NCBI GenBank assembly: GCA_019326865.1 | Contig: GCA_019326865.1_4101.1 | Reading direction: 5' to 3' (one strand) | Length of the DNA: 64,000 nucleotides | Origin: a phage | Part shown: piece by piece, positions 1 to 64,000 of the stretch | How the letters are laid out: every line of letters begins with the position of its first letter | Numbering within the stretch: position 1 is the first letter of the stretch | Notes under the pieces: generated by a model | The model's database searches: none | What the model saw: the letters and a program-made list of their open reading frames with translations, nothing else | What the model was told of the DNA's origin: nothing | Made by a program: the position numbers and the translations under genes

Positions 1-27
1 TTTTGTAATTTAAACAAAGGTGATTTA

Positions 28-303
28 ATGCACAGTGCGAATGAGTATATTCATTTTATGGATGGTAAATTCACATTCATTGATTACAGTTCATTACAAT
101 ATCCACATCAAGATATGCCGGACTATACAATAATGAATGAGGCTGAACTATTTCAAGCTTCATTAGTATTTGACAAGAAGTACATCTGTACATTTGAAGA
201 AGTAATTACTATACAAAATGAAATGAAGGAGTATGCATCTTTGAATAAACCCAATGAAGGTATTAATCAAGAATACAAATTCAATATAGAGATTCCAAAA
301 TGA
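28..303 (+). CDS. hypothetical small protein, FamA (acidic-aromatic FQ motif family)
   Basis: 91 aa ORF; C-terminal 'NEAELFQASLVFDKKYICTFEE' matches FamA motif. Confidence 0.55.
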   Translation: MHSANEYIHFMDGKFTFIDYSSLQYPHQDMPDYTIMNEAELFQASLVFDKKYICTFEEVITIQNEMKEYASLNKPNEGINQEYKFNIEIPK

Positions 304-659
304 CATATGATTATTCTATGTACTATTATAAGTTACCTAAAGGATGGGACTTGTGCTGTAATCTTATTAAGGGAGACTCGGAACATGAGTTGAATTTATA
401 TATGCACTACAAAGATTCTTGTTTTAAATTTATTCATGTATCACATGATGACTATGACTATGAATCTGAGAGTCTTATAGATTATACAGTACTGGACGAT
501 GGCGAACTATTTCAGGAAGCATTAGTGTTTGATAAGAATAAGTACTCCTGTACATTTGAAGAAATGGTTTCTTTGCAAACTGAAATGAAGAGATTTGAAA
601 AAGAAAACGTATTTAATCCATCCCCATCAAGAACGAATAATTATTATTTCAATATATGA
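300..659 (+). CDS. hypothetical protein, FamA
   Basis: 119 aa; 'LDDGELFQEALVFDKNKYSCTFEE'; ATGA overlap with upstream ORF. Confidence 0.6.
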   Translation: MTYDYSMYYYKLPKGWDLCCNLIKGDSEHELNLYMHYKDSCFKFIHVSHDDYDYESESLIDYTVLDDGELFQEALVFDKNKYSCTFEEMVSLQTEMKRFEKENVFNPSPSRTNNYYFNI

Positions 660-668
660 GATTATAAA

Positions 669-1151
669 ATGACATTACAGAGTTCATTGGAAAAAGCAAA
701 GAAGATTCATGAGTACATGAATATGGCAAAAGAAGGTTCAGTTTACGGTGTTTTCAAAGACACAAGTACTCAATATTATGTGCCGGATAACCTCCTTTAT
801 AATGACTACTCAGATACAGAAACGTGCGTACTGGATACCGACCCTAAAGATTATGAATGTTTCATTGATATGCATTATGAGTACATGGTCTATATTAATG
901 ATGCAGATATTACCATATACAGTACTGACTGCGATTCTGATGACATTATAATTCCTAGTGAAGTTCTGAATGGCCCGTGGGATAGTGAAGAGTATTACTT
1001 CCAACAAAGTACTGTATACAATGAAGAAGTACTTGATGTTATTATAATTATGTGGTACTTTAAAAATATTGGTTCTGATAACTTCTATTTCGATTACAGA
1101 TACGTAAAGAAAGCTATAGATAACGATATTAATAAACCACACGGGGGTTGA
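669..1151 (+). CDS. hypothetical protein, FamA
   Basis: 160 aa; N-term 'MTLQSSLEKAKKIHEY', C-term 'EEYYFQQSTVYNEEVLDVIIIMWYFK'. Confidence 0.7.
   Translation: MTLQSSLEKAKKIHEYMNMAKEGSVYGVFKDTSTQYYVPDNLLYNDYSDTETCVLDTDPKDYECFIDMHYEYMVYINDADITIYSTDCDSDDIIIPSEVLNGPWDSEEYYFQQSTVYNEEVLDVIIIMWYFKNIGSDNFYFDYRYVKKAIDNDINKPHGG
975..1071 (+). repeat. direct repeat copy A (FamA conserved C-terminal coding segment)
   Basis: about 90 percent identical to 2375-2471 by eye, including identical 26-mer 'ccgtgggatagtgaagagtattactt'. Confidence 0.7.
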
Positions 1152-1152
1152 A

Positions 1153-1623
1153 ATGAGTTTAGAAAGAGCATTAGAGATTGCGAAGTTAATTGATTTATGC
1201 AGCAAAGAAATTGTATCAAATTGTCTCAATGGATATCTATTCAAGGAAGGTAAATCATATTGTCGAATGAGATACGATGACAGTAGTGAGTATATTCACA
1301 TGTATGAAGAAGACCTTGATGATTCCGAAATAACACTGAATGGGTGTGATGTTAATCTGGAAGATAATTACATTTACTTCAGTCGTGGTGCTGATATTTT
1401 AATACAAGAAACATCAATTCAACATGTGAATCCAGATGTATATCTTCCATATTCAGTACTGGATAATGACTGGGGAAGTGAAGAGGTTTACTTTCAGCAT
1501 AATACTATCTACGATGAAGATGTGCTTGACAAGCTTGTCATTCTGTGGTACTTTAAGAACACTGATACTCCCAACTTCTATATGGATTTGGATCTACTAC
1601 GAGTTATAAAAGAGGATATATGA
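1153..1623 (+). CDS. hypothetical protein, FamA
   Basis: 156 aa; 'MSLERALEIAKLI' and 'EEVYFQHNTIYDEDVLDKLVILWYFK'. Confidence 0.7.
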   Translation: MSLERALEIAKLIDLCSKEIVSNCLNGYLFKEGKSYCRMRYDDSSEYIHMYEEDLDDSEITLNGCDVNLEDNYIYFSRGADILIQETSIQHVNPDVYLPYSVLDNDWGSEEVYFQHNTIYDEDVLDKLVILWYFKNTDTPNFYMDLDLLRVIKEDI

Positions 1624-2063
1624 GTTTAGCAAGTGCACTTAAACTGGCACACAAAATACATCACTTCCACGATAACATAAAAAGTGGGTTCAATGGTGAT
1701 AAAGTAAGTGCATTGGGTAATGAGTATTATCTATCAGGTATAAAGACATACTCTGATGATATTTTACTTATGGGACATGATAAAGACAATACTATACAGT
1801 ACTCTTCATGTAGTCAATATACTAGTTTTATGGTATATATTCCAGGTACTAAGATTACGTTTGACACATCAAATTCACCTGTTGACTTCGGGGTACTTGA
1901 TGGCCCGTGGGGTACTGAAGAGTATTACTTCCAACAGAGTCTTATTTTCAACCAAGAAATTCTTGATTCCTTGGTTGTTTTGTGGTACTTTAAGGAATTG
2001 AATTTTGAACCATTCTTTCTTGACTGGGGAGCATGTGAGTATTTAAGTACAGGGGATTTGTAA
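1620..2063 (+). CDS. hypothetical protein, FamA
   Basis: 147 aa; 'MSLASALKLAHKIH' and 'EEYYFQQSLIFNQEILDSLVVLWYFK'; ATGA overlap. Confidence 0.7.
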   Translation: MSLASALKLAHKIHHFHDNIKSGFNGDKVSALGNEYYLSGIKTYSDDILLMGHDKDNTIQYSSCSQYTSFMVYIPGTKITFDTSNSPVDFGVLDGPWGTEEYYFQQSLIFNQEILDSLVVLWYFKELNFEPFFLDWGACEYLSTGDL

Positions 2064-2551
2064 TGTCGTTACAAAGTGCATTAAAAGAAGCAAAGAAAAT
2101 CCATGAGTACATGATTATGGTACAAGAAGGTTCAGTCCCAGGTGTGTATAAAACATCTGATACTGAATTTTTTGTAAAAGACCGTGACGATTATGATGAG
2201 TCAGAGATATGTGCAGAAACGTTAGTACTGCACACTGATACTGGTGATAGTGATAACTGTGAATATCATATGTACAATCAATACATTAGTTATTGCCGTA
2301 ATGAAGATATTACCATCTACAACACAGATATTGATGCTGATGACACTATCATTCCGTATTCAGTACTGGAAGGTCCGTGGGATAGTGAAGAGTATTACTT
2401 TCAGAATAGTACTATCTACAATGAAGAAGAACTGGATGTTATTGTGATTATGTGGTACTTTAAAAGTATTGACTCCAGTAGTTTCTATTTTGATTATGAA
2501 TATGTAGAGAATACAGTAGGAGAAGGTAATGTCATTACAAAGTGCTCTTGA
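2063..2551 (+). CDS. hypothetical protein, FamA (close paralog of 669-1151)
   Basis: 162 aa; 'MSLQSALKEAKKIHEY', 'EEYYFQNSTIYNEEELDVIVIMWYFK'; about 90 percent nt identity to 975-1071. Confidence 0.7.
   Translation: MSLQSALKEAKKIHEYMIMVQEGSVPGVYKTSDTEFFVKDRDDYDESEICAETLVLHTDTGDSDNCEYHMYNQYISYCRNEDITIYNTDIDADDTIIPYSVLEGPWDSEEYYFQNSTIYNEEELDVIVIMWYFKSIDSSSFYFDYEYVENTVGEGNVITKCS
2375..2471 (+). repeat. direct repeat copy B
   Basis: paralogous to 975-1071; N-terminal segments 669-750 and 2063-2145 also similar. Confidence 0.7.
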
Positions 2552-2975
2552 AAAAGCAAAAGAACTACATGGATACTTTGAAGATATAAAGGCAGGAAAG
2601 TTCAAAGAAGTATACAAAGCCGAGAACGGTAACTACTACAAAGATGAAATATATAATAATTCCGTTGGTGTAAGGGTTATTCTTGGGTTGAATTCCAATA
2701 GTCCTGTGTCGTTTTCTGAATACAATAGAGATGCAGAATTCATTAGTTATGTTGAAAATGGTAGCATTCGTTTTATTAATAGACAAAAACCATTAATTTT
2801 GAATTATGAAGTTCTGGATGGTCAATGGGATAATGAAGAGTATTACTTCCAAAACAGTACTGTATACGACGATGAAGTACTTGAAGCATTAGTTATTATG
2901 TGGTACTTCAAGAGTATTAACTGTCCTCGATTTTATTTGGATTTCGAAGAACTTGGTAAAGATCCAGAGGTATAG
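2529..2975 (+). CDS. hypothetical protein, FamA
   Basis: 148 aa; 'MSLQSALEKAKELH', 'EEYYFQNSTVYDDEVLEALVIMWYFK'; GGAG RBS. Confidence 0.7.
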   Translation: MSLQSALEKAKELHGYFEDIKAGKFKEVYKAENGNYYKDEIYNNSVGVRVILGLNSNSPVSFSEYNRDAEFISYVENGSIRFINRQKPLILNYEVLDGQWDNEEYYFQNSTVYDDEVLEALVIMWYFKSINCPRFYLDFEELGKDPEV

Positions 2976-2976
2976 A

Positions 2977-3291
2977 ATGAAAAACTTATTCAGTGTTCAG
3001 TACGTTCCAGGTGAAATTAGTTTATTGTATCTCTTTGACCATGATAATTCATTATTACTAGTAGTAAAGAAATGTCAAGCTAGTTCGTTTGTTGAATACA
3101 TTCACGATAATGAATATATACCTGATTTTTTAGAGTGCGATTATTACGATGATCATGAATCATTTATTTTTCAGGAATCGCTAGTATGGGACAAATCGAT
3201 TAACTTCTTTACGTTAATTGAATTACAAAAGCAAGTGAAGTATCATTGGGATTATTTAATTACACAGGATTACATTGAGATAGAAATATAA
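2977..3291 (+). CDS. hypothetical protein, FamA-like
   Basis: ATG after GAGG (track ORF began at TTG 2953); 'HESFIFQESLVWDK'. Confidence 0.55.
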   Translation: MKNLFSVQYVPGEISLLYLFDHDNSLLLVVKKCQASSFVEYIHDNEYIPDFLECDYYDDHESFIFQESLVWDKSINFFTLIELQKQVKYHWDYLITQDYIEIEI

Positions 3292-3599
3292 TGACTAAAA
3301 ATGAATTTGATTCACTTTGTACTGTTTATAATTCATTAACAGAAATACCTAACTTTATTAGTTATATTTCAGCTTTAAATCACATTATGCATAGTTTTGA
3401 ACAATCGTTTGAGGAGAAATATGCTGGAAGAAAAGTTCTATGTCATATGCCAATGTACTTAGGAGATGGTGAGCCTTACACTACAAGTACTACATGTGAA
3501 ATAAAAAAATATAATATATTATTGGGTACTATAGAATTCACAGTATCCAATGGCGGTAGTTATATGTACTTTAGAGATGGAGTGGTTGAATTATTATGA
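3291..3599 (+). CDS. hypothetical protein
   Basis: 102 aa ORF, stop-start overlap with neighbours, no recognised motif. Confidence 0.45.
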   Translation: MTKNEFDSLCTVYNSLTEIPNFISYISALNHIMHSFEQSFEEKYAGRKVLCHMPMYLGDGEPYTTSTTCEIKKYNILLGTIEFTVSNGGSYMYFRDGVVELL

Positions 3600-4045
3600 G
3601 TTACGAAAGTGCAATCAAGAAAGCAAATGATATTCTACGCGTCGTTCAATTCTTCAAAGAAAATCCTGAATACGTAGATGATAAAAACCAAGAGCACGAT
3701 GAGAGATTGAGACGAAAAATTATCTCTTTATTTGACACTAATAAAGATAATTGGAGTCTAATTGAGTTAGCATACGATTATATTTCATTGAACCGAAATG
3801 ATGATGTAGTTAAGATAGAAAGGCATGAATCAGAAGAATCTTTTAAAATTTCAGATATTTTATCCCTGAGTACTGAAGAAGGGTACTTCCAGGGTAGCAC
3901 TCTTTATAATGAAGAAACACTTGACAATCTATGCACATTCAGTGTAATATATCAGAAATCTGTACTAGATATATTTTATCTTGACACTGCTGAACTGCAT
4001 ACCCTAACCAATTTTGTTACTACCGAAGAGGCTACATTCGAGTGA
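3596..4045 (+). CDS. hypothetical protein, FamA
   Basis: 149 aa; 'MSYESAIKKAN', 'EEGYFQGSTLYNEETLD'. Confidence 0.65.
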   Translation: MSYESAIKKANDILRVVQFFKENPEYVDDKNQEHDERLRRKIISLFDTNKDNWSLIELAYDYISLNRNDDVVKIERHESEESFKISDILSLSTEEGYFQGSTLYNEETLDNLCTFSVIYQKSVLDIFYLDTAELHTLTNFVTTEEATFE

Positions 4046-4578
4046 TGAAAGTTAACATTAATGACTTTGATGCATTACAAGATTTATCAAAAAAGATTCG
4101 CACCATCGTACCAGTACTTAAAAAATGCAGTACTGGTTTAATCGATCCTAGTTCTGTTGTCAATGAGAAGTACAATTTTCATCGTGTATTACAGGGGACA
4201 GGTGCATTTCAGAAGTGTGAGGTACGTGAGAAACATGTAATTGATACATCGTTGTTTTCTATTGGTGCACCTGTGTCAAACAATACTATTTTCCTGGATG
4301 CATCTGGAAATATTCAACAATTAACATTTAAGAAAAGGAAAAAGAATAATAACATTGGTGTGTACGCGATGAAGTGGGGACAGCCAGCGTTGATGCGTGA
4401 CATTCACATTCCTAAGTACAATTTCAATGCATTTGAAGAACAGTGTTTTCAACTTTCTTGTACTGACCCTGACTATGCTATCATTCAATTCTATATGGAA
4501 TTGCAGATTGCATTTAATAGTAATTTGTATATTAACTTATTGGCAATGAACATAGATGAAGTATTCAAAAACATTTAA
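4045..4578 (+). CDS. hypothetical protein, FamA-like
   Basis: ATG 4045 (track start 4042 is GTG); 'EEQCFQLSCTDPDY'. Confidence 0.55.
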   Translation: MKVNINDFDALQDLSKKIRTIVPVLKKCSTGLIDPSSVVNEKYNFHRVLQGTGAFQKCEVREKHVIDTSLFSIGAPVSNNTIFLDASGNIQQLTFKKRKKNNNIGVYAMKWGQPALMRDIHIPKYNFNAFEEQCFQLSCTDPDYAIIQFYMELQIAFNSNLYINLLAMNIDEVFKNI

Positions 4579-4774
4579 TCGAATTGAATACATGAGAACT
4601 GTGAGAGCGGTGTGGAATATATGGTACACTACTAAACCAAAAATGGATTACCATGATTTTAAGCTCTTGTTCTTTGTTGGCTCTAACAAACAGGATGTTG
4701 CAATGAAGGGTTATATTCAGCACTTACAGGAACTAATCCAGAAGAGAATATATGAAAATAATAGACCAAAATGA
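4556..4774 (+). CDS. hypothetical small protein
   Basis: 72 aa ORF, weak RBS, start uncertain (alt ATG 4592). Confidence 0.35.
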   Translation: MKYSKTFNRIEYMRTVRAVWNIWYTTKPKMDYHDFKLLFFVGSNKQDVAMKGYIQHLQELIQKRIYENNRPK

Positions 4775-4943
4775 CATTGCTAAACTATTCAATATATATT
4801 CTACTAGAATGATGCAAACAGATTCATATAGTACTAAATTCAAAGAGTTGAAAGTACTGATGTACTTGGGAACACAATATCAGGAACAAGTTATTTTAGA
4901 ATATATTAATTCATTAAAGAAGGATATCCGTGATGTACGATGA
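4752..4943 (+). CDS. hypothetical small protein
   Basis: 63 aa ORF in co-directional gene train. Confidence 0.35.
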   Translation: MKIIDQNDIAKLFNIYSTRMMQTDSYSTKFKELKVLMYLGTQYQEQVILEYINSLKKDIRDVR

Positions 4944-5493
4944 TTTAGATCTTGCGTTTGAACGCATGAAAATTTTAATGCAATGCAATGAAATGCATGA
5001 GACAATCCGTCGCACCAAAGGGATTGAATATACAAGTAAACTATTCTCATACGAAAGTCGTCGAGGGATGGATCATTTTTACTGCACTGATTGTTCAAAG
5101 TTTTCAGTACTGAAATATTATCATCCTACTGTTTCCAATAATAGTTTAATATCCACATATGACGGTGATCTGTTTAGTGTAATGTATGACACATTACATC
5201 CATCAATTTCAATATATAAAGATTGCGATAGTAGTCTATCGTATATAATTGAAGATTACTTATCTCCTAATACTGAAGAGAATATATTTCAAAACAGTGT
5301 ATTGCATGATGAATTAAGTATAAAATGCATCTATATGTTCAATAAGTTAAAAGAATACGTTGATAATAATTACTTAATTGATGAGTTAGCTGTGTTTTCG
5401 GTTTCAGTTTTCAATACAAATGATGTTGATATGAAATACTATAATGAAATTTGTAAAGTACATAACATGTATAAGGAACTCTTATGCTACTAA
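4930..5493 (+). CDS. hypothetical protein, FamA-like
   Basis: 187 aa; 'TEENIFQNSVLHDE'. Confidence 0.55.
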   Translation: MMYDDLDLAFERMKILMQCNEMHETIRRTKGIEYTSKLFSYESRRGMDHFYCTDCSKFSVLKYYHPTVSNNSLISTYDGDLFSVMYDTLHPSISIYKDCDSSLSYIIEDYLSPNTEENIFQNSVLHDELSIKCIYMFNKLKEYVDNNYLIDELAVFSVSVFNTNDVDMKYYNEICKVHNMYKELLCY

Positions 5494-6086
5494 ATGCCAA
5501 TAAATGTTGTAGTGCAGATGTGCATTTGTTTTTTAAGAAATTGGCAAATGATATTATATATATGCAGGAAATGATTTACCACAAACGAACAGATTTAGAA
5601 AAAGCATTAGTACAGTTCTCCTTTATGCTTGATGGTGATATATTTCTACATGGTGATACATTGCGAACAGTACTGGACGGAAATTCAAATAGAAGTTTCA
5701 TTTGTACAAATAATAAATTTTCTTCCACGATGTGCCGTACTTTTTATAATCCTGATTCGGACTTATATCAAGTGTCGTATTCTAAAGGTGCAGTTGAATC
5801 ATCATATTGTGATAGTTCAGCTTTAGGTAAAAGTCGTCCATATATGCAATCATTTGAAATTGAACTCATCAGTACTGATGAAGATGCAATGTTCACAAAT
5901 GATATAACGATGGATCGTGAATCTGCAATGATATATATTACAAATTCTATGCATACATTCTTTCAACGATTAGAATTTGATAATGTATATATATCAAATG
6001 TAAATATTTTCAATGATCTGTGTCAGTACTTGAAAAGTGTTTGTGATTTTGATGAAAGCTATTGTAAGCTTTATACTGAGGTATAA
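5484..6086 (+). CDS. hypothetical protein
   Basis: 200 aa ORF, weak FamA resemblance. Confidence 0.5.
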   Translation: MLLNANKCCSADVHLFFKKLANDIIYMQEMIYHKRTDLEKALVQFSFMLDGDIFLHGDTLRTVLDGNSNRSFICTNNKFSSTMCRTFYNPDSDLYQVSYSKGAVESSYCDSSALGKSRPYMQSFEIELISTDEDAMFTNDITMDRESAMIYITNSMHTFFQRLEFDNVYISNVNIFNDLCQYLKSVCDFDESYCKLYTEV

Positions 6087-6091
6087 AACAA

Positions 6092-6454
6092 ATGAACACA
6101 TTAAGTATTACATACTATACAACTAAAAAATTAGTTACTTGTTTAATATCATTGAAGTCAAAAAATGATGATATGTTTGATATGGCTGCATATGAATTAG
6201 AATTATCAGAAGATGGTTTCAAGATCTATGAAGTATATAGCTATGTTCGTGAAGATGTAATTGACACTACACTAATGCAAGAGGATGAGTTATTCCAAGA
6301 AAGTTTAGTATGGGATAATAAGTACGATTGTAACTTTGATTTCTTATGTTTAATCCAAAAAGAAATGAAAAGAATCTTTGATAATTATCCAATCAAACGT
6401 TTCAGTACTGCACCTGAGCAATATAAAAGGATTATATTCACCTATGAAGATTGA
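6092..6454 (+). CDS. hypothetical protein, FamA
   Basis: 120 aa; 'QEDELFQESLVWDNKYDCNFD'. Confidence 0.6.
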   Translation: MNTLSITYYTTKKLVTCLISLKSKNDDMFDMAAYELELSEDGFKIYEVYSYVREDVIDTTLMQEDELFQESLVWDNKYDCNFDFLCLIQKEMKRIFDNYPIKRFSTAPEQYKRIIFTYED

Positions 6455-6821
6455 ATTTGAAGTTATTACATATAGTATAGGTGATGGTATCCGTTGCTAC
6501 GTACAAGCAAGGCATATTGTTCCTGATGATAAACTGTCACCCAAAAGTTTCCTTATTACACAAGAACTCTTAGATATTAACAGAGAGAACAAGTATACAT
6601 ATTATCTCACTAAGGGTTATTGTGGTTCGCGTGGTTTTAATATTGTAGCTGTTTCTAGAGATGAAATTGATGATTTAACTGAGTACGGTGAAGAAGAGAT
6701 GTTCCAGTACAGTACTGTTTTTAATGATCTGGATGTGTTTCTGTTACGAAAAATACAACACATTATGCAAGAATGTTTGCATCATAAGAGAGGTATTGTA
6801 TGCGACGTGAAATTGAATTAG
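6444..6821 (+). CDS. hypothetical protein, FamA
   Basis: internal ATG 6444 chosen over overlapping 6378; 'GEEEMFQYSTVFNDLD'. Confidence 0.55.
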   Translation: MKIEFEVITYSIGDGIRCYVQARHIVPDDKLSPKSFLITQELLDINRENKYTYYLTKGYCGSRGFNIVAVSRDEIDDLTEYGEEEMFQYSTVFNDLDVFLLRKIQHIMQECLHHKRGIVCDVKLN

Positions 6822-7141
6822 TTAAAGTAATGTACGCTACTCATATTAAACTACTACTTGTGAAATTTGATTATAATAAAAAACATAATGATTTCTATAC
6901 GTTGATTCGTGATGAAAATTCATTCTCCTTGCGATGCAACAATATACAGTGGACGATAAATGATTTTTCTTCACTTGACGAAGGTGAATTATTTCAAGAA
7001 TCATTAGTTCTTAATAGTAATATAAAAATTGATATAGAAGCTATTAAAAAATACCAGATTTTATTAAACAAAATTATGAATTGTTATCCATGTGAAATAG
7101 GCGGTAATATGCAGTTCAAATCAAAAATGTATGAATTATGA
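6800..7141 (+). CDS. hypothetical protein, FamA
   Basis: 113 aa; 'DEGELFQESLVLN'. Confidence 0.55.
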   Translation: MRREIELVKVMYATHIKLLLVKFDYNKKHNDFYTLIRDENSFSLRCNNIQWTINDFSSLDEGELFQESLVLNSNIKIDIEAIKKYQILLNKIMNCYPCEIGGNMQFKSKMYEL

Positions 7142-7148
7142 GGTTTAT

Positions 7149-7685
7149 ATGTTAGATGAAAAAATGAACGCTGGAACTCAATATAATCATCTTAAGTTGG
7201 ATACATTTGAATCAGCTATCAGTACTGCACAAGATATTATCGATATTATTAAGTACATTAAAGAAAATAAGTTAAAATGTGTGAAAACACCCGAACGTAC
7301 AATGTATAAAGATGACTGTATTCACGTATCTGTTGTTAATCCAAAAGATAAGGATGGTAATAGAGATTTCTATAATAACAGTGAGCAGTTCGAATGTGAA
7401 TATGATCCAGAATTCAGAGGCGGTTTCATGTGTTACAGTATGAAGGATACCTCACACATTGAGATACGTTCATCTAAAGGTGGCATACGTACATTAGAGT
7501 TCATTGATATAGTTTTAAATCAGGAATACTACTTTCAACTATCATTATTGTTTCCTGCATACGATTTAGGAGTTCTATTCATGTATAAGTACTTTTATGA
7601 GCACTTGAATGAAGACTTCTATCTGGACTTAGAAGATTACCAATTAGTTTGGGAAGAAATGGTAGAACTTCGCAACCACCCTTGA
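7149..7685 (+). CDS. hypothetical protein, FamA
   Basis: ATG 7149 after GAGG; 'NQEYYFQLSLLF...FYLDLEDY'. Confidence 0.6.
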   Translation: MLDEKMNAGTQYNHLKLDTFESAISTAQDIIDIIKYIKENKLKCVKTPERTMYKDDCIHVSVVNPKDKDGNRDFYNNSEQFECEYDPEFRGGFMCYSMKDTSHIEIRSSKGGIRTLEFIDIVLNQEYYFQLSLLFPAYDLGVLFMYKYFYEHLNEDFYLDLEDYQLVWEEMVELRNHP

Positions 7686-7711
7686 CACCCACCGATTCTT
7701 TGTGATATAAT
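7682..7711 (+). promoter_or_regulatory. sigma70-like promoter (TTGACA-18-TGATATAAT)
   Basis: -35 TTGACA 7682-7687; extended -10 TGATATAAT 7703-7711; 33 nt upstream of CDS 7745. Confidence 0.6.
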
Positions 7712-7744
7712 CCCTTTATATTAATTTTAAAGGGTTATAACACA

Positions 7745-8221
7745 ATGTCAAACGAACTCACATTCACCAATGCACAAAAGATAGCAAAAGACATTATCAG
7801 GGTTTATAAATTCCTTGCGAATGTTACTGAAGATTTTTTAATTGATAAAAATAAAGTTATTAAGCGAAATGGATACCTTTCCTTTATGGATGGGTTGCTC
7901 TATAGTTCAGATGAGTCAGCTTGTAGTATTAGAGTACTTGATACTGTACCAAGTGGTGATTTTATTTCATACCATTTTCCAAGTTCAGATAAGTTCAAAT
8001 ACTACAATAGTATTCTCATAGCAGAAGACTTTGATACGATTGTAATTAACACTGAAGAAGAGTTCTTCCAGTACAGTACTGTGTACCCAGAGAGGATTGT
8101 TTTCAGTTCAGTGATTTACACTACCCTTAAAAATGAACTAAATTCCGATAGTGATCATTTCTACTTGGACCTGAATAATATCGATTGTATTATTGAGTAC
8201 ATGGAGAAAAATGGTTTATGA
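7745..8221 (+). CDS. hypothetical protein, FamA
   Basis: 158 aa; 'EEEFFQYSTVYPE...HFYLDL'; sigma70-like promoter at 7682-7711. Confidence 0.7.
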   Translation: MSNELTFTNAQKIAKDIIRVYKFLANVTEDFLIDKNKVIKRNGYLSFMDGLLYSSDESACSIRVLDTVPSGDFISYHFPSSDKFKYYNSILIAEDFDTIVINTEEEFFQYSTVYPERIVFSSVIYTTLKNELNSDSDHFYLDLNNIDCIIEYMEKNGL

Positions 8222-8721
8222 TTACTACAGAATATGATTACAATAGTGTCCTTGAATTTGCAGAAAATATATATCGTATTGCAAAGGAGTTCAGAAGTCC
8301 TGAGCCGTTTGGTGGTATGTTCGAATACGATGAGTTTAGTTCATCAAAAGGAAGACTTGCATTTACTAATGGTAGAGGTAATCAAATCTACACAGAGTAC
8401 TTTGATGACAATGACTTTCATCACAAAGCCGAATACATTTCATATTGCCCTGGGTCTGATTTGAAGATTCATATTGAAAGAGATATAGAAAATGTATTTG
8501 TTCCATATACTGATTTAGTCTTCATGTCAGAGGAAATGTACTTTCAGGAATCATTGATTCATGATACAAAAGTACTTAATACTATATTATTATATGGTAC
8601 ACTACTTAATCATTACAAATACAATCAAAGATTCTTTTTAGATTTAGTAGTATACCATCAATGTGTGGATTATTTGAATGCAAAATCAGACAACAATTCA
8701 GTACATGACCGATGGTTCTGA
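8218..8721 (+). CDS. hypothetical protein, FamA
   Basis: 167 aa; 'SEEMYFQESLIHD...RFFLDL'; ATGA overlap. Confidence 0.65.
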   Translation: MITTEYDYNSVLEFAENIYRIAKEFRSPEPFGGMFEYDEFSSSKGRLAFTNGRGNQIYTEYFDDNDFHHKAEYISYCPGSDLKIHIERDIENVFVPYTDLVFMSEEMYFQESLIHDTKVLNTILLYGTLLNHYKYNQRFFLDLVVYHQCVDYLNAKSDNNSVHDRWF

Positions 8722-9040
8722 ATACTTTGTTTCAAGATATGTAATAAATCACAACCATTATGTAACCTATATTCCAGAGTACAATCAATTTTATATCCAG
8801 ATTTATCAACATAATGGAAAGAGAAATGATATATATTCAGAAATAAAAATCCCTGATTATAGTTCTTTATCAGAAGAGGAATTGTTTCAGGAGAGCACTA
8901 TCAGTACTGAAGATGTGTACGAAATAATGGAGTACCAGAAGGTACTTAAACATTTTCATGAAACAAATGATATACAAATAGATATTGTTAAACCGTGGTG
9001 TTACAATACATATGAGGTAAATTATGTTAGAAATGATTAA
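8678..9040 (+). CDS. hypothetical protein, FamA
   Basis: 120 aa; 'SEEELFQESTIS'; start uncertain (alt ATG 8705). Confidence 0.5.
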   Translation: MQNQTTIQYMTDGSEYFVSRYVINHNHYVTYIPEYNQFYIQIYQHNGKRNDIYSEIKIPDYSSLSEEELFQESTISTEDVYEIMEYQKVLKHFHETNDIQIDIVKPWCYNTYEVNYVRND

Positions 9041-9437
9041 AATTATGCAACGCTGTCTTATTGACAAATACGGGATATATGGATATCGTTTAAGTGCTCC
9101 TATTGACAAAAATAAAACAACCTATGTAAGTTATAATGCTGTACAAGGGTTTGATATATTCATTAGTACTAATTATCAAATCAAACAAGCTAAAGATGTG
9201 TCTATAATGACCCCTGATGAGTTATTTCAGTACAGCTTAGTTCTTCCTACATGTATCGATTTACAACGTCTAGGAGCGATACAGAAGGTTTTACGCGAAC
9301 ATAAAGTACAACCCAATAAAGTCACGCACATTCCAGAAACAATCTTCAAAACTATAGAAGTAGAAACCCCTGATTATATGTTAAGTGATGATGAATTCTA
9401 CGAGAAGCACTTCCCTGGTAAAGTTTGGAGAGACTAA
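9024..9437 (+). CDS. hypothetical protein, FamA
   Basis: 137 aa; GAGG RBS; 'TPDELFQYSLVLP'. Confidence 0.55.
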   Translation: MLEMIKIMQRCLIDKYGIYGYRLSAPIDKNKTTYVSYNAVQGFDIFISTNYQIKQAKDVSIMTPDELFQYSLVLPTCIDLQRLGAIQKVLREHKVQPNKVTHIPETIFKTIEVETPDYMLSDDEFYEKHFPGKVWRD

Positions 9438-9919
9438 TGAACCGAAAGTACAGAGAAACTATGAAGTTCGCTAAGGAGTGTTTAGAGACATTTGATTTCA
9501 TTTTCGATAACAAAGACTCACTTGGTCATTACTTCGTAATTACAAAAAAAGAAGATGAGAGATACAAGTGTCAAAGATTAGGATACAGTATTGAGTTATC
9601 CTTAATGAGTGATGGTATGATAAACTCCATATATGAATCTGGTAAGACAGATTACATTTCATTTAGATCATGGAGTGATAATATAATGTTCTTGAGTCCT
9701 AATGGAAGTAAATATCCATTCATTAATGATTTATCAGAAGAAAGTTACTTTCAAAACAGTTTAATTTATACAGAAAAAGAACTCAAAATGTTATTCATAA
9801 TGTCGTACTTTAAAAAGTACTGTAAATTTAAATCATTATCTTTTGAGATTTCTGCGATGAAAGTATTCATTAAAAATGTAAAAGAATTAAAGAGGGCTTT
9901 TAATGTACATAGAAAATGA
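9437..9919 (+). CDS. hypothetical protein, FamA
   Basis: ATG 9437 (TAATG overlap); 'SEESYFQNSLIYTEKELKMLFIMSYFK'. Confidence 0.65.
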   Translation: MNRKYRETMKFAKECLETFDFIFDNKDSLGHYFVITKKEDERYKCQRLGYSIELSLMSDGMINSIYESGKTDYISFRSWSDNIMFLSPNGSKYPFINDLSEESYFQNSLIYTEKELKMLFIMSYFKKYCKFKSLSFEISAMKVFIKNVKELKRAFNVHRK

Positions 9920-10445
9920 GAATGTAAAATGCATCACTGACATTTGTATAAAATTAATGAAAATTTTCATTAACCCAAAATACAAGACTCGTTCTTTACG
10001 TCATAATATTGATGAGCATTGTACCATTAATATCCTAGGTAGTATTCTTGATGTAAAATATGATGGTAAACTGTTATTCGGTATAAGAGAAGAGAAAATG
10101 GATGATGCATTCTTTTCTTGTAAAGATAAATTTGAACCTTCTGATTATAAAGTAATTATTCGTGATGATAGCATCTATATTAGTAGTGATTATTCAAATT
10201 ACTTCGATAAAATATACACTGAAAACGTTGATTACCATTATGAAATGCTAGATTTACCAGTAACAGACATTGATATGGAGAGAATCAAATTTTCATTATC
10301 AGATAATGAGTACTTAGGTATACAAACATATTATTCACTACAAGGAAAGATTCCACCTGCTATGTATATAAGGATTGAGATTGGTAATGTATTCAATGAT
10401 AAGGTTATATCAATTGCTGATAAAATATTGAGGGTTGAATTATGA
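9903..10445 (+). CDS. hypothetical protein
   Basis: 180 aa ORF in array, no clear FamA motif. Confidence 0.5.
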   Translation: MYIENENVKCITDICIKLMKIFINPKYKTRSLRHNIDEHCTINILGSILDVKYDGKLLFGIREEKMDDAFFSCKDKFEPSDYKVIIRDDSIYISSDYSNYFDKIYTENVDYHYEMLDLPVTDIDMERIKFSLSDNEYLGIQTYYSLQGKIPPAMYIRIEIGNVFNDKVISIADKILRVEL

Positions 10446-11005
10446 ATGGCCATGATTACCAATTCCATAGACTAGAATTTAGACACTGTGTTGCATATGC
10501 AAAAACATTAATGTGCATCATTGACACTCTTTCATCCGAACAATTTCGTAAGGATAATGATTTATTGCTGAAAAAAGGTCGTATAACATCATCCGATATC
10601 GGTATTGAACTATTTGTTGAAATCAGTGTTGATACCGGAGACAGTACAAGGGCTGGTTGTATAGGTCATATTGGCACACATTGTTTCACATGGAATCCAA
10701 ATACAAGTCAAGTTAGAATTGATTATAGAAATTCACGTTGGGTTGATCTTAGTACTGAATCAGATTTAGAATCAGTTATGTTCCAGCTAAGTTTAATTCA
10801 CGATCCTAATGAACTTCTTTATATTATTACTTTCAGTTATCTGTTACAAAACTACGATAGTCCATCAGGGTTTTTCATAGAATCAGATATAGATGAAATT
10901 ATGGAAGAGATTCCTAGTTTAAAGAATATTCTGGAAGAAAAAGATTTCTATAAGGACTTCAGAGATTTATACGACATGCACTTGGAGTTATTTAAGAATG
11001 GATAA
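10442..11005 (+). CDS. hypothetical protein, FamA
   Basis: 187 aa; 'LESVMFQLSLIHDPNELLYIITFSY'. Confidence 0.6.
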   Translation: MNGHDYQFHRLEFRHCVAYAKTLMCIIDTLSSEQFRKDNDLLLKKGRITSSDIGIELFVEISVDTGDSTRAGCIGHIGTHCFTWNPNTSQVRIDYRNSRWVDLSTESDLESVMFQLSLIHDPNELLYIITFSYLLQNYDSPSGFFIESDIDEIMEEIPSLKNILEEKDFYKDFRDLYDMHLELFKNG

Positions 11006-11516
11006 AGATGATATTCTAATTAGACTAGTTCAGAGTTTGATAAAGTTCGCAAATAATGATATCAATACATACAAAGTAGGTGATATTGAATTCAAATCAT
11101 TTGGTATGTACGGTGATGACGAAACATATTATGCTTCAATGAAATTTCAAGAATTTCACGAGATGTTAATATCGTTATCATACGAAGATGTTGACCCAAG
11201 ATGGAGTTCCAGTATTTCACTATCGAGAATGGTAATTCGTAGTAAGCATCGTTACATTTCGTCAAAGAATACTCCTAACTTGATTAATATTGTGTTGAAT
11301 GAAAATACAAACCCCCTATCTAAATATGATATCGTACCTTTAACCGATGAAGCAATTTTTCAATTGAGTACCATTTGTGATGAAGATGTGATATCATGTA
11401 TGAAAATTTATGAGAAAGTTGGGGGTGATATTCCCATGAACTATTACCTAACTATAGATGAAACGTATCTCCAAGATGATGTTCTGGCGTACATTGACAG
11501 TGTTTTACCAAAATAA
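10998..11516 (+). CDS. hypothetical protein, FamA
   Basis: 172 aa; 'TDEAIFQLSTICDEDV'; followed by terminator. Confidence 0.6.
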   Translation: MDKDDILIRLVQSLIKFANNDINTYKVGDIEFKSFGMYGDDETYYASMKFQEFHEMLISLSYEDVDPRWSSSISLSRMVIRSKHRYISSKNTPNLINIVLNENTNPLSKYDIVPLTDEAIFQLSTICDEDVISCMKIYEKVGGDIPMNYYLTIDETYLQDDVLAYIDSVLPK

Positions 11517-11540
11517 AGACCCGTTATGGGTCTTTTTGTG
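11516..11540 (+). terminator. rho-independent terminator
   Basis: GACCC-GTTAT-GGGTC hairpin then TTTTTGTGTTT. Confidence 0.7.
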
Positions 11541-11548
11541 TTTATGGC

Positions 11549-11577
11549 TTTACAAGAGCATTCAGGTGTGTTATACT
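11549..11577 (+). promoter_or_regulatory. T4-early-like promoter (TTTACA-17-TGTTATACT)
   Basis: between terminator 11516-11540 and CDS 11593. Confidence 0.45.
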
Positions 11578-11592
11578 TGATTTCAAATAGAG

Positions 11593-12168
11593 TTGGAGGA
11601 ATCTATGAGTACTGAATTAATTAAAGAAGTTACCTTACTTCTGAAGCATTGTTTTAAGTTCATTCCTGATACTGGTTCACGCCAGTACATTAAAGTTAAT
11701 GAGAAATATAACATCAATATCCTTGTATCTGAAACTGCGAGCAGCTATGCTAACATTGAGTTGGATTCTGAAGAAAAATATACAGTATTACAAATCATAG
11801 CAGATGTACAACGTAAACAAGATTATCGTTCTTCATTTGACAACGATTATCTGTGTGTTTGCTCAAACTTCAGTGAGAATAAAATTGTGTATAAGAATTT
11901 ATACACACATGAAGTGATTGATACATATAATTATAAAATTTCATCTGATGAATACAATGTGCTAATGTTCAACGCAAACCTTTTGTATGATGCCAGTACT
12001 GTACGCTGTTTAGAGTTAGCATATAAAATTCCAAAGATCATGGAAAGAAAAGATTTGATTCACTTTAAAACTATTTTAAAATACAGTACAAAAGAATTAG
12101 AAGATTTAGTACAGGCTCTTAAGAATTTCATTAATGAACATGTACCTGTTAAATTAGAGGACTTATAA
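11593..12168 (+). CDS. hypothetical protein
   Basis: 191 aa; GGAGG RBS; promoter-like element upstream. Confidence 0.55.
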   Translation: MEESMSTELIKEVTLLLKHCFKFIPDTGSRQYIKVNEKYNINILVSETASSYANIELDSEEKYTVLQIIADVQRKQDYRSSFDNDYLCVCSNFSENKIVYKNLYTHEVIDTYNYKISSDEYNVLMFNANLLYDASTVRCLELAYKIPKIMERKDLIHFKTILKYSTKELEDLVQALKNFINEHVPVKLEDL

Positions 12169-12752
12169 TGCAAGTTGAACACATTCAAATTATGAAATTG
12201 ATGCATGACATTGCGGAACTATCTGATAAGTACGATATTACTGTTCATGAGCCTATTGGAAATTATCGACTTAAAATTGAAAACAAATCACCACATCGTT
12301 TTGGTTCTGTAACTCTTGAATATTATAAAGTTTACGGTTATGAAACGGCAAAAAAAGGTTTCTGGGATACTATGGCAATGTATATCCGTACATCAAGACG
12401 TAGAGAACAAATCGGTTCAATCACGCCACATATGATATTTGTCAATGCTGTACACAGTGATATTAATCGAATTGTTGAATCTAATTTTGGTGACGTTGAG
12501 AACGATACATATTTAGAAATTCCACCAGAACTAGATCAATGTGAAGACATTCGTGAAGCATACATTTTCCAGAGATCATTACTTGACAACTTCAATGAGT
12601 TTGAGTACTTGATGCTTTGCTATGAAACTGCAAAAGCTATTAAGACTGGTGAATTGGTAATGTATAATAATTTCATTAACTGCAAATCCGATACACTTAA
12701 AGAGTTACACACTGCCATAAAAAACATCAAGGATACATATGAACGCTTATAG
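12168..12752 (+). CDS. hypothetical protein, FamA-like
   Basis: 194 aa; 'REAYIFQRSLLDN'. Confidence 0.55.
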   Translation: MQVEHIQIMKLMHDIAELSDKYDITVHEPIGNYRLKIENKSPHRFGSVTLEYYKVYGYETAKKGFWDTMAMYIRTSRRREQIGSITPHMIFVNAVHSDINRIVESNFGDVENDTYLEIPPELDQCEDIREAYIFQRSLLDNFNEFEYLMLCYETAKAIKTGELVMYNNFINCKSDTLKELHTAIKNIKDTYERL

Positions 12753-13317
12753 TTACATGACAGAACGTCATCAGATATTATATGATATCAGTACTAAAAT
12801 GTTATCAATTGTTAGTAGTGCGAAAGAAATTGAAAAACAATACCTCATCCGTGATGTAGCAATTTCATCTAAATGTTGGTCCAATGAATATTACGATCAT
12901 GGTATTCTTACTATTTCTGGGGCTAGAAATATTTGTATTGTAAAAAATAAGAAAAAATGCAATGAAGAGTGTGAGATTAGAACCGATATACAAATTAAGG
13001 ATGATGGAAGTTTTTCACACCACCCATTCCATATTAGTACTGTTGGTGTTTTATATAATATTAAAGTACTATTCGGTGATGAAGAGTATGTGTTAAAAGC
13101 TATCAATCCAGAATCAAGTACAGTTGAAGAAGAACTGTTCCAGATGAGCACGGTTATACCTGAAGAGGTTCTTAGTACTGTTATTTTTTGTAGTTTAATT
13201 TATCATGAATACAAAAAGAACCAGTTCGATTTCCACATGTTAGGAACGTACATCTTCAATAATTTGAGCGTAGATCGTTTAAAAGCATTAAATTCAGCGA
13301 TGGATAAGGTTCTATAA
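12739..13317 (+). CDS. hypothetical protein, FamA
   Basis: 192 aa; 'VEEELFQMSTVIPEEVL'. Confidence 0.6.
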   Translation: MNAYSYMTERHQILYDISTKMLSIVSSAKEIEKQYLIRDVAISSKCWSNEYYDHGILTISGARNICIVKNKKKCNEECEIRTDIQIKDDGSFSHHPFHISTVGVLYNIKVLFGDEEYVLKAINPESSTVEEELFQMSTVIPEEVLSTVIFCSLIYHEYKKNQFDFHMLGTYIFNNLSVDRLKALNSAMDKVL

Positions 13318-13745
13318 TGACAAGAGATGATTGTTTGTACATATGGGATGTAGTTGAAAATACACTTTCAAATCCAGAAAATTATAAAACACAAAAAAGA
13401 CAGCGACACAAAACATGGATAGATTTGTTCGTTGAGGACATACATGCAGTGACTATTTGGGATTCACCGAGGGCATCAGCATCTACTCTATTGGACAATG
13501 AATGCATTGATTGCATTAATTCCACTTTTCATCTACACGGTTCTACAATTTTTGGTACATTTCTGGATATTGAAAATAAAGATGATATTGATTCACTTGC
13601 GTTACAATATCAAGTACTGTATAATACTAAATTAATTTACGATTTAGTACTAGCTTCTTATGTGTATAAATTAATGATGAAATATAATCACATTTCAGTA
13701 TCAGTTTATACCAAGGATATTCTTTCATTAAGAGACAAAACATGA
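13317..13745 (+). CDS. hypothetical protein
   Basis: 142 aa ORF, ATGA-type junctions. Confidence 0.5.
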   Translation: MTRDDCLYIWDVVENTLSNPENYKTQKRQRHKTWIDLFVEDIHAVTIWDSPRASASTLLDNECIDCINSTFHLHGSTIFGTFLDIENKDDIDSLALQYQVLYNTKLIYDLVLASYVYKLMMKYNHISVSVYTKDILSLRDKT

Positions 13746-14251
13746 GTTTATTAAATGCACGAGAATTAGTTGAGATGTATGAGATCTTATCTTCATATAA
13801 AAATTCCCCAAAAGATGTAATTCTCAACAAAAAGTTCCATGTCAATGTTGATCATATGAAAAATATAGATATGATTTCTTTAGTGGAAAGTAGTAAATCG
13901 GGTCTTGAGCGTGATATCATGCGTTTGATTTATATTACCAAACCATCATATACTAATGATAGTTCAATTAGTAATGAGACATTTTTGTACACTCCTTATA
14001 CTGATTGTACTTTAGTTTCAGTGTCTAATCAGAAACAAGATACTATCCAATTCATCAATACCAGTACTGATAACATTGAAGAAAATGAATTCCAAAACAA
14101 TACATTAAGTTCATGTAGTAGTGTTATAACCTTTATGTCATATCTGTGGTCAATAAAATCAAATGCAATTGTATATAGTTCTAATTACACACAAGATAGT
14201 ATTGTTGAATCATATAAAGCTCTGAAGGAATACTATGAAAATAACAAATGA
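13742..14251 (+). CDS. hypothetical protein, FamA-like
   Basis: 169 aa; 'MSLLNARELVEMYE', 'IEENEFQNNTLSS'. Confidence 0.55.
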   Translation: MSLLNARELVEMYEILSSYKNSPKDVILNKKFHVNVDHMKNIDMISLVESSKSGLERDIMRLIYITKPSYTNDSSISNETFLYTPYTDCTLVSVSNQKQDTIQFINTSTDNIEENEFQNNTLSSCSSVITFMSYLWSIKSNAIVYSSNYTQDSIVESYKALKEYYENNK

Positions 14252-14816
14252 TTTTTTTAAATGTTTAGTACACCCTATGCTGAGTGTTATGAAAAAATTA
14301 CAGAATCTACCGGAAGACAACGATTACAAGTTTAATCGTTTTGATTCAGATGTATTTTGTATTGAAATTGAAATGAATAATAATCGTAATTTGCATTTAA
14401 AATTCAAAGAATCGTCAAGTCCGTATTACAACTTTGATATGAATTTTAAAATAGATACTGACATTGAAGAAAACGTAATATCAAATCATACTAGCAAAAA
14501 TGGTTTTAAGCATAGAACTACTATGTACAATAATAAAAATAGTATTATATCTAAATGGTTTCACCAATTCACCAAAATTGGTGAAATTGAATATAGTGAT
14601 TTTGGTGAAGAGCAATACTTTCAGTTGAGTACAATTCATGAACTTCCACCATATGATTATGTTAAAACATGGTTTGATATTCATAATATAATTGATGATG
14701 CAATCAAACTTCCATTTGGGGTATCAATATCATATACTGCTCCTAAAACATTTGTTTTTACGGAAGATATGATTATGAAAAAGATATGGGCAATTATCCC
14801 ACTTATGATGGATTAA
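14235..14816 (+). CDS. hypothetical protein, FamA
   Basis: 193 aa; 'GEEQYFQLSTIHELPPYDY'; terminator downstream. Confidence 0.6.
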   Translation: MKITNDFFKCLVHPMLSVMKKLQNLPEDNDYKFNRFDSDVFCIEIEMNNNRNLHLKFKESSSPYYNFDMNFKIDTDIEENVISNHTSKNGFKHRTTMYNNKNSIISKWFHQFTKIGEIEYSDFGEEQYFQLSTIHELPPYDYVKTWFDIHNIIDDAIKLPFGVSISYTAPKTFVFTEDMIMKKIWAIIPLMMD

Positions 14817-14820
14817 ATTT

Positions 14821-14848
14821 ATACCAGGGGTTGACTCTGGTATTTTTG
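14821..14848 (+). terminator. rho-independent terminator
   Basis: ATACCAG...CTGGTAT stem, 9-nt loop, TTTT. Confidence 0.55.
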
Positions 14849-14877
14849 TATGATACATTATCCTAAAGGAGAATTTT

Positions 14878-15429
14878 ATGAACTACAATCATGATCTTTT
14901 TACATTATGTGCATCAAAATGTGTTGATGGTTGGGCAGATAAAATCAATACCATAATTCATCGATATCTCGTCTTTAGTTCCCGTGCACGAAGTGAGGGG
15001 GCTATGGATTTCAAATATACACTATCTATTGATGGTGTAACTATCCATGCAGACGAAGAACGTCTGAGCATTAATTTGTATGATTCCTGTGTATTTGCTA
15101 TTCACCAAAAGATGGGGAAAGGATGGGGTTGTAATAACATTAACTCCAAAGCTATCTTTTGGGTTGGTCACCATCAGACAGTACTTGATCCTTCAATTAA
15201 ATCTAATCTTTTATCCGATAATATGGTTTATGATTTATTGTACTCCGAAGAACAACATTTTCAATTAAGTACATTGCATGATCTGGCACAGTACGAGGAT
15301 TGTTACAAAACATTAGAACTATGCCATTCCCTTGAACTCAAAGATAAATTGATACAAGTTTACCCTTCATTCTTTCATGAAGAAGTACAATGCACACTAG
15401 AACATATTTTATATGGGTACGACAAATGA
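14878..15429 (+). CDS. hypothetical protein, FamA
   Basis: 183 aa; AGGAG RBS; 'SEEQHFQLSTLHDLAQYED'. Confidence 0.6.
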   Translation: MNYNHDLFTLCASKCVDGWADKINTIIHRYLVFSSRARSEGAMDFKYTLSIDGVTIHADEERLSINLYDSCVFAIHQKMGKGWGCNNINSKAIFWVGHHQTVLDPSIKSNLLSDNMVYDLLYSEEQHFQLSTLHDLAQYEDCYKTLELCHSLELKDKLIQVYPSFFHEEVQCTLEHILYGYDK

Positions 15430-16028
15430 GAAAAAGTTATCAAAAAACTATTGACCTAATTAGAGAAGTTATTAAAGTGGCTCCTGGTGCGATAGCATTC
15501 AAGAAGTCCCTATATAAAAAGTATGGCTCCATGTCAAATATGTGTTGTCAAAAGAAACGTAGTAAATTCACTACGCAGTACTGGCATGATTCTATTATTC
15601 TTAGTAATGAACATCATCGTATTTTAACAATCGAATCAGTAGATAATCAATATGGTGAAGGAATGATTTGTGTACCTGATTATGATGAAATTAACTTCAA
15701 CTGCGGTGATTTTGAAACAACATTATTACTTCACGAGGGTTATCCAGAAGGTGATGTATTAGCTGAGTACAATCCAAAAACTAAAATTCTCAAAAGAGGA
15801 ATCCAGTTCACTATTAATAACAAAGATGATGTTGAAGCAGCACTAATGCAACTGAGTACAAGTGAACCTATTACTATTAGTGTAGAAGAGTTATGGGGAA
15901 TTATTTCAGTACTTAATGAGTGCTACAAAGTAAAATCATTACGTAATCACACCCTTATATTGCATACTAATATAGCACATATAAAATGTAAGCACATTCA
16001 AGAAATGGCGGTTCCAGATGGACTTTAA
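15426..16028 (+). CDS. hypothetical protein
   Basis: ATGA overlap start at 15426; weak motif 'AALMQLSTSEP'. Confidence 0.5.
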   Translation: MRKSYQKTIDLIREVIKVAPGAIAFKKSLYKKYGSMSNMCCQKKRSKFTTQYWHDSIILSNEHHRILTIESVDNQYGEGMICVPDYDEINFNCGDFETTLLLHEGYPEGDVLAEYNPKTKILKRGIQFTINNKDDVEAALMQLSTSEPITISVEELWGIISVLNECYKVKSLRNHTLILHTNIAHIKCKHIQEMAVPDGL

Positions 16029-16611
16029 AGAAATTGAAAGTAAATTAAAGTACTTCAAAGATATCAAACTTCTTTGGGAAAAGTATAAAATTGATTACAA
16101 ATTCAGTGATGATGAGACAATAAAATCCATTGATATTAATATCAAAATCAAGTTCAAGAATAATAATTATGGTGAAGTAAGCTTAAATCATACTGGTGTA
16201 TCACTCAGGGACTATGATGGTTCAACACTCGCATATTTCGACTTCATTCCAGAACCAGGTGAAACACTACTTAGTGAGATAAATTCCTATGATATGGAAA
16301 TATTCGGCGGGAATCCGTTACTGTTCCGACTGTCCGAAGAGTGGAGTGAAGAATACTACACTTACAAAGATGGTGTAGTACTTGACATTCATGGAGAAGT
16401 TGTGAATGACTTGGAAGAACGTTTGTTCCAAGAATTGTGTGTTTCAAATACTTCATATGCATACAATCATATCCTTGACATGTTTGATTTATATAGTAAA
16501 ATAGATGCTGAAATGAATGCACATGGTATTCATTACCTTACAATTAACGACTATGCACAACTCGAAACCGCTGTGACAGCATTGTCTAAAGTACTGAAAA
16601 TAGGAACGTAA
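16018..16611 (+). CDS. hypothetical protein, FamA-like
   Basis: 197 aa; 'EERLFQELCVSN'. Confidence 0.5.
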   Translation: MDFKEIESKLKYFKDIKLLWEKYKIDYKFSDDETIKSIDINIKIKFKNNNYGEVSLNHTGVSLRDYDGSTLAYFDFIPEPGETLLSEINSYDMEIFGGNPLLFRLSEEWSEEYYTYKDGVVLDIHGEVVNDLEERLFQELCVSNTSYAYNHILDMFDLYSKIDAEMNAHGIHYLTINDYAQLETAVTALSKVLKIGT

Positions 16612-16612
16612 T

Positions 16613-17026
16613 ATGAAACTGTACCATGCGAGTACTGTAAAAATTGATAACTTTTATATCCCGTATGGTGGTCTACATATGGGAGGCAAACACAGTGCTT
16701 TGGAAGCTGCATTACGCAAGCTGAGAAGCCCACTGAACGTCGTAGACGCATGTACAGTATACTTGCATACCTTAGAAGTTGATGTTGATAACGTGCTTCT
16801 GTGTGAAGATTTAGGCAGTGATGATGAGTGGCGTTCACTTATTGAGAATTGCACTGTTCAAGGATATGATGCTGTTCAGTACAAAAATGATTACGAGCCA
16901 GACAATGTTCCTAGTTATATGATTTGGGATGCATCTAAAGTTCGTATAGTTGAAGTTGATGCTATGCATATGGATGATGCTGAAATGATTATCGAAGATT
17001 TTCTTGATGAATATGAAGGTGTATAA
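16613..17026 (+). CDS. hypothetical protein (locally GC-richer)
   Basis: 137 aa ORF; composition visibly GC-richer than neighbours. Confidence 0.5.
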   Translation: MKLYHASTVKIDNFYIPYGGLHMGGKHSALEAALRKLRSPLNVVDACTVYLHTLEVDVDNVLLCEDLGSDDEWRSLIENCTVQGYDAVQYKNDYEPDNVPSYMIWDASKVRIVEVDAMHMDDAEMIIEDFLDEYEGV

Positions 17027-17562
17027 TGTCTGACCCGATGGTAGCACTGGCACGTACTAAATTACTATTAAAGATTGGTGAGATATTCACAGATCTTCTG
17101 TGCAATAAAATTGATATTACCGATCTAGATATTAAGCAACCGTGGGAAGTGACTATGTTCTCGGCGTTCCACCGATTGTCATATAAAGGTGAAAGTGTTC
17201 TTGATTTTAACCCCAAAGCAAAATTCATAGATTATGCCGCGTTGTACCGAGCGTTGCACAAAAATAGTTATTCAGGTTGTATAACCAATAACTTTGAACG
17301 AATTCAAGTTCAAACAGCATCACATGAGTTCAATGATTTACTCTATCCAGAATTTAATCTAACTGAAGAATTACTATTTCAGTACTCGTTAATTCTTACA
17401 AATCTCGAAACGCTAGAGTACTACAAAGAGTTAGTAGATATTTTTATGAATACACGACTTTCAAAAGATATTGTGATATTCTGGTATACAGAGCATATTA
17501 CAGAGGAATTGCTTAATGAATTTCTTCTAAATATGACAGCTATAAAGGAGAAGTTATGTTAG
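17026..17562 (+). CDS. hypothetical protein, FamA
   Basis: 178 aa; 'TEELLFQYSLILTN'. Confidence 0.55.
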   Translation: MSDPMVALARTKLLLKIGEIFTDLLCNKIDITDLDIKQPWEVTMFSAFHRLSYKGESVLDFNPKAKFIDYAALYRALHKNSYSGCITNNFERIQVQTASHEFNDLLYPEFNLTEELLFQYSLILTNLETLEYYKELVDIFMNTRLSKDIVIFWYTEHITEELLNEFLLNMTAIKEKLC

Positions 17563-18029
17563 ATATTTTAGGAAACATCGATACTGCAAATTATTTTATC
17601 CAAGACGCACTATTTAATACACTACAAAAAGGTTTAGAAGTTCGTTACAACGTATATCAAGGTGATGGATATTTTGTTGATATTCTAGAAACACGTAAAA
17701 ATACATTTAATGTTAACATTACGACGTTTGGAAGACAGAACATTGCACGAATTTTAGTAAGTAAAGATGAAATAGTACTGAGATACAGTGCTAAGTTTAT
17801 GTTGACGTACAAGAAAAAAACAGACATGTTCAGTACTAATTTATTTGATGAACCATTTGACCTTGTAGATATTGAAGCTACTTTCTTTACTCAAAGTACT
17901 ATGGTAAAATACACTGATGTTCAATTTTCATCAGACGTTATGTCTGAAACATTACAAATGATCAAGGTATTATTTTATGCATTTGAGCAATTCAGAGAAG
18001 AAAGAAACAAGGTTAACAACCACAGATGA
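17556..18029 (+). CDS. hypothetical protein
   Basis: 157 aa; degenerate motif 'ATFFTQSTMV'. Confidence 0.5.
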   Translation: MLDILGNIDTANYFIQDALFNTLQKGLEVRYNVYQGDGYFVDILETRKNTFNVNITTFGRQNIARILVSKDEIVLRYSAKFMLTYKKKTDMFSTNLFDEPFDLVDIEATFFTQSTMVKYTDVQFSSDVMSETLQMIKVLFYAFEQFREERNKVNNHR

Positions 18030-18390
18030 ACTAATAGAGGCGATCACTAAGGAGTCAAAATACCACAAAGGGATTCGTCTATATTTTATAGATCTTGGTT
18101 CAATGGACGGCATATACATTTATGGTTCACAATCTTTATCTTATGATGTAATGCCAAAAAAATATGTAAAAATCTTTTTAGGGTCAAATAAGAAAACTTT
18201 CTTGACAATTAATGATAAAAACGTTATTATGAATTCTTTGGGTCATGATAAAGTGAAAATTGATCTAAACACGCTGGATGATATTGATTTTTTTCAATAC
18301 GAATGTTTAGGTGTTGACTTACATGGAATCAGTAGTGATATGATAAAATCATTAATCAAATATTTCGAAGGCGTTCATAAATGTATCTAA
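17977..18390 (+). CDS. hypothetical protein
   Basis: 137 aa; 'DIDFFQYECLG'; 53 nt overlap, start uncertain. Confidence 0.45.
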   Translation: MHLSNSEKKETRLTTTDELIEAITKESKYHKGIRLYFIDLGSMDGIYIYGSQSLSYDVMPKKYVKIFLGSNKKTFLTINDKNVIMNSLGHDKVKIDLNTLDDIDFFQYECLGVDLHGISSDMIKSLIKYFEGVHKCI

Positions 18391-18887
18391 CTAAATCGAT
18401 GAAAAATTCATTTGATAAAATCAAGAGTTGTCTTGATGGAGAGAATATTACAAGTGTTACACAATCTGCTGACCAAATTCAATGCAGTTCAAGTGATTGT
18501 ACTGTTATTTTGGGTTTACATAGTCTGCGTTTGTCAATAGTAAATAATATTGACAACACTGCTATTGTAATCACACCGTGCAATATTCAAAATGAGAATG
18601 GTGTATATCTTCATCACATGGGAACCGCATTTTATATTTTCAATACAAACAATACACTCGAAACAATCGTTAAGGAATATAATACACTTAACATTGATCC
18701 TGGTGAGTTATTTCAGATGAGTACGTTGTATTCATGTGATTTTACTGATACCTCACGTATTTTACCATTTTTCTTGGAAATTTTAAAGAAAATGGATAAT
18801 TTAAATCGTCAATACAATAAAAAAATGGTTCCAGAAGCTATATTAAATATTACTGATGCTATGGAAAAATATAAAGCAGTGCCTTAA
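18381..18887 (+). CDS. hypothetical protein, FamA
   Basis: 168 aa; 'DPGELFQMSTLYS'. Confidence 0.55.
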   Translation: MYLTKSMKNSFDKIKSCLDGENITSVTQSADQIQCSSSDCTVILGLHSLRLSIVNNIDNTAIVITPCNIQNENGVYLHHMGTAFYIFNTNNTLETIVKEYNTLNIDPGELFQMSTLYSCDFTDTSRILPFFLEILKKMDNLNRQYNKKMVPEAILNITDAMEKYKAVP

Positions 18888-18930
18888 TAAAAAACGCACA
18901 TGGAGTGCATATGAAGATCAAGGATAGATC

Positions 18931-19404
18931 ATGGAGATTAAAACTGTTGAAAATGGGAAAATTGATGACATTTTAGACTTGGACGCATTCAAAGTTCATG
19001 ATATAATGTTTAATGTGAAGGACATTATTCAATGTCTGTTTTTATGCAGCAAGACTATGCATGATTTTTTTCACAACCCGAATACTAATGTTTTTATACT
19101 TACAATCAGTACTGAAAACTCGTTTATCATGGGTATGCCCATGAGTACAAATGAACAGTATATTGATTGTGTTATTCGCAATAATGATTGTATTACCCCA
19201 CAATCTGAAGTTCGCAAAAAGAAAAACACTTACACAATCAAAGATGATAAAATCATGATGTGTTGCAGTAAAGGATTTATATTGGACAATTTCATCGTCA
19301 AAGATAGTTATCATGACTTTAAAATTTCCGAAAATCAATCCAATGTAGTTCTTTATGCTAGTGATATCGAAAGTTTAACAGTCAAAGATCCTAGTTTGGA
19401 GTAA
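18931..19404 (+). CDS. hypothetical protein
   Basis: 157 aa ORF. Confidence 0.5.
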   Translation: MEIKTVENGKIDDILDLDAFKVHDIMFNVKDIIQCLFLCSKTMHDFFHNPNTNVFILTISTENSFIMGMPMSTNEQYIDCVIRNNDCITPQSEVRKKKNTYTIKDDKIMMCCSKGFILDNFIVKDSYHDFKISENQSNVVLYASDIESLTVKDPSLE

Positions 19405-19406
19405 GT

Positions 19407-19538
19407 ATGGCTAAGAAAGTAAACAATTTCGTACAGAAACACATGAATGAGTTTAACAAGCCTCAGACACATGTGGATCGTAAAAAAGAAATGAAAAATG
19501 GTAAAGTAAAACACAAGTCGAGATTTATTCTCGACTAA
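19407..19538 (+). CDS. small basic protein (43 aa)
   Basis: GGAG RBS 6 nt upstream of ATG; Lys/Arg-rich; terminator overlaps 3' end; not in ORF track (<60 aa). Confidence 0.4.
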   Translation: MAKKVNNFVQKHMNEFNKPQTHVDRKKEMKNGKVKHKSRFILD

Positions 19539-19545
19539 TTTTTTG
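19517..19545 (+). terminator. rho-independent terminator
   Basis: GTCGAGA-TTTAT-TCTCGAC then TAATTTTTT. Confidence 0.6.
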
Positions 19546-19561
19546 TCTAAATTTTTGAGGA

Positions 19562-20416
19562 TTGTATATGTTGGACATTTCAGATTTTCTTAATTTTAAA
19601 AAGTATTCAGTACTTGAACATATCAACGAATTTCTGAATTCCCCAACACCATTTGGTATCAGTACATCAGATTCATACGATGGATATAGAATCTTCCCAT
19701 GCAATGACTTTCAAATTTCTGTCAAAAAAGGTTTTACAAAAGAAGTTGCAATTCGTGATGTAGTAATGTATAGCGATTCTTCTATTTCTTACTGTCATGA
19801 TGTGAACAATTTTGAATCTCTTTCAACACCTAATTGTTCATACTACAAATCCCATGACACGATGATGTATAAAGAACAACATATCAATGGTGTTTCGTTC
19901 TACAAAACTAGCAGTGATAAATCATATACATCTAGAGATGATTTTGGAAAATACACATGTACTATGCACACGGATAATGAAAAAACAAATTACACTCATT
20001 CATTCGAGTCCAAATTCCAAGAGAGTGAAGTTTCAAATATCACTATACAAGAACAGGTTTCAGAAGGCATTGTATATCGTAGTACTGCATTCTTTCGCAT
20101 GAAAGATGTTGCCACAGGCAGACCAATGATGTACAATATTGACATATACATGAAAGGTGATATATCAGAAGTAGTGATTAGTACTGGTTATCGTGAAAAA
20201 TATACAGTTACAATGGAATCACCAGATGCATCGTTAGTTCACCTCTTTAACAATTTATATACATTCCAATTCGAACTTAGTTTAGACTACAATGAATATC
20301 AAATATTCGATATATTAAAAAGTAATATTATTAATAAGTTAGAATATTACTACAAGTTAGGTGGTAAGATGTGCATAGTTAATACTATGTTACATAACAT
20401 AAAAGAAACATTATAA
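19562..20416 (+). CDS. hypothetical protein
   Basis: 284 aa; GAGG RBS. Confidence 0.6.
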   Translation: MYMLDISDFLNFKKYSVLEHINEFLNSPTPFGISTSDSYDGYRIFPCNDFQISVKKGFTKEVAIRDVVMYSDSSISYCHDVNNFESLSTPNCSYYKSHDTMMYKEQHINGVSFYKTSSDKSYTSRDDFGKYTCTMHTDNEKTNYTHSFESKFQESEVSNITIQEQVSEGIVYRSTAFFRMKDVATGRPMMYNIDIYMKGDISEVVISTGYREKYTVTMESPDASLVHLFNNLYTFQFELSLDYNEYQIFDILKSNIINKLEYYYKLGGKMCIVNTMLHNIKETL

Positions 20417-20432
20417 ATCTGGAGGATTTGGT

Positions 20433-20726
20433 ATGGATACTAAATTCAAAATTATTTTTAAAACTAAGCCGTATATTCCACATACAGCAGAACGTTTTAT
20501 ACCACATGATGCAGAGGAAATTATTCATCAAGATGGTACAAAGTTATATCTAGTGCCATGTTCATATGAACGTGCAGTAGAAATGTTACTCATGAATTCT
20601 AAATTATGTACAAACAAGTACATTAGTTACTTATATAATGAACATATTTTAGATTTTAATGATGAAAATATGTTTATTCTGGCAATTGAAGATTTTAATA
20701 ATTGGTACAACATTATTAAAATCTGA
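20433..20726 (+). CDS. hypothetical protein
   Basis: 97 aa; GGAGG RBS. Confidence 0.5.
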   Translation: MDTKFKIIFKTKPYIPHTAERFIPHDAEEIIHQDGTKLYLVPCSYERAVEMLLMNSKLCTNKYISYLYNEHILDFNDENMFILAIEDFNNWYNIIKI

Positions 20727-20733
20727 TAAAATA

Positions 20734-20770
20734 TTGTGAACATATTAAATCTTTATGATATAATGTTCAC
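20734..20770 (+). promoter_or_regulatory. promoter with extended -10 TGATATAAT inside an inverted repeat
   Basis: TTGTGA 20734-20739; TATAAT 20759-20764; arms GTGAACAT 20736-20743 and ATGTTCAC 20763-20770. Confidence 0.45.
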
Positions 20771-20796
20771 ATATTTTTTTGATAATGGAGATATAG

Positions 20797-21183
20797 ATGA
20801 ATACAAGTTCAATCCTAAAAGCAATTGGTGGTGTTTTACTTATTGAAGTGAAAGGTGAACCAAAACTGTGCTGTTTGGAAGATATGAAGAATACAAAACA
20901 CTTCAGTACTGGTCAGATTTTTAATGCCATTCGTGTTCTAAATGATAAATCAATCGCTGATTATGGTAAAGTTTGGCCTGTATATCAAAACGCAGATGGT
21001 GATATCAGTTCTGACTGGAAAACCATTGAAGCAGTCCGACAAAGTTGTGATAGCGACTGGGACTTCATTGTAGAAGTATGTGACCAACTTCAAGAAGATG
21101 TACCAGAAATTGTGGAACGAAAGGAAGTTCTGGCAAATCTAGAAAAGTTCCGTCATGGAACACTACCATATGATACAATCTAA
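20797..21183 (+). CDS. hypothetical protein
   Basis: 128 aa; GGAG RBS; promoter with inverted repeat upstream. Confidence 0.55.
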   Translation: MNTSSILKAIGGVLLIEVKGEPKLCCLEDMKNTKHFSTGQIFNAIRVLNDKSIADYGKVWPVYQNADGDISSDWKTIEAVRQSCDSDWDFIVEVCDQLQEDVPEIVERKEVLANLEKFRHGTLPYDTI

Positions 21184-21233
21184 TCTACTTATTAAAAAAT
21201 AGCTAGTTAACATTATATAAAAAGGAATTTAAA

Positions 21234-21539
21234 ATGGAAGATAATGGAATGAAATTTGATATGTTTGAGGGTGTACCTGAGTTTGATTTTAACAAACTAG
21301 AAAATGGTGAAGAGTCAGAACTCGTTAGTGTTACACTTAAAGCAGATTCTAAGAAGAAATATTCATCAGCAGTACGTTCACGTTCACAAGAAGAATACGA
21401 AACATTTATTGAAAGTATTCATTATGAAACATTCCATCATGCAGATGGAACTCCATATGAAGTACGTGTAACAGTACTGAAGCCTGAAGTAAATCCAATG
21501 GAAAATCTACGTCCTGTTTACTGCTGGGCAAGTCACTAA
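21234..21539 (+). CDS. hypothetical protein
   Basis: 101 aa; AGGAA RBS; terminator downstream. Confidence 0.55.
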   Translation: MEDNGMKFDMFEGVPEFDFNKLENGEESELVSVTLKADSKKKYSSAVRSRSQEEYETFIESIHYETFHHADGTPYEVRVTVLKPEVNPMENLRPVYCWASH

Positions 21540-21547
21540 TAAACCAA

Positions 21548-21580
21548 AGGACGGGATTTGTTATTTCGTCCTTTTTTTTG
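21548..21580 (+). terminator. rho-independent terminator
   Basis: GGACG...CGTCC stem followed by eight T. Confidence 0.65.
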
Positions 21581-21591
21581 TCTGGAGATGT

Positions 21592-22446
21592 ATGAAACTT
21601 TATCTAATCGTTGACTACAATAAGGATTATGCTGGTAACTTCACCGAAGATTCGGATGGATATTGCACATCGACTAATGTCAATGTACGTAGCAGTAGTG
21701 CTCATGAACATGAATCTTGTAAAAATCTAAAAGATTTTATCACATACCGAGCATTTGAAAAGAACTTCTGCCGCAGTAGATATTCTAAGTTTGAGTACCC
21801 ATTAATTGATGTTCCTGATGAATTGATGTTCCAGCTAATGTTAACTGGAGTTCAAGATTATGATTATATTGCTTATAATCACATAACAAAGAAGATTTAC
21901 ATTGGAACATCAGTACACGATACTTCCATGTATGCATCATGCCCAGATGATCGAATGAAGCATAGAAATTCATACTATAGTGGATCAGTTGGTTCAAATA
22001 ATTCATCAAATAAAAATTCATTCTTTGAGTACGTGTATGATTACCATCACGAGAAAAAAGAACGTGAAGATTACTGTATAGAGATTGATAGTACTAATGG
22101 ATATGAAGACGTAAAAGAAGCTCTTATGCCATACATTATAGAAAAATACTACAAAGATTTTCAGTACTGTAGTAATTTTCTAATCAGAAATTCTATTCAA
22201 ATCGGTCGTCAATCCACTGCATACGCTATGTACTACAGTGATTCTCCAGTTGTAGCAGGAAATGAAAGGGGTGATATCCTACCAATTCCACGTGAAGATA
22301 TGACATTCATTTTTACATCTTTTATTGAGGATGATGAATTGTACGTTAAAAATAAGCATCGTTTCATGCCAAGTAAAATTGAGATTATTAGAAGCATCAG
22401 TGTTGATATATTAACCAATTTTACTGAAAAAACTGAATATAACTGA
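21592..22446 (+). CDS. hypothetical protein
   Basis: 284 aa; contains 'DVPDELMFQLML'; strong terminator downstream. Confidence 0.6.
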   Translation: MKLYLIVDYNKDYAGNFTEDSDGYCTSTNVNVRSSSAHEHESCKNLKDFITYRAFEKNFCRSRYSKFEYPLIDVPDELMFQLMLTGVQDYDYIAYNHITKKIYIGTSVHDTSMYASCPDDRMKHRNSYYSGSVGSNNSSNKNSFFEYVYDYHHEKKEREDYCIEIDSTNGYEDVKEALMPYIIEKYYKDFQYCSNFLIRNSIQIGRQSTAYAMYYSDSPVVAGNERGDILPIPREDMTFIFTSFIEDDELYVKNKHRFMPSKIEIIRSISVDILTNFTEKTEYN

Positions 22447-22463
22447 GACAAAATAGAAGTTAA

Positions 22464-22472
22464 TGATATAAT
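22464..22472 (+). promoter_or_regulatory. extended -10-like TGATATAAT element
   Basis: exact motif 5 nt upstream of terminator hairpin; functional status unclear. Confidence 0.25.
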
Positions 22473-22476
22473 GTGA

Positions 22477-22506
22477 GGTGACAGTATATACTGTCACCTT
22501 TTTTTA
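22477..22506 (+). terminator. rho-independent terminator (22-nt perfect palindrome)
   Basis: GGTGACAGTATATACTGTCACC then TTTTTTT. Confidence 0.8.
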
Positions 22507-23123
22507 ATCCTGAAAGGTTCCTATAAGGAAATGATTAAAAGCCTAATCCACTCGAAAATGTAGAGGGTAGATGAGTAGTCCTTTCAGTACGAACAGCAGA
22601 TGAAACCCGTTAGATGATGGCATAGTTTGAACCACTCACGGCAATGCGGCTGTATAAAGAACTCCAATAGGATAAAGAGAGTTCCTAGATAGACATATAA
22701 GGATCGCACCTTACCAATTATCTAAGGGAGATTTCATAAGAAATATGCGGTCGGAATTATACAATATAGTTGCGTCCAAATTTTGTGAAATCAAATACAA
22801 GTACTGGTCATATGGTATTTGTATTATGTGTCGGGATGTTTAAGACCGACGACCGTTGCTACAAGAACCGCGATAGAGAGAAACAGAGCAACCCGCTTTC
22901 GTCTCGTAAGAGAATTCGTGATATGAACTATGTGAAGGCCACCAGCGTCAAACTTTTTTGTTCTTTCCCCTGCGGGGGGATGAAATATGCTCAAGCAAAC
23001 CTCGTCAATATTAATTAAAAGACTTTATAATACTTGTAGAATTGTACATGCACCGCATGGAGAATTCTACTGATGTTGATGTAATCAACATCACGTATAT
23101 TCATTGATGTTTCCATAGGAATA
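22507..23123 (+). other. GC-enriched non-coding island (candidate structured RNA or foreign remnant)
   Basis: no convincing ORF; sampled 60-nt lines 42-48 percent GC vs about 27-33 percent in flanking genes; bounded by terminator and palindrome. Confidence 0.4.
23071..23093. repeat. perfect inverted repeat TGATGTTGAT-gta-ATCAACATCA
   Basis: 10-bp arms, 3-nt spacer, 30 nt upstream of CDS 23124; no T-run. Confidence 0.6.
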
Positions 23124-23669
23124 ATGATGGCATTTATTAAAAAAGAAAAAACTATTACTTATAAAACTTTGAATTTTGATGATTGTATTAATCAATCACA
23201 GGACGAAAATATTTTTACTGGATATGTGGTTATTAAAGAAAAAGGATGCATTTCTTATATAAAGGAATTGCAAAATGGCATTGAAGTCACTTCAGTTAAA
23301 TTACTTCCTACACAAAAACCAACAATATCAAAAGCCCAGTACGGTAATTATTTCGAGGAAAGATACAGTAATAATTTAATAAGTGTTAAAGCTCATATTG
23401 TAAAAGGAGAACTAGAAGGAGAATATAGAAAATTCAACCCACAAGGAAAATGTGTTTGGGTTAAATACTACAATTCAGGTGTTGATATAACATCTGAAAT
23501 TATAGAGTTCTTAGGGTTGTCATGTACACCTGAAACTCTTCATGACTACAAATTTAATACTGAAGAAGAGTTTAATCTGATGATGCGTTATGGATCACAT
23601 TTTAAATTTTTATATGAATATAACGTTGACAGTAGTATTTTTGATAAAATAGTACATAACTGTCTATAA
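23124..23669 (+). CDS. hypothetical protein
   Basis: 181 aa; AGGAA RBS; palindrome just upstream. Confidence 0.55.
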   Translation: MMAFIKKEKTITYKTLNFDDCINQSQDENIFTGYVVIKEKGCISYIKELQNGIEVTSVKLLPTQKPTISKAQYGNYFEERYSNNLISVKAHIVKGELEGEYRKFNPQGKCVWVKYYNSGVDITSEIIEFLGLSCTPETLHDYKFNTEEEFNLMMRYGSHFKFLYEYNVDSSIFDKIVHNCL

Positions 23670-23685
23670 CAAAAGGATTTATATA

Positions 23686-24207
23686 ATGTCGAAGAAGGAT
23701 ACTTCGAATAAGCACTCAGTTCATTTCAGTACTGGAAAAGATAACTGGACAACCCCAAAAGATTTTTTTGAAGATTTAGATGAGTTATGGGGATTTACAC
23801 TTGATGCTGCTTGTGTAGATGAGACTGCATTGTGTGATAATTTTTTCACTCCAGAAGATGATTCACTGTCACAGGATTGGGGAAATAATATAGTTTGGTT
23901 GAATCCACCATATAGTGACTTAAAAACATGGTTATCTAAAGCTGTAGATGCATATAATAACGGAGCAACTGTAGTTATTCTTGTACCCTCAAGAACCGAT
24001 ACAATTGCTTTTCAGGATTATGCTGCTAAAATATGTGATTGTATTTGTTTTATTAAGGGAAGATTGCGATTTGGTATACCAGAAGAACCCGATAAGAAAA
24101 CTGATTCAGCACCATTTCCTTCGTGTCTGATAGTTCTGGATAAGTACTTAACCACTGCTAAAATCAATTGTCTTAAATCTCTCGGATTGGTGATGAAGAA
24201 TTTATGA
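23686..24207 (+). CDS. DNA methyltransferase, phage Dam-like (N6-adenine type by NPPY motif)
   Basis: 173 aa; catalytic 'WLNPPYSD' (D/N-P-P-Y/F) motif; size typical of small phage MTases. Confidence 0.7.
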   Translation: MSKKDTSNKHSVHFSTGKDNWTTPKDFFEDLDELWGFTLDAACVDETALCDNFFTPEDDSLSQDWGNNIVWLNPPYSDLKTWLSKAVDAYNNGATVVILVPSRTDTIAFQDYAAKICDCICFIKGRLRFGIPEEPDKKTDSAPFPSCLIVLDKYLTTAKINCLKSLGLVMKNL

Positions 24208-24737
24208 AAGAAACATGTATATTATCATTTATGAGATGTAACCCAGTCCACAATGGACATGGTTTAGTTTTTGAAAAGGCCAAAACATTACAAGAACAGT
24301 ACAATGCTGATTTAAAAATTTATCTAAGCACTAGTACTGACAATATAAAAAACCCACTACCACCTGAACTAAAAATGTATTATACAGAGGGATTCTATCC
24401 TTCAGTGCAAGAGAACATCTACACAGAGGACAATCTATTTGATATAATGAGAGAACTGGATGGAAAGTACTTAGATGTTCTCTTCATATGTGGTTCTGAC
24501 CGTATTGATTCTTTTCAGAAAACCCTTGACACTTACAATGGGAAGTTGTATAATTTTTGTAATATAAAAGTAATTCAAGCAGGTATTGACCGCCAATCAA
24601 GTCGATATAGCTCAACACAAATGCGTAAGTTTGCCAAAAATGAAGATTTTGATAGTTTTCGTGAGTTTTTGCCTGGAAATGACGAGAACTTAAAAATTCA
24701 ATTATTTGAAGATGTTATAAAATACATGAGGAAATAA
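24204..24737 (+). CDS. HIGH-motif nucleotidyltransferase (NMNAT/PPAT-like)
   Basis: 'SFMRCNPVHNGH' (HxGH) and 'SSTQMR' (ISSTxxR-like) motifs; ATGA overlap with MTase. Confidence 0.65.
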   Translation: MKETCILSFMRCNPVHNGHGLVFEKAKTLQEQYNADLKIYLSTSTDNIKNPLPPELKMYYTEGFYPSVQENIYTEDNLFDIMRELDGKYLDVLFICGSDRIDSFQKTLDTYNGKLYNFCNIKVIQAGIDRQSSRYSSTQMRKFAKNEDFDSFREFLPGNDENLKIQLFEDVIKYMRK

Positions 24738-24739
24738 TT

Positions 24740-25033
24740 ATGTCAGTACTGTTCAAAACTAATCCAGTACTTTGGGAACAAAATGAACAATCAGGATTTC
24801 GTTCCATCCATGTTGAATACAAAGGTAATACAGTAGTTGCAATTATTGCTAACAAAACTCTAGGAAAATGGACCGCACAGGTTGTTCCTATGGGCTATTC
24901 TTATACATCTGATGAGGTTCAATTTTTAGCTGAACTTTATCGTCAAGTTCCTTTTATTATTAATGTGTTAGAAGGCAATGATACATTATCACATGAAGAT
25001 GTGATTGATTTTCTTGGAAACTTACATGTGTGA
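24740..25033 (+). CDS. hypothetical protein
   Basis: 97 aa ORF. Confidence 0.5.
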   Translation: MSVLFKTNPVLWEQNEQSGFRSIHVEYKGNTVVAIIANKTLGKWTAQVVPMGYSYTSDEVQFLAELYRQVPFIINVLEGNDTLSHEDVIDFLGNLHV

Positions 25034-25313
25034 TGAAATAAATCTTACAGGATATTTTTTACAAGAATCTATGATCAAATTTAGTGAACATTTCCCAGTA
25101 CTGGATGGTATCGAAATGTGGCATGTCAAACCACTGTTTCACACTTTCAGTAAAGAGCACAAAATGTTATTGACTGAAGCGAGTAAATCAAATAACATAT
25201 GTGAAATCAAAATTGGTGTAAATGTCTATAAAGGGATGGTTATCTTTTTTGACAATAACAGCAACTACTTTTATATTGTTAAGGAGCAATACGTTGACAA
25301 ATACAAATACTAA
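25005..25313 (+). CDS. hypothetical protein
   Basis: 102 aa; alt in-frame ATG at 25026. Confidence 0.45.
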   Translation: MIFLETYMCDEINLTGYFLQESMIKFSEHFPVLDGIEMWHVKPLFHTFSKEHKMLLTEASKSNNICEIKIGVNVYKGMVIFFDNNSNYFYIVKEQYVDKYKY

Positions 25314-25902
25314 TACATACTTCCGTTATCTTCGTTTAGGTCTTTCCCTTCGACCAATCCGTGGAAAGTGTGATTCACTCGCAGACCTTGACTATGCATA
25401 TGCATTACATCATGAGGGTGTACAGTATGTATTGGGTGATTATGGTGAATTTGAAGAAACAAATGACAGTACTGGAATTAATGCTGGTGTAGAAAATCTC
25501 AACAACATTGCAAACAGTTCGCGTCATGATATTGTGTTACAGATTCAAAACTTTATTGAGCAACACACTGGTAAACGTGTTTGGTGTTATGTCGGAACTG
25601 ATGCACAAATGTCTATTTCATTCGGTAATGATGACGGATATGTCGCACAGCTAATTATGGATTTTGAATCTGAAGAGAAGTTTTTAGAATTTAAAGATAA
25701 AATCATCAAATCACTCGTTGATATGGGTATCCCAGAAGATAAAATGCCAGAAGTTCAAAACATTGATGAATTTGTTTTGATTCCATCTGATGAGAAATAC
25801 GATGCTATGTTTTCTGCTCTTAATATTCCAGGAGTCATTGTGGAGTACTTTGATGATGGTGATGATAGCATCTATATCGATTTAGATGACGATGATGAAT
25901 AA
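25294..25902 (+). CDS. hypothetical acidic protein
   Basis: TTG start 7 nt after AAGGAG (25281-25286); Asp-rich C-terminus 'DLDDDDE'; terminator downstream. Confidence 0.45.
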   Translation: MTNTNTNTYFRYLRLGLSLRPIRGKCDSLADLDYAYALHHEGVQYVLGDYGEFEETNDSTGINAGVENLNNIANSSRHDIVLQIQNFIEQHTGKRVWCYVGTDAQMSISFGNDDGYVAQLIMDFESEEKFLEFKDKIIKSLVDMGIPEDKMPEVQNIDEFVLIPSDEKYDAMFSALNIPGVIVEYFDDGDDSIYIDLDDDDE

Positions 25903-25906
25903 TATA

Positions 25907-25935
25907 TAGCCCGACATAAGTTCGGGCTATTTTTG
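25907..25935 (+). terminator. rho-independent terminator
   Basis: TAGCCCGA-CATAAGT-TCGGGCTA then TTTTT. Confidence 0.75.
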
Positions 25936-25946
25936 TAAGGGGAAAT

Positions 25947-26222
25947 ATGAATTATAAATTTCTACAATATACATACACAATATTATTTGATTTACATCAC
26001 AATGGACGATATATCAACACAATACGAGAAAACACATTTACTCATATGTTATGGATTGATTACTTAGAAACGATTCGTGCATATTTTGTTAATACTGAGA
26101 TAATCATTCGTGGTAAAAAACAGAAGATTCAACATGTTAATAGTTATGGTGGTAAATTAACTCTAACATTTACCGATAATAATACTAATGAAATGTGTTG
26201 TATCGAGTTGGTGAACATATGA
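25947..26222 (+). CDS. hypothetical small protein, FamB
   Basis: 91 aa; 'KFLQYTYTILFDL' N-term and 'GGKLTLTFTDNN' C-term. Confidence 0.55.
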   Translation: MNYKFLQYTYTILFDLHHNGRYINTIRENTFTHMLWIDYLETIRAYFVNTEIIIRGKKQKIQHVNSYGGKLTLTFTDNNTNEMCCIELVNI

Positions 26223-26485
26223 ATTATAAAGATTTCCAATTAACATATAAGATTATTCGCAATCTAGCACACAGCAATAATAGCCCTAGTCTAGAAGACA
26301 CATGCACAGAAATGATCCATACGATTCGTGCAAAGATTGAAGAAAATTTCAGTACTGTTATTATTAATGATGACCATGCAGAATTTTCTGATATAATCAT
26401 TAGACGTGATGGTAAAGTTGAGGTTCAGTACTACACTGATTTTGGATTTACAAGTGTACCGTTGGAGATATTCCCTTGGGATTAA
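26195..26485 (+). CDS. hypothetical small protein, FamB
   Basis: 96 aa; 'DFQLTYKIIRNL', 'DGKVEVQYYTD'. Confidence 0.55.
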   Translation: MLYRVGEHMNYKDFQLTYKIIRNLAHSNNSPSLEDTCTEMIHTIRAKIEENFSTVIINDDHAEFSDIIIRRDGKVEVQYYTDFGFTSVPLEIFPWD

Positions 26486-26787
26486 ATTTAAATGATATAC
26501 AATTCACTTATAAGGTACTATATGATTTGTATGATGCATACCTTGTTAGTAACAAAATAGGTTCACATAACCCAACCAAAGAACAATCATTTATTGATTT
26601 ATATATTGAGTACTTAGATTCTATTGAAAACTATCTCAAAAAGAATTACAGTACTTTTATCGATGGAAATGATACATTCGATTTCTATGGTGTGCAATCA
26701 TATGATGGTATAATCCATGTTCAATTTCAGGAAAGAACCGATAGGGAATTTATCGAAATTAAAGTTGTGAAGTTGGTGAATTTATAA
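26476..26787 (+). CDS. hypothetical small protein, FamB
   Basis: TTG start after GGAG; 'DIQFTYKVLYDL'. Confidence 0.5.
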   Translation: MGLNLNDIQFTYKVLYDLYDAYLVSNKIGSHNPTKEQSFIDLYIEYLDSIENYLKKNYSTFIDGNDTFDFYGVQSYDGIIHVQFQERTDREFIEIKVVKLVNL

Positions 26788-26797
26788 GAGGTTACAT

Positions 26798-27109
26798 ATG
26801 TTATTAAATGATATACAATTTACATACAAATTTTTGTATATCCAATTCGCAACGGTTGATGCTGGTGAATATATCTACAGTGAAGTTTATCGTTCGATAT
26901 GGATAAAGTTTTTAGATGAATTACATGAATATTACCATGATTTGCGTATAGTTCGTAATAATAAAATATACAAATTCCGCGATATTGTTAGTCATAGCGG
27001 TAAGCTACGATTGGAATTAAGTACTGATAGTGATGTTGATTGGATTGGTGTAAATTTACTGGAGTTGGAGAATGAAAAGCAACTTAAAGGAAATACAAGT
27101 ATTTTATAA
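26798..27109 (+). CDS. hypothetical small protein, FamB
   Basis: 103 aa; 'DIQFTYKFLY', 'SGKLRLELSTDSD'. Confidence 0.55.
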   Translation: MLLNDIQFTYKFLYIQFATVDAGEYIYSEVYRSIWIKFLDELHEYYHDLRIVRNNKIYKFRDIVSHSGKLRLELSTDSDVDWIGVNLLELENEKQLKGNTSIL

Positions 27110-27356
27110 ATTCTTATACTTGTCATATGTTAAAGATGAGTACTATGAAAGTGTGTATTATTTTTTATGGCAACATTACCGTACTATAGTAAGAGATTTA
27201 TATCTAGGAAAATCTATCATATACAATGGTGAAAAATGTACATGTACGGATGTAGTTAGTTTTAATGGTTCTTTAACACTGTGTTTCAGATGCGATAATA
27301 ATAGTGGGTCATTTTCATTAAACGTATATCAGTTAGAAGGAATAAATTTTGAATAA
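27072..27356 (+). CDS. hypothetical small protein, FamB
   Basis: 94 aa; GGAG RBS; 'EIQVFYKFLYL', 'NGSLTLCFRCDNN'. Confidence 0.5.
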   Translation: MKSNLKEIQVFYKFLYLSYVKDEYYESVYYFLWQHYRTIVRDLYLGKSIIYNGEKCTCTDVVSFNGSLTLCFRCDNNSGSFSLNVYQLEGINFE

Positions 27357-27549
27357 GTGTCCATATTGTAACAGTACTCAATTAGCTCGTTTCCGTTTAG
27401 ATTCAGACTGGGCAACTGGTGCTGGGGATTTCTTCCCTATTAATGATGATGCGGAATACACCGAAGAACAACACAAAGATTTTGATAAATCATGGCGACC
27501 GGACATTGAGTGCATTTATTGCCTTAATTGTGAGCGTGTCCATGACTAA
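27349..27549 (+). CDS. small zinc-ribbon protein
   Basis: 66 aa; 'CPYCNS...CIYCLNC' paired CxxC. Confidence 0.5.
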   Translation: MNKCPYCNSTQLARFRLDSDWATGAGDFFPINDDAEYTEEQHKDFDKSWRPDIECIYCLNCERVHD

Positions 27550-27805
27550 AGCTGAACTAATAGTTCATACATATAAAATGATATCAAGTACTGAGTTATC
27601 ATATAGTGAAGATAATCCGGTACTGGATTATTTTGTGGAATTATTGAAAGACCATTATATTGGTAAATCACTGAATCTTAATAATATTAATTTCACTGTA
27701 AAGGATGTAGCACCAGGTAAAAACGTACTAATAGTATGTGTTACTTCATCTGATAACCCAGTATACCCAATATCAATAACTTTTGAGATATTAGGGGATG
27801 TATGA
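27542..27805 (+). CDS. hypothetical small protein, FamB/C-like
   Basis: ATG 27542 overlapping upstream stop; 'HYIGKSLNLNN'. Confidence 0.5.
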   Translation: MTKAELIVHTYKMISSTELSYSEDNPVLDYFVELLKDHYIGKSLNLNNINFTVKDVAPGKNVLIVCVTSSDNPVYPISITFEILGDV

Positions 27806-28092
27806 ATATCATTTTAATACAAAAAACATATACTCTACTAATGAAAGAATATGCTAATACTTATGATGAAAGGTGTAGTGCAATTCATAATATGTATGAA
27901 TTTATTACTCAAGAGTACAGGGATTATATATATGCTGCGTTAGTGGGTAGATATTTCAGTACTAGAAAATACCCAAAACTTCAAATAGTTGATGTTTCTT
28001 TTTATTTCAATGGTCATATTACTATTCATAGTTTAGACCAAGATTCAACAACGTACTTAAACTTTTCATTTGATGAGGTAACATTTTTATGA
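27802..28092 (+). CDS. hypothetical small protein, FamB
   Basis: 96 aa; 'IQKTYTLLMKEY', 'NGHITIHSLDQD'. Confidence 0.5.
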   Translation: MNIILIQKTYTLLMKEYANTYDERCSAIHNMYEFITQEYRDYIYAALVGRYFSTRKYPKLQIVDVSFYFNGHITIHSLDQDSTTYLNFSFDEVTFL

Positions 28093-28271
28093 GAACAGTA
28101 TTTTTTATCTGGAGTCTTTTTTCATTGGCAGTACTGACAGTTTCAGGTGCTTATTCATTTTTAACAATGAACACATGGTATGTTAATTTACTATTCCCAA
28201 TTGTTGGTGTTGGTTTAGGATTTAGTTTACATAGTGTATGTAAGGATTACAATGACAAATACAACAAATGA
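28089..28271 (+). CDS. small membrane protein
   Basis: 60 aa, two hydrophobic helices. Confidence 0.4.
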   Translation: MRTVFFIWSLFSLAVLTVSGAYSFLTMNTWYVNLLFPIVGVGLGFSLHSVCKDYNDKYNK

Positions 28272-28536
28272 AGTTCTTATTGCTGAAACAATGAAGATGA
28301 TTTACTTTATTACTACGGCACAGGATTTGTCTTATCCAGTGAAATCGTTACTTAGGTCAATGTATCTTGATATTGTAAAAGAATATTATAAATCTAAACA
28401 CAGAAGCATTATTAGTGTTTATCGTGATTATGAAAGGATTCGTATTTTATTCTGGAACAAGAATCGAGTACGTTCTGAATGTGATCTAGTAGATTTTAAA
28501 TTAGAGAATCTTTATTCTTACAAAGCGGGACAATAG
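28234..28536 (+). CDS. hypothetical small protein, FamB-like
   Basis: 100 aa; alt start ATG 28252. Confidence 0.45.
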   Translation: MYVRITMTNTTNEVLIAETMKMIYFITTAQDLSYPVKSLLRSMYLDIVKEYYKSKHRSIISVYRDYERIRILFWNKNRVRSECDLVDFKLENLYSYKAGQ

Positions 28537-28554
28537 TTTAAATCATGATATAAT
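28527..28554 (+). promoter_or_regulatory. promoter-like element (GGGACA-16-TGATATAAT)
   Basis: upstream of CDS 28595. Confidence 0.4.
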
Positions 28555-28594
28555 AATGGATAAGGAACAATAACTAACACAAGGAGTGTGTAAA

Positions 28595-29323
28595 GTGCTT
28601 GACCGTATCCGTTTCGCTACAGAGATGGCGAATGAATTAAACATGGCAAATTTCCAAATGTTAACATCAGTAATGGCTGAACATGCATGTGCTTATTCTG
28701 TAAGCGGGGTGCAGTGTGGTCAGGAAAATATGTTAGCAGATGTTTATAGTGAAGTTCAAAGTAAACAATATAGTGTAAAGACTTACAAGGACAAGTTTGT
28801 CAGTCTTTACATGAATGAAGATATTAAAGAAGATCGTAAATTCACTGATTTTATTATTGAACGTCGAGTATCGGGTGTATCTAATCCTAATGCATCAAGT
28901 GATGAAGTATTTGTGGAAGTACTTCAAGATATATATGAAAATGAATTGAAAAGTAAGAATCATTACAATGTACGTGAAACTAGCACAGTGCTCTTGGGAT
29001 ATGATGAAGACGAACAATATTATTATTTCCGTATGACTGAAGTTCCATTTGAATATAAATCACCAAACACCACATCAGTTAAAGAATTTACTGAAAAAAG
29101 TAAAAATTACATGAAACATGAAGGTAATCGCTGTAGTGTGAATGGTTATGATGAAAATGGTGTTCATGTTTACGAGTGGATTCATCCTAACTGTCAGACA
29201 TACACCCGTTGCTTGAAAAAACGTTATAATTTAGAAGAGCATGACTCATTCTATTTTAAGGTAAAGAAACAAGATTACCGTCGCCCTGATGATTCTGAAT
29301 TAATGGGGATGGTCTATTTCTAA
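28595..29323 (+). CDS. hypothetical protein
   Basis: GTG start 8 nt after AAGGAG; 243 aa; promoter-like element upstream. Confidence 0.6.
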   Translation: MLDRIRFATEMANELNMANFQMLTSVMAEHACAYSVSGVQCGQENMLADVYSEVQSKQYSVKTYKDKFVSLYMNEDIKEDRKFTDFIIERRVSGVSNPNASSDEVFVEVLQDIYENELKSKNHYNVRETSTVLLGYDEDEQYYYFRMTEVPFEYKSPNTTSVKEFTEKSKNYMKHEGNRCSVNGYDENGVHVYEWIHPNCQTYTRCLKKRYNLEEHDSFYFKVKKQDYRRPDDSELMGMVYF

Positions 29324-29333
29324 AGGAATCGTC

Positions 29334-29618
29334 ATGGATTTATACTCACATGCTTGGACATTCGAACAGTATATTTCATTATATAATGAAATTTACAATA
29401 CTGATATGTCATACTGCAATTATTTTCGCAATATGATCGATGAATATTCAAAGGAATTTAATAGTTTATACCTTTATGTTAATAAAGAAGTTACACATAA
29501 GACTATGAATAAAACAGGTACAATTGATGAAATTTCATTTGATTCCTATGGTGTGTATTTCTATATTACATTTTCTGATGATACTTTAGGTATACACACT
29601 TATAGTGAGTTAAAATAA
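29334..29618 (+). CDS. hypothetical small protein, FamB-like
   Basis: 94 aa; 'SYGVYFYITFSDD'; terminator downstream. Confidence 0.5.
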   Translation: MDLYSHAWTFEQYISLYNEIYNTDMSYCNYFRNMIDEYSKEFNSLYLYVNKEVTHKTMNKTGTIDEISFDSYGVYFYITFSDDTLGIHTYSELK

Positions 29619-29625
29619 AAATATA

Positions 29626-29650
29626 GGCCAGCGTTTGCTGGTCTTTTTTC
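29626..29650 (+). terminator. rho-independent terminator
   Basis: CCAGC-GTTT-GCTGG then TCTTTTTT. Confidence 0.65.
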
Positions 29651-29662
29651 GCAGGTACAAAG

Positions 29663-29965
29663 ATGATCAGTATAGATTTAATTGATAGTACTATAAAAAT
29701 GTTGGCTGATTTAGTGAGACAATCCAATGAAACTTTATACCAATCAATGTATAAAATGTTTGACCGATACATCAAGGATTGTAACATATCATTATATGGA
29801 CTTGCTGTTGATATAGACGATTACTATGGTATTAATACTTCATATGAAACAGGAATTTTAATTGGTATTAATATAAAGATGGGATATTATCCTTATTACT
29901 GTATAGGATTACCAGATAATACGTTGGTAGAATATCCAGCCAGTACTATTAAATTAAGAGGATAA
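29663..29965 (+). CDS. hypothetical protein
   Basis: 100 aa ORF. Confidence 0.5.
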   Translation: MISIDLIDSTIKMLADLVRQSNETLYQSMYKMFDRYIKDCNISLYGLAVDIDDYYGINTSYETGILIGINIKMGYYPYYCIGLPDNTLVEYPASTIKLRG

Positions 29966-29972
29966 AACTAAA

Positions 29973-30551
29973 ATGAATGTATTAGAATTAAGTACGAAGC
30001 TGATTAGTATGCGTAACGAGTGGTACGATTGGTTTTATAATGGTACTGATATGGATTTTTCAAAATATCCATTTATGGAATCAGGATGTGATTCAAGATA
30101 CCGCTGGTTGAGCAAAAGTGGTTCTGGTTTATTCATTCGTGTTGATGATAGTGGTCGAGGAATTATAAAAGATTTCATTCAAGTTGAAGAACTCGTCTAT
30201 GATAATTGGGGTGATAACGATCCATACCTTGGAAATATGATTTATGTAAGTGAAAATGATTGCATATTCGTTATCCAGCGTCATGGTGATTCTATGTTTT
30301 ATGTAGCGGACAACAATACACCTGACGGTGCAGCAGCCGATGGACTTATGCCTAAGATTGATATATTGGAATTTGGATTACCTGAGCATTTTCAGATTAG
30401 TACTTTATACGATATCCCACCACTTGAGTTCTTTGAAGAATTTAAATTATACTACAATGAACTTCAAAAATTGAGTACTGAACATCGAATTGAAATAACA
30501 GTCAAGTACATAGATGGGACAAAATTAACCGATACGGGGATAGAATTTTGA
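29973..30551 (+). CDS. hypothetical protein, FamA-like
   Basis: 192 aa; 'GLPEHFQISTLYDIPPLEFFEEF'. Confidence 0.55.
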   Translation: MNVLELSTKLISMRNEWYDWFYNGTDMDFSKYPFMESGCDSRYRWLSKSGSGLFIRVDDSGRGIIKDFIQVEELVYDNWGDNDPYLGNMIYVSENDCIFVIQRHGDSMFYVADNNTPDGAAADGLMPKIDILEFGLPEHFQISTLYDIPPLEFFEEFKLYYNELQKLSTEHRIEITVKYIDGTKLTDTGIEF

Positions 30552-31237
30552 TTAAAGATTTAGATAGAATTTTATATGTACTAAGGGGTGTAATTACATT
30601 ACATCCACACATCAATCGAATTGAAAGTACATTTCAGTTGGAGTCAAGAGAAACTCAATATTCACATATATCAAATGTAGTTGGCTCACTTAGTACTGAA
30701 GACTCGCCTTACGATATTTGTGTATGTGAAGTACAACCAAGTTCGGATCTTGGATTTGCTATTTTTGATAAAAATCAAAATCTCATTAGTATGTTTCAGT
30801 GCAATAATCCTTTTTGGAAAACATGCCTGTATCCAGAGTGGGCTATGCTTGATCCAACCAAGAGCACCATTAAAGTTTATGACTCTAAAAATGATGAAGT
30901 CGTTATTGATTTGGATGAGTCAATGTCCGAGGAAGAACACTTTCAGCTAATGATGATGCGTGCTATGCCTGAATACAATGCAATGATTAACACTGTGCAA
31001 TACATTAAGGATACCATGCCATCATTGCGTACACATGAGTTTTGTCATCCGGTATTGTATGAACATTTAGATTTAGATTTCAGTACTATTAAATTTAAAG
31101 ATAGTGTCATTGAGTATATCCAAGAGGTTACTAAATTCGATTTCATTAGTACAATGAATAATAACCCTGAAACAAATTTCAGACGACAATACAATGAATC
31201 TTTGTCTAATGGACGTGATACAAGTTGGTGGAAATAA
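30548..31237 (+). CDS. hypothetical protein, FamA-like
   Basis: 229 aa; 'SEEEHFQLMMMRAMPEY'; ATGA overlap. Confidence 0.55.
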   Translation: MIKDLDRILYVLRGVITLHPHINRIESTFQLESRETQYSHISNVVGSLSTEDSPYDICVCEVQPSSDLGFAIFDKNQNLISMFQCNNPFWKTCLYPEWAMLDPTKSTIKVYDSKNDEVVIDLDESMSEEEHFQLMMMRAMPEYNAMINTVQYIKDTMPSLRTHEFCHPVLYEHLDLDFSTIKFKDSVIEYIQEVTKFDFISTMNNNPETNFRRQYNESLSNGRDTSWWK

Positions 31238-31238
31238 T

Positions 31239-31502
31239 ATGAATATTCAAGATAGATTACAATTACTATACACTATTGAACAGGCTGCTTTTGAACTTGT
31301 TAATAAAATCTCCGAAGAACTTCCCAAAGGAACTATAGTTCGTGTACGTGAGAGGGATTATGAATCTGGAGAAATTGAAGAACTAGTACTGACCGTGAAT
31401 AAAGTAACATACTATGAATCTGAGTTGGCTATCCAATGTAGATCGGAAGATGGTAAAATATACTATTATGACACTGGTGTAGATATAGAGGTAATAAAAT
31501 GA
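31239..31502 (+). CDS. hypothetical small protein, FamC
   Basis: ATG 31239 (TAATATG junction); 'LPKGTIVRVRERD'. Confidence 0.5.
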   Translation: MNIQDRLQLLYTIEQAAFELVNKISEELPKGTIVRVRERDYESGEIEELVLTVNKVTYYESELAIQCRSEDGKIYYYDTGVDIEVIK

Positions 31503-32641
31503 CCCTTTTGCAAATATATGAAGATTTAATGCACTTGTGCAATACAAACGATGCGTTCTTTTATGTGGATCATAAAAGTCCTGCTGGTGGAACGTATCGT
31601 GTATTCAGTTATCGTCTAGCATCATATACTGATTTCATGCAACCCAATGCATTAGAAACCCGTGGATCTATGTGGGAAATTGATGAAGAAGGTAATATGA
31701 TTCGTTGTGCTGCTCGTACTATGAAAAAGTTCTTTAATGCTTACGAGAATCCTGCTACAATGTTCCCTGCTAACACCACATGCGATGACATTGCAGTAGT
31801 GATGCCTAAATTGGATGGTTCAGTGATCAGTACTTACCGTGACAATGATGGTGAGATTCGTTGTAAATCACATACTGCATTGTATTCTGACCATGCGATT
31901 AACAGTACTCGACTTATTAACGAGAACCAGAATCTATATCAGTACATCGATGAAGCTGAACGTTTAGGTTACACAGTTAATATGGAGTATACAAGCCCAG
32001 AGTACCGAATTGTATTACCGTATCAGGTAGAACAATTGTTTGTGCTGAACGTTCGTCATCGTGTAAGTGGTGAGTTGCTATGTGGTAAAGCATTACGTGA
32101 TAAGTTTCCATGTCTTTCACAGTACAGCACTAATATGACAGGAAAAGATATTCATCACACTTTTCCTGTGCGAAATTCATTCCGTGAAAGCGTTGATGAA
32201 GTTCATAAAATGCTTGACATTGAGGGTTTTGTTTGCATTTTAAAAGATGGGACAATGTGTAAAATAAAGACTGACTGGTACAGTTCATTACATCTTACAA
32301 AAGATAGTATTATTATTGATTCTCATTTATATGAAGCTGTATTAAATGGTTCAAGTGATGATTTAAAACAATTGTTCAGTTCTGACGAATATGCTATGCA
32401 AAAGATATTAAGAATGGAACAGTTGGTTTTTTCGTGCTATAATGCATTACAAGATGAAGTAGAAAGCTTCGTCAATGAACACAAGCACTTAGAGCGAAAG
32501 GAATTCGCATTGAAGGTTCAGACGTGCTTATCTAGTGAACTGAATCGTCAGGGCTTGGCATTTGCAATGTATAATAATAAGAAAGTTGATTACAAAGATA
32601 CACTTATCAAATACATGAAAATTATACTAAAAGATTTTTAG
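31499..32641 (+). CDS. rnlA: RNA ligase 1 (T4 RnlA-like)
   Basis: 380 aa; KxDG motif 'MPKLDGSVIS'; N-term 'FYVDHKSPAGGTYRVFSYRLASYTDF' parallels T4 Rnl1. Confidence 0.9.
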   Translation: MTLLQIYEDLMHLCNTNDAFFYVDHKSPAGGTYRVFSYRLASYTDFMQPNALETRGSMWEIDEEGNMIRCAARTMKKFFNAYENPATMFPANTTCDDIAVVMPKLDGSVISTYRDNDGEIRCKSHTALYSDHAINSTRLINENQNLYQYIDEAERLGYTVNMEYTSPEYRIVLPYQVEQLFVLNVRHRVSGELLCGKALRDKFPCLSQYSTNMTGKDIHHTFPVRNSFRESVDEVHKMLDIEGFVCILKDGTMCKIKTDWYSSLHLTKDSIIIDSHLYEAVLNGSSDDLKQLFSSDEYAMQKILRMEQLVFSCYNALQDEVESFVNEHKHLERKEFALKVQTCLSSELNRQGLAFAMYNNKKVDYKDTLIKYMKIILKDF

Positions 32642-32671
32642 TACTAACTAGCCTAAGCACAAGGAGAAGTG

Positions 32672-32926
32672 ATGGCTAAACCTAAGTATAAAAATGACGG
32701 TTCCCTTTCTCCAACTGAGTTCAGGAAAATACAACAAGAAATCGATGAATTACAGCACAAACGCTCAATGAAAGGTGTGAAGATAAGTAAGAAGAGAATC
32801 GAGAATACTTTCGGATGTAGTAGTACTGAATATAAGAAGAAAAGGAAACCGAAGGGTGTTAAGCCGAGAATACATGATGTAACTCGCTATACATCAAAAC
32901 GTGAAAATAAATTTGATCCACTATAA
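32672..32926 (+). CDS. small basic protein
   Basis: ATG 32672 after AAGGAG; Lys/Arg-rich 84 aa. Confidence 0.5.
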   Translation: MAKPKYKNDGSLSPTEFRKIQQEIDELQHKRSMKGVKISKKRIENTFGCSSTEYKKKRKPKGVKPRIHDVTRYTSKRENKFDPL

Positions 32927-32935
32927 GGAGTTCAT

Positions 32936-33166
32936 ATGAAAGTTGAAGTTCAGCATAGTATTGTTCAAGATATGTCTGTAGTTAAATTTCTTTCATTAAA
33001 AGATTACTTTAGATGTATCAAGTTCCTAGAAGAATCTCATTTAAAATGGACTCCATTAAAGTACAGTTCATCCAAAGACACTGCTAGTATTCGTTGTGAT
33101 GAAGCTGTACTCGTAAAAATCTCTAAAAGATTTGGGATAGGTAAAGTGAATGAGCACAGTAAATGA
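32936..33166 (+). CDS. hypothetical small protein
   Basis: 76 aa; AGGAG RBS. Confidence 0.45.
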   Translation: MKVEVQHSIVQDMSVVKFLSLKDYFRCIKFLEESHLKWTPLKYSSSKDTASIRCDEAVLVKISKRFGIGKVNEHSK

Positions 33167-33404
33167 ACTAAAATACTACAACAAAATTGCGGATACGTTT
33201 ATTACTCATTTATATGAAGAATTCAGTAGTATCCGCAAGGAATATACAGGTAAATGTATTTTATATAGTTCTTATCTTAGTGGAAGAATTGAACGTGCTT
33301 ACATTACTAAAGTGAAGTTTTCTGATGATTATCAATTACTATTTGAATTGGATGATTGTTTAGTCATTGAAGCTGATTTAATAGTAGATGTGCTGAACAA
33401 TTGA
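33150..33404 (+). CDS. hypothetical small protein, FamC
   Basis: 84 aa; 'KEYTGKCILYSS'. Confidence 0.45.
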   Translation: MSTVNELKYYNKIADTFITHLYEEFSSIRKEYTGKCILYSSYLSGRIERAYITKVKFSDDYQLLFELDDCLVIEADLIVDVLNN

Positions 33405-33410
33405 GGACAT

Positions 33411-33725
33411 ATGAATAAAGAACTTGCATATAAGGGTATCGAAAAGCTAAAGTTCGTTGAAAAGGAACTAATAGAATCAGTTGAAACAATGGTTGAAGAT
33501 TACGTTTTTGATTTTAAGAAAACATTAATTGGATGTAAAGTCAAATGCTGGGATCATACCATTAGAGAATGGTTCAGTGCTATAATTCTTGATGTTAAAG
33601 TATCTCGAACTGGTATTGGTAACTTAGTAAATGGTGAATGCTTTGTATACACTGAATACAATAACGGTACAAGACACCTTTCAAAAGGATGGCACAATCT
33701 CGAAGATGTAGAATTCATTGAGTAA
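33411..33725 (+). CDS. hypothetical small protein, FamC
   Basis: 104 aa; 'KKTLIGCKVKCWDH'. Confidence 0.5.
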   Translation: MNKELAYKGIEKLKFVEKELIESVETMVEDYVFDFKKTLIGCKVKCWDHTIREWFSAIILDVKVSRTGIGNLVNGECFVYTEYNNGTRHLSKGWHNLEDVEFIE

Positions 33726-33737
33726 CAAGGAGTAATA

Positions 33738-34670
33738 ATGCCAACTATCACCTTAACAATTGGGTTGCCTGGGTGTGGTAAAACTACATGGGCAGTGCAA
33801 GAGATTAAAAACGCCAAATCTAAGACTATCAACATCAACCGTGATGATATTCGTGAATCTATGGCGGGGTCACATGATGCTTACAAATTCAACGATGCTA
33901 ATGAGCAGTACGTAACTACTTTACAGTTCAGTGCAGCAAATTTAGCAGCAGAGAATGGTTGGAACATCATCATATCCGATACGAACCTTAAACAACATTT
34001 CCGTGATCTCTGGAAAGTATGGGCTAAAGATAATGATTATGATTACAAAGAAAAGAACTTCTATGATGATTTTGTACCTAATGAAGACCGTGGTGCAGAT
34101 GTTCATGAATTCTTTAAGATTAAAGAGTTCGTAAAACTTTGTAAGAAATATAACCGCCAGCGTGAGCGTTCAGTACAAGATAATATCATTGACACTATGG
34201 CAGATACTTACTATTATAGTAAAGCAATGCACATTGGTTACTATGGTAATTCAAGAGAAGCCGCTGTTATCGTTGATATTGACGGAACTCTTGCTCATAA
34301 ATGGGGTCGTAATCCTTACGATGAAAGTACTGTACTACAAGATACACCAGATGAAGAAGTTATTTTGTCTATTATCGCTGAAGCAGTTTTCCATAAACGT
34401 AAGATTATTGTAATGAGTGGGCGTACTGAAGGGTGTCGTGCAGACACAGAACAGTGGCTTAAGAATTGGGGTGTTCCTTACGATGCATTGTTTATGCGAG
34501 GCATCGATGATAAACGACCCGATGATGTGGTAAAATATGAGTTGTATATGAATAACGTCGTGCATCATTACGATGTTAAAAAAGTATACGATGACAGATC
34601 ACAAGTCGTATTCATGTGGCGTAAACTACTTGGATTAAAAGTGATGCAAGTTGCAGAAGGAAATTTCTGA
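33738..34670 (+). CDS. pseT: polynucleotide 5'-kinase/3'-phosphatase (T4 Pnk/PseT-like)
   Basis: 310 aa; Walker A 'GLPGCGKTT'; HAD motif 'VIVDIDGTLA'; terminator downstream. Confidence 0.9.
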   Translation: MPTITLTIGLPGCGKTTWAVQEIKNAKSKTININRDDIRESMAGSHDAYKFNDANEQYVTTLQFSAANLAAENGWNIIISDTNLKQHFRDLWKVWAKDNDYDYKEKNFYDDFVPNEDRGADVHEFFKIKEFVKLCKKYNRQRERSVQDNIIDTMADTYYYSKAMHIGYYGNSREAAVIVDIDGTLAHKWGRNPYDESTVLQDTPDEEVILSIIAEAVFHKRKIIVMSGRTEGCRADTEQWLKNWGVPYDALFMRGIDDKRPDDVVKYELYMNNVVHHYDVKKVYDDRSQVVFMWRKLLGLKVMQVAEGNF

Positions 34671-34677
34671 CACAAAA

Positions 34678-34705
34678 GGGATCAATGTATGATCCCTTTT
34701 TCTTT
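34678..34705 (+). terminator. rho-independent terminator
   Basis: GGGATC-AATGTAT-GATCCC then TTTTTCTTTT; follows pseT. Confidence 0.7.
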
Positions 34706-34719
34706 TAAGGTATATTATA

Positions 34720-34895
34720 ATGAATGTAAAAACACAGATGTTATTACAAAAAGAATACTTAGAAAATATAGAAATGTTCTATAGATTGTCTTTATACGAA
34801 AATAAACATAAAAAATATAACTTTTCTAAACAACTAACCACAAGTACTAATGATTATCTATTTTCATCAATGTTTTATGTGAGAGGTTTATTATA
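34720..34895 (+). CDS. possible small protein (58 aa)
   Basis: ORF below track cutoff; TAATG junction with next gene; weak RBS. Confidence 0.25.
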
Positions 34896-35153
34896 ATGGA
34901 TAAATTTCACACAGATATAACACAGATAGGTAATCTTATCAATAGTCTAATTACTGATTTAGAAGAAAAGTACTTAGGTCGAAATGTATACGTTGAAATG
35001 TATGAAACATATGGTGTTATTGATATGATTTATTACAGTGCATTGAAGTGTGAAATACGTTTAACAGTATGTTTGTTTGAAAAAGATACATTCAACAGAA
35101 GTACTGCAATTCGTCAGGTTGGTGTAGATGACATTGAATTATATGAGGAATAA
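34896..35153 (+). CDS. hypothetical small protein, FamC
   Basis: 85 aa; 'EEKYLGRNVYVEMYE'. Confidence 0.5.
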   Translation: MDKFHTDITQIGNLINSLITDLEEKYLGRNVYVEMYETYGVIDMIYYSALKCEIRLTVCLFEKDTFNRSTAIRQVGVDDIELYEE

Positions 35154-35407
35154 TGATGTTTGAACAGGACGTAGAGCTATTCAAAAGACATATTGAATAT
35201 TTGACTGTTTTAGAGAATGATTTAACCACAAAATACAAAGGAATTAGAGTCCAGTGTTGGTATGATGACTGGGATTATAAAAGGGAACTTACTATTGACC
35301 GAATTTATTTCAGTGATGGTGTACTGAATGTACATGGTGTAAATGATTTTGGTCATTCATATACATATTCTAATAATGCTAAATTTAAAAGGATCTGCAA
35401 TGAATGA
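35153..35407 (+). CDS. hypothetical small protein, FamC
   Basis: 84 aa; 'TTKYKGIRVQCWYD'. Confidence 0.5.
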   Translation: MMFEQDVELFKRHIEYLTVLENDLTTKYKGIRVQCWYDDWDYKRELTIDRIYFSDGVLNVHGVNDFGHSYTYSNNAKFKRICNE

Positions 35408-35702
35408 ATATTATCATAATTTATTCGATTACATAAAACTAATAGATGATCTTTCTTTTGAATTTCTCAGTACTGAAAAAGTTGATGAACCTCTCTATTA
35501 TGATTGTATTAGTTCACTGTGTTTAGATGAAAAAGAGATATTAGCAAATAACTTACCATCCACGGTCTGTGTAATCAATGGTTCCAAGGCTGTGGTGTCT
35601 GAGGTTAATTTTCATAAATCACTTAATACAATTGTTTACAAGTTCGATAACACTTGGTTTAATCACGTAACTAGTAATATTAAATCTGTGAGATTTTTAT
35701 GA
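35400..35702 (+). CDS. hypothetical protein
   Basis: ATG 35400 after AAGGA; 100 aa. Confidence 0.45.
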   Translation: MNEYYHNLFDYIKLIDDLSFEFLSTEKVDEPLYYDCISSLCLDEKEILANNLPSTVCVINGSKAVVSEVNFHKSLNTIVYKFDNTWFNHVTSNIKSVRFL

Positions 35703-35995
35703 ATATAAAAAAATTATTTGAACAAGTAAATTTATTGTACTGGTGTTCAGACGGCTCAGATAAGGAATATAGTGAAGTTTATTTAGAACTATTTAGAACT
35801 GAAATACATCTAATTCGAAGATACCTAATTGATAACAAAACTGAAGTAAAAGTTAGATACCATAATGGTACTTTAAAGAATGGTATAATTATTGGATTGA
35901 TAGTTACACGAATGTCCAGTAATATTAAAGTTGCAGTAAGATTAATGACTGATGATGGTGTCTACACAATAGAAGCTAATGAGATTATATATTAA
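35699..35995 (+). CDS. hypothetical small protein, FamC
   Basis: 98 aa; 'RRYLIDNKTEVKVRYHNGT'; ATGA overlap. Confidence 0.5.
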   Translation: MNIKKLFEQVNLLYWCSDGSDKEYSEVYLELFRTEIHLIRRYLIDNKTEVKVRYHNGTLKNGIIIGLIVTRMSSNIKVAVRLMTDDGVYTIEANEIIY

Positions 35996-36301
35996 ATGGA
36001 TATACAAACATTCAATAAACTAAAGTACTATGATAATGGTTTTGTATTAATAATTAACGAACTTGATAGTATACCATACGAATATCATAATCAAGTAATG
36101 AATATAGTAAAAAATATATGTGAAGAACTAAAAAGTATATTTAAAAATGAATATGTTTATGATTTAGGTAATAATAGAACAAAACTATACATAAAGAAAT
36201 TCTGGGGAACACATTGTGGTTTGATGGTCGATTTGGGTTTAAGTTTAGACAATAATTTCGAATCATGTTCATTATATTTGGACGAAATGAGAATCTCATG
36301 A
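35996..36301 (+). CDS. hypothetical protein
   Basis: 101 aa ORF. Confidence 0.5.
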   Translation: MDIQTFNKLKYYDNGFVLIINELDSIPYEYHNQVMNIVKNICEELKSIFKNEYVYDLGNNRTKLYIKKFWGTHCGLMVDLGLSLDNNFESCSLYLDEMRIS

Positions 36302-36318
36302 GACATAAGGACATTCGG

Positions 36319-36327
36319 TGATATAAT
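36319..36327 (+). promoter_or_regulatory. extended -10 element TGATATAAT
   Basis: 32 nt upstream of CDS 36359; no clear -35. Confidence 0.35.
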
Positions 36328-36358
36328 TTGATTATATCATTAATAAGGAGAGGTTGAA

Positions 36359-36685
36359 GTGAATGGGTCGTTTTTAGAAATACTAGAAAAGACAACTGGG
36401 ATGCTTTCAAGTTCACTAATGCACATTTTCAGTACTAGTAATTTTTACGATTCGCGTGTGTTAGATGTAATTTGTAATAGCTATGTTGAATGTGTGTCTA
36501 ATACAATATGTCCATTTAACGCTTATTCAAATGATGGTGTTGAAAAGTTTATTATATCCAAGATTCAATGTGGTTTTGGTGATTGGATAGTTCTATGTGA
36601 ACGTAGTGGTGTGTCTTTATACATCGAAGAAATTGGAAAATTTATATACAAAGGAGTAGAATATGTTAGTCCCAATTATTATTAG
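36359..36685 (+). CDS. hypothetical protein
   Basis: GTG start after AAGGAGAGG; 108 aa. Confidence 0.5.
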   Translation: MNGSFLEILEKTTGMLSSSLMHIFSTSNFYDSRVLDVICNSYVECVSNTICPFNAYSNDGVEKFIISKIQCGFGDWIVLCERSGVSLYIEEIGKFIYKGVEYVSPNYY

Positions 36686-37310
36686 TAGTGCATATGTCAT
36701 CGGTATTATTATTTCTGGTATGCTTGCATATAACTATAACAGAAGTATTCTAGGTTATGCAGTACTTGGTGCAGTTCTAAGTCCAGTAATTGCAATTGGT
36801 GTTCTTATCATCTTAGGTGAGAAAAACACAAAATATTTTATTACTGAAGAACTTGATAAAATCACTCCAGCACCGGAGACGGTTATTCCAGAAGTTGAAG
36901 AAGAAGTAAAAGAAGTTGAAGTTCAAATGCAAGTTAAAGTACATAATACACTCGAAGAAACTGATCCTAAAGTTGTGGTGAATGTAGTTCCTGTCGTTGA
37001 AGATGTAAAACCAAAAGCCCAAAGATCCAAAAAAACCACTAAAACACAGAAAAATACTAAAACTGCAAAAAAATCACGTAACACTAAAGGTAAGAATAAA
37101 GGGAAATCGACGGATGAACAACAACTAGGTGTTCATAACCATACTGCACAAATTACATCGGCAGCGGCAGCGGGGGCAATCGTAACATCACCAATCTACA
37201 ACAATGATGATTACAGTGATTATAGTCGTCACAGTAGTTCCCCTTCTGATTCTTGTTCTTATGATAGTTCTAGCTCTGATTCAAGTTCATCTTCTGGAAG
37301 TTGTGATTAA
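36663..37310 (+). CDS. membrane protein with low-complexity Lys/Glu and Ser/Asp-rich tail
   Basis: two N-terminal hydrophobic helices; KKTTKTQKNTKTAKK stretch; C-term 'SSSDSSSSSGSCD'. Confidence 0.6.
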   Translation: MLVPIIISSAYVIGIIISGMLAYNYNRSILGYAVLGAVLSPVIAIGVLIILGEKNTKYFITEELDKITPAPETVIPEVEEEVKEVEVQMQVKVHNTLEETDPKVVVNVVPVVEDVKPKAQRSKKTTKTQKNTKTAKKSRNTKGKNKGKSTDEQQLGVHNHTAQITSAAAAGAIVTSPIYNNDDYSDYSRHSSSPSDSCSYDSSSSDSSSSSGSCD

Positions 37311-37639
37311 TGTCAATGAAACCACTAATTCAACATAATATTTTTTATAGTTCATTATTCAAAATACAAGATGATTTTTATCAGACGTTGAGTAATGATC
37401 TTATAGGTAAAACTGTACGATATTCGGACCAATACATCAAACGTATGACAAGTCAGTATATTGACCCTGAATACGAATACGACATTGAACACATTAATCC
37501 CAATACTAGAATGAAAATCATTGAGATATTTAAGAATGGGAGAACTATAGGTGCTGAAATTGAGTACTTGAATTGTGATTGTTATATAGATACAGAGTTG
37601 AGTTTGGATTATCTTGTTTTAGTGGATGATGAGGAATAA
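37310..37639 (+). CDS. hypothetical small protein, FamC
   Basis: 109 aa; 'NDLIGKTVRYSD'. Confidence 0.5.
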   Translation: MSMKPLIQHNIFYSSLFKIQDDFYQTLSNDLIGKTVRYSDQYIKRMTSQYIDPEYEYDIEHINPNTRMKIIEIFKNGRTIGAEIEYLNCDCYIDTELSLDYLVLVDDEE

Positions 37640-37641
37640 TT

Positions 37642-37857
37642 ATGATAACATTTTTCGCAATATATGGATTTGTGGTATTTGTCACATTTATAACCAACTT
37701 TTTAGTACTTAATTGGGGTTGTTTTAAAGATGAAATCATGATTGCCATGAATCTCCAAACAGCCGCACTAATGGCTATTATTTGGCCTGTAACGTTAGTA
37801 TACCTTTTTATTTCACTTACTCAAGATATTATTAACAAATATAAGAGAAAGAACTAA
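37642..37857 (+). CDS. small membrane protein
   Basis: 71 aa, two hydrophobic helices. Confidence 0.45.
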   Translation: MITFFAIYGFVVFVTFITNFLVLNWGCFKDEIMIAMNLQTAALMAIIWPVTLVYLFISLTQDIINKYKRKN

Positions 37858-38114
37858 TGTTCAAAACCGACTTATCACATTTTCGATATCTTAGGTCTTT
37901 GGCTGATGATTTTATAAATGATCTTAAGCCAAAATATATTGGTCAAGAAGTACGATTAATAAACTCCAGAGGGTATGGAAAGTATATTATATCGGATATG
38001 TATATTAGTGCAGGTGAGTGGCGTTTTAAAATTAACACTTATCTTAAAGATGGTTCTTTTGCTGGAACACAAGTTACTAAACATACTAATATTATATGGT
38101 TGGAGCAACAATGA
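37857..38114 (+). CDS. hypothetical small protein, FamC
   Basis: 85 aa; 'KPKYIGQEVRLIN'. Confidence 0.5.
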   Translation: MFKTDLSHFRYLRSLADDFINDLKPKYIGQEVRLINSRGYGKYIISDMYISAGEWRFKINTYLKDGSFAGTQVTKHTNIIWLEQQ

Positions 38115-38854
38115 AACACTTTTTAGAAGTAACCGTGCCTGATGATAAAGATTTATATATTGTAGGTGATTTGCATGGTAATGGTAAACTATGGGATGCT
38201 ACAGTAAAAGAATTTGGTATTACACACAATGATTATGTTTTCAGTGTAGGTGATGTTATCGACCGTGGAGAACAAAATTCAAAGCTCCTATTTGAATTTT
38301 TGTTCGGAGAAAATCGTTACATGATTGCTGGAAATCATGAGATGATGTGTGTTGATTCAGAAACACTTCGAGATTGGTATCATTGTTGGATAAGTAATGG
38401 CGGTGATAAATTCCTTGATGAAGTTGGGGGAACAGGCATTCAATTCTTTCGTCAGTACTTGAAAGATTTACCTATGATTATCCAAATCAACCATAGAGGC
38501 TTGAAGATCGGGTTAGTTCATGCTGGAGTTCCTTTGGAATATACAACATGGGAACGATTTGTTAATGGGACAAAATCACTTAGTGCTGATATAGTTGATA
38601 AGTGCTTGTGGGATAGGAAAACATTCGATTATTGTAGAACAAATAATACCTATTATGCACCTAAGTTAGATGGTGTGCATTGTGTCTTTAGTGGACATAC
38701 TGCCGTTACTGATCCACTCATTTATGGTAATCGCATTTGGATTGATAGTCAGTTCTTGACGGGTGACTTAACTCTCGCTACTCCACAAAGTGGTGGGATG
38801 AGATACTTACGTAAAGAAAAAGATGAGTACTCATTCAGTCGTTTCAAAAGGTAA
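38111..38854 (+). CDS. PPP-family Ser/Thr protein phosphatase-like metallophosphoesterase
   Basis: 'GDLHGN', 'GDVIDRG', 'GNHE' signature; ATG 38111 after GGAG. Confidence 0.8.
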   Translation: MKHFLEVTVPDDKDLYIVGDLHGNGKLWDATVKEFGITHNDYVFSVGDVIDRGEQNSKLLFEFLFGENRYMIAGNHEMMCVDSETLRDWYHCWISNGGDKFLDEVGGTGIQFFRQYLKDLPMIIQINHRGLKIGLVHAGVPLEYTTWERFVNGTKSLSADIVDKCLWDRKTFDYCRTNNTYYAPKLDGVHCVFSGHTAVTDPLIYGNRIWIDSQFLTGDLTLATPQSGGMRYLRKEKDEYSFSRFKR

Positions 38855-38859
38855 TAATT

Positions 38860-39129
38860 ATGCATGATGTAGTTAAAAAATATTTGAATGATAGATATAT
38901 CATGGAAAAATCTATTAATTCTATCCTAAAAGATCATGATAATCAAATACGTGAGATTCTATCAAATAAACTTATTGGTTGTTCAGTTGAGTTCAACTAC
39001 AAAAAGAATGTAGTGAAGATTGGAGTTATTAAACGTGTAGTTGCTGTTTATGTCCAAAATGTATATGTTGAAATTGAATATGATGGTAAATTATCACAAT
39101 TAAGTACTGAAGATTTAACATTTTTATAA
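38860..39129 (+). CDS. hypothetical small protein, FamC
   Basis: 89 aa; 'NKLIGCSVEFNYKK'. Confidence 0.5.
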   Translation: MHDVVKKYLNDRYIMEKSINSILKDHDNQIREILSNKLIGCSVEFNYKKNVVKIGVIKRVVAVYVQNVYVEIEYDGKLSQLSTEDLTFL

Positions 39130-39139
39130 GGAAATAGAA

Positions 39140-39367
39140 ATGAAAGTAATTCAAGTTATGGTAGAAAAATACCAAACTGAAGATGGTCGTATTTTTGATT
39201 CAGCTAAACAAGCTGAACATCATGAACGTATTATTTCGGGTACACGTAAAGTGTGTCCTACATGTAATGGAACACAACAAGTGCCGTCAGAAGATTACCG
39301 CAGCTTTTATGCTTGTCCATACTGTGATGGGAAAGGCTATGTAGAAAAACAAGAGGTATGGAAATGA
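39140..39367 (+). CDS. small zinc-finger protein (DnaJ-type CxxCxGxG repeats)
   Basis: 'CPTCNGTQ' and 'CPYCDGKG'. Confidence 0.5.
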   Translation: MKVIQVMVEKYQTEDGRIFDSAKQAEHHERIISGTRKVCPTCNGTQQVPSEDYRSFYACPYCDGKGYVEKQEVWK

Positions 39368-39777
39368 AATTGTATTGCTTAACTAATATGTACTGTCAAG
39401 GTGTCCAAGCTGGTATTCAAGCATTTCATGCTGGTGTTAAACTAATCAAAGAATATGAAGGTACTGCTTTCAGTACTATGATTGATGAATGGTATAATGA
39501 GCACGAAACTATTGTAGTACTAAATGCGGGTGGACATGATAAATTAAATTCTTATTATAAAGACCTTAACAAACAGGGAACAGTTCCGTTTGCCAAATTC
39601 AATGAAGCTGGATTGAATGATGCTATTACATGTATCGCAGTACTGTGTACATCTGAAATGATTGAAGACATGGCTGTTATGCGTATGAATCTTCCTGCTG
39701 GTGATCAGCTAATGCAAGTGAAATATGGTGCATTGTTTGACACACTTAAAGCAATCAGTACGATGAGGACAATTTGA
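39358..39777 (+). CDS. hypothetical protein
   Basis: 139 aa ORF. Confidence 0.5.
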   Translation: MEMKLYCLTNMYCQGVQAGIQAFHAGVKLIKEYEGTAFSTMIDEWYNEHETIVVLNAGGHDKLNSYYKDLNKQGTVPFAKFNEAGLNDAITCIAVLCTSEMIEDMAVMRMNLPAGDQLMQVKYGALFDTLKAISTMRTI

Positions 39778-40976
39778 TGGATTTTCCAGAGAAGTTATTT
39801 GTTGCACGTTCCTATGTAAACCACAACCAAGTTGATGGTTTTATCATTGATGCAACCAAATCACACACAAAAGCATTTGAGACAAAGAAAGAAAGAGCAG
39901 AGTATTGGGCAAAGAAGAACAATCTTCCATCGTTGTTTATTGACAACGTTCCAACCACTGGATTTTGTGTAGTTGATAAATTAACAATTCATGCACGAGA
40001 AACATATTTCACAATCCGTCACCCAGAAGGATTTGAATTTATGATTAGTGCAAAAAACATGAATGATTTAATTATCAATAATGATATCATTAAAGGTGTT
40101 TTTGTAGACCCAATGTTTTTTAACAATAACTTAGAATTGATTAATGGTAAAACAAAAACATTTGCTAAGTTAGTTGAAAAACAAAATAAAAAAGAACAAC
40201 AAAAAGAAACTGTGGCAAGTCTTAAAGTTGGTGATGGTTTCACTTATCTTAAAGAAGATTACTATTACTGCGGTAAAGTACATGCAATTTGTATCAAGAA
40301 AACTAAAGAATTTGCATATCCAGATAAAAGTTCAATATATCATTTAGTTTTTAATAGTACTCGTGGAACTTATGCATTGAATCAACGTTTGGATAATTAC
40401 AATCTGGAACCTCGTGCACTCTTGAATAAGAAGACTACGACAGATGAAGAAATTAAACTTGCTAATGAATTTTGGCAAAGCTATAGAACAAACAGACATA
40501 ACCCATTAGGTGAATCTAACATTCCAGTACTGGTACACAATAAATCATTTAAAGCAAAAGACCTAAAAATTAAATACGAAGAAATAAATGTTGATGACCT
40601 TATGAATAATGGACGTTTTAACGAGAACGTACCATTCATGACTAAAGATAATGAACAATCTTATCGCGTATTTTTTGGTGTAAGTAATAATACAACGCGT
40701 AGTTATTATGGACGTAACGGGGATTATACTATTCATTATATTGATAAATTTGAACGCTTTAGTGCATACCCAGTTCAAATTGATGATAATGGAATTATGT
40801 CAATGGATGTTGATATTAATGAGCACACATCATTTAGTACATGGAATGGTTATCGTTCTCCATTCTTTCCACCAAATGAACGCAAAACATCAAGTACTCG
40901 TTACTATCAGGATAAACCATGTCACGTCCAATTATCAATTAGCAATCCACTTTTTATTGGAAAGTATTATCTATAA
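39777..40976 (+). CDS. hypothetical protein
   Basis: 399 aa; ATG 39777 overlapping upstream TGA. Confidence 0.6.
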   Translation: MDFPEKLFVARSYVNHNQVDGFIIDATKSHTKAFETKKERAEYWAKKNNLPSLFIDNVPTTGFCVVDKLTIHARETYFTIRHPEGFEFMISAKNMNDLIINNDIIKGVFVDPMFFNNNLELINGKTKTFAKLVEKQNKKEQQKETVASLKVGDGFTYLKEDYYYCGKVHAICIKKTKEFAYPDKSSIYHLVFNSTRGTYALNQRLDNYNLEPRALLNKKTTTDEEIKLANEFWQSYRTNRHNPLGESNIPVLVHNKSFKAKDLKIKYEEINVDDLMNNGRFNENVPFMTKDNEQSYRVFFGVSNNTTRSYYGRNGDYTIHYIDKFERFSAYPVQIDDNGIMSMDVDINEHTSFSTWNGYRSPFFPPNERKTSSTRYYQDKPCHVQLSISNPLFIGKYYL

Positions 40977-40987
40977 AGGAATATACA

Positions 40988-42406
40988 ATGAGCATTTTAG
41001 CAATTCTTGAAAGCATTAAAAATACTAGCAGTACTCTGGGTAAAAAAGCTATCCTTGAACAAAACAAAGATAACCAAACATTACAAAAAGTACTGAAATA
41101 TACACTAGATCCTTCAATTGTAAGTGGGTATAAAAAGCTACCACAAGCTGATGATGTATACCAACATATGACATTAGATGAAGCAATTGATAAGCTAGAA
41201 TGCATTTACAAACGTGGTGTAACCGGAAATGCTGGACGTGACTTCATTGCTTCAGTACTGGGTTCTGTATCTGAAGATGATCAGGAAGTTCTACGAAGAA
41301 TGCTCACTAAGAACCTTGATTGTGGTATTCAAGAAAAGAACTGCAATGATGTGTTCGGGAAAGGTTTTATCAAAGACGAACCATACATGCGTTGTTCTTT
41401 GATTGACAAAAAGACTGCAAAGAACATTAACTTCAAAGATTATGGTTATGCTATATCAGAAGTGAAAATGGATGGTCAGTACTTGAACCACGTTGTCATT
41501 AATGGTTCATTAACTTCTACATCCCGTAATGGTAAACTATACGACTTCCTGGGTTGTCGTGATGGTGAGATGGCAGGTCTTGCTCACATCATCCAAAGTA
41601 AAGATGAACGTTTTAGTAGTGGTGTAGTCTTTATGGGTGAAGGTGTAGTACTGGACAATGATGGAGAAACCATTCTCCCACGCACTACTGGCAATGGTAT
41701 AATTCAGAAAGCTGGAAAAGATAGTATCAGTCAGAATGAAGCAATGCGTACTGTATTTGTTCTATGGGATGTTGTTCCATATGATGCATTTTGTGAAGGT
41801 GTATGGGATGTAAAACGTAAAGAACGTCGCGAGATCTTAGTAGATGCAATTAACGAACTCAGTAGTGATTTTGTTCGTATGGTTGGATTCCGTAAAGTTC
41901 TAAACATCAAAGAAGCATTTGAGTACAATAGTGAACTAATGAACGAAGGTGAAGAGGGTTCAGTACTGAAATGTGAAGATGGTATCTGGAAATCTCACAC
42001 TTCTCCTAAGCAATTGAAAATGAAACTCAAAATGCAACTGGACTTGCGTATTGTTGGTTTCAATGAAGGTGAAGGTAAGCGTAAAGGTAGCCTTGGTTCT
42101 TTACAACTGGAAAGTGCGTGTGGTACATTGAAAGTTAATGTAGGTACAGGTATCCGTGAAAAAGATGCCGAATGGACATTTAAAACTATCTGGGAAAGAA
42201 TGCAAGAACTTATTGGTAAAGTGGTTACAGTTGAGTGTAATGACATTGTATTCGATAAGCGTACTGGTGAACCATCACTATTTTTACCTGTATTTATTGA
42301 ATTTAGATTTGACAAAAACACTTGCGACGATTATACTCGTATCTTAGAAATTCGTGATAGTGCAGTTGAAGTGTTTTCAAACAGTATTATTGAAGCATTA
42401 GGTTAA
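40988..42406 (+). CDS. lig: ATP-dependent DNA ligase (T4 gp30-like)
   Basis: 472 aa; KxDG adenylation motif 'EVKMDGQY'; N-term 'GKKAILEQNKDNQTLQKV' parallels T4 ligase. Confidence 0.9.
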   Translation: MSILAILESIKNTSSTLGKKAILEQNKDNQTLQKVLKYTLDPSIVSGYKKLPQADDVYQHMTLDEAIDKLECIYKRGVTGNAGRDFIASVLGSVSEDDQEVLRRMLTKNLDCGIQEKNCNDVFGKGFIKDEPYMRCSLIDKKTAKNINFKDYGYAISEVKMDGQYLNHVVINGSLTSTSRNGKLYDFLGCRDGEMAGLAHIIQSKDERFSSGVVFMGEGVVLDNDGETILPRTTGNGIIQKAGKDSISQNEAMRTVFVLWDVVPYDAFCEGVWDVKRKERREILVDAINELSSDFVRMVGFRKVLNIKEAFEYNSELMNEGEEGSVLKCEDGIWKSHTSPKQLKMKLKMQLDLRIVGFNEGEGKRKGSLGSLQLESACGTLKVNVGTGIREKDAEWTFKTIWERMQELIGKVVTVECNDIVFDKRTGEPSLFLPVFIEFRFDKNTCDDYTRILEIRDSAVEVFSNSIIEALG

Positions 42407-42425
42407 CCATTTATTGGAGGTAATT

Positions 42426-43217
42426 ATGAAATTTGTCGTAACATCTGATGTACACGGTAGCACTGATTACCTTCATAGTGGGGATTACAGCGATACAGTA
42501 CTGTTCATTGCTGGAGACTTCGATGAAGTTAAACGCAGTCGTTACCGTACTGGTATCGAATCACTATGTAAGCAGTTCAAAAATGTAGTGCTGGTTCCTG
42601 GCAATCACGAATACTATGGTTCTAATATCCACAAAACGCATAAAGTTCTGTCTGACATGCAAGATGAGATTCCCAATTTCATCTTTTTGCAAAACAAATT
42701 TGTATGGCTGGATGGGGTACTTCTTGTTGGTAGTACTCTGTGGACAGACTTCGATAAAGGTAACTCTTTGACTAAGTTTGATGCTCGTCAGAAGATGAAT
42801 GATTATAAACATATCCGTCATGGAACAACATCCGAGCCTTGGCGTAAGAAGTTGACACCAGATGATACGGAGTTCATGCATTATAAAGATAAACAATTTA
42901 TTAAAAATTCTATTGACACGGCTCGCTTTATGCATGATAATGATTTCAAGGTAATTGTGATTACACATCACGCACCAAGTTATCAAAGTGTTTCACCAAA
43001 ATATAAAAATGATTCCCTGAATGGCTGTTACTGTTCAGATATGGATCAGTACATTGAAGATTTGGGTGCTGATATTTGGATTCATGGTCATGTTCATAGT
43101 AGCTTTGACTACCACATTGGTAAGACACGTATCATTTGTAATCCACGAGGCTATGAATCGTACAGTGGTGCTTGTGAAAATTTTGATTACAATCCTAAAT
43201 TAGTATTTGAAATTTAA
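42426..43217 (+). CDS. calcineurin-like metallophosphoesterase
   Basis: 'SDVHGS', 'GDFDE', 'GNHEYYG' motifs; ATG after GGAGG. Confidence 0.75.
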   Translation: MKFVVTSDVHGSTDYLHSGDYSDTVLFIAGDFDEVKRSRYRTGIESLCKQFKNVVLVPGNHEYYGSNIHKTHKVLSDMQDEIPNFIFLQNKFVWLDGVLLVGSTLWTDFDKGNSLTKFDARQKMNDYKHIRHGTTSEPWRKKLTPDDTEFMHYKDKQFIKNSIDTARFMHDNDFKVIVITHHAPSYQSVSPKYKNDSLNGCYCSDMDQYIEDLGADIWIHGHVHSSFDYHIGKTRIICNPRGYESYSGACENFDYNPKLVFEI

Positions 43218-43229
43218 TAAGAGGATATT

Positions 43230-43613
43230 GTGTCATTAATTTATTTTGAACTACCAGAATATACCAATTATCCAAGCCGAGTTATTTGCTCAATATATAG
43301 TAATGCATATCATCACTTGTTATTGAATAGTAATAAAGCTGTGCATTATTATCGAGATAAAGAACCAATTATATTAAAGAATCGTTATGGATTTAACTCA
43401 ACTGATCCTGAAGTTAAACTCTGTGATTTATCAGGGGAAGTGTTGGTTGTGATGAAATGTGATACTAATCTTTTCCATACATACAAACTTAATCAGTACT
43501 TTATGGAAACACTTTCTATACGTTCACATTCTCCGATGATTAAAGTTGATTTGAATGATGTTGAAGATAAATTGAAATACGATTTTATTAACTCAATTGT
43601 GTATTTGGAGTAA
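43230..43613 (+). CDS. hypothetical protein
   Basis: GTG start after AGAGGA; 127 aa. Confidence 0.5.
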   Translation: MSLIYFELPEYTNYPSRVICSIYSNAYHHLLLNSNKAVHYYRDKEPIILKNRYGFNSTDPEVKLCDLSGEVLVVMKCDTNLFHTYKLNQYFMETLSIRSHSPMIKVDLNDVEDKLKYDFINSIVYLE

Positions 43614-43614
43614 T

Positions 43615-44019
43615 ATGAATATGCGTTCAGTACGAATATTTTCATTTGTTGATAAGAATGAAAAACACTCTTATGTGTTTGAAAGTGTCAATAAGTTAAA
43701 TCCACATACATCAAAAATGCTTGAAACAATGAAAATCTTTAGTTGGCAGATAGAACAGTACTGTCTCCATGATGATTCTGTTTTTATATATGATGATGGA
43801 TGGTATGACGGTGTATTTTATGAGGACATTTTCACATCAGCAGATTACTACTTTCTAGTGAGTAATCCACTTTTCAGTACTAACACGTTGTTTGACATTA
43901 CCATTTCAAACGCGTATGAAACAAGTCATGTTGAGTTACTTAAGTTTGATCCCGTATTATTCAATAAAGAAACAGCTTACTGGATGACTGATTTCTTTTC
44001 AAATATTCCAGTAAAATAG
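43615..44019 (+). CDS. hypothetical protein
   Basis: ATG 43615 after GGAG; 134 aa. Confidence 0.5.
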   Translation: MNMRSVRIFSFVDKNEKHSYVFESVNKLNPHTSKMLETMKIFSWQIEQYCLHDDSVFIYDDGWYDGVFYEDIFTSADYYFLVSNPLFSTNTLFDITISNAYETSHVELLKFDPVLFNKETAYWMTDFFSNIPVK

Positions 44020-44020
44020 T

Positions 44021-44049
44021 TTGGACATTTTAAATCTTAGTGATATAAT
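44021..44049 (+). promoter_or_regulatory. sigma70-like promoter (TTGGAC-17-TATAAT, extended TG)
   Basis: TTGGAC 44021-44026; TGATATAAT 44041-44049; upstream of clpP. Confidence 0.6.
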
Positions 44050-44083
44050 ACTCACAACAACGAAATAATAGAGGAAATTAATA

Positions 44084-44779
44084 ATGGTTGAACAATTCAA
44101 TTTTGGTGGTTATGCTAATGGTGAAGTAAGTAACATTTCTATTCCGTATGTAGTTGAAAAAGTTAATGGTTCAGAGCGTACATATGATCTAGCATCTCGT
44201 ATGATGCAAGACCGTATCATTTTCCTTGATACTGATTTCAATGACCAGATGGCACATATCATCAAACAACAATTGGTGTGGTTAGACTCACAAGGTGATT
44301 CCCCTATTACATTCTATATTAGTTCACCAGGTGGTTCAGTACATGCAGGTTTGGGCATCGCTGATATTGCTAAATCTTGTGTATCACCAATCCGTACTGT
44401 AGTAATGGGTTATGCAGCATCAATGGGGTGTTATACACAATCTGTTATTGGGACTAAAGGTTTCCGTTTGGGTGGTAAACGTTCCTACTTCATGTGTCAC
44501 CAAGTAAGTTCTGGTACGAAAGGTCTAATTACTGACCAGAAAATTTCACTTAAACATTCTGATGAACTGAACACGTTGCTGACGAAAGAAATCGCTGAAG
44601 CTGTTGGCGTTTCTCATGAACAACTACTGAAAGATGCAGACCGTGATTTGTGGTTGAATGCTGAAGAAGCACTCGAATATGGTGAAAAAGGATTTATCGA
44701 TGGTATTATCCTTGGACCACGCAACGAGAAAGGTCAATACCTAGTCAAGCGTCGTGGTGGTGTTGAAGAGTGGGTTTGA
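44084..44779 (+). CDS. clpP: ClpP-family serine protease
   Basis: 'SSPGGSVHAGLGI', Ser in 'GYAASMGC', His in 'MCHQVSSG'; strong promoter at 44021-44049. Confidence 0.85.
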   Translation: MVEQFNFGGYANGEVSNISIPYVVEKVNGSERTYDLASRMMQDRIIFLDTDFNDQMAHIIKQQLVWLDSQGDSPITFYISSPGGSVHAGLGIADIAKSCVSPIRTVVMGYAASMGCYTQSVIGTKGFRLGGKRSYFMCHQVSSGTKGLITDQKISLKHSDELNTLLTKEIAEAVGVSHEQLLKDADRDLWLNAEEALEYGEKGFIDGIILGPRNEKGQYLVKRRGGVEEWV

Positions 44780-44834
44780 TTTAGTGATGATTACACTTTA
44801 TACCCACATTGTGTGGTATTTCTAAGGAGCAAAA

Positions 44835-45131
44835 ATGACAAAAACTTTAGTTCGTAATAATTCAGCACAAGAGGCTGATGTTCTTGAAGATTCAGAATTC
44901 ATCACTGTTGCACTGGAACAAATTAGTACTCAAGCATTGGCACTAAAAGATACTACACAGTCAGAAGACCTACTGGTTGGGATGGCTAATATCCTTGAAC
45001 TAATGCAGGAAGTTCTAGTAAAGAACAATATTACACCAATTGATGCAGTACAATATGCTGCAAATCTACGAGCAGAATTCGGTTCATTCTGTGATAAGAA
45101 ATATATCAGCACTGAAGAGGAAAAAGAATAA
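44835..45131 (+). CDS. hypothetical protein
   Basis: 98 aa; AGGAG RBS. Confidence 0.5.
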   Translation: MTKTLVRNNSAQEADVLEDSEFITVALEQISTQALALKDTTQSEDLLVGMANILELMQEVLVKNNITPIDAVQYAANLRAEFGSFCDKKYISTEEEKE

Positions 45132-45132
45132 T

Positions 45133-45579
45133 ATGTCTAATGCACAATACAAAGAAGGTTCTGCCGCGTTTAAAAACAAAGTAGTTTTTAACAATGAACA
45201 GCTAAAATCACAGCACCCACTATTCCGTCAAGGTTATCGTGCTGCACAAGCTGAAGCAATGAAGAAAAGTAATGTGACATTCCCAACTACATTATATGAT
45301 ATTCCTAAACGTCCACATATTTTTAAAGCAGAATGGACTGATATTATGGCAGCGACAAAGCGACCTCGTTTTGCTAAACTTCATACTGATCAAGGACGTT
45401 GGCTACTAATTGGTATTATGAAAGCAGTAGAAAATCAATCACATAAGATTTCCCGATATAAAGATGTTATTGCTATGGTCGATAAAGCATTTGATCTTGT
45501 TCTGCAATATGGTTATGACGAAGGTGTTCTAACTGTTGCTGATTGTGAGCAATATCAGTACACTCCATATCAAAAATGA
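45133..45579 (+). CDS. hypothetical protein
   Basis: ATG 45133 preferred over overlapping 45040; terminator downstream. Confidence 0.5.
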   Translation: MSNAQYKEGSAAFKNKVVFNNEQLKSQHPLFRQGYRAAQAEAMKKSNVTFPTTLYDIPKRPHIFKAEWTDIMAATKRPRFAKLHTDQGRWLLIGIMKAVENQSHKISRYKDVIAMVDKAFDLVLQYGYDEGVLTVADCEQYQYTPYQK

Positions 45580-45587
45580 TATAAAAA

Positions 45588-45620
45588 ATAGGAATCCCAC
45601 ACAAGGATTCCTATTTTTAT
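45588..45620 (+). terminator. rho-independent terminator
   Basis: ATAGGAATCC-CACACAA-GGATTCCTAT then TTTTT. Confidence 0.8.
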
Positions 45621-45670
45621 TATTGCACGTCAAATTGGATTCATTGATGTTTATAATCTAGAGGGACATA

Positions 45671-46195
45671 ATGAAATATACACACCTAAGTATAGATGAT
45701 ACTAATATCTGGTTAGATAACATAATCAAGACATTAGAATTAATTAAGCTTACATTACAGAAATCAATTGATATTGAAACTAATATTAAACACGAAATAT
45801 TAAATTATTATCACAAAAACAAATATTGTAAGTTTTTCTCTAAATTAATTTATGGATTATATGATAGTGAAGATATTTGTATCGGTTACAGTACTGGTAT
45901 TTGCTTTACAATTAATGGTCTTATGAATGATTTAAATTTCCGTCTTTCAGAAGAACAGCGAAATTTTCGTCTATTTTGTAAGGATATTATGGATGAAGAT
46001 GAAATATCATTTGTTGTTGAATTGAATAGAACATGGTCTACATATGCAGATAAACCATTTGAAATCAATGAAACCGATGTGTTAAACTATTTTCGAGTTA
46101 TGAAAATTCATGATTTGTGTAAAAACGCATTGTTAAGTATTGGAGCTTATAATGAAACATACGACTTGGTTGAAGATAGCAGAAGTAGTTGCTGA
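45671..46195 (+). CDS. hypothetical protein
   Basis: 174 aa; GAGGG RBS. Confidence 0.5.
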   Translation: MKYTHLSIDDTNIWLDNIIKTLELIKLTLQKSIDIETNIKHEILNYYHKNKYCKFFSKLIYGLYDSEDICIGYSTGICFTINGLMNDLNFRLSEEQRNFRLFCKDIMDEDEISFVVELNRTWSTYADKPFEINETDVLNYFRVMKIHDLCKNALLSIGAYNETYDLVEDSRSSC

Positions 46196-46631
46196 AGAAA
46201 GTAAATGTATTTCACAAAAAGTTGGTTGTGTTATTGTTAAAAATAATCGAGTATTGAGTACTGGATATAACGGTACACCATCAAAGCAACCTAACTGTTG
46301 TGATGTTAATAAACATCTCGTAAACAATGGTCAATTTCAAAATTGGATTGATGACGATGCTAAACACTTACATCACGAGTGGAGTAATATTCATGAGATC
46401 CATGCAGAAATGAATGCATTACTATATAGTTCACCACAAGAACGTCAAGGTGCAACACTTTACACCACACTCCAACCGTGCTATACTTGTTCTAAGTTAA
46501 TTGCCGGTAGTGGTATTTCTCGTGTAATTTACGAAAAATCGTATCGTCGTACTCCACCAGAAGCTATTAAAGTACTGGAAGATGCTGGAATTATTGTTAA
46601 TTGCATTTATGATAAGGGTCTTGATAAATGA
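46152..46631 (+). CDS. cd: deoxycytidylate (dCMP) deaminase
   Basis: 'HAEMNAL' and 'PCYTCSKLI' zinc-binding motifs; ATG after GGAG. Confidence 0.85.
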   Translation: MKHTTWLKIAEVVAEESKCISQKVGCVIVKNNRVLSTGYNGTPSKQPNCCDVNKHLVNNGQFQNWIDDDAKHLHHEWSNIHEIHAEMNALLYSSPQERQGATLYTTLQPCYTCSKLIAGSGISRVIYEKSYRRTPPEAIKVLEDAGIIVNCIYDKGLDK

Positions 46632-46885
46632 CAGTAATAATTATTATTGCTTTTCTAATAACAGTGTTTTTTATTTTTATGTTATATATAGTTGCTATGG
46701 ATGAACCTAATAGTTCTTTTAGAAATTATGAAGTTCGTTTTTCTGCACAAAATAATAAGTACTATATTGTAAACTGTGTACATTGTAGTGAGAAAAAGGT
46801 AACTGGTAGGTTTGGGTTTACAATTTATTATAAAGATCGAGTAGAAGCTGATATGGTTTGTCAAAAACTTAACACAGTAGAATAA
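46628..46885 (+). CDS. small membrane protein
   Basis: 85 aa; N-terminal TM 'VIIIIAFLITVFFIFMLYIVAM'; bidirectional terminator follows. Confidence 0.5.
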   Translation: MTVIIIIAFLITVFFIFMLYIVAMDEPNSSFRNYEVRFSAQNNKYYIVNCVHCSEKKVTGRFGFTIYYKDRVEADMVCQKLNTVE

Positions 46886-46912
46886 AAAAAGGAGCCGCAT
46901 GGCTCCTTTTTT
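46884..46912. terminator. bidirectional rho-independent terminator
   Basis: AAAAAAA-GGAGCC-GCAT-GGCTCC-TTTTTT between convergent genes. Confidence 0.75.
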
Positions 46913-47111
46913 ATGTTTTTACGTAAGATGTATAGATCATTATGTAATTTGATTTTGTTAATCATATACATAGTACAAAAACCTTCAACATCTGCTTTTT
47001 CATCTTTCAATTTAATGAAGAAAGTATCATCTCTTAGACTTTCATCTGAATTTTCGATACTATCAATAGAAAAAGGAAGTCTTCCGGTTAATGTAATTAT
47101 TCTTCTCTAAG

Positions 47112-47135
47112 GAAAGTGCATGATAATTATCATGC
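47112..47135. repeat. 24-bp perfect palindrome AGTGCATGATAATTATCATGCACT
   Basis: 17 nt downstream of the stop of minus-strand gene 47152-49824. Confidence 0.6.
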
Positions 47136-47151
47136 ACTATATTATTAAAAA

Positions 47152-49824
47152 TTACGCACTGATTGTTACAGTTGCAGTATCTTTTTTATTACCATCCACA
47201 GTAGTCACTGTAATGATTACAGAACCTTCTTCTAGAGCAGTTACTAATCCATCATCACTAATAGATACTTTAGTAGGTTCATCTGCACTATAAGTTACTG
47301 ATTTGTTAGTTGCTTTAGCTGGAAGAACTTCAGGAACTAGTTGAACTGTTTTAGTTCCTGATAGTGAAAGTTCAGTAGTTTTAGGTGTTAAACTAACACT
47401 GGATACTGGAACTGGAATATTAACGATTACTGATGTTTGACCAGTAACATCACTACCATCAGCGGCAGTAGCGATAATATTTGCAGTACCATTAGTTAGT
47501 GCAGTTACGATACCAGTATTAGCATCTACTTTAGCAATTTCTGGAGCACTGGATGACCAAATTACTTTTTTATTGGTTGCATTACTTGGGGTAATTGCAG
47601 CAGTCATCTGTTTAGTTGCATTCAATGTAGTCAAAGTTTGATCTTTAGGAGTTACATCAATTGCAGTTACTGGCACTGGAATATTAACAGTAATAACACC
47701 TTGACCTGTTTTACCACTTCCATCAGCAGCAGTTGCGATAATGTTTGCAGAACCGTTAGTTAACGCAGTTACAACACCAGTACTAGCATCTACTTTCGCT
47801 ACAGCAGGTTTACTGGAAGACCATGTTACAGATTTATTTGTTGCGTTAGTTGGAAGAACTTCAGCAGCCATTGCTTGAGTTGCGTTAACAGCAGTCAATG
47901 TTTTAGTTGCTGGAGTAACATTAATAGATGCGACTGGAACTGGAATTGCTACAGTTACCGCACATTTTGCAGTTTTTGCTCCATCAGCAGTTGTTACTGT
48001 GATATCAGCAGTGCCATTTGCTACAGCAGTGATTAAACCAGTTGGACTAACAGTTGCCACTCCATCAGCAGAAGTACTATAAGTTACTGCTTTGTTGGTA
48101 GCATTAGGTGGTAGTACAGTTGGTGTTAGTTGTTGAGTATCACCGACTGAAGTTAATTTAGCACTTGTTGGAGATACTGATACACTTGCAACAGGAACTG
48201 GAATATTAACATTTACCACGCAAACTTTAGTAAATCCACCATCAGATGTGGTTGCTGTAATATTTGCAGTACCGTTTGCAACAGCAGTGATTAAACCAGT
48301 TGGACTTACCGTTGCGACACCCTCAGCAGAAGTAGTGTATGAAATATCTTTACGACGAGCGTTATCTGGAATAACAGATGCAGTTAGTTGTTGAGTAGCA
48401 CCTACAGAAGTTAGGGTTGCTGTCAACGGAGTCATATTAATACCAGTTACTGGGATCGTTACATCAATCACTGATTCAGCAGTTTTAGCACCATCATCAG
48501 TGGTAACAGTAATAGTTGTAGTACCGTTATCAACCGAAGTTACTAGACCAGTATTACTAACTTTTGCCACGTCTGGATATGAAGAAACATATGAAACTGC
48601 TTTATTGGATGCAGTTGTAGGAGCAACGGTTGTTTCTAATTGTTTAGTATCACCTAATGTTGAGAATGTATAAGTACTAGGAGTCATAGTGACACCAGAT
48701 ACAGGTGTTTTCACAGTGATAGTAGTAGTATCAGTTTTAGCACCATCTTCGGTTGTTGCTGTAATCACCACTGTACCGTTAGCAACACCAGTTACTAGAC
48801 CAGAAGTAGGGTTAACAGTTGCTATATCAGGTGTTGCTGAAGACCACGTGACGTTTTTATTAGTTGCATCATCAGGAGATATTGTAGCAGTTAATTGTTG
48901 AGTACCGCCAACGTTAATTGTTGCAGTTTTAGGAGAAACAACAACACCACTAACTGGAGTTGTTACAGTAACAGTACATTTTGAAACAAATATGCCATCA
49001 ACAGTAGTTGCAATTACATCAGTACTACCATCTGCAACACCAGTTACCATACCAGTTGGACTTACAGTTGCGACGCGTGGTATACTAGATAACCAATTAA
49101 CACGTTTATCACTTGCATCATCGGGTGATACGGTAGCTGTTAGTTGTTGAGTTTTACCAACACTAAGAGATAGAGTTGAAGGAGAAACAACAACACCACT
49201 AACTGGAGTTGTTACGGTAAATGCACAAACATCCGTGAAACCACCATCATGAGTAGTAACTGTTACATTTGCGTTACCATTAGCACGGGCAATTGCTAAA
49301 CCAGTTTGAGCATCAACTTCAACTATTGTTGGAGCAGAGGAACTATAACTTACTGTTTTATCATTTGCATAATCTGGATCAATTGTAGCTGATAGCTGTT
49401 GTGTACTACCAACTTTAAGTGCTACTACTTTAGGTGAAATAATTACACCATCAACTGGAGTAGTATAATCACGTTTAACCACACGACCATTGTTCAATTT
49501 AATAATACGACCCATATAAAGAGTAGTATATCCTTTACTAATCCCATCATCTACATAAATCATGAATGAATTGTCTTGAACCATATTAATTGCGTCTACT
49601 GGTTTAACGGAATTTGGAATGTCGATACCACGGGTATCATACCAACACATGGAAACTTTGTAATAGATATCACCATTATCATTTATGAGATCATAAACGT
49701 TACTGGAACGTTGACGGTTAATATATAAAGTTTCGGTTAACACCTTACCATCGATTTTAGCGACAGAAACTTTAATACCACCAATACCAAATGGCAATTT
49801 ACCTTCACTAGATATTGCTTTCAT
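47152..49824 (-). CDS. virion surface/decoration protein with nine Big_2 Ig-like repeats (Hoc-like or fibre-associated candidate)
   Basis: 890 aa; nine copies of 'NATNK.V.WSSS.P..A.V...G.VTA...G.A.I.AT..DG' pattern; only minus-strand gene; TATAAATA upstream. Confidence 0.8.
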   Translation of the reverse strand: MKAISSEGKLPFGIGGIKVSVAKIDGKVLTETLYINRQRSSNVYDLINDNGDIYYKVSMCWYDTRGIDIPNSVKPVDAINMVQDNSFMIYVDDGISKGYTTLYMGRIIKLNNGRVVKRDYTTPVDGVIISPKVVALKVGSTQQLSATIDPDYANDKTVSYSSSAPTIVEVDAQTGLAIARANGNANVTVTTHDGGFTDVCAFTVTTPVSGVVVSPSTLSLSVGKTQQLTATVSPDDASDKRVNWLSSIPRVATVSPTGMVTGVADGSTDVIATTVDGIFVSKCTVTVTTPVSGVVVSPKTATINVGGTQQLTATISPDDATNKNVTWSSATPDIATVNPTSGLVTGVANGTVVITATTEDGAKTDTTTITVKTPVSGVTMTPSTYTFSTLGDTKQLETTVAPTTASNKAVSYVSSYPDVAKVSNTGLVTSVDNGTTTITVTTDDGAKTAESVIDVTIPVTGINMTPLTATLTSVGATQQLTASVIPDNARRKDISYTTSAEGVATVSPTGLITAVANGTANITATTSDGGFTKVCVVNVNIPVPVASVSVSPTSAKLTSVGDTQQLTPTVLPPNATNKAVTYSTSADGVATVSPTGLITAVANGTADITVTTADGAKTAKCAVTVAIPVPVASINVTPATKTLTAVNATQAMAAEVLPTNATNKSVTWSSSKPAVAKVDASTGVVTALTNGSANIIATAADGSGKTGQGVITVNIPVPVTAIDVTPKDQTLTTLNATKQMTAAITPSNATNKKVIWSSSAPEIAKVDANTGIVTALTNGTANIIATAADGSDVTGQTSVIVNIPVPVSSVSLTPKTTELSLSGTKTVQLVPEVLPAKATNKSVTYSADEPTKVSISDDGLVTALEEGSVIITVTTVDGNKKDTATVTISA
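47155..49452 (-). repeat. intragenic tandem repeats encoding nine Big_2 Ig-like domains
   Basis: about 255 nt coding unit repeated nine times within CDS 47152-49824. Confidence 0.7.
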
Positions 49825-49860
49825 ATACTTTCCTTTATAAATTGTATTGTATTGTTATAT

Positions 49861-49868
49861 TATTTATA
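49861..49868 (-). promoter_or_regulatory. T4-type late promoter motif TATAAATA (minus strand)
   Basis: plus-strand 'tatttata' 37-44 nt upstream of minus-strand start 49824; AAGGAAAG RBS between. Confidence 0.5.
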
Positions 49869-50136
49869 TTATAACAAAATTATTTTAGTATTAAAAAGGA
49901 GTTCTAATGTTCCTTTATATTTTAAAGGAACATACTGTGTAAATCTGGTTTGGTCAGGTAAATCTTTCGGAGAGAAGGAAGTAGTGAATGACATTTTATC
50001 ATTAAAATCATCTCCTTACCTTTAAAATAGAATTGTAAACTGCCTCCTAATATGATACCATAGTTCAAATGGTAAATCAATGAACTTAACAAAAAAAACA
50101 CTTGATACTACAGTCATAATTGTTCAGTTTTTGTGC

Positions 50137-50165
50137 TTGACATAATTAATCAATTATTGTACTAT
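50137..50165 (+). promoter_or_regulatory. candidate promoter (TTGACA-17-TACTAT)
   Basis: in 376 bp divergent intergenic region upstream of CDS 50201. Confidence 0.35.
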
Positions 50166-50200
50166 TAATAATGTTCCTTAACTCAAATCCGAGGTAATTA

Positions 50201-50806
50201 ATGAAACGATTATTGAAAGAGATTATACAAACCGTTGTTATAATTGCTGCATTAAACTTTCCAGCGGCGGCAGAAGTTTCAAAAAAAGCATCTGTTTTTC
50301 TATTAAATGATCATGTTGGGTCAATTGATGGTGAACTAAATGATAAAACTGTACAAGATGTGGAGCAGTTGTGGAAAGAAAAAAAATTTAAAATTTTAAC
50401 AATTACATCACCTGGGGGTGATTTTGATGCTGGTATTAAAATGGGAAATTTTGTTAGAGACAATGGTATAAATTTAATTGTTTCTAGATATTGCAATTCA
50501 GCATGTACTGTGGTATTCTTTAGTGTGTCCCCTGAAAAACGATATATGACAAATCAATCAGTACTGGGATTACATAACATTTCAATCAAAAGTAACGTTA
50601 GAGATAGGGATAATACTTTTGTATCTGTTAGACAATTATCAACATTTACTGAAGAAATGGCAACAAAAGTAGGATTTTTATTTACACTATATTCAGCTAA
50701 TGGAATTCCACCTAGCGTTCTATATAGAGTTAGTCGTGCACGTGGTGAAGATGTTGTTATCTTAACAAAAAAAGACCTAATTCATTACGGTTCGGTAAAT
50801 CCATAA
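50201..50806 (+). CDS. secreted ClpP-fold (S14/S49-like) serine peptidase-like protein
   Basis: N-terminal signal-like 'VVIIAALNFPAAA'; 'ITSPGGDFDAGIKMGNFV' resembles ClpP SPGG core. Confidence 0.55.
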   Translation: MKRLLKEIIQTVVIIAALNFPAAAEVSKKASVFLLNDHVGSIDGELNDKTVQDVEQLWKEKKFKILTITSPGGDFDAGIKMGNFVRDNGINLIVSRYCNSACTVVFFSVSPEKRYMTNQSVLGLHNISIKSNVRDRDNTFVSVRQLSTFTEEMATKVGFLFTLYSANGIPPSVLYRVSRARGEDVVILTKKDLIHYGSVNP

Positions 50807-50874
50807 AAATAATTATAATAACAGGATGATTATGTTGTTCTTCCTTTGTTATTAACTATATCGGAAATATAACT

Positions 50875-51135
50875 ATGACAAACATCCAGAATTTGACGTC
50901 TATTATTTTTTATGCTACAGTGGTGATGTATGCTATTGTACTTATTTTAACAGTTTTTATTTACAAAGATTACAAAAAAGGCTTTATTAATAGTACAACA
51001 ATGAAGTTCAATTCTAAATTTGAAGCAATTATATTTTATGTTTTGACAACATCATATTTGTTGTGTATAATGTTACTAGGGTCATTGATTTATATTTTAT
51101 ATACAACATTATTTGCAATTGGAGCTATTTTATGA
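50875..51135 (+). CDS. small membrane protein
   Basis: 86 aa, multiple hydrophobic helices. Confidence 0.5.
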   Translation: MTNIQNLTSIIFYATVVMYAIVLILTVFIYKDYKKGFINSTTMKFNSKFEAIIFYVLTTSYLLCIMLLGSLIYILYTTLFAIGAIL

Positions 51136-51728
51136 CATGTATTATTGCACACACTGATGGTGTAACTTCATTTATTGCAGGGGACAAGATGGGGAGTGAT
51201 GGTTTTACGAAATCAATCCAAACAGAGCCTAAAGTGTTTGAGAAAGAATTTGTAAAGATTAGTGGTGATGACGGCTTGACTCGTACAAAAGATGTTATGA
51301 CAATTGGATTCACTACATCATTTCGTATGGGTCAACTGCTAACTTATAATTTAAATTTACCAGACCAAAATTCAAATGAGACGTTTCTACAGTATTTAGT
51401 ACTGAAAGTTATTCCTCTTATTCGTCAAATGTTTAAAGACGAATGGGGTGCACGTGATACAACACAAGATGTTGGTGGTGGTCAATTTATTATTTTACAC
51501 AATCATACGATTTATGAAATTCAGGAAGATTTTTCGGTTCTCCAGTCAAAATCAAGAGTTGCATCTGTTGGTAGTGGTACATATCATGCAATTGCAGCTA
51601 TGCAAGCATATATTGATCTTGAGAAAGAAACTAACGTACAACTACATGAACGTATCAAATCCATTTTCAAAATTGTTAGTGATAATGTATCGAGTGTAAG
51701 CGAAGAGTTTGATGTATTAAAATATTAA
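51132..51728 (+). CDS. HslV/proteasome beta-like Ntn-hydrolase peptidase
   Basis: ATGA start; 'MTCIIAHTDGVTSFIAGDKMGSDG' vs HslV 'TTIVSV...VIAGDGQATLG'; 'VGSGTYHAIAAMQAY' vs HslV GSGG motif. Confidence 0.55.
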   Translation: MTCIIAHTDGVTSFIAGDKMGSDGFTKSIQTEPKVFEKEFVKISGDDGLTRTKDVMTIGFTTSFRMGQLLTYNLNLPDQNSNETFLQYLVLKVIPLIRQMFKDEWGARDTTQDVGGGQFIILHNHTIYEIQEDFSVLQSKSRVASVGSGTYHAIAAMQAYIDLEKETNVQLHERIKSIFKIVSDNVSSVSEEFDVLKY

Positions 51729-51743
51729 AATTATAAGAGAGAA

Positions 51744-51938
51744 ATGATGGCATACACAATTTATGAATGGATTTTGAGTTTTATTATAGTATTTTTTATG
51801 GTTGTAATTTACAATAATGCTAAATGCTTATATAGAGATTTAAAATCCAATGGTTATCATGCAAACAATAATTTAATGTATGCCTATCATATTGGAATCA
51901 TTCTATTATTATCAATATATTTAATTGGTTTTATTTAA
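51744..51938 (+). CDS. small membrane protein
   Basis: 64 aa, two hydrophobic helices. Confidence 0.45.
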   Translation: MMAYTIYEWILSFIIVFFMVVIYNNAKCLYRDLKSNGYHANNNLMYAYHIGIILLLSIYLIGFI

Positions 51939-51947
51939 GGATTGCGT

Positions 51948-52700
51948 ATGATATCAGAAAAATTTATAAGTAATGAGGGAAACAAGAGATTACTTATTAT
52001 CTCAGGAGCAGGTCTTTCCGTTGAAAGTGGGATGGAGCCATTTCGATTTGATGATGGCTTATGGGATACATTTAAAATTAATGACGTATGTAATATTGCA
52101 AATTTAGATACAAAATATCATGTTGTTCATTCGTTTTATAACACACTGCGTGTTAAACTGGGTCAATGTGAACCAAATGCAATGCATTATTTTATAAAAT
52201 CCTTAGAGGACCAATATGGTGATTGTTTTCTTCATATGACCTCCAATATGGATGATCTTTATACACGTATTGGTGGCAAAGAACTAAAACTTCATGGTAA
52301 TTTATGTGAAGTGATAGAAAATTATAGTATTAATGGTGATGATTATAACATTGTTAACTGTGGTTATGAGCCATATATACCAAAACATGATGTTTTTGCT
52401 AAACCAAATGTAGTGATGATTGGTGAATATCACCGTTATGTTGATGGTGTTCGTTTGCCAATATATGAAGAAAGAAATAATGTTTTAAAAACACTTAATG
52501 AAAACGATACTGTGATTGTTATTGGAAGTAGTGATACAGTACTTGTGTGGTCCAGATTAGCTGCGGCATTACCCTGTTATAGCGTTAATGTTAACATTCG
52601 TAAAAATGATAATGATTTTCTGTTCAATGAAAAAATTATTCAACCAGCTACCAAAGCAATACCACAATTAGAGACTATAATTAAGGAACGTATGAAATGA
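51948..52700 (+). CDS. Sir2-family (sirtuin-like) NAD-dependent enzyme
   Basis: 'ISGAGLSVESGMEPFR', 'TSNMDDL', catalytic 'LHGNL', 'PNVVMIGEY'; ATG after AAGG. Confidence 0.75.
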   Translation: MISEKFISNEGNKRLLIISGAGLSVESGMEPFRFDDGLWDTFKINDVCNIANLDTKYHVVHSFYNTLRVKLGQCEPNAMHYFIKSLEDQYGDCFLHMTSNMDDLYTRIGGKELKLHGNLCEVIENYSINGDDYNIVNCGYEPYIPKHDVFAKPNVVMIGEYHRYVDGVRLPIYEERNNVLKTLNENDTVIVIGSSDTVLVWSRLAAALPCYSVNVNIRKNDNDFLFNEKIIQPATKAIPQLETIIKERMK

Positions 52701-53248
52701 GTGTTAAAGAAGTTCCCTTTGGTGAATATGGTTCACGTGCCAATTTTGTATTTTGCTATTTCTTTGCAAGAAAATGTAACCCTTACGAAAATTACGAATT
52801 GAATGATATACCAGAAGTAAATTTAGTATTACTTCAATTACGTTGGGATGGCCTTCTAGGGGGATGTGGTGGGACAGTTGAAAGTACTGATATCTCACTA
52901 GAAGATGCGTTACGTCGTGAAATTCAAGAAGAGATGGATTACAATATTTTTGTTTCCCATCTTCGACCACTTAAAACTTTTGAAATTTACCCAGGTGCAA
53001 ACAGTCATAGTTTTAGCTATGAAGTAACCTATGATGAGTTGAAACACATTAGAGATGGATACACTAATGCTAAACATGCGAGTGCTGAAGTGGCTGGTGT
53101 AAATTTATGTCATATTTCTCGTTATTCTAAGGGACAAAATCGAGAAGCGGGATATAATAATCTTATGACTCAGAACTTCATTGGTACAGCAAAACAAGAA
53201 TTGGAGTATCTGGTTCAAAAAGAAAACTTACTAATTAGTTATCTATAG
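52697..53248 (+). CDS. Nudix hydrolase-like protein
   Basis: Nudix-box-like 'GGCGGTVESTDISLEDALRREIQEEMDY'; ATGA overlap with Sir2. Confidence 0.6.
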   Translation: MSVKEVPFGEYGSRANFVFCYFFARKCNPYENYELNDIPEVNLVLLQLRWDGLLGGCGGTVESTDISLEDALRREIQEEMDYNIFVSHLRPLKTFEIYPGANSHSFSYEVTYDELKHIRDGYTNAKHASAEVAGVNLCHISRYSKGQNREAGYNNLMTQNFIGTAKQELEYLVQKENLLISYL

Positions 53249-53257
53249 GAGTTTAAC

Positions 53258-53578
53258 ATGTCTTACTCAATGTTTTTGGATGATATCCGTGATGCAAATC
53301 TATATTATCCAAACCAAGATATGGTGGTATGTCGTGACTTTAAAAGTGCATGTGAATATGTTATTGAAAATGGAATTCCAGCATTTGTATCATTCGACCA
53401 TGACTTGGGTGATGTGAGCGAAGACGAAAAGACTGGATATTCTTTTGCTAAGTTTCTTATTGATTATATGTTTGATAATAATATTAAAGAACCGTTTGAG
53501 TACTTTGTTCACAGTAGTAATCCTGTTGGTAAAATTAATATTGAAACATACTTAAACAATGGGTTTAACGCATTATGA
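53258..53578 (+). CDS. hypothetical protein (possible receiver-like domain)
   Basis: 106 aa; acidic 'FLDDIRD' and 'SFDHDLGD' pattern; assignment tentative. Confidence 0.45.
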   Translation: MSYSMFLDDIRDANLYYPNQDMVVCRDFKSACEYVIENGIPAFVSFDHDLGDVSEDEKTGYSFAKFLIDYMFDNNIKEPFEYFVHSSNPVGKINIETYLNNGFNAL

Positions 53579-53877
53579 TTCAAACACACATCAAAAGTCT
53601 TATTTGTACTGTTCTGTTAGGTGTAGGTGTTCTTTGGTTCGGATATTATCACGAGAACACTAAGCGTACTAACATTCACTACAATACCGCAGAAGTTGTT
53701 AGTTTAGGGCAATGTAGTGAGTCAAAATGTGCATTTACGTACAAAACCAGTAATGGTGAAATACGTAATGGACTATCAAGAGAACCAGTTTCGATTGGTC
53801 AACTTGTTTACCAGGAGTGCTGGGAAGAAAAGGTTCGAGGTTCACGTTGCTATGTTGAATACGAACCAAATATGTAA
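53575..53877 (+). CDS. small membrane-anchored protein
   Basis: 100 aa; N-terminal TM 'LICTVLLGVGVLWFGYY'. Confidence 0.5.
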   Translation: MIQTHIKSLICTVLLGVGVLWFGYYHENTKRTNIHYNTAEVVSLGQCSESKCAFTYKTSNGEIRNGLSREPVSIGQLVYQECWEEKVRGSRCYVEYEPNM

Positions 53878-53937
53878 TAATCCAAGTCAATAACATTAGT
53901 CGAGTACAAGGATGTACTCATAACTCAAGGATGTTTT

Positions 53938-55377
53938 ATGAAAAAATATACAATTGACACAAACGTACTACTATCTGATCCAAATGCGTCTGTTGCTTTT
54001 GATGGTGCTGCAATCATTCTACCATTTACAGTACTGGAAGAATTGGATTCGATTAAGAGTCGCAATGTTGATGTTTCACGTGATGCTCGTGTTGCGATTC
54101 GTAACATTGAAGCAATTATTGCAGAGGCATCACATAATGAGATTAGTTGTACTGGTGTTAATATTGCTGATGTTCATACCAATATGAATCCTGATAGCAA
54201 ATTGTTTGTTATTACAACCGAAGAAGCTGAGGCACTAATTCGTACTAAAGGTTCAGACGAGAAAGTTCAAACCCTTCTTAAAAGTACTGTACCTGATGAT
54301 AAAATTATTCTGGTTGCTTTAGCAACCGAATCAGTACTGGTAACTCGTGATATCAACATGCGTATCAAAGCACTAAGTTATGGTGTCGAGGTACAAGACT
54401 ATCGTCATGATATTGTTATTGGTGATAGTGATTTGATGCACATTGGTCAACATCATTTGGAACTCAATTTTTGGGATGTATATAGCAATTTAGCAAATAC
54501 AAATATTAAAACTGAACAAATTGGTCGTCGATTGTATCATTACATTCCTAAAAGCTTGATTGGTCATTTACTTCCACAAAATCTATGCATTGGTGATTAT
54601 CTATATGATGATGCTGATGTATTATTTGTATATGAAGGCCAATCAGCCATTGAGGAAGATGATGGCACACTAACACCAGAAGATATTTTGGTATTCCAAG
54701 ACATTGGTCAATCTGTAGCTTTGCGTGCTAAAGTATGGGATATTAAAGCAAAGAATATTCAACAAGCACTTGCAATCAACAGTATTCTCGATCCTGATGT
54801 ACACCTAACAGTGCTGCTAGGTTCTGCTGGAACTGGCAAAACATTAATTACGATTGCTACTGCACTAGAGTTAGTACTGGAAAAACGCAAATACGACCGT
54901 ATTATCTTCTCTAAAACACAAGATTCACAGTTTGAAGATATAGGATTCTTGCCAGGTTCTGAGACAGAGAAAGTTATCCCATTCTGTGGACCTGCAATTG
55001 ATGCTCTTGAGTATCTTCATAAAGATGATGTATCACCACAAGGTAGCATCGAAGAGATTCTCAAACGTAACGTGATGCAATTTAAAGCATTGAACTTTAT
55101 TCGTGGTCGTTCTTTTGCCAATACAATTCTAATTGTGGATGAAGCACAGAACTTAACACCAGCCCAGTTAAAAACTGTCTTGACAAGAGCCGGAGAAAAC
55201 TGTAAAGTAATCATACTTGGTAACCTAGCACAGATTGATAACAAGTTTATCAGTCCAGTAAACAGTGGTTTGACATATGTAACTGAAAAATTCAAGGATT
55301 GGAGTGGTTGTCGTATCATTGAATTAGAAGGTGTTGTTCGTTCACCACTTGCTGAATTTGCTGAAGAAAATATGTAA
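53938..55377 (+). CDS. phoH: PhoH-like ATPase with N-terminal PIN domain
   Basis: PIN 'YTIDTNVLLSDP'; Walker A 'GSAGTGKT'; Walker B 'LIVDEAQN'. Confidence 0.85.
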   Translation: MKKYTIDTNVLLSDPNASVAFDGAAIILPFTVLEELDSIKSRNVDVSRDARVAIRNIEAIIAEASHNEISCTGVNIADVHTNMNPDSKLFVITTEEAEALIRTKGSDEKVQTLLKSTVPDDKIILVALATESVLVTRDINMRIKALSYGVEVQDYRHDIVIGDSDLMHIGQHHLELNFWDVYSNLANTNIKTEQIGRRLYHYIPKSLIGHLLPQNLCIGDYLYDDADVLFVYEGQSAIEEDDGTLTPEDILVFQDIGQSVALRAKVWDIKAKNIQQALAINSILDPDVHLTVLLGSAGTGKTLITIATALELVLEKRKYDRIIFSKTQDSQFEDIGFLPGSETEKVIPFCGPAIDALEYLHKDDVSPQGSIEEILKRNVMQFKALNFIRGRSFANTILIVDEAQNLTPAQLKTVLTRAGENCKVIILGNLAQIDNKFISPVNSGLTYVTEKFKDWSGCRIIELEGVVRSPLAEFAEENM

Positions 55378-55405
55378 TATAATATGGGATGTACTGTCCC
55401 ATACA

Positions 55406-55414
55406 TGATATAAT
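55406..55414 (+). promoter_or_regulatory. extended -10 element TGATATAAT
   Basis: 31 nt upstream of CDS 55446. Confidence 0.35.
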
Positions 55415-55445
55415 GTTGTTATCATAATACAAAAGGAGATATAAA

Positions 55446-55634
55446 ATGGCTAAACAACCCAAGAAAAAAGAACCAGTAGCTAAAGTTAAAAAAGAAAAAG
55501 TTATTCAATCCAAAGAACAACGTATGTACGAACAACGTAAGAGTGAAACTCTATCTGGGCTACAAGCTCTACGCAAACAAGGTATTCTAACTCGTGCACA
55601 ATATCGTGAACTAGTATCTATGAAAGGTTTTTGA
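55446..55634 (+). CDS. small basic protein
   Basis: 62 aa Lys-rich; AAGGAG RBS; TGATATAAT element upstream. Confidence 0.5.
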   Translation: MAKQPKKKEPVAKVKKEKVIQSKEQRMYEQRKSETLSGLQALRKQGILTRAQYRELVSMKGF

Positions 55635-55737
55635 TTCATTTGAAGCAATATTATGGAGTTCTTAATAAATACTTTTATAAGAATAATAATACTTTTTATT
55701 AAATTAAAAAGAACTCCATGTGTTATTTCAGTTTTTT

Positions 55738-55765
55738 ATCCCTGTCAATTGGCAGGGATTTTTTC
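55738..55765 (+). terminator. rho-independent terminator
   Basis: ATCCCTG-TCAATTGG-CAGGGAT then TTTTT. Confidence 0.7.
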
Positions 55766-55860
55766 TATCTCTATCTTGACAAAAGGTTTAAAACATGAGA
55801 ACATACATTAAAGGTAGAATGACATTCCATTAGGTTATTTTTAACTTAAAGGAGATATAT

Positions 55861-56418
55861 ATGTTTTTTGACCAAACATTTACGTTGTATCACGATTCTG
55901 GTAAAGTTGAGATTATTGATAATCTGCTACTGTACATTTCTGAGCATGAAGGGATAGACCGTTTTCATAGTAAGATGAAATTCGATTTAGCTGAATTCAA
56001 CAAAAAGAATCGTGAAACTTTTTGGAAGAACCGATTCTATTATGAAATGTTCCCAGAAAGGTTTGTTGGTTATTATCTTTGTACTGAGAAAGGTTTATTA
56101 GTATCTCCAGATTTACTTATGGGTGAATACATGGTTCTCTATAATGAGTACTGGAAAAATAAACGTAACGCTCGTGACATTGAATGGAGACACAAGCGTT
56201 CGTACATGTACAAACACAACCACTCCCGATACAAACGTCCTAAGACTCAACAAGAGCGTCGTATGGCGTGTGCGGTATTGAAGGATGAGGGGGAACCTGA
56301 TATACGTGGTAAGCGTAAAATGCGTTCAATACCTTCATACTGGGATGATATCAGAACAAGACACAGTACTGGCTGGAAATACAGTACTAAGCGTAAAAAA
56401 CAATACAAAGGGAGCTAA
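55861..56418 (+). CDS. hypothetical protein with basic C-terminus
   Basis: 185 aa; AGGAG RBS; terminator overlaps stop. Confidence 0.55.
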   Translation: MFFDQTFTLYHDSGKVEIIDNLLLYISEHEGIDRFHSKMKFDLAEFNKKNRETFWKNRFYYEMFPERFVGYYLCTEKGLLVSPDLLMGEYMVLYNEYWKNKRNARDIEWRHKRSYMYKHNHSRYKRPKTQQERRMACAVLKDEGEPDIRGKRKMRSIPSYWDDIRTRHSTGWKYSTKRKKQYKGS

Positions 56419-56433
56419 TGCTCCCTATTTTAT
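56410..56433 (+). terminator. rho-independent terminator
   Basis: GGGAGC-TAAT-GCTCCC then TATTTTA; overlaps stop of 55861-56418. Confidence 0.6.
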
Positions 56434-56445
56434 AGGTTAAACTTT

Positions 56446-56775
56446 ATGAGCAAAATTAATGTTGATGTAGTTATTGGTTATATTGAAATTGAACCGTGTA
56501 GTATTGATACAATGATTGACACTCTTAGTAAGTATCGTTTAGAGTACAGGGGACATATTAGTATTTCGCCCGACGGTGGTTACGGTGGATTCCATGGATA
56601 CAATGTAATTTGGACCAGAGAAGAAACTGACGAAGAATATAATACACGAATTGAAGCTGAATCTAAAAGACGTGAAGAAATTGATCGTCAAGAAATGAAA
56701 CAATTAATGAACAAGAAATCATTAAGTTCCGAAGAGAAAGAAAAACTTCTAACATACATCAAGGATTACATGTAA
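56446..56775 (+). CDS. hypothetical protein
   Basis: 109 aa ORF. Confidence 0.5.
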   Translation: MSKINVDVVIGYIEIEPCSIDTMIDTLSKYRLEYRGHISISPDGGYGGFHGYNVIWTREETDEEYNTRIEAESKRREEIDRQEMKQLMNKKSLSSEEKEKLLTYIKDYM

Positions 56776-57614
56776 TGAAAAATGTAACTCAAGAAAAGAT
56801 TCTGTACCTTGCAAAGTACAATGGTGGTTTCAATATCATTAGCCGTGAGTATCGTGGTAATTTGGCTAAGTTGATTGACAGCTTGTTAGAATTCGATTTC
56901 ATTAAATGGGAAACTAATGAACTTTGGTATGAATATGCTGGTCAGAAATGGGAAAGTGATTATGATAATGCAACACATACCTATACTATCACCAAAGCAG
57001 GTGAAGTTCGTCTATTGATTTATCGTCTAGCATATGCTTATAAGAATCATAAAGATACTGATAAGCACCAACGTAGGATTGATGAATTACAGCAAGCACT
57101 TCAACAATATGATTTAGATATTAATAATTTCAAAGATTGTTGTTCTAAGAATGAACTTAAAGCAATTAATGATTTCAATAGTAAGACCACAAATGTTGAA
57201 TTAACTGATTCTGTTGACTTAGAACTTTCACCATACAATACCAATCCTACTTGGGGAAGAACTCTTACTAATATCAATGATATTGATTTCAGCCAACCAG
57301 CACTGAATAATATGTTCCAAATGAGTTCAATGCTGGGTGCTAAAGGTTTTGATGCGTCAAGAACTGATGATTATGTTCTTCGTAAAATAAATGAAGAACT
57401 TGGTGAAATGACACTTGAAATGAACATCCGTGATGGGTTATCATATAAAGAAGCAGGTAAAGATGGTGTCAAAGGTGAAGCTGTAGATCTTTGCATTTGT
57501 GCACTTGACATGTTCGCTTTGCAATGCGATAATATGAGTCCAGAAGAGATGGAACGTGAGTTCCTTACTTACATGAATGTTAAACTAGCCAAATGGCGTA
57601 AATCAATTCAATAG
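56775..57614 (+). CDS. protein with MazG-like NTP pyrophosphohydrolase domain
   Basis: C-terminal 'INEELGEMTLEM...KGEAVDLCICALDMFA' (EExxE...ExxD pattern). Confidence 0.55.
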   Translation: MKNVTQEKILYLAKYNGGFNIISREYRGNLAKLIDSLLEFDFIKWETNELWYEYAGQKWESDYDNATHTYTITKAGEVRLLIYRLAYAYKNHKDTDKHQRRIDELQQALQQYDLDINNFKDCCSKNELKAINDFNSKTTNVELTDSVDLELSPYNTNPTWGRTLTNINDIDFSQPALNNMFQMSSMLGAKGFDASRTDDYVLRKINEELGEMTLEMNIRDGLSYKEAGKDGVKGEAVDLCICALDMFALQCDNMSPEEMEREFLTYMNVKLAKWRKSIQ

Positions 57615-57622
57615 GTTTTTTA

Positions 57623-58594
57623 ATGAAAACTAAAATTATTTCTGAACAAAAAATCGGCAATACTACAGTACTGAATCTTGAAGTTCAAGATCTTAGTAAT
57701 GTTCGTTCTCTTACTGTTTGTACTCAGAGAGATGATTTGACTGATTTTTATAACTCCGAATACATGTCAGAAGAACATTGGGATATGGGATGGTTAGACG
57801 GTAGTAGTTATATCAGTTCTCGTTATAGTTTTGGTTCTCATGAAAATATTGAACAAGTAAAAAATGAGTATATTAAACTCAGTGATACTATTGAAATGAA
57901 AGAAGAAGATTGTGTAGAACTTTTCATTTTTGAATTCGATGCAGGAAATGGTAATTCATTACTAGTAAGTAATATTGAAGAACATTTAATGTATCATGAT
58001 ATTGAAGATGTAGATTTTAAAAGTATTAAAAATGTTGTTCATATGGTTGGTGGTAGTATTACTGATGATTCAGATATCGGTCATAATATTTCACTGTGCT
58101 TAATTTCTCATCCAAAAACTCGTGGTTTTAAAGTTCCACAAGATGAAACTTACGTGTTTGAAACTGCTGATGAAGGAATTTATCCTTGGAATGATTATGT
58201 AGAATACTATGGTCATTTCTGTTCTGATATAAAAGAACTGAAAAAAGGCGAACGATATTTTGATATGTTCCGTGCTGCACAGCGTTTAGTACTGAATAAT
58301 ACTGAACTATTTCCTGAACGCGGTGAAGAAAATATGATTGATATTATCTTCAAGAACTATGATTATGTGCAGAACATTCCTGATAATGTACATTTGGAAT
58401 ATGTTCACGGTTCTTCAAACAAATTCTATAATATTGAATTGAATGCTCCAGTGTGTGAAGTAATCATTGAGTACGGTGCTATTGGTAAAACCAGTACTAC
58501 CGATGGTGAAGAATTCGAAACTATTGAAGAAGCACGTAAGTTCTTCGAGAAGAAAGTAATTTCCAAAATTAAAAGTGGTTATATCCCAAAATGA
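57623..58594 (+). CDS. protein with C-terminal WGR-like domain
   Basis: 'SSNKFYNIELNAPVCEVIIEYGAIGKTSTTDGEEFETIEEARKFFEKKVISKIKSGY' fits WGR pattern. Confidence 0.5.
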   Translation: MKTKIISEQKIGNTTVLNLEVQDLSNVRSLTVCTQRDDLTDFYNSEYMSEEHWDMGWLDGSSYISSRYSFGSHENIEQVKNEYIKLSDTIEMKEEDCVELFIFEFDAGNGNSLLVSNIEEHLMYHDIEDVDFKSIKNVVHMVGGSITDDSDIGHNISLCLISHPKTRGFKVPQDETYVFETADEGIYPWNDYVEYYGHFCSDIKELKKGERYFDMFRAAQRLVLNNTELFPERGEENMIDIIFKNYDYVQNIPDNVHLEYVHGSSNKFYNIELNAPVCEVIIEYGAIGKTSTTDGEEFETIEEARKFFEKKVISKIKSGYIPK

Positions 58595-58604
58595 GAAAAA
58601 TATC

Positions 58605-58838
58605 ATGAAAAATATATTCATTACATTAACAATATTTGTATCCATTATTCTCTGTGGTTGTGCTCCTAAAGTTGATGAGATGGATGCTGAAATCATCCGT
58701 CAAGGTTTAACAAAACTAAATCACCAAGGAACACTATACGCATGTCATACTATGCGTCATGGGCAAGATCTTAATCTCATGTGCAGGAAGATTGTGAACC
58801 GCAAACGTCTTAATACTATTCCGAAGGATGCACAATGA
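58605..58838 (+). CDS. putative small lipoprotein
   Basis: signal plus lipobox-like 'FVSIILCGCAPK'; start chosen at ATG 58605. Confidence 0.45.
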   Translation: MKNIFITLTIFVSIILCGCAPKVDEMDAEIIRQGLTKLNHQGTLYACHTMRHGQDLNLMCRKIVNRKRLNTIPKDAQ

Positions 58839-59005
58839 AAGAAGTAATTGGCTACAAATGTAAAAATTGTGGCAAAGATATGGGTAAGCATTCAGTACAA
58901 GGTATGGCTTGTCCAAATCCAGGACGTGGTAATTTTAGAGGGTTCAGCACTGAAAAGTCTTACGAACCGGATCATACCAAACCTGTAATGGGTTATAAAT
59001 TATGA
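58835..59005 (+). CDS. possible small zinc-ribbon protein (56 aa)
   Basis: ATGA-coupled at both ends; 'CKNCGK...CPNPG'; below ORF-track cutoff. Confidence 0.35.
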   Translation: MKEVIGYKCKNCGKDMGKHSVQGMACPNPGRGNFRGFSTEKSYEPDHTKPVMGYKL

Positions 59006-59361
59006 GTGATTATGTAGCATTTCTTCATCGCTTTGGAGAAGCTAAAGAAAAACATATTATCCGTATGCCATTATATGGTGAAAAAGACTGGTACAAAAGT
59101 ACTATAAGTGTAGGTGCATTTCGTGACCGTGAAGCTGGATTCTTTCTGAGTAAGCAACATGAACGAGAGGTACTTTGCTCACTGTGGCGTTTGGATGAAT
59201 GGGATAGTGAGAACGTAAGAACTGCTGAATCAATGCTGGCTATTGTTGGTATTGCGAACTATCAGCACCCATATGACCTATTACCTACATTTGAACATGC
59301 TTCTTTGTTTGACTTTTACAAAGCAGTAGGGTATGATTATACAAAGAAACGTTACATTTAA
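59002..59361 (+). CDS. hypothetical protein
   Basis: 119 aa; terminator downstream. Confidence 0.5.
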   Translation: MSDYVAFLHRFGEAKEKHIIRMPLYGEKDWYKSTISVGAFRDREAGFFLSKQHEREVLCSLWRLDEWDSENVRTAESMLAIVGIANYQHPYDLLPTFEHASLFDFYKAVGYDYTKKRYI

Positions 59362-59364
59362 TAT

Positions 59365-59393
59365 CAGTACTGTCATAGTGGCAGTACTTTTTA
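59365..59393 (+). terminator. rho-independent terminator built on AGTACT motif
   Basis: AGTACTG-TCATAGTGG-CAGTACT then TTTT. Confidence 0.6.
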
Positions 59394-59406
59394 ATTGGAG
59401 ATTACT

Positions 59407-60021
59407 ATGACTACATCGGAAAAGTACTGGTGGATTTTGGGTCATCCTAAATTCATAAACAAAGATATGGTTCCAGCTAGGATTGATATAGAACCTCATG
59501 ATGTGTGTCCAATGACAAATCGAATTGAAGATTTCAAAGCATTGAATACAAAGACTCAATTTTGGGTAGAATTTCTTTCACCAATGTATATTGAGCAAGA
59601 CGACGAATGGGTACAAGCACATGATTATGAGTTAGATTGCGGTGGTGATACTTATGATGAGGCAATTGACGCACTATACAAAAATGTGCTAAACACTTAT
59701 GGTGATTACACCCAACAAGAAGCAGACGATACGTTTAATAAGATCCATGCAGCCATTTCTACATCATCAATTTACAATCCAGCAAAAACAGTTTGGGAAG
59801 AACGTCACGGGTGGAGTTCATCTGTAATTGATGCAGAAGCCAAAGAAACAATTCTCGAAGACATAAAAAATATAAAAAGTACAATAGAAGCCTTGCGTGA
59901 ATTTATAAAGTCTTGTACAATAGAACAACAGAAAGAGGCAAAGATGCATTTGGAAAGTGAAGAATGTAAACTTTGGGTTCTAGAGAAATCTATTGAAAAG
60001 GGTATAGACTTAGACTTATGA
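59407..60021 (+). CDS. hypothetical protein
   Basis: ATG 59407 after GGAG; 204 aa. Confidence 0.5.
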   Translation: MTTSEKYWWILGHPKFINKDMVPARIDIEPHDVCPMTNRIEDFKALNTKTQFWVEFLSPMYIEQDDEWVQAHDYELDCGGDTYDEAIDALYKNVLNTYGDYTQQEADDTFNKIHAAISTSSIYNPAKTVWEERHGWSSSVIDAEAKETILEDIKNIKSTIEALREFIKSCTIEQQKEAKMHLESEECKLWVLEKSIEKGIDLDL

Positions 60022-60386
60022 ATAGTAAATTGGAGAAATTAATCGAAGAATTACGCCAGATGCCGCCGATTGAACAAGTAGGTAATTATAAACGGTATCG
60101 TATTATTGCTCGTGCACTTGATAAAAAAGGTCGAGTTCTGGCAACTCGCACCAATTCTTATACACAGACACATCCAGTACAGAAGGGTTTCGCCATCCGT
60201 GCTGGAAGACCACAAGGTGAGTTTCTTCATGCTGAAATTTCATGTTTATTAGCTGCACGTGCTGATGTTCATACTTTGTTGATTGCACGGATAAGTAAAG
60301 ATGGAATTCCTGTTCCAGCCAAGCCTTGTGAGATTTGTACGTTGGCAATAGCAGAATATGGTGTGAAAGAGATTATCCACACATGA
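60018..60386 (+). CDS. cytidine/deoxycytidylate deaminase-fold protein (small, second deaminase)
   Basis: 'LHAEISCL' and 'PCEICTLAI' zinc-binding motifs about 30 aa apart; 122 aa. Confidence 0.65.
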   Translation: MNSKLEKLIEELRQMPPIEQVGNYKRYRIIARALDKKGRVLATRTNSYTQTHPVQKGFAIRAGRPQGEFLHAEISCLLAARADVHTLLIARISKDGIPVPAKPCEICTLAIAEYGVKEIIHT

Positions 60387-60607
60387 AGAAAATCGAACGC
60401 CACAAAAACCATACAGTTGTGGCTGAAGATGATATATTTTATTATTATATTTTCAGACCCACACACTGTTTACAAATAACGACATTTGAGAATGATAATT
60501 TCAAAGATGTCAACTTCCATATAACAGATTTAGCTAAATATTCCAGTACTGAACACTTTAGTAATCTAGTATTTGTGTACTGTATTCCAAACTCAAATAA
60601 TAAGTAG
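60383..60607 (+). CDS. hypothetical small protein
   Basis: ATGA-coupled start at 60383; 74 aa. Confidence 0.4.
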   Translation: MKKIERHKNHTVVAEDDIFYYYIFRPTHCLQITTFENDNFKDVNFHITDLAKYSSTEHFSNLVFVYCIPNSNNK

Positions 60608-60616
60608 GAGATTAAA

Positions 60617-60976
60617 ATGGCTAAAACAATTTCTTTAAAAAATGAAAAGGTAGGACAACGAAAAGATGGCTTCTATGGCTTTTCTTGGACTACATTATTT
60701 TTTGGACCTTTCCCTGCATTGTTCCGTGGTGACTTTATTACGTTTATCGGTGCATTTGTAATTTACTTCATCCTAAACGCAGTGTCTTTTTGGATTGTAG
60801 GTTCTATTGCCATGATCGTATGGGCATTTCTTTATAATAAGTACTACACAGTGAATCTCATCAAGAATGGGTATAAATTCAATGGCACACATGAAGAAAA
60901 TGCTGAAGCTGCAATGGCTTTGCAAATTGATTTGAATAAAAACAACACAGTTGATAAAAATAAAGATCCTGAGTAA
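60617..60976 (+). CDS. membrane protein
   Basis: 119 aa; GGAG RBS; hydrophobic helices. Confidence 0.5.
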   Translation: MAKTISLKNEKVGQRKDGFYGFSWTTLFFGPFPALFRGDFITFIGAFVIYFILNAVSFWIVGSIAMIVWAFLYNKYYTVNLIKNGYKFNGTHEENAEAAMALQIDLNKNNTVDKNKDPE

Positions 60977-61195
60977 ATGGAAAAATACGATATAATTTAC
61001 GATTATTATGGTAAGGCTTATATGAAGTGTGGGCGTTATGTTGAACTCTCTAATAGAGATTCAATAGATCCTCACACTATTATAACAATTCACAACTCTT
61101 ACTATAAAAAAGTTACAATAGCTAATTTTGCAACATACGTAAATAATCCTTTATTTCCTTACATTATTCAGTACTACTGTCGAGTTATAAAATAA
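60977..61195 (+). CDS. hypothetical small protein
   Basis: 72 aa ORF. Confidence 0.45.
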   Translation: MEKYDIIYDYYGKAYMKCGRYVELSNRDSIDPHTIITIHNSYYKKVTIANFATYVNNPLFPYIIQYYCRVIK

Positions 61196-61206
61196 GGTAA
61201 AAAGAC

Positions 61207-61617
61207 ATGTTAGCCGATGATTTTATGTCTCTAAGTACCAAAATATTTGATATATTAGGAGATGAAATCGATTTTCATCTAAATGATGCAACTATACCGT
61301 TAGAAGATGGTGGTTATTTTTTCGCAATTGGTTATAAGTACAATGTTGATTTTTCAATTCCGATTCCTGATGGAAGTGATTACACATCATCAACATATTT
61401 TGAATTTCAGTTCAGAGGACACAAAGAGCGTTTACTAACATATAGACGTAAAGGTAATTTCAGTAGACCAGAGATTATATTAATGGATATTGAAAAACGC
61501 ATAGAAATTGCAAAGAATAATCCATTCTTCAGTTCTTATGCGTTAAATCAACTTATTGAACTATTTGATGGCTATCCAGACAGAATACGAGGGTCGTTAC
61601 GTATAAATGCAGAATGA
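61207..61617 (+). CDS. hypothetical protein
   Basis: 136 aa ORF. Confidence 0.5.
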   Translation: MLADDFMSLSTKIFDILGDEIDFHLNDATIPLEDGGYFFAIGYKYNVDFSIPIPDGSDYTSSTYFEFQFRGHKERLLTYRRKGNFSRPEIILMDIEKRIEIAKNNPFFSSYALNQLIELFDGYPDRIRGSLRINAE

Positions 61618-61792
61618 AATCTTTAAAAAAGAATATGATGGTGAAAGCCTTTATGATATTCAGAGAGATGTTCATGAAGCCTTTGATTCAAAATTTAACC
61701 CATTAGCTGAACAAATCCCACAAGATGAATTTGGTTTTCAGGAAGGCACTTTCACAGTGACTATTACATGGAGTCCAGATGAGACTAGCTAA
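61607..61792 (+). CDS. hypothetical small protein
   Basis: 61 aa ORF. Confidence 0.4.
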   Translation: MQNEIFKKEYDGESLYDIQRDVHEAFDSKFNPLAEQIPQDEFGFQEGTFTVTITWSPDETS

Positions 61793-61896
61793 ACTTGTCA
61801 TAGGGTGTAGTGCAATTGCTGCATATATGATTTTTTCACCTCCAACCAATGTATTACTGCTAATTTGGGCGGTTGTTATATTAGCAGTACTTTAAA

Positions 61897-61918
61897 AGCA
61901 CCTTAGTGGTGCTTTTTA
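61897..61918 (+). terminator. rho-independent terminator
   Basis: AGCACC-TTAGT-GGTGCT then TTTT. Confidence 0.6.
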
Positions 61919-61951
61919 TATTTGTGCAAATAAAAACCAATGTGACTTTTC

Positions 61952-61994
61952 CTTGATATATATCAAGAGAAATAGCCTGTTCTGACGCTATAAT
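61952..61994 (+). promoter_or_regulatory. 16-bp palindrome CTTGATATATATCAAG plus TATAAT upstream of nrdD
   Basis: perfect palindrome 61952-61967; TATAAT 61989-61994. Confidence 0.35.
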
Positions 61995-62055
61995 ATTGTC
62001 TGGTGATATTAAATATCTTCACCCCCAGATGATTTCAAAATACAAGGAATGTACA

Positions 62056-63861
62056 ATGCAGCTAGATAAATTATATAATGACGTAACGAATTTCCTAAAT
62101 CAGAGTAATACAGATCTCACAAATGAAAATGCGAACAAAGATGCGAAGTGCGTCAATACACACAGGGATTTACTTGCAGGTATCCTATCTAAACATTATT
62201 CACAAGATGTTATCCCAAATGAACTAATGCAGTGGCATAATGATGGTTATGGACATATTCATGATTTAGACTACTATATCAGTCCATTAACCAACTGTTG
62301 CTTAGTCAACTACCCAGATATGCTAAAAAATGGATTTACTATTGGCTGTGCTAAAATTGAAGAACCAAAAAGTTTTAGTGTTGCATGTACAGTACTAACA
62401 CAGATTGTACAAGCTGTAGCTAGTTCACAATACGGAGGTCAATCGTTGGCTCACATTGATGTCGGGTTGGAACCTTACGTTAAAAAGTCATGGTATAAAC
62501 TATTAGAAAAACAAAAGAAATATAATCTAAGTGATGAATACATTGAAGAAGAATTACGAAAAGAAGTATACGATGGATGTCAAACATTACTTTATCAAAC
62601 TAATTCAATGATTAGTACTAATGGTCAAGCTGCATTTATTTCTCTTAGTTTAGGTTTGAATACTTCCAAATTTGGTAAATTAATCACCGAACAGTACTTA
62701 AAAGTTCATGAGAATGGTTTAGGTAAAGATAAGATTACTCCAGTGTTTCCTAAAGTTATTTTCTTTTTACAAGATGGTATAAACATGAATACCAATGATT
62801 GTAATTATGACCTTAAACAGTTAGCTATGCGTTGTGCATCAAAGCGAATCTACCCAGACTTTGTTTCAGTTCCATTAAATCACAAAGTGACGGGAAGTAG
62901 TAGTACTGCGGTAACACCAATGGGTTGTCGTTCATTCTTAGGAAAATGGGAAGATTCAAATGGAAATGAACAATATAACGGTCGCTTCAATTTAGGTGTA
63001 GTTTCTATCAATTTACCACTAATTGCTCTTGAAAGTGCTACAGATGGAGAGTTTTTTGATAAGATAGATGAGCATATGAATATTGCATATCGTGCTCAGA
63101 TGAACCGCGTAGAGCGTTTAAAAGGTACAAAAGCGAAACAGAATCCAATTTTGTTTATGGAAGGTGCATTAGCACGTTTAGATGCAGAAGAAACTATTGA
63201 CAAGCTATTTTACAATGGTTATGCTAGTATTAGTATTGGTTATGTTGGACTTGTTGAATGTTCGGAAATCCTCACTGGTTCTATCAGTAAGGAGTTTTGT
63301 ATGTCAGTACTGAATTATATGAAAGTAAAATGCGATGAGTTTAAAAAAGAAAGTAATATTGCTTTTAGTTTATATGGAACTCCAGCAGAGTCACTTTGTT
63401 ATAAATTTGCACGTTGCATTGAAGCAAAGTATCCGTCTGTTCTAAAACGTAATTATATTACAAATTCATTCCATCAACCAGTATGGGTTGAAAGTTCTGC
63501 TTTTGAAAAGTGGGATTATGAGGAAAACTTTGCTTATCTAAGCAATGGTGGTAATATTAGCTATGTCGAAACACCAAACTTAACAAACAACATTCAAGCA
63601 CTTGAAACATTAATCAATTATGCCTATAAAAAAATTCCATATTTTGGAATAAACCAGCCTATAGATCATTGTCATAAATGTAATTTTGAAGGTGAATTCA
63701 GCGTCGATAAAAACGGTTTCCACTGTCCAGTTTGTAATAATAGAGATGAAAAATCTATGTCAGTTATTCGAAGAGTTAGCGGATATCTTAGTGCACCAAA
63801 TAGTCGCCCATTCAATAAAGGAAAGCAAGATGAAGTGATTCAGAGAATTCGCCATTTATAA
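62056..63861 (+). CDS. nrdD: anaerobic ribonucleoside-triphosphate reductase
   Basis: ATG 62056 after AAGGA; 'DLTNENANKD...RDLLAGILSKH' parallels T4 NrdD; glycyl-radical 'RRVSGYL'; C-terminal 'CHKC...CPVC'; uninterrupted. Confidence 0.9.
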   Translation: MQLDKLYNDVTNFLNQSNTDLTNENANKDAKCVNTHRDLLAGILSKHYSQDVIPNELMQWHNDGYGHIHDLDYYISPLTNCCLVNYPDMLKNGFTIGCAKIEEPKSFSVACTVLTQIVQAVASSQYGGQSLAHIDVGLEPYVKKSWYKLLEKQKKYNLSDEYIEEELRKEVYDGCQTLLYQTNSMISTNGQAAFISLSLGLNTSKFGKLITEQYLKVHENGLGKDKITPVFPKVIFFLQDGINMNTNDCNYDLKQLAMRCASKRIYPDFVSVPLNHKVTGSSSTAVTPMGCRSFLGKWEDSNGNEQYNGRFNLGVVSINLPLIALESATDGEFFDKIDEHMNIAYRAQMNRVERLKGTKAKQNPILFMEGALARLDAEETIDKLFYNGYASISIGYVGLVECSEILTGSISKEFCMSVLNYMKVKCDEFKKESNIAFSLYGTPAESLCYKFARCIEAKYPSVLKRNYITNSFHQPVWVESSAFEKWDYEENFAYLSNGGNISYVETPNLTNNIQALETLINYAYKKIPYFGINQPIDHCHKCNFEGEFSVDKNGFHCPVCNNRDEKSMSVIRRVSGYLSAPNSRPFNKGKQDEVIQRIRHL

Positions 63862-64000
63862 TATAGTATAACATGATTACCTCGATTTAACATAAATATT
63901 TAAAATTAAATCGAGTAAACTAATTATGAAATGAAAAATGAACAAAGAATCTAATTTTTTGTTCATTTGTTTATGAAATATCGTTTGATGATAGAATATT

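Follow-up and report, generated by a model that had tools for sequence, protein, structure and literature searches.

The window, i.e., the whole stretch of 64,000 nucleotides that was analyzed, represents an Asteriusvirus genome with 98.4% identity to phage UE-S1 and ~94% identity to PBECO4 and 121Q. Two metallophosphoesterase genes, MPE1 and MPE2, flank five genes, the fifth and last of which encodes a T4-type ATP-dependent DNA ligase. When all six reading frames of the 64-kb window were searched by regular expression, the pattern DxH...GD...GNH[ED] was present in the MPE1 and MPE2 ORFs only. Both ORFs have exactly the boundaries given in a sequence-only reading of this DNA, which had noticed two metallophosphoesterases around the ligase and other genes. 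The block and its surroundings contain the following features:

33738-34670: T4-type Pnkp (kinase), encoded by a gene separate from the ligases
34674..34700, plus strand: terminator-like hairpin after the Pnkp gene, with a terminator annotated at the matching place in UE-S1
38111..38854, plus strand: MPE1, predicted stand-alone lambda-phosphatase (NinI)-like binuclear metallophosphatase, 247 aa
38860..39129, plus strand: ORF without assigned function, 89 aa, phrog_38615, no Pfam hit
39140..39367, plus strand: CxxC zinc-ribbon protein, DnaJ central-domain/anti-TRAP-like, 75 aa, phrog_12574, Pfam matches below cut-offs
39358..39777, plus strand: PTH2-like hydrolase, 139 aa, Pfam PTH2 at 3.9e-6 (27.5 bits, cut-off 23), phrog_3668 'hydrolase' at 1.4e-45
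39777..40976, plus strand: conserved protein without assigned function, 399 aa, phrog_14061 at 1.4e-197
40988..42406, plus strand: T4 gp30-type ATP-dependent DNA ligase, 472 aa, Pfam DNA_ligase_A_M at 5e-14, phrog_114 at 8.3e-119
42426..43217, plus strand: MPE2, predicted single-domain calcineurin-like phosphoesterase of the phrog_1649 family, 263 aa
45584-45618: next strong terminator-like hairpin, on the minus strand in the scan; UE-S1 has a plus-strand terminator annotated at the corresponding position

The run of co-directional genes holding both MPE genes is bounded upstream by the hairpin at 34674..34700, and the hairpin at 45584-45618 sits just beyond the end of the ORF 45040-45579. The conserved co-directional block also holds ClpP-like and dCMP deaminase genes, and the genes for an Rnl1-type RNA ligase and the T4-type Pnkp are located 4-7 kb upstream of the MPE/ligase block. 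The order MPE1-ligase-MPE2 is kept in three jumbo-phage genera, i.e., Asteriusvirus, Eneladusvirus and Mimasvirus. Synteny places the gene of the 399-aa protein immediately 5' of the ligase gene in 3/3 genera examined, and in Serratia phage BF as well as in Pectobacterium phage CBB the PTH2-like gene directly follows the NinI-like one. For the 399-aa protein there was no significant Pfam match (DUF6080 below the cut-off only), no NCBIfam match and no PDB sequence match; the DNA ligase matches the PDB entries 6dt1 at 1.9e-44 and 5wfy at 7.8e-14. For dozens of PBECO4/121Q-like phages GenBank already lists the MPE genes with their classes and in this order: 38 phage records match the window and have both genes annotated, and in the relatives MPE1 is named "NinI-like Ser/Thr phosphatase" and MPE2 "metallo-phosphoesterase".

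The ATG of MPE1 overlaps the stop codon of the upstream ORF (ATGA) and has GGAG 5 nt 5' of the start, GGAGG is located 5 nt 5' of the MPE2 ATG, and the same start codons are annotated in UE-S1 and PBECO4. Both MPE genes are intact and under strong purifying selection, with dN/dS values against PBECO4 of 0.028 for MPE1 and 0.041 for MPE2 (ligase: 0.042). In the literature searched no function was reported for either protein.

Both proteins exceed the gathering score of Pfam Metallophos PF00149 (21.5) with 44.7 bits (2.7e-11) for MPE1 and 48.8 bits (1.4e-12) for MPE2, and both contain DxH, GD, GNH[E/D], H and GH(xH), the features of the calcineurin-like metallophosphoesterase superfamily. All metal-binding and catalytic residues of the respective class are present in both enzymes. 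The sequence-only reading had made its assignments dependent on GDxHG and GNHE being conserved on alignment, and the motifs of either enzyme are conserved. It had also regarded the two enzymes as different, which agrees with the profile-profile comparison, yielding a probability of only 50.6% over 62 columns spanning motifs I-III; MPE1 and MPE2 are related at the superfamily level only. For the targets the reading had listed, i.e., phosphoproteins, nucleotide second messengers or alarmones, and DNA or RNA ends, the comparisons made here favor none over the others.

MPE1 matches phrog_246 at 2.4e-66 and the lambda phosphatase (lambda-PP; PDB 1g5b) with an E-value of 3.7e-16, residues 12-234 of the 252-aa ORF being aligned to residues 7-220 of lambda-PP. 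Moreover, the AF2 model (pLDDT 93.4) has 1g5b as its top fold match with a TM of 0.84 (TMt). The motifs GDLHG, GDVIDRG and GNHE equal the PPP-type motifs GDxHG, GDxxDRG and GNHE. When MPE1 is aligned to lambda NinI and to relatives from bacteria, its nine active-site residues D20, H22, D48, R52, N75, H76, H137, H196 and D212 are invariant, and R169 and the other active-site positions are aligned to D20, H22, D49, R53, N75, H76, H139, R162, H186 and D202 of lambda-PP. The motifs, the later His/His/Arg and the single domain of ~220-250 aa that characterize the lambda-PP family are all found in MPE1. By its sequence and predicted structure, MPE1 is classified as a PPP-type, lambda-phosphatase-like enzyme, as had been proposed; it retains GDxHG, GDxxDRG and GNHE together with the two His, the Arg and the Asp that follow. 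At bit scores of 200-470, ~47 clusters form its close subfamily, and all source-named members are jumbo phages. Membership in ApaH itself did not hold, as the ApaH family (NCBIfam NF001204) gives 31.6 bits (1e-7) against a cut-off of 176, with an alignment limited to residues 20-151 and thereby to the N-terminal half. The PrpA equivalog (NCBIfam NF008516; 63.5 bits, cut-off 326) and the PrpB equivalog (NCBIfam NF007425; 53.9 bits, cut-off 332) were also rejected.

MPE2 matches phrog_1649 at 4.5e-72, and the match to this 'metallo-phosphoesterase' PHROG is full-length (residues 4-267 versus profile positions 35-306 of 308). Across 46 homologues with 35-84% identity to MPE2, the residues D8, H10, D31, N60, H61, H181, H222 and H224 do not vary, which upholds the calcineurin-like class named for it earlier; MPE2 is a calcineurin-like phosphoesterase as judged from these motif residues. 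The class-III PDE signature D-Xn-GD-Xn-GNH[E/D]-Xn-H-Xn-GHXH is represented by D8, H10, GD31, GNHE59-62, H181/H182 and GH222-V-H224, all invariant or nearly so. Further invariants of the family are Y64, T104, L105-W106-T107, D126, P184-S185, S188, Y229, N239-P240 and G242-Y243. For the AF2 model (pLDDT 96.1) the nearest PDB folds are PptH (6unc; TM 0.65, E 2.8e-9) and MPPED2 (TM 0.58) at 16-20% identity, a modest resemblance, and the fold list is led by the diesterases PptH, MPPED2, GpdQ and Rv0805. Among viral structures, metallophosphatases of giant viruses and phages rank highest, with TM 0.75-0.86. On the profile level PptH is matched at 4.2e-8, covering residues 5-71 only (motifs I-III). 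Some homologues carry the database label 'Icc-related predicted phosphoesterase'. Homologues occur in 195 phage records, and at E ≤ 1e-30 the family comprises 8,632 50%-identity clusters of uniform length from phages, giant viruses and bacteria, the bacterial members including conserved chromosomal genes. MPE2 stands for a very large family across viruses and cells without a characterized close relative.

The presence of a ligase between the two genes could be explained by one or both enzymes acting as end-healing partners, which clear 3'-phosphate, 2',3'-cyclic phosphate or other blocks from broken DNA or RNA for the DNA ligase or Rnl1, comparable to the logic of CthPnkp. Among the fold matches of MPE1, the CthPnkp phosphatase domain (4j6o) ranks second (E 2.4e-8, TM 0.66), and it matches the MPE1 family profile over the full length (1.4e-16). 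However, lambda-PP is by far the better fold match (4.6e-15), and the search with the single MPE1 sequence did not return 4j6o at E < 0.01. The match of the phrog_8238 'RNA ligase' profile to MPE1 (9.9e-7), the Rnl1-type RNA ligase and Pnkp genes upstream and the gene order kept in three genera are consistent with end healing as well, whereas the complete T4-type Pnkp of the phage already has its own 3'-phosphatase domain (HAD_PNKP at 3.5e-44). MPE1 itself was rejected as a bacterial Pnkp of the CthPnkp type: it is a 247-aa single domain and not a kinase-phosphatase-ligase polypeptide, the kinase and the ligases being separate genes. The neighborhoods of the MPE2 homologues likewise bear on both sides. 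In Caulobacter phage Cr30 the homologue is located 0.2 kb from an RNA ligase gene and in the Vibrio phages nt-1 and F86 2.4 kb from the gp30 ligase gene. Against this, no uniform neighborhood surrounds the homologues of other phages and of bacteria, most sampled contexts are without a ligase, a homologue of the window ligase was found within 5 kb of the MPE2 homologue in 0/80 bacterial loci, and UE-S1, the closest relative, tolerates a ~1-kb endonuclease gene inserted between ligase and MPE2. On balance, a role in end healing is considered unlikely. The link of MPE1 and MPE2 to the ligase is weak and nothing ties either enzyme specifically to it; speaking against the tie implied by the sequence-only reading are an arrangement that is kept in one jumbo-phage clade only, the insertion in UE-S1 and the varied neighbors of MPE2 elsewhere.

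Alternatively, one or both enzymes might be counter-defence nucleotide hydrolases that degrade Ap4A/Np4N caps, cyclic mono-, di- or oligonucleotides or alarmones, thereby blunting abortive infection or a stress response. In sequence, MPE1 is closest to ApaH and ApaH-like proteins once lambda-PP is set aside, with the ApaH-like structures 2qjc and 9t9n matching its profile at 1.2e-20 and 3.3e-19, and MPE2 has the motifs of class-III cNMP phosphodiesterases together with fold matches to MPPED2, Rv0805 and GpdQ. Moreover, PBECO4 contains Sir2 and Nudix genes ~7 kb downstream of MPE2, and Pectobacterium phage CBB contains NMNAT-type and nicotinamide phosphoribosyltransferase genes within 7 kb downstream, hinting at nucleotide and NAD functions nearby. 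Opposed to this are the score of MPE1 well under the ApaH cut-off, the outcome that no NCBIfam family matches MPE2 at E < 0.01, and the occurrence of close MPE2 fold relatives in eukaryotic giant viruses and on bacterial chromosomes, which argues against a substrate specific for bacterial immunity. The sole PADLOC match, to the candidate defence gene PDC-S10 (3.5e-11), is partial and N-terminal, covering residues 1-111 of MPE2 versus positions 10-115 of 223 only; bacterial MPE2 homologues give an equally partial match, and the assignment as PDC-S10 was rejected. Altogether, a counter-defence hydrolase seems decidedly improbable here.

A further alternative is that MPE2 is a nuclease acting on host DNA, similar to Gp48 or Mre11/SbcD, feeding nucleotide recycling and silencing host genes. 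The precedent is Gp48 of mycobacteriophage A10ZJ24, a phage metallophosphoesterase expressed early in infection; it has diesterase activity, disrupts the genomic DNA of the host and plays a counter-defence role (PMC12287305). Mre11, SbcD and Dbr1 are among the MPE2 fold matches, and UvrD in Pandoraea and RecQ in Nostoc adjoin bacterial homologues; these helicase neighbors are, however, confined to two genera among 80 bacterial loci. Bxb1 gp47, the cluster-A homologue of Gp48, shows no specific similarity (hhalign probability 0.6% for MPE1 and 0.3% for MPE2). Mre11/SbcD enzymes consist of nuclease and capping domains with 300-400 aa and have a Rad50/SbcC partner, whereas MPE2 is a 263-aa single domain with no adjacent SbcC-like gene, and their TM values of 0.45-0.50 are below those of the diesterases PptH and MPPED2; MPE2 was rejected as a member, and a nuclease of either kind is very improbable.

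We give about an even chance to the explanation that MPE1 and MPE2 are two independent, catalytically competent binuclear metallophosphoesterases in a conserved jumbo-phage block, MPE1 being a lambda-PP-like phosphatase and MPE2 a phosphodiesterase, and that, under the same joint estimate, their position flanking the ligase reflects the inherited gene order of the clade and not a dedicated ligase-phosphoesterase machine. MPE1 would act like lambda phosphatase, PrpA and PrpB as Mn2+-dependent phosphomonoesterase, mainly on phosphorylated proteins, and the phage might use it for erasing host phosphorylation signals at takeover. To our knowledge, the lambda-phosphatase family has no established role in phage biology. 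MPE2 is predicted to be a phosphodiesterase for a nucleotide-type or other small phosphodiester substrate; it contains the class-III set D-x-H, GD, GNHE, HH and GHxH, and PptH and MPPED2, the solved structures closest to it in fold, are both diesterases. As a conjecture with a very slim chance, the MPE2 family might strip a phosphodiester-linked group from a macromolecule, i.e., from a protein side chain, as PptH does on holo-ACP, or from a tRNA/RNA 3' end, instead of hydrolyzing a free nucleotide, here within a repair/detoxification neighborhood with Rnl1, Pnkp, the PTH2-like hydrolase, DNA ligase, MPE1 and the ClpP-like protein. In CcrColossus, Gurke and Mx1 the MPE2 homologues are located within tRNA gene arrays, and proteases of three types are found as neighbors, i.e., ClpP-like in this phage, papain-like in XacN1 and FtsH-like in Rhizobiales. 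The PptH fold, the tRNA arrays, the RNA ligase of Cr30 and the three protease types are weak hints at a macromolecular target. Functions assigned to the two proteins by work on a tractable jumbo coliphage could be carried over to homologues by the thousands.

Compared to known systems, MPE1 resembles lambda-PP (NinI, PDB 1G5B) in the single-domain architecture, the near full-length alignment and all active-site residues, although the identity is ~22-26% only, and MPE1 has in addition a ~17-residue insertion following the H137 motif and ends in a basic tail of ~13 residues. ApaH and ApaH-like phosphatases share with MPE1 the bacterial PPP branch and the alignable motifs I-III and N-terminal half, but ApaH exceeds MPE1 by ~30-40 residues in length, and the end-to-end alignment of MPE1 is with lambda-PP. 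RNA end healing beside a ligase domain is the task of the CthPnkp phosphatase domain, which is lambda-PP-like. Enzymes of the lambda-PP type are promiscuous, as both lambda-PP and the CthPnkp phosphatase domain hydrolyze 2',3'-cyclic phosphates. A10ZJ24 Gp48 and Bxb1 gp47 have in common with the enzymes described here that they are phage-encoded metallophosphoesterases, early expression and counter-defence being properties of Gp48. For MPE2, PptH from M. tuberculosis (Rv2795c, 6UNC) is the best solved match by fold and profile and has a similar single domain of ~260-310 aa; it differs by an identity of 17-20% and an rmsd above 5 A, and MPE2 gives no hint of an acyl carrier protein substrate. 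PptH is a diesterase, hydrolyzing bis-pNPP and not pNPP (PMC8557913). Finally, the class-III PDEs (MPPED2, Rv0805, GpdQ, CpdA/Icc) share with MPE2 the motifs D-x-H, GD, GNHE, H and GHxH, and as fold matches of MPE2 they reach TM values of 0.47-0.59.

The two metallophosphoesterase genes of the window, MPE1 (a NinI/lambda-phosphatase-like enzyme) and MPE2 (a calcineurin-like phosphoesterase of the phrog_1649 family), lie exactly at the coordinates which the sequence-only reading had claimed for them. The ATG of MPE1 overlaps the stop codon of the upstream ORF (ATGA) and has GGAG 5 nt upstream, and the MPE2 start has GGAGG 5 nt upstream. The classes assigned earlier, PPP/lambda-phosphatase type for MPE1 and calcineurin-like for MPE2, proved correct by Pfam, PHROG, motif and fold evidence. 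Both proteins exceed the gathering score of Pfam Metallophos, both match PHROG families (MPE1 1e-66; MPE2 1e-72), and in a regular-expression search of all six frames of the whole window the pattern DxH…GD…GNH[ED] was found in these two ORFs only. The metal-binding residues, whose loss had been named beforehand as the refuting result, are invariant in the alignments of both. Moreover, the dN/dS values against phage PBECO4 (MPE1 0.028, MPE2 0.041, the ligase 0.042) show that both genes are functional and constrained as strongly as the ligase between them. The binuclear metal site is complete in both proteins, and both are maintained by selection. A profile-profile comparison of MPE1 with MPE2 gave a probability of 50.6% over 62 columns covering motifs I-III only; at the level of their sequences, recent paralogy is ruled out.

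Features of the MPE1-MPE2 region:
38111-38854, plus strand: MPE1, 247 aa
Between MPE1 and the ligase: 89-aa ORF with no known function
Between MPE1 and the ligase: 75-aa CxxC zinc-ribbon protein
39358-39777, plus strand: PTH2-like hydrolase (peptidyl-tRNA hydrolase 2 fold), 139 aa
39777-40976, plus strand: 399-aa protein of unknown function, phrog_14061
40988-42406, plus strand: T4-type ATP-dependent DNA ligase, 472 aa, last of the five ORFs between MPE1 and MPE2
UE-S1 locus (L001) 10622-11692, corresponding to the window spacer 42407-42425: inserted gene, 356 aa, phrog_681 "endonuclease", three CapR-homology domains
42426-43217, plus strand: MPE2, 263 aa

The window is AT-rich (G+C about 31-35%), nearly all ORFs examined lie on a single strand, and no tRNA genes were found in it. 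A 5.9-kb query around the MPE1-MPE2 region is matched by 38 phage records, with Escherichia phage UE-S1 at the top (98.4% identity), followed at about 93-95% by PBECO4, 121Q, G17, Sharanji and other Asteriusvirus jumbo phages of 320-380 kb. In PBECO4, MPE1 is annotated as gp114 "NinI-like serine-threonine phosphatase" and MPE2 as gp108 "metallo-phosphoesterase"; in UE-S1 they are named UES1_406 and UES1_413. The finding of two phosphoesterases thus repeats what has already been annotated for a known genus of phages. For neither family did the literature yield anything specific on a function tested in jumbo phages.

The ligase matches T4 DNA ligase structures (6dt1, 1.9e-44; 5wfy, N-terminal domain, 7.8e-14). 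In Serratia phage BF (Eneladusvirus) and Pectobacterium phage CBB (Mimasvirus) the same order is kept, i.e., NinI-like, PTH2-like, a ~400-aa unknown, ligase, (small ORF), MPE2 (about 52-55% identity), (small ORF), ClpP-like and, further on, dCMP deaminase, which shows that this gene order is old within the jumbo clade. In the window, the ClpP-like protease gene lies ~0.9 kb downstream of MPE2. The PTH2-like gene follows the NinI-like gene immediately in Eneladusvirus and Mimasvirus, and two small ORFs intervene in the window; together with Rnl1 and Pnkp encoded upstream, it suggests a tRNA-maintenance theme. In each of the three jumbo-phage genera examined, the phrog_14061 gene immediately precedes the ligase gene (dN/dS 0.07 against PBECO4); its protein shows no significant Pfam match (DUF6080 below cut-off only), and neither NCBIfam nor the PDB gave a sequence match. 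Since no strong plus-strand terminator-like hairpin was found between 34700 and about 45600, MPE1, the ligase and MPE2 may be co-transcribed with some 25 further genes on long messages. The closest relative, UE-S1, has a gene of 1071 nt in the ligase-MPE2 spacer, which measures 19 nt in the window. This gene, probably a mobile endonuclease gene, is found neither in the window nor in PBECO4; its insertion shows that a tight coupling of ligase and MPE2 is not required.

Several small paralogue families were observed in the window. Five paralogous ORFs of ~150 aa form a tandem array at 669-2975 on the plus strand (phmmer E between pairs, 1e-15 to 1e-53); weaker members occupy 3596-4045, 7745-8221, 8218-8721 and 9437-9919. 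Further families are found at 28-303, 300-659 and 6092-6454, and at 25947-27356. Plus-strand ORFs of ~85-100 aa at 34896-35153, 37857-38114 and 3291-3599 show weak mutual similarity (phmmer E ~3e-4 to 6e-4) and, judged by this similarity, may be a diverged small-paralogue family filling the space between Pnkp and MPE1.

MPE2 belongs, by its motifs and profile matches, to a very large family spanning viruses and cells with the class-III phosphodiesterase motif set. A word-seeded search gave 683 homologues. In the 46 that were aligned (35-84% identity to MPE2) the motif residues D8, H10, G30-D31, G59-N60-H61-E62, H181 and G221-H222-x-H224 are invariant, as is a family-specific set comprising Y64, T104, W106, D126, P184, S188, Y229, P240, G242 and Y243. 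An exhaustive profile search resulted in 8,632 50%-identity clusters at E ≤ 1e-30, the best 150 of which are 239-305 aa long and, with few exceptions, align to the greater part of the profile. A scan of genome contigs with a 10-sequence alignment revealed at least 529 bacterial chromosomal loci encoding a relative. MPE2 has no NCBIfam match and its sole single-sequence PDB match is marginal. Its structural model is very confident (pLDDT 96.1), and the best solved fold is M. tuberculosis PptH (6unc; E 2.8e-9, TM 0.65, 17-20% identity), followed by rat MPPED2 (TM 0.58) and by TT1561, Dbr1, GpdQ, Rv0805 and Mre11/SbcD at TM 0.45-0.54. The family profile matches PptH at 4.2e-8 over residues 5-71 only. 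PptH is a diesterase cleaving bis-pNPP but not pNPP (PMC8557913). Predicted viral structures in BFVD are much closer (TM 0.75-0.86, 20-30% identity) and include Terrestrivirus, Pandoravirus, Port-miou virus, Pithovirus, Marseillevirus and Clandestinovirus, making the family common to large DNA viruses of bacteria and eukaryotes. No close relative was found among functionally characterised proteins. A PADLOC match to PDC-S10 is partial and N-terminal, and MPE2 was rejected as a PADLOC defence gene.

The gene neighbourhoods of MPE2 homologues were compared in 15 phage records, which represent some ten lineages beyond the Asteriusvirus clade, and in 80 bacterial loci. Among the sampled phages, only the jumbo clade has the ligase adjacent; Vibrio schizoT4 phages (nt-1 and F86, 2.4 kb upstream of the gp30 ligase) and Caulobacter phage Cr30 (an RNA ligase at 0.2 kb) show a looser proximity. 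None of the 80 bacterial loci, taken with up to 5 kb of flanking sequence, has a homologue of the window ligase. A dedicated ligase-phosphoesterase module was therefore rejected: that the two enzymes flank the ligase holds true, and the implied functional tie finds no support beyond synteny within the clade, the arrangement being inherited gene order. MPE2 homologues may still tend, loosely, to recur near nucleic-acid enzymes. That MPE1 or MPE2 heals ends for the ligases, as their position might imply, is unlikely given this distribution.

tRNA arrays hold or adjoin MPE2-family genes in at least two independent lineages (CcrColossus, L006; Gurke, L020; Mx1, L016; S-CRM01, L011); the homologue lies within the array in CcrColossus, Gurke and Myxococcus phage Mx1, and peptide deformylase is encoded nearby in the Caulobacter and Brevundimonas phages CcrColossus and Gurke. 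An Acinetobacter phage has it flanked by rIIA and rIIB; in XacN1 it adjoins a cysteine protease, and in the remaining phages it lies amid unannotated genes. In bacteria, UvrD and cytochrome c neighbour it in Pandoraea (13 genomes), and at five to six loci of Nostoc and its close relatives the neighbours are RecQ and ParE; as helicase adjacency was limited to the genera Pandoraea and Nostoc (tblastn, 80 loci), a helicase partnership was discarded. The most diverse neighbour cluster (ten loci, several phyla) was an artefact of a ubiquitous ABC ATPase domain, and another consisted of antisense shadow ORFs in high-GC DNA. Neighbours that genuinely recur are lineage-specific: Rhizobiales have an FtsH-like protease there, and Burkholderiales have cytochrome c. 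The FtsH-like gene (AAA + Peptidase_M41) lies immediately upstream on the same strand with a gap of ~100 bp in Rhizobiales (L037, L042, L043, L055, L057, L060, L076) and also in L048, suggesting a two-gene unit at these loci; in L094 it is found on the other strand, 1.6 kb downstream.

MPE2 would be a phosphodiesterase whose substrate is a small phosphodiester, nucleotide-like or otherwise. That one or both enzymes degrade signalling nucleotides in counter-defence seems distinctly improbable; nothing specific on phage phosphatases as counter-defence was found in the literature. A host-DNA nuclease like A10ZJ24 Gp48 (PMC12287305) is a very unlikely identity for MPE2, which lacks specific similarity to Bxb1 gp47, a relative of Gp48; the comparison with gp47 revealed no relationship to MPE1 either, and kinship with mycobacteriophage metallophosphoesterases was dismissed. 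The idea that the large family cleaves phosphodiester-linked groups off proteins or the ends of RNA derives solely from the modest PptH fold resemblance and anecdotal gene neighbours, and its chances appear slimmer still.

For MPE1, lambda phosphatase (1G5B) was matched at 3.7e-16 over almost the full length in a single-sequence PDB search, in which ApaH and PP1 reached only about 7e-3. The AlphaFold model (pLDDT 93.4) has 1G5B as top fold match (E 4.6e-15; TM 0.75 by query, 0.84 by target), followed by the C. thermocellum Pnkp phosphatase domain (4j6o, 2.4e-8) and then ApaH-like 2qjc and eukaryotic PP1, PP2A and PP5. MPE1 stands alone, and a Pnkp-type fusion was rejected. It falls below the NCBIfam equivalog cut-offs of PrpA (63.5 vs 326 bits) and PrpB (53.9 vs 332 bits). 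A profile search gave ~47 close clusters (bit scores 200-470), whose source-named members are all jumbo phages, beyond which identity drops to ~30% with other phages and bacterial "serine/threonine protein phosphatase 1". Together, the sequence, fold, equivalog and profile results place MPE1 as a stand-alone, phage-lineage subfamily of the lambda-PP/PrpA branch. MPE1 would be a Mn2+-dependent phosphomonoesterase of lambda-PP type acting on phosphoproteins, plausibly reversing host Ser, Thr, Tyr or His phosphorylation for the phage. Sequence is a notoriously poor guide to the substrates of metallophosphoesterases, and for this reason the joint assignment, MPE1 as phosphomonoesterase and MPE2 as phosphodiesterase, is held with evenly balanced confidence. 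ApaH was rejected as an identity of MPE1 (31.6 vs a cut-off of 176 bits), its alignment ending near residue 150. When MPE1 is aligned with lambda NinI, with homologues from other phages and with relatives from bacteria, D20, H22, D48, R52, N75, H76, H137, H196 and D212 are invariant and W167-x-R169 is nearly invariant; these correspond to the active-site residues of lambda-PP.

Follow-up and report, generated by a model that had tools for sequence, protein, structure and literature searches.

Gene anatomy and immediate surroundings

A single long gene on the minus strand of a 64,000-nucleotide stretch of phage DNA, hereafter the window, encodes an 890-residue protein built mostly of immunoglobulin-like repeats, raising the question of whether its product belongs to the virion and, if so, where it is attached. 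The features that bear on this question are collected in Table 1. The protein proved to be real but fairly ordinary: it belongs to a family whose members have been detected in the virions of related phages, and stands out by its unusual length. The sequence-only reading had pictured a late virion surface protein with an anchor and an Ig array, probably a decoration adhesin, and this core proposal is supported by the presence of orthologues in virions and by the late-promoter motif.

Table 1 Features of the minus-strand locus and its flanks (window coordinates).
Feature	Position	Strand	Remarks
Bidirectional intrinsic terminator	46885..46912	both	12-bp stem and 4-nt loop, flanked by an A-run and a T-run
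Decayed second N-domain paralogue (A4_463 type)	46913..47098	minus	Start codon lost, ~53 codons deleted internally
24-bp perfect palindrome AGTGCATGATAATTATCATGCACT	47115..47138	both	14 nt past stop codon
Coding sequence	47152..49824	minus	From ORF listing; ATG start, 890 aa + stop codon
Nine Big_2 Ig-like domains	47155..49461	minus	aa 122-890; Pfam PF02368, 9 stretches
N-terminal domain, putative virion anchor	49462..49824	minus	aa 1-121
Ribosome-binding site AAGGAAAG	49828..49835	minus	Read from sequence; 3 nt before ATG
TATAAATA, T4-type late promoter core	49861..49868	minus	Last base 37 nt before ATG
Upstream ORF remnant (A4_465 type)	49929..50003	minus	tblastn 72% identity, 25 aa; upstream of late promoter

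The Pfam Big_2 family matched the protein with 453.9 bits (E = 2.5e-139; gathering cut-off, 22.8 bits), and the division between non-Big_2 part and repeats agrees with the previously proposed N-terminal domain of about 120 aa followed by nine Big_2 units. The boundaries of the repeats are at aa 122, 206, 289, 373, 457, 541, 627, 715 and 803, with short Pro-containing linkers (TPVSGV or IPVPV) connecting the domains. Pairwise identities of 33–67% at the protein level and around 65% at the DNA level ruled out both a recent repeat expansion and slippage-prone repeats. The strong ribosome-binding site that had been claimed was present, and its sequence is unchanged in phages UE-S1, ph0011 and A4.

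As had been reported, the window contains no other credible gene on the minus strand: the four other minus-strand ORFs that reach 100 aa or more are each contained in a longer plus-strand ORF, and minus-strand ORFs outside plus-strand ORFs span only 41–59 aa. The gene is not strictly alone, however, as decayed minus-strand paralogue remnants lie on both flanks. The downstream remnant matched A4_463 by tblastn with 77.6% identity over 49 aa (46918–47064), and DNA alignment showed that ph0011 shares the deletion and that UE-S1 has a different one. A plus-strand ORF at 46913–47110 is antisense to this decayed paralogue and was ruled out as a gene. At the upstream site, A4_466 in A4 and gp472 in 121Q are further truncated N-domain paralogues.

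Two inverted repeats follow the gene. The perfect palindrome exists as described, although it had been placed 3 nt away, at 47112–47135. In the mRNA it is predicted to fold into a hairpin (10-bp stem, 4-nt loop; RNA fold centroid −13.3 kcal/mol, z = −4.5), and the window holds two perfect 24-bp palindromes, compared with about 0.015 expected (an estimate from base composition). It is present with one mismatch in UE-S1 and A4, and in A4 it separates A4_464 from an intact gene further downstream, A4_463. The palindrome is unlikely to terminate the present gene on its own, given the weak U-tract after it (UUUCCUU) and the intact gene that it precedes in A4. The bidirectional terminator said to separate the convergent plus-strand genes from the minus-strand unit was found as a hairpin with a T-run; it folds with −20.7 kcal/mol on the plus strand and −17.2 kcal/mol on the minus strand (z about −6) and is conserved in relatives.

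A Rak2-like jumbo phage and its conserved locus

The sequence-only reading had implicitly taken T4 as its frame, which was mistaken: the phage is an Asteriusvirus-like (Rak2-like) jumbo coliphage and not of the T4 type. The protein is 98% identical (868/890) to WAE77065.1 of ph0011, and a search of public assemblies for exactly this 890-aa sequence returned no record. The gene order, consisting of a dCMP deaminase gene, a small ORF and then the putative decoration gene on the opposite strand, recurs in Asteriusvirus, Alcyoneusvirus, Mimasvirus and Eneladusvirus; an opposite-strand gene stands beside dCMP deaminase in 121Q, phAPEC6, A4, UE-S1, ph0011, RaK2, CBB, GAP32, BF, fHe-Yen9-04, Munch and EJP2. 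The N-terminal domain gave tblastn matches in 57 phage records, nearly all of them Rak2-like jumbo genomes. The phage search gave no match in phiKp24, and the published structure of that phage showed no separate decoration protein.

Within this group the protein shares a homologous N-terminal domain (26–38% identity) with RaK2 gp496, CBB_112, GAP32_111, phAPEC6 gp347 and 121Q gp471 (phrog_33171); tblastn E values against the RaK2 gp496 family reached 4e-12, and a profile matched all members. This family, described as the 'conserved virion protein with Ig-like domain' of Rak2-like jumbo phages, occupies the same position on the opposite strand and, as here, has a late-promoter-like motif upstream in most members. 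The difference is one of length, since the RaK2 gp496 family has 0–2 Big_2 domains in 125–303 aa and the present protein nine in 890 aa. Across relatives the Big_2 count takes the values 0, 1, 2, 6, 7 and 9, and the expanded array is shared only with ph0011 (9), A4 (7) and UE-S1 (6), whose proteins are all labelled 'hypothetical protein'; papers on UE-S1, fEgEco12 and A4 contain no discussion of this protein. The nine-domain array is the largest Big_2 array among the relatives compared, and the same-genus coliphages 121Q, PBECO4 and phAPEC6 have zero Big_2 domains. Close relatives lose or reorder whole modules: among the window, UE-S1 and A4 the distal domain R9 is best conserved (90–92%), and internal modules come and go.

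A late-promoter motif precedes the gene

The TATAAATA motif reported 37–44 nt 5' of the ATG is at that position. There is 1 copy on either strand of the 64 kb, compared with 13.9 ± 3.7 expected from shuffles, and its ATAAATA core is avoided about tenfold in the window (4 observed, 42–48 expected). Both the sequence of TATAAATA and its spacing are kept in UE-S1, ph0011 and A4. In a 50-kb structural region of phAPEC6, all six TATAAATA copies lie 17–48 nt before gene starts, including those of the major capsid and scaffold protein genes. Because the motif precedes these genes in phAPEC6, late expression is well supported by sequence comparison, with TATAAATA behaving as a late promoter would in this group of phages. 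In the phAPEC6 and 121Q orthologues the motif stands around 140–190 nt upstream rather than 37 nt, and the exact motif is absent from the 90 nt upstream of RaK2 gp496, indicating that promoter architecture is not uniform in the family. The CBB paper predicted ATAAATA late promoters and reported a gp55-like sigma factor (CBB_244); in phAPEC6, gp237c carries the annotation of a late sigma factor, and the window holds no gp55-like sigma gene. In the present phage, transcription would start late from the T4-type TATAAATA promoter, presumably read by a phage gp55-like sigma factor, and the transcript would pass the hairpin beyond the stop codon and end at the bidirectional terminator.

Orthologues are present in purified virions

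Absence from virions, which had been named as one observation that would speak against a surface role, is not what published mass spectrometry of orthologues shows, with three phages positive. phAPEC6 gp347, which consists of the N-terminal domain only (14.1 kDa), was detected in purified virions with 8 peptides and 75.2% coverage, compared with 74.9% for the capsid protein and 68% for the sheath, high sequence coverage being only a rough proxy for copy number. Purified virions also contained CBB_112 (4 peptides, 24.3% coverage) and RaK2 gp496 (4 peptides, 22.2% coverage). These virion data cover phAPEC6 gp347, CBB_112 and RaK2 gp496, members of the family with 0–2 Big_2 domains.

The N-terminal domain as a likely anchor

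The N-terminal domain was matched over aa 1–113 by phrog_33171, a 'virion structural protein' family (E = 3.3e-16), and this family and phrog_10468, the other match to the domain, are both placed in the 'head and packaging' category. Orthologues from four genera align with the domain and share invariant P11, F12, G16, A22, R39, D45 and L46. The model comprises a conserved disordered arm (aa 1 to about 10) followed by two small SH3/Tudor-like beta-barrels (AF2 pLDDT 83), and fold searches in BFVD matched orthologues with TM up to 0.83. The predicted structure treats the domain and the first repeat as independent, with pLDDT >90 for the first repeat and a low-confidence hinge between them. No PDB relative of the domain was found, phmmer giving only spurious OspA repeat matches and a profile search none. 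In an index of 5.8 billion proteins, a single-sequence search with the domain recovered two fragments only, and matches were obtained once aligned phage orthologues served as the query.

The domain is N-terminal in all 98 family representatives, where it is joined to Big_2 arrays, Big_1/Invasin_D3 domains, HYDIN-type Ig domains or nothing. Since it is conserved, always N-terminal and has same-position orthologues in purified virions, it is likely the virion anchor, with the Big_2 array as displayed cargo.

A probable surface decoration protein

Together, these data suggest that the gene probably encodes a non-essential late surface decoration protein, in which the N-terminal domain anchors a nine-Ig stalk, most likely to the capsid. 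The N-terminal 121 aa would fix the protein to the virion, presumably at high copy number. By analogy with T4 Hoc and T5 pb10, the most likely site would be the capsid surface, for example hexamer centres. Such a placement is in keeping with the phAPEC6 cryo-EM work, in which two capsid proteins lack an assigned identity, a fibre base at the hexamer centre and a second-layer protein. The nine Big_2 domains would then project outwards as a beads-on-a-string stalk of roughly 30 nm, and weak multivalent contacts of the stalk with surface or mucus glycans may raise the chance of encountering a host.

T4 Hoc, which is dispensable, late and monomeric and combines tandem Ig domains with one non-Ig capsid-binding domain, is a likely working model here. 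It sits at capsid hexamer centres and has been implicated in adhesion, and Hoc and pb10 together are precedents for monomeric Ig-like hexamer-centre decoration with adhesion roles. The parallel is one of arrangement: the Hoc anchor is C-terminal and follows three Ig domains, whereas the anchor here would be N-terminal and precede nine, and the capsid is T=28 here but prolate in T4. No Hoc family appeared among the Pfam and PHROG matches, and the anchors showed no relation in sequence or fold. Nor was a T5 pb10-like N-terminal capsid-binding fold found in the N-terminal domain.

A bolder version of the decoration reading, which we regard as possible but rather doubtful, is that the N-terminal domain is a general plug at a fixed site of the T=28 capsid in Rak2-like jumbo phages, with freely swapped cargo. 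The plug may correspond, for example, to the hexamer-centre or second-layer density left without an assigned protein in phAPEC6. Its cargo may range from nothing through 1–9 Big_2 domains, Big_1/invasin domains and HYDIN-type Ig arrays of up to 1859 aa to a module of about 500 aa of unknown nature, and the locus may be a birth-and-death hotspot of tandem paralogues. If this were true, the capsid of the present phage would be covered by hundreds of 30-nm Ig stalks.

Alternative locations and roles

The strongest competitor to capsid decoration, which we consider unlikely, is that the N-terminal domain anchors to the tail, at sheath rings, the collar or the distal tail, so that Big_2 stalks decorate it as they do siphophage tail tubes. 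Cryo-EM of phAPEC6 revealed decoration proteins without assigned identity at two tail levels and fibre bases at three sheath rings; 'major tail protein' is the label on orthologues, and CBB_112 was filed under tail by those who described CBB, from annotation only. In PHROG the Big_2 part matched tail proteins for the most part, and PDB sequence matches include the Ig-domain tail tube protein 8hqz_p. However, the tail annotations stem from the Big_2 domain only, and T5 pb10, too, was at first wrongly assigned to the tail on account of its Ig domain. The PF02368 module is shared with the lambda gpV C-terminal domain, T5-like pb6 and invasin/intimin arrays, which gave the best PHROG and PDB matches of the repeats; the repeat module is all that siphophage tail proteins and invasin/intimin have in common with the present protein, whose anchor is unrelated to tail-tube or outer-membrane anchors. 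The two PHROG families that match the N-terminal domain itself point to the head. Peptides covered gp347 as fully as the capsid protein, which speaks slightly for a very high copy number, but the sheath, with its 150 copies, reached 68% as well.

An essential receptor-binding tail fibre that sets host range is improbable. Like many receptor-binding proteins, this one is long and repetitive, associates with the virion and varies between close relatives, and a few of its PHROG matches bear a tail fibre or host specificity label. Against this, it contains monomer-type Ig beads only, with no trimerisation, beta-helix or coiled-coil elements; 121Q, PBECO4 and phAPEC6, of the same genus, do without any Big_2; the distal R9 is the best-conserved module and the internal ones are variable; and dedicated fibre genes exist elsewhere, such as phAPEC6 gp248, gp256 and gp314.

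Even less probable is a non-virion Ig-repeat protein at the cell surface or secreted, serving for example to exclude superinfection or to interact with biofilms. Bacterial surface proteins, among them invasin and intimin, commonly carry Big_2 arrays, but the protein sequence has no signal peptide or hydrophobic N-terminus, three orthologues are in virions, and the late-promoter motif resembles that of structural genes. Finally, the tail tube 'major tail protein' of the RefSeq labels on the RaK2, CBB and GAP32 orthologues has annotation alone in its favour, and neither a tail-tube fold nor a tail-module location was found for this protein, making it the least credible reading of all.

Implications for annotation and further use

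These results provide a defensible annotation for the 'hypothetical' genes of ph0011, UE-S1 and A4 and for the mislabelled 'major tail protein' genes of RaK2, CBB and GAP32. The candidate anchor could explain unassigned surface density in cryo-EM maps of jumbo phages, and might provide a handle for display on capsids of very large size. With 0, 1, 2, 6, 7 or 9 Ig modules on one anchor among phages of E. coli and other enterobacteria, the family offers a natural series for relating stalk length to adsorption, mucus adherence and aggregation. Ig-like decoration proteins are already well known, and no general concept is changed.

Base composition of the gene

Two compositional features had been noted for the gene. 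Depletion of the CAGTACTG motif was not significant (0 observed, 1.8 expected from window density, P = 0.17), and with larger motif-free gaps elsewhere in the window it was ruled out as a sign of separate origin. The slightly higher GC content is real (38.2% in the gene, 32.8% in the window). Codon positions 1 and 2 hold all of the extra GC (0.49 and 0.51), and GC3 is 0.14, compared with a median of 0.27 in plus-strand ORFs; the higher GC is attributable to an amino-acid composition rich in Thr, Val, Ala and Ser rather than to a distinct origin. Horizontal acquisition as an explanation of the higher GC was ruled out by a GC3 below that of all neighbouring genes, a value so low that it argues against a recent foreign origin.

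A probable virion protein with a separable anchor and a variable Ig array

Behind the N-terminal domain (N-domain) of the minus-strand protein, Pfam recognises nine Big_2 stretches (453.9 bits), the architecture described by a sequence-only reading that had also placed a late promoter motif and a ribosome-binding site correctly ahead of the ATG. Its description of the gene as the only one on the minus strand stands as well, because the four other minus-strand ORFs that reach 100 aa each lie within a longer + strand ORF and those outside such ORFs encode only 41–59 aa; + strand ORFs are packed over the whole 64 kb. The 5-kb stretch around the gene matches Escherichia jumbo phages of the genus Asteriusvirus (UE-S1, 94.6%; ph0011, 94.2%; A4, 85.7%), and its flanks match PBECO4, 121Q and phAPEC6 at ~88%. 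The phage group is the Rak2-like giant myoviruses (~350 kb), not T4-type phages.

Features of the minus-strand locus and the window-wide 8-mer
Feature	Position	Strand	Remarks
CAGTACTG copies	e.g. 487, 920, 1454 ... 63305		spread over whole window
Bidirectional terminator	46885-46912	both	symmetric; A-run on one side, T-run on the other; folds well on both strands
Decayed second N-domain paralogue	46913-47098	-	between main-gene stop and terminator
Perfect 24-bp palindrome	47115-47138	both	between main gene and decayed paralogue
Main ORF	47152..49824	-	890 aa; ATG at 49824
N-terminal domain	aa 1-121	-	precedes first Big_2 boundary
Big_2 repeat starts	aa 122, 206, 289, 373, 457, 541, 627, 715, 803	-	repeat boundary analysis
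Ribosome-binding site AAGGAAAG	49835-49828	-	read from sequence
Late promoter motif TATAAATA	49868-49861	-	read from sequence; 37 nt before ATG

The N-terminal 120 aa match phrog_33171, labelled 'virion structural protein' (E = 3e-16), and a tblastn search with the N-domain matched 57 phage records, of which almost all are Rak2-like jumbo genomes. The orthologues examined all lie beside the dCMP deaminase gene, on the opposite strand. Mass spectrometry of purified virions has detected three shorter orthologues: phAPEC6 gp347 (14.1 kDa; 8 unique peptides, 75.2% coverage, compared with 74.9% for the capsid protein and 68.0% for the sheath; PMC7247149), CBB_112 (4 peptides, 24.3% coverage; PMC5259590) and RaK2 gp496 (4 peptides, 22.2% coverage, 'conserved virion protein'; PMC3622015 supplement). 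Since gp347 has no Big_2 domain, the N-domain alone is enough for incorporation, making it the likely anchor and the Ig array its cargo. The 890-aa protein belongs to the RaK2 gp496/phrog_33171 family; it resembles the Ig-like capsid decoration proteins Hoc (T4) and pb10 (T5) in its proposed way of working but lies outside both families, and the searches run detected no homology of the N-domain to their anchors. 'Major tail protein', the RefSeq label of orthologues, is a Big_2-driven mislabel that pb10 once suffered too (review PMC7602432).

Repeat number, which the earlier reading had proposed comparing, runs from zero Big_2 domains in 121Q and phAPEC6 (125 aa) through one in RaK2 (212 aa) and CBB (218 aa), two in GAP32 (303 aa), six in UE-S1 (633 aa) and seven in A4 (722 aa) to nine in the window and ph0011 (890 aa), whose protein (WAE77065.1, 98% identity) is annotated 'hypothetical protein'. 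In window numbering the order is R1-R3-R4-R5-R7-R9 in UE-S1 and R1-R3-R4-R5-R7-R6-R9 in A4; entire modules have dropped out, been added or changed places among relatives. The repeats are old: with identities of 33–67% (protein) and ~65% (DNA), they are neither a recent expansion nor an unstable one. A profile search of 1.84 billion cluster representatives returned 98 with the N-domain, N-terminal in all of them, in proteins of 102–1859 aa; where C-terminal parts were sampled, they consisted of Big_2 arrays, of Invasin_D3/Big_1 or of HYDIN/ASH-type Ig domains, or lacked a Pfam match. Members with non-Big_2 cargo (Invasin_D3/Big_1, HYDIN/ASH-type Ig) reach 1859 aa, and a sizeable group of ~600–650 aa has a C-terminal part lacking any Pfam match.

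AlphaFold2 modelled aa 1-124 (22 homologues; pLDDT 83, pTM 0.77) as two small barrels of five strands each, preceded by a disordered arm (aa 1-9). The arm, disordered in the model, is among the best-conserved parts of the family alignment, from which we infer that it may become ordered upon binding a partner. With repeat 1 included (pTM 0.52), two well-modelled domains flanked a low-confidence hinge (aa 113-117) and thus have no fixed mutual orientation. Independent orthologue models in BFVD match the N-domain (TM up to 0.83), with a weaker match in Agrobacterium jumbo phage Atu_ph07.

The sequence-only reading had proposed a capsid or fibre decoration adhesin; virion association is supported by the three orthologues, and the adhesin role would follow by analogy. 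We favour the capsid as the site because PHROG puts the N-domain matches in its 'head and packaging' category, gp347 coverage equals that of the capsid protein, and two capsid proteins in the phAPEC6 cryo-EM work, one at the hexamer centre and one in the second layer, are unassigned. The tail is an improbable site that keeps a modest share, as phAPEC6 has unassigned tail decorations too. We propose that late in infection a phage sigma factor would drive transcription from TATAAATA, that the product would bind the assembled particle through its N-domain at high copy number, and that nine Ig domains separated by short Pro-containing linkers would project outward as a stalk. Ig domains usually measure 3.5–4 nm, giving an estimated stalk of ~30 nm. 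Hoc, pb10 and N4 gp17 (review PMC7602432) suggest, as analogues, that the stalk would make weak multivalent glycan contacts and that plaques would form without it. Against the accessible literature, the separable anchor and cargo, the series from 0 to 9 modules and their shuffling between relatives, the decay of paralogues here and the promoter statistics are new; none is conceptually surprising.

Probable late expression and composition

The two strands of the window together carry a single TATAAATA, against 13.9 +/- 3.7 in dinucleotide-preserving shuffles. The motif is strongly avoided in this early/middle gene region, since the ATAAATA heptamer occurs 4 times versus 42–48 expected (order 1-3 Markov models) and, among the 256 8-mers made up of A and T alone, those that include it are the rarest. 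The single full copy precedes the window's only predicted virion-protein gene, and UE-S1, ph0011 and A4 share exactly both the motif and its distance from the gene; the orthologues of CBB, GAP32, BF, fHe-Yen9-04 and EJP2 have ATAAATA ahead of them, and phAPEC6 and 121Q each have one gene-sense TATAAATA farther upstream in the same intergenic region. Within the 50-kb structural region of phAPEC6 (140000-189999), 6/6 TATAAATA copies are intergenic, 17–48 nt ahead of gene starts (gp225c, the capsid protein; gp226c, gp232, gp234, gp238 and gp242), major capsid and scaffold genes included, and gp237c there is annotated as a late sigma factor. The CBB paper (PMC5259590) had independently predicted that Rak2-like phages use ATAAATA as a late promoter and encode a sigma factor like gp55. 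Together, these motif statistics, conservation, phAPEC6 copies, sigma factor and CBB prediction make late transcription, as first proposed, a well-supported inference, the timing being predicted.

The other ATAAATA copies lie at 55665 (+), 63892 (+) and 42291 (-), the first in a 483-nt gap after a PhoH-like gene (53938-55377); a PhoH-like protein was detected in phAPEC6 virions.

The gene is slightly GC-richer than the window (38.2% vs 32.8%), as initially noted. The excess lies wholly in codon positions 1 (0.49) and 2 (0.51), fitting a protein of 19% Thr, 14% Val, 11% Ala and 10% Ser, and GC3 (0.14) falls below the 5th percentile of + strand ORFs (0.19), which argues against a recent foreign origin. 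The supposed depletion of CAGTACTG did not hold up, because only 1.8 copies were expected (0 found, P = 0.17) and other parts of the window have longer stretches free of it. This commonest 8-mer of the window has 43 copies (~0.6 expected from base composition), and AGTACT has 165 (~22 expected). Inside coding regions it uses reading frames 1 and 2 equally (19 and 19; frame 0, 3) and no conserved flanks were found around its copies in the window, so it is a DNA-level signal, not a protein motif.

Remnants and terminators at the locus

The decayed paralogue is 77.6% identical over 49 aa to A4_463 (intact in A4, 124 aa), having lost its start codon and ~53 internal codons, a lesion that is the same in ph0011 and different in UE-S1. 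A + strand ORF (46913..47110) was rejected as a gene, being the antisense shadow of this paralogue. An A4_465-like ORF remnant lies upstream of the main-gene promoter, A4_466 and 121Q gp472 are also N-domain copies in truncated form, and fHe-Yen9-04 (record 3495-5479) and EJP2 (record 2000-3914) each carry two full paralogues here. The main gene is what survives of a small minus-strand cluster. One fHe-Yen9-04 paralogue, g095c (345 aa), has a C-terminal part without a Big_2 match.

The strong transcription stop is the bidirectional terminator (first placed at 46884-46912). The palindrome exists as described, three bases from its original placement (47112-47135), and is kept with one mismatch in UE-S1 and A4. 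In mRNA it folds into a hairpin whose stem is 10 bp long (centroid -13.3 kcal/mol, z = -4.5), and the U-tract after it is weak; we read it as a putative intercistronic hairpin that either stabilises the 3' end or acts as a leaky terminator. Another palindrome that is perfect over 24 bp, AGGTGACAGTATATACTGTCACCT (22476-22499), lies inside a 323-nt stretch without a + strand ORF (22447-22769), and positions 300-19400 hold a long series of same-strand, back-to-back ORFs (~140–200 aa) reminiscent of the related-gene arrays reported for phAPEC6.

Follow-up and report, generated by a model that had tools for sequence, protein, structure and literature searches.

ClpP (MEROPS S14, Pfam PF00574; e.g., E. 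coli ClpP) works with an ATP-dependent unfoldase. SppA (S49) and NfeD-type proteins are likewise serine peptidases of the ClpP fold, but they work independently of ATP, at the cytoplasmic membrane or beyond it. Their catalytic dyad is Ser-Lys, and the proteins are larger or embedded in the membrane. Among the proteasome-like peptidases, the oxyanion glycine is Gly45 in HslV (ClpQ) and Gly47 in the proteasome. The phage-borne group I proteasome homologues (AAH, CPH and PPH) have no linked or co-occurring AAA+ partner; AAH, represented by WP_035979212, occurs in alpha-proteobacteria, actinobacteria and phages (Fuchs et al., 2021, PMC8665760). The closest described genes are those of Escherichia phage 121Q, whose gp473 and gp475 are labelled "protease (ClpP-like)" and "protease (ClpYQ-like)" in GenBank and RefSeq. 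These labels rest on sequence similarity, and the records carry no analysis of export signals or catalytic residues. Our literature searches found no experimental work (activity, localisation or expression) on either gene.

The locus studied here lies in a 64,000-nt stretch of phage DNA (the window), which comes from an Asteriusvirus jumbo phage with 98% identity to Escherichia phage UE-S1 and 85% to 121Q. The original prediction had described an unusual cluster of four ORFs (A to D), in which a secreted ClpP-fold protein and an HslV-like hydrolase alternate with small membrane proteins. All four ORFs are confirmed at the coordinates claimed (Table 1); A contains the quoted motif SPGGDFDAGIKMG, and C the quoted motif GSGTYHAIAAMQAY. 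The cluster itself is not new, as gp473 and gp475 are direct orthologues of A (68% identity) and C (82%) in the same gene order, and the identities of both genes are already public through 121Q and through PHROGs (phrog_26024 and phrog_1040).

Table 1. Positions of the A-B-C-D block, its putative functional residues and nearby features in the window
Feature	Position	Strand	Description
Canonical ClpP	44084-44779	+	231 aa; outside the A-D cluster, context only
Sigma-70-type promoter-like site	50137..50165	+	TTGACA-17-TACTAT, ~35 nt upstream of A; promoter scan
ORF A	50201-50806	+	201 aa; ClpP-fold, signal-like N-terminus
A signal-peptide-like segment	residues 1-24	+	MKRLLKE, 13 hydrophobic residues, F-P-A-A-A|E
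A SPGG	residues 70-73	+	invariant in 19 close homologues
A C98	50492-50494	+	first Cys of C-x-S-x-C
A S100	50498-50500	+	putative nucleophile; aligns to ClpP S97
A C102	50504-50506	+	second Cys of C-x-S-x-C
A H125	50573-50575	+	aligns to ClpP H122
ORF B	50875-51135	+	86 aa; small two-helix membrane protein (predicted)
ORF C	51132-51728	+	198 aa; proteasome/HslV superfamily; ATG giving M-T-C-I-I-A-H-T-D-G
C T2	51135-51137	+	putative N-terminal nucleophile once Met1 is removed
C D18	51183-51185	+	aligns to HslV D17
C K34	51231-51233	+	numbering equals HslV K33
C G59	51306-51308	+	aligns to HslV G45, oxyanion Gly
C G147-S-G149	51570-51578	+	in register with HslV G-S-G
ORF D	51744-51938	+	64 aa; small two-helix membrane protein (predicted)

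All four ORFs are genuine and under purifying selection (dN/dS between the window and 121Q: B, 0.19; C, 0.10; D, 0.16). The A-B-C-D block is not a chance arrangement, as it is found again in 121Q, in UE-S1 and in two relatives from metagenomes, with amino-acid identities of 46–99% for A, 59–98% for B (in four relatives), 77–98% for C and 47–98% for D. The ATGA coupling proposed for both small membrane proteins holds at the B/C junction (TTTT-ATGA-CATGT), the sole overlap in the block, but not elsewhere, since 68 nt separate the A stop from the B start and 15 nt the C stop from the D start. The B/C overlap is retained in 121Q, UE-S1 and the relatives L171 and L173, and translational coupling of B and C would be confined to this genus. 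Upstream of A, a TTGAC(A/T)...TAnnAT pair stands at an equal distance in 121Q, UE-S1, L171, L172 and L173, with spacer sequences that vary. The corresponding site in the window, judged by its sequence, is the likely start of an A-B-C-D(-Sir2...) transcript, and such a promoter fits the early expression originally proposed for the block. A second site, a perfect sigma-70 consensus at 51043-51071 (within B, ~60 nt before C), is mutated in 121Q, L171 and L173 and is thus no conserved feature of the cluster. None of A, B, C or D matched a PADLOC defence model.

The separate canonical ClpP of the original prediction is a real gene (Pfam CLP_protease, 3.9e-41). A search for partners had been suggested, and it found no HslU- or ClpX-like gene within the window. 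In 121Q, gp581 is a 762-aa ClpA-like double AAA+ protein (AAA, AAA_lid_9, AAA_2 and ClpB_D2-small domains) and gp48 carries a ClpS domain; a gp581-like ATPase occurs in 33 Escherichia phage records. From these sequence matches, the canonical ClpP appears to supply the proteolytic subunit to a ClpA/ClpS/ClpP set encoded by the phage. The ClpA-like ATPase and ClpS-like adaptor would thus account for the third peptidase of the original prediction.

ORF A matches phrog_26024, annotated "protease", over residues 1–200 (1.4e-84). Its scores against curated models are low: 17.5 bits against Pfam CLP_protease PF00574, under the gathering score of 20.2, and 15–22 bits against NCBIfam ClpP models with cut-offs of 120–251. 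A direct sequence search of the PDB with A returned chance matches only. Structural comparison agrees with the predicted ClpP fold, as the best 50 Foldseek matches of the AF2 model (pLDDT 85) in the PDB are all ClpP (E ~1e-8, TM 0.6–0.73). Furthermore, a profile built from 162 relatives of A aligns with ClpP at an hhalign probability of 97.2% and sets S100 on S97 and H125 on H122; an alignment of 19 sequences against E. coli ClpP gave a probability of only 6% and is uninformative. SPGG, C98-x-S100-x-C102 and G-L-H125-N are invariant across the 19 close homologues. Among 143 wider relatives, 140–142 retain these motifs; individually, C-x-S-x-C is kept in 140/143, S100 in 141/143 and H125 in 125/127. 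Of the Ser-His(-Asp) triad for which a check had been proposed, the Ser and His are therefore present and the Asp is not conserved: the segment aligned with ClpP Asp171, R-G-E-D184, is variable, an acidic residue is missing from it in 3 of 19 homologues, and in the wider family this region is wholly divergent. Together, the model and profiles give a confident prediction of a ClpP fold in which the Ser and His are kept and the Asp is not. As no Asp171 equivalent is conserved, A could be a weak or a different kind of hydrolase.

A and ClpP have the fold in common (TM 0.65–0.73), as well as the SPGG oxyanion loop, a Ser at the strand-helix elbow, a His 25 residues on and the long "handle" helix, at an identity of 16–18%, under the Pfam threshold. 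Unlike ClpP, A has a signal-like leader where ClpP has its axial loops, and cysteines flank its Ser. The signal-peptide-like N-terminus that had been proposed is borne out by a single N-terminal hydrophobic segment (residues 8–26, ending F-P-A-A-A|E), which was called by rule of thumb rather than by a trained predictor, and by the AF2 model, in which a helix of residues 2–19 is separated from the domain by a disordered linker (20–27). E7 and Q10 inside this segment never vary, which would be unusual in a signal that is cleaved off, so the leader may be a retained anchor. A Sec-type signal or an anchor would in either case place the ClpP-fold domain outside the cytoplasm, where A would act as an ATP-independent Ser100-His125 hydrolase. 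A holds exactly two cysteines, both invariant; these are C98 and C102, which flank the nucleophile elbow and probably form a periplasmic disulfide. With A predicted to be extracytoplasmic, an ATP-dependent unfoldase would not be usable, unlike for ClpP. The signal-like leader, the paired cysteines and the exported relatives argue against a cytoplasmic, unfoldase-docked tetradecamer of the ClpP style. In its predicted location and independence of ATP, A resembles SppA and NfeD-type peptidases, but its base position is a His and not the Lys of their dyad. The match of A to NfeD1b_N is weak (17.2 bits, cut-off 40), and Pfam Peptidase_S49 gave none.

The family to which A belongs appears, from its sequence relatives, to be large and uncurated and to consist of exported ClpP-fold proteins. 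The A profile matches >2,000 cluster representatives at E<=1e-3, mostly over the N-terminal two-thirds only, and bacterial relatives number in the thousands. An N-terminal hydrophobic segment is present in 103/134 wider relatives and a lipobox-like motif in 23. Neither Pfam nor NCBIfam holds a curated model for this family. A would then be a phage copy of a bacterial exported ClpP-fold protein, ancestral to the RaK2-like group of jumbo phages.

Some homologue records carry the label "head maturation protease" or "ATP-dependent Clp protease proteolytic subunit", and A itself gives weak NCBIfam matches to Clp_rel_HeadMat. With a ClpA-like ATPase also encoded by the phage, A might be taken for an additional ClpP paralogue of the cytoplasm or for a protease of head maturation, working with that ATPase or in the prohead. 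We give this reading hardly any credence. The leader of A is hydrophobic, bears an AxA motif and stands apart from the folded domain. A periplasmic location is suggested by the two invariant cysteines and by relatives that are exported or are lipoproteins, and the 121Q record does not mark gp473 as a virion protein. Furthermore, the genus already has a prohead protease of the T4 gp21 type, which was detected in virions (PMC7247149; PMC7824862).

ORF C matches phrog_1040, "peptidase HslV family", over residues 1–197 (1.1e-21). A Pfam search of C gave nothing at E<=1, PF00227 (Proteasome) included, and a direct sequence search of the PDB gave nothing; scores against the NCBIfam HslV model TIGR03692 (17 bits, cut-off 157.75) and PRK05456 (16.9 bits, cut-off 137) are low. 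The AF2 model (pLDDT 93.7) is a compact subunit with four helices, and Foldseek matches it to HslV, BPH and proteasome beta (probability 1.00, E ~1e-9, TM 0.6–0.73). hhalign aligns C with E. coli HslV at a probability of 97%, with M-T, G-D and G-S-G in register. The HslV/proteasome-like fold that had been proposed is thus a confident assignment, on the model and the profile, to the HslV/BPH/proteasome-beta group. Across 48 homologues, the most distant at 28% identity, M1, D18, K34, G59 and G147 never vary, T2 and C3 are conserved in >=90%, and there is no propeptide; a Thr that would act as nucleophile at mature position 1 is present. hhalign sets K34 three residues off HslV K33, so this Lys is assigned from its identical numbering, its lack of variation and its place where a strand begins.

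C would stay in the cytoplasm. From the specificity of the enzyme, host methionine aminopeptidase would remove Met1 and leave Thr as residue 1, and mature C would present a proteasome-type Thr1/Asp17/Lys33/Gly45 active site. The protein most likely forms rings that trim or degrade host or phage proteins early in infection. C is like HslV in its identical Thr1/Asp17/Lys33 numbering, Gly45-type oxyanion glycine, G-S-G loop and compact subunit that lacks a long propeptide, and HslV is among its best structural matches. It differs in a signature of its own (T-T-S-F-R-M-G-Q-L-L), in a beta-hairpin insertion of ~17 residues in the Asteriusvirus proteins (about residues 38–54) and in having no linked HslU gene. 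BPH structures match as well as HslV (TM up to 0.72), and C is like BPH and the group I homologues in being compact, with no propeptide, C-terminal helix or linked AAA+ gene. C is most likely a phage-rich group I proteasome homologue and a candidate member of the "AAH" group (Fuchs, Alva and Lupas, 2021). Indeed, its relatives (Azospirillum and other alpha-proteobacteria, Firmicutes, a Microthrixaceae (actinobacterial) MAG and many phages) resemble the host range reported for AAH, and its compact four-helix subunit fits that group as well. PPH has ~140 residues and lacks helix 2 (PMC8665760), unlike C with its 198 residues and four helices.

No HslU gene of the phage was detected, so C would either work alone, like BPH, or borrow the HslU of the host. 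No HslU-like gene was found in the 121Q segments searched, and HslU matches occur in only 4 Escherichia phage records, as against at least 33 Asteriusvirus-type records that carry A; a phage HslU is thus not detected in this genus, and the host has hslVU. An HslV-like ring might accordingly dock onto host HslU and redirect ATP-dependent degradation to substrates of the phage's choosing or displace host HslV, a proposal that gains from the complete conserved active site of C and from E. coli HslV being among its best structural matches. C is only 16–18% identical to HslV, however, and structurally as near to BPH, which needs no unfoldase. Its family is also common in alpha-proteobacteria, myxobacteria, Patescibacteria and phages of very different hosts, and no co-occurring AAA+ partner was found by Fuchs et al. 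(PMC8665760). We therefore regard hijacking of the host unfoldase as doubtful.

A further question is whether A, C or both are inactive scaffolds kept for binding, as the missing Asp171 equivalent of A and the scores of both proteins under the curated ClpP and HslV thresholds could suggest. The catalytic residues of both proteins are present and conserved, which speaks against pseudo-proteases. Indeed, the nucleophile and base of A persist in divergent relatives at the frequencies given above, and D18, K34 and G59 of C are found in 48/48 homologues. C is also under strong purifying selection, and Ser-His dyads suffice in other ClpP-fold hydrolases. Loss of activity in either protein is in our judgement very improbable.

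By their hydropathy, B and D appear to be genuine small two-helix membrane proteins, as had been proposed. The hydrophobic peaks lie at residues 10–28 and 62–80 in B and at residues 4–22 and 46–64 in D, each pair with a basic loop between. B matched no family in Pfam, PHROGs, NCBIfam or PADLOC, and a family search with D gave no match. With tblastn, D is found at 89% identity in an unannotated gap of 121Q, at 98% in UE-S1 and at 47–53% in L171 and L173. D has no annotation in the 121Q records examined.

Together, A to D could be read as one phage-directed envelope proteolysis module, as originally suggested, in which the HslV-like ring would be held or controlled at the inner membrane by B and/or D, with exported A acting on the far side. 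The A-B-C-D order is kept in all Asteriusvirus-type relatives examined, even with A at 46–48% identity, and the overlap of B stop and C start persists in four lineages; conservation of both despite the divergence of A leaves room for a genus-specific functional link. A single conserved promoter upstream of A is likewise in keeping with one module. The distribution of the genes argues against it. In RaK2 and Hallingskeid, whose A homologues were reached via tblastn and BFVD, A occupies the matching syntenic position without B, C or D, in the order dCMP deaminase, A, NMNAT, NAMPT, with Sir2 further downstream in RaK2. L172 resembles the RaK2 layout, with A present and no C adjoining. C, conversely, is recorded from at least 584 viral contigs as well as 198 cultured phages, and an A-type gene hardly ever accompanies it; hundreds of phages carry C alone. 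Its neighbours vary (NAD ligase, HD domain, portal, terminase), and in L011 it stands beside unrelated small membrane ORFs with A, B and D absent. An A-family HMM run over 160 C-bearing loci matched only in 121Q itself, and a scan of IMG/VR with A-family patterns likewise found 121Q alone. The catalytic domains of A and C are, moreover, predicted on opposite sides of the membrane.

We also considered two recurrent associations of C. A small membrane protein 5' of HslV-like genes, seen in Asteriusvirus, L011 and Salmonella phage S114, occurs at 5/79 loci against a background of 8%; small membrane ORFs beside C are thus at background frequency, and the idea of a recurrent partner was dropped. 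In L003, a T4-like contig, a ClpP-fold gene lies directly upstream of an HslV-like gene, which might have indicated a conserved pair. That ClpP-fold protein has no signal peptide and no C-x-S-x-C motif (it has ACSSAG) and matches ClpP of the head-maturation type. With no A-family neighbour outside 121Q in the 160 loci, this pair was rejected as well.

On distribution, on the background rate of membrane ORFs and on predicted compartments, a unified envelope-targeted system is not supported, and we consider the single module quite unlikely. At a probability of roughly 0.6, we favour instead A and C as independent, probably active peptidases of different compartments, brought together by a lineage-specific change in gene order and not parts of one machine.

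A bolder and rather unlikely extension can be put forward tentatively. The A family would consist of exported, ATP-independent Ser-His hydrolases with a disulfide-braced C-x-S-x-C elbow, and RaK2-like phages would secrete A early into the periplasm to cut a host envelope protein, while C would separately serve the virus as a self-sufficient mini-proteasome, clearing proteins of host defence or regulation. If true, a secreted periplasmic A would represent a novel way of taking over the host or of excluding superinfection. One virus can carry up to three types of self-compartmentalising peptidase, namely the ClpA/ClpS/ClpP set, a proteasome-like Thr peptidase and a predicted periplasmic ClpP-like protein. 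Hundreds of phage genomes carry the HslV-like family, among them those of the readily manipulated T5-like phages. Candidate targets of a periplasmic A include a receptor, a periplasmic defence component and a lysis-control factor.

Judged from its sequence, the window is a piece of the genome of an Asteriusvirus jumbo myophage. Over positions 49900-52000 it is 98.3% identical to Escherichia phage UE-S1 along the full length and 83-86% identical to 121Q, PBECO4, phAPEC6 and about 25 further Escherichia/Salmonella jumbo phages. All four ORFs of the original prediction, a ClpP-like protein (A), an HslV-like protein (C) and two small membrane proteins (B and D), were found at the coordinates claimed (Table), and the motifs quoted for A and C are both present. 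The proposed ATGA coupling of the membrane proteins holds for the B/C overlap only, with spacers of 68 nt between A and B and 15 nt between C and D. The A-B-C-D block is no chance set of ORFs: 121Q, UE-S1 and two relatives from metagenomes carry it too, and comparison of the window with 121Q gives dN/dS values of 0.19 (B), 0.10 (C) and 0.16 (D). D, a protein of 64 aa, is 89% identical in 121Q (locus L001, 9351-9542; about 219971-220162 of the record), where it sits in a 223-bp gap without an annotated gene in RefSeq, and the GenBank record likewise has no feature there.

Table. Features in and around the four-gene block (window coordinates).
Feature	Coordinates	Strand	Remarks
Perfect promoter match	7682-7711	+	
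Perfect promoter match	24526-24554	+	
Canonical ClpP	44084-44779		RefSeq label 'head maturation protease'
890-aa protein	47152-49824	-	about 10 Ig-like repeats; divergent from the cluster
A	50201-50806		ClpP-like; one short N-terminal hydrophobic stretch ending F-P-A-A-A|E
B	50875-51135		two hydrophobic helices flanking a basic loop
Perfect promoter match	51043-51071	+	within B
C	51132-51728		HslV-like
D	51744-51938		two hydrophobic helices flanking a basic loop
Sir2	51942-52700		directly downstream of the A-B-C-D cluster
Nudt16-like Nudix	52697-53248		downstream of the cluster
cREC (cyclic-phosphate-processing Rec)	53258-53578		cREC_REC 1.5e-22
PhoH-like protein	53938-55377		479 aa; N-terminal PIN_4 nuclease domain

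A scores below threshold against Pfam CLP_protease (17.5 bits, cut-off 20.2), NfeD1b_N (17.2 bits, cut-off 40) and the NCBIfam ClpP models (15-22 bits), and its full-length family in PHROGs is phrog_26024 'protease' (1.4e-84). In the AlphaFold2 model (19 homologues, mean pLDDT 85), a disordered linker (residues 20-27) parts helix 2-19 from the globular domain. The best 50 Foldseek matches of this model in the PDB are all ClpP (E ~1e-8, TM 0.6-0.73, ~3 Å rmsd, ~173 columns), and hhalign with a 162-sequence profile aligned A to ClpP with 97.2% probability (E 3.6e-11), placing S100 on ClpP Ser97 and H125 on ClpP His122. S100 is modelled at a strand-to-helix elbow and H125 right after a strand, both as in ClpP. 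S100 is kept in 141 of 143 wider relatives, C98 and C102 in 140 each, and H125 in 125 of the 127 where it is aligned, in agreement with the ClpP fold and active site originally proposed; alignments of A homologues have no conserved residue equivalent to ClpP Asp171. Searched with a profile, 1.84 billion cluster representatives yielded 2,326 relatives at E<=1e-3. The distant ones are 230-300 residues long, with signal peptides or lipoboxes and the motifs T-S-P-G-G, Y-C-x-S-S-C-A-N-Y and L-G-[FW]-H-G, and no curated Pfam or NCBIfam family covers these wider relatives. An N-terminal hydrophobic segment is present in 103 of the 134 wider relatives of <=320 residues, and A contains two cysteines in total, C98 and C102. 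We infer that A is an exported, ATP-independent Ser-His hydrolase, both export and activity being predicted, in which a predicted C98-C102 disulfide braces the nucleophile elbow.

C has no Pfam match and scores 17 bits against NCBIfam HslV models (cut-offs above 137); its PHROGs match is phrog_1040 'peptidase HslV family' (1.1e-21). From a first search that yielded 323 homologues, conservation was read from an alignment of 48, down to 28% identity, in which M1, D18, K34, G59, S63, F64, Q68, G117, G147 and V189 are invariant and T2, C3 and I4 are at least 90% conserved. If Met1 is removed, as predicted, T2, D18 and K34 would take exactly the numbers of the Thr1/Asp17/Lys33 set in HslV and in beta subunits of the proteasome. 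By hhalign, G59 falls on the oxyanion glycine of HslV and G147-S-G149 on the G-S-G-G loop. The alignment shifts K34 three residues relative to HslV K33, and K34 is taken as the putative K33 counterpart on the strength of its invariance, identical numbering and place at the start of strand 35-44. The very confident AlphaFold2 model (pLDDT 93.7) matches HslV of several species, BPH, Anbu and proteasome beta subunits (E ~1e-9 and TM 0.6-0.73 for HslV and BPH), and the HslV fold stands, as does the predicted active site; what sets Asteriusvirus C apart from other family members is an additional beta-hairpin around residues 38-54. With the active-site residues of both proteins conserved, it is unlikely that A and C are pseudo-proteases. 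Both genes are already public with ClpP- or HslV-type labels (121Q gp473 and gp475; phrog_26024 and phrog_1040), and the remaining interest lies in the function of both families, especially the exported C-x-S-x-C ClpP-fold family.

The signature T-T-S-F-R-M-G-Q-L-L places the C family in at least 584 IMG/VR contigs, 387 bacterial genome contigs (mostly Azospirillum and other alpha-proteobacteria, Polyangiaceae and Patescibacteria, with some Firmicutes and one actinobacterial MAG) and 198 cultured phage records. The latter include T5-like Epseptimaviruses, Aeromonas and Vibrio phages, XacN1, SCTP-2 and Geobacillus virus E3, in which the gene is annotated as 'peptidase HslV family', as 'putative nucleophile aminohydrolase' or as hypothetical. 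The family belongs to a class of proteasome homologues already published from phages: Fuchs, Alva and Lupas (PMC8665760) reported group I homologues (PPH, AAH, CPH) from bacteria and phages and saw neither a linked AAA+ partner nor an informative gene context. C fits best as a putative AAH member, judged by length, four-helix architecture and host range. On two smaller phage contigs (L015, 3218-5891; L078, 152-1746) the HslV-like gene comes right after a portal-MuF fusion or large-terminase gene, and a role in head morphogenesis is a possibility there.

The original prediction joined these proteins into one, possibly envelope-targeted, proteolysis system, which the comparative data do not support. 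An A-type protein is encoded in 49 phage records from across the RaK2-like jumbo phages (Asteriusvirus, RaK2 and K64-1, Erwinia Hallingskeid, Xanthomonas XaC1 and a Vibrio phage). The top BFVD match of A is RaK2 H6X4V4 (TM 0.82), and leader and motifs are kept. In RaK2 and Hallingskeid, A lies at the equivalent position after dCMP deaminase and is followed by NMNAT-Nudix and NAMPT, not B-C-D, with Sir2 further downstream in RaK2; contig L172 has a similar arrangement. Conversely, a 360-kb relative (L011) carries C at 63% identity with no A, B or D nearby. HMM scans of 160 C-carrying loci found an A-family gene beside C in 121Q only; the sole other adjoining ClpP-fold gene, in contig L003, encodes a leaderless protein of head-maturation type. 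Other neighbours of C include NAD-dependent ligase, an HD-domain protein, tRNA synthetase and, in small phages, portal or terminase. Of 79 phage loci, 5 have a small membrane ORF upstream of C, and the frequency among background genes is 8%. The catalytic domains of A and C are predicted to be separated by the inner membrane. The best reading is that A and C would be two independent peptidases, A exported and C cytoplasmic, that a lineage-specific rearrangement has made neighbours, with B and D as two small membrane proteins beside them. Within the genus, the fixed A-B-C-D order and B/C overlap are retained, which gives B and C a small probability of being functionally connected at this locus. 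In L011, a sister lineage (IMG/VR contig 2029527005_000005, 3435-5988), the HslV-like gene is preceded by a different, same-strand tandem array of at least six two-helix membrane ORFs of 69-93 aa, with no detectable similarity to B or D, which looks like a rapidly turning-over family.

No HslU- or ClpX-like ORF was found in the window or the 121Q segments examined. Matches to HslU at E<=1e-3 came from only four Escherichia phage records, set against at least 33 that carry A, so no HslU is detectable in the genus. The genus does have a 762-aa ClpA-like double-AAA+ protein, gp581 of 121Q (AAA, AAA_lid_9, AAA_2, ClpB_D2-small; NC_025447.1, 298257-300545), which is shared by 33 Escherichia phage records, and an adaptor with a ClpS domain, gp48 (34461-35006); the canonical ClpP therefore belongs to a complete phage-borne ClpA/ClpS/ClpP set. 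This ClpP is not the prohead protease, and its RefSeq label is probably a label-transfer error; the genus has a T4 gp21-type protease detected in virions (PMC7247149). Jumbo-phage ClpP is probably host-directed (Iyer et al., PMC7824862).

In five diverged lineages A is preceded, at a distance of 35-45 nt, by a promoter-like TTGAC(A/T)-N17-TAnnAT, which suggests early transcription by host RNA polymerase. Three perfect TTGACA-N16-18-TATAAT matches occur in the window where 0.39 would be expected (three were reached in 2 of 100 shuffles); each is on the coding strand. The match within B is confined to UE-S1-type phages and is recent or fortuitous, since it is absent from 121Q and the block-bearing relatives L171 and L173.

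The Sir2/Nudix/cREC trio downstream corresponds to the NAD+/ADP-ribose conflict modules that Iyer et al. (2021) reported from jumbo phages; in its place RaK2-type phages have NMNAT-Nudix and NAMPT (NAD salvage). The PIN_4 domain of the PhoH-like protein was read from precomputed Pfam matches on the equally long (479-aa) proteins at the syntenic position in L171 and L173; the unrelated contigs L003 and L004 also have a PhoH gene close to their HslV-like gene. Syntenic ORFs of the Ig-like protein in a relative match Big_2, and L171 has three ORFs at this locus, two matching Big_2 and one Invasin_D3. The locus is highly variable in length, with 378 bp plus a 132-bp ORF in 121Q, where the gene is gp471 'structural protein; Ig domain', and 1,902 bp in UE-S1.
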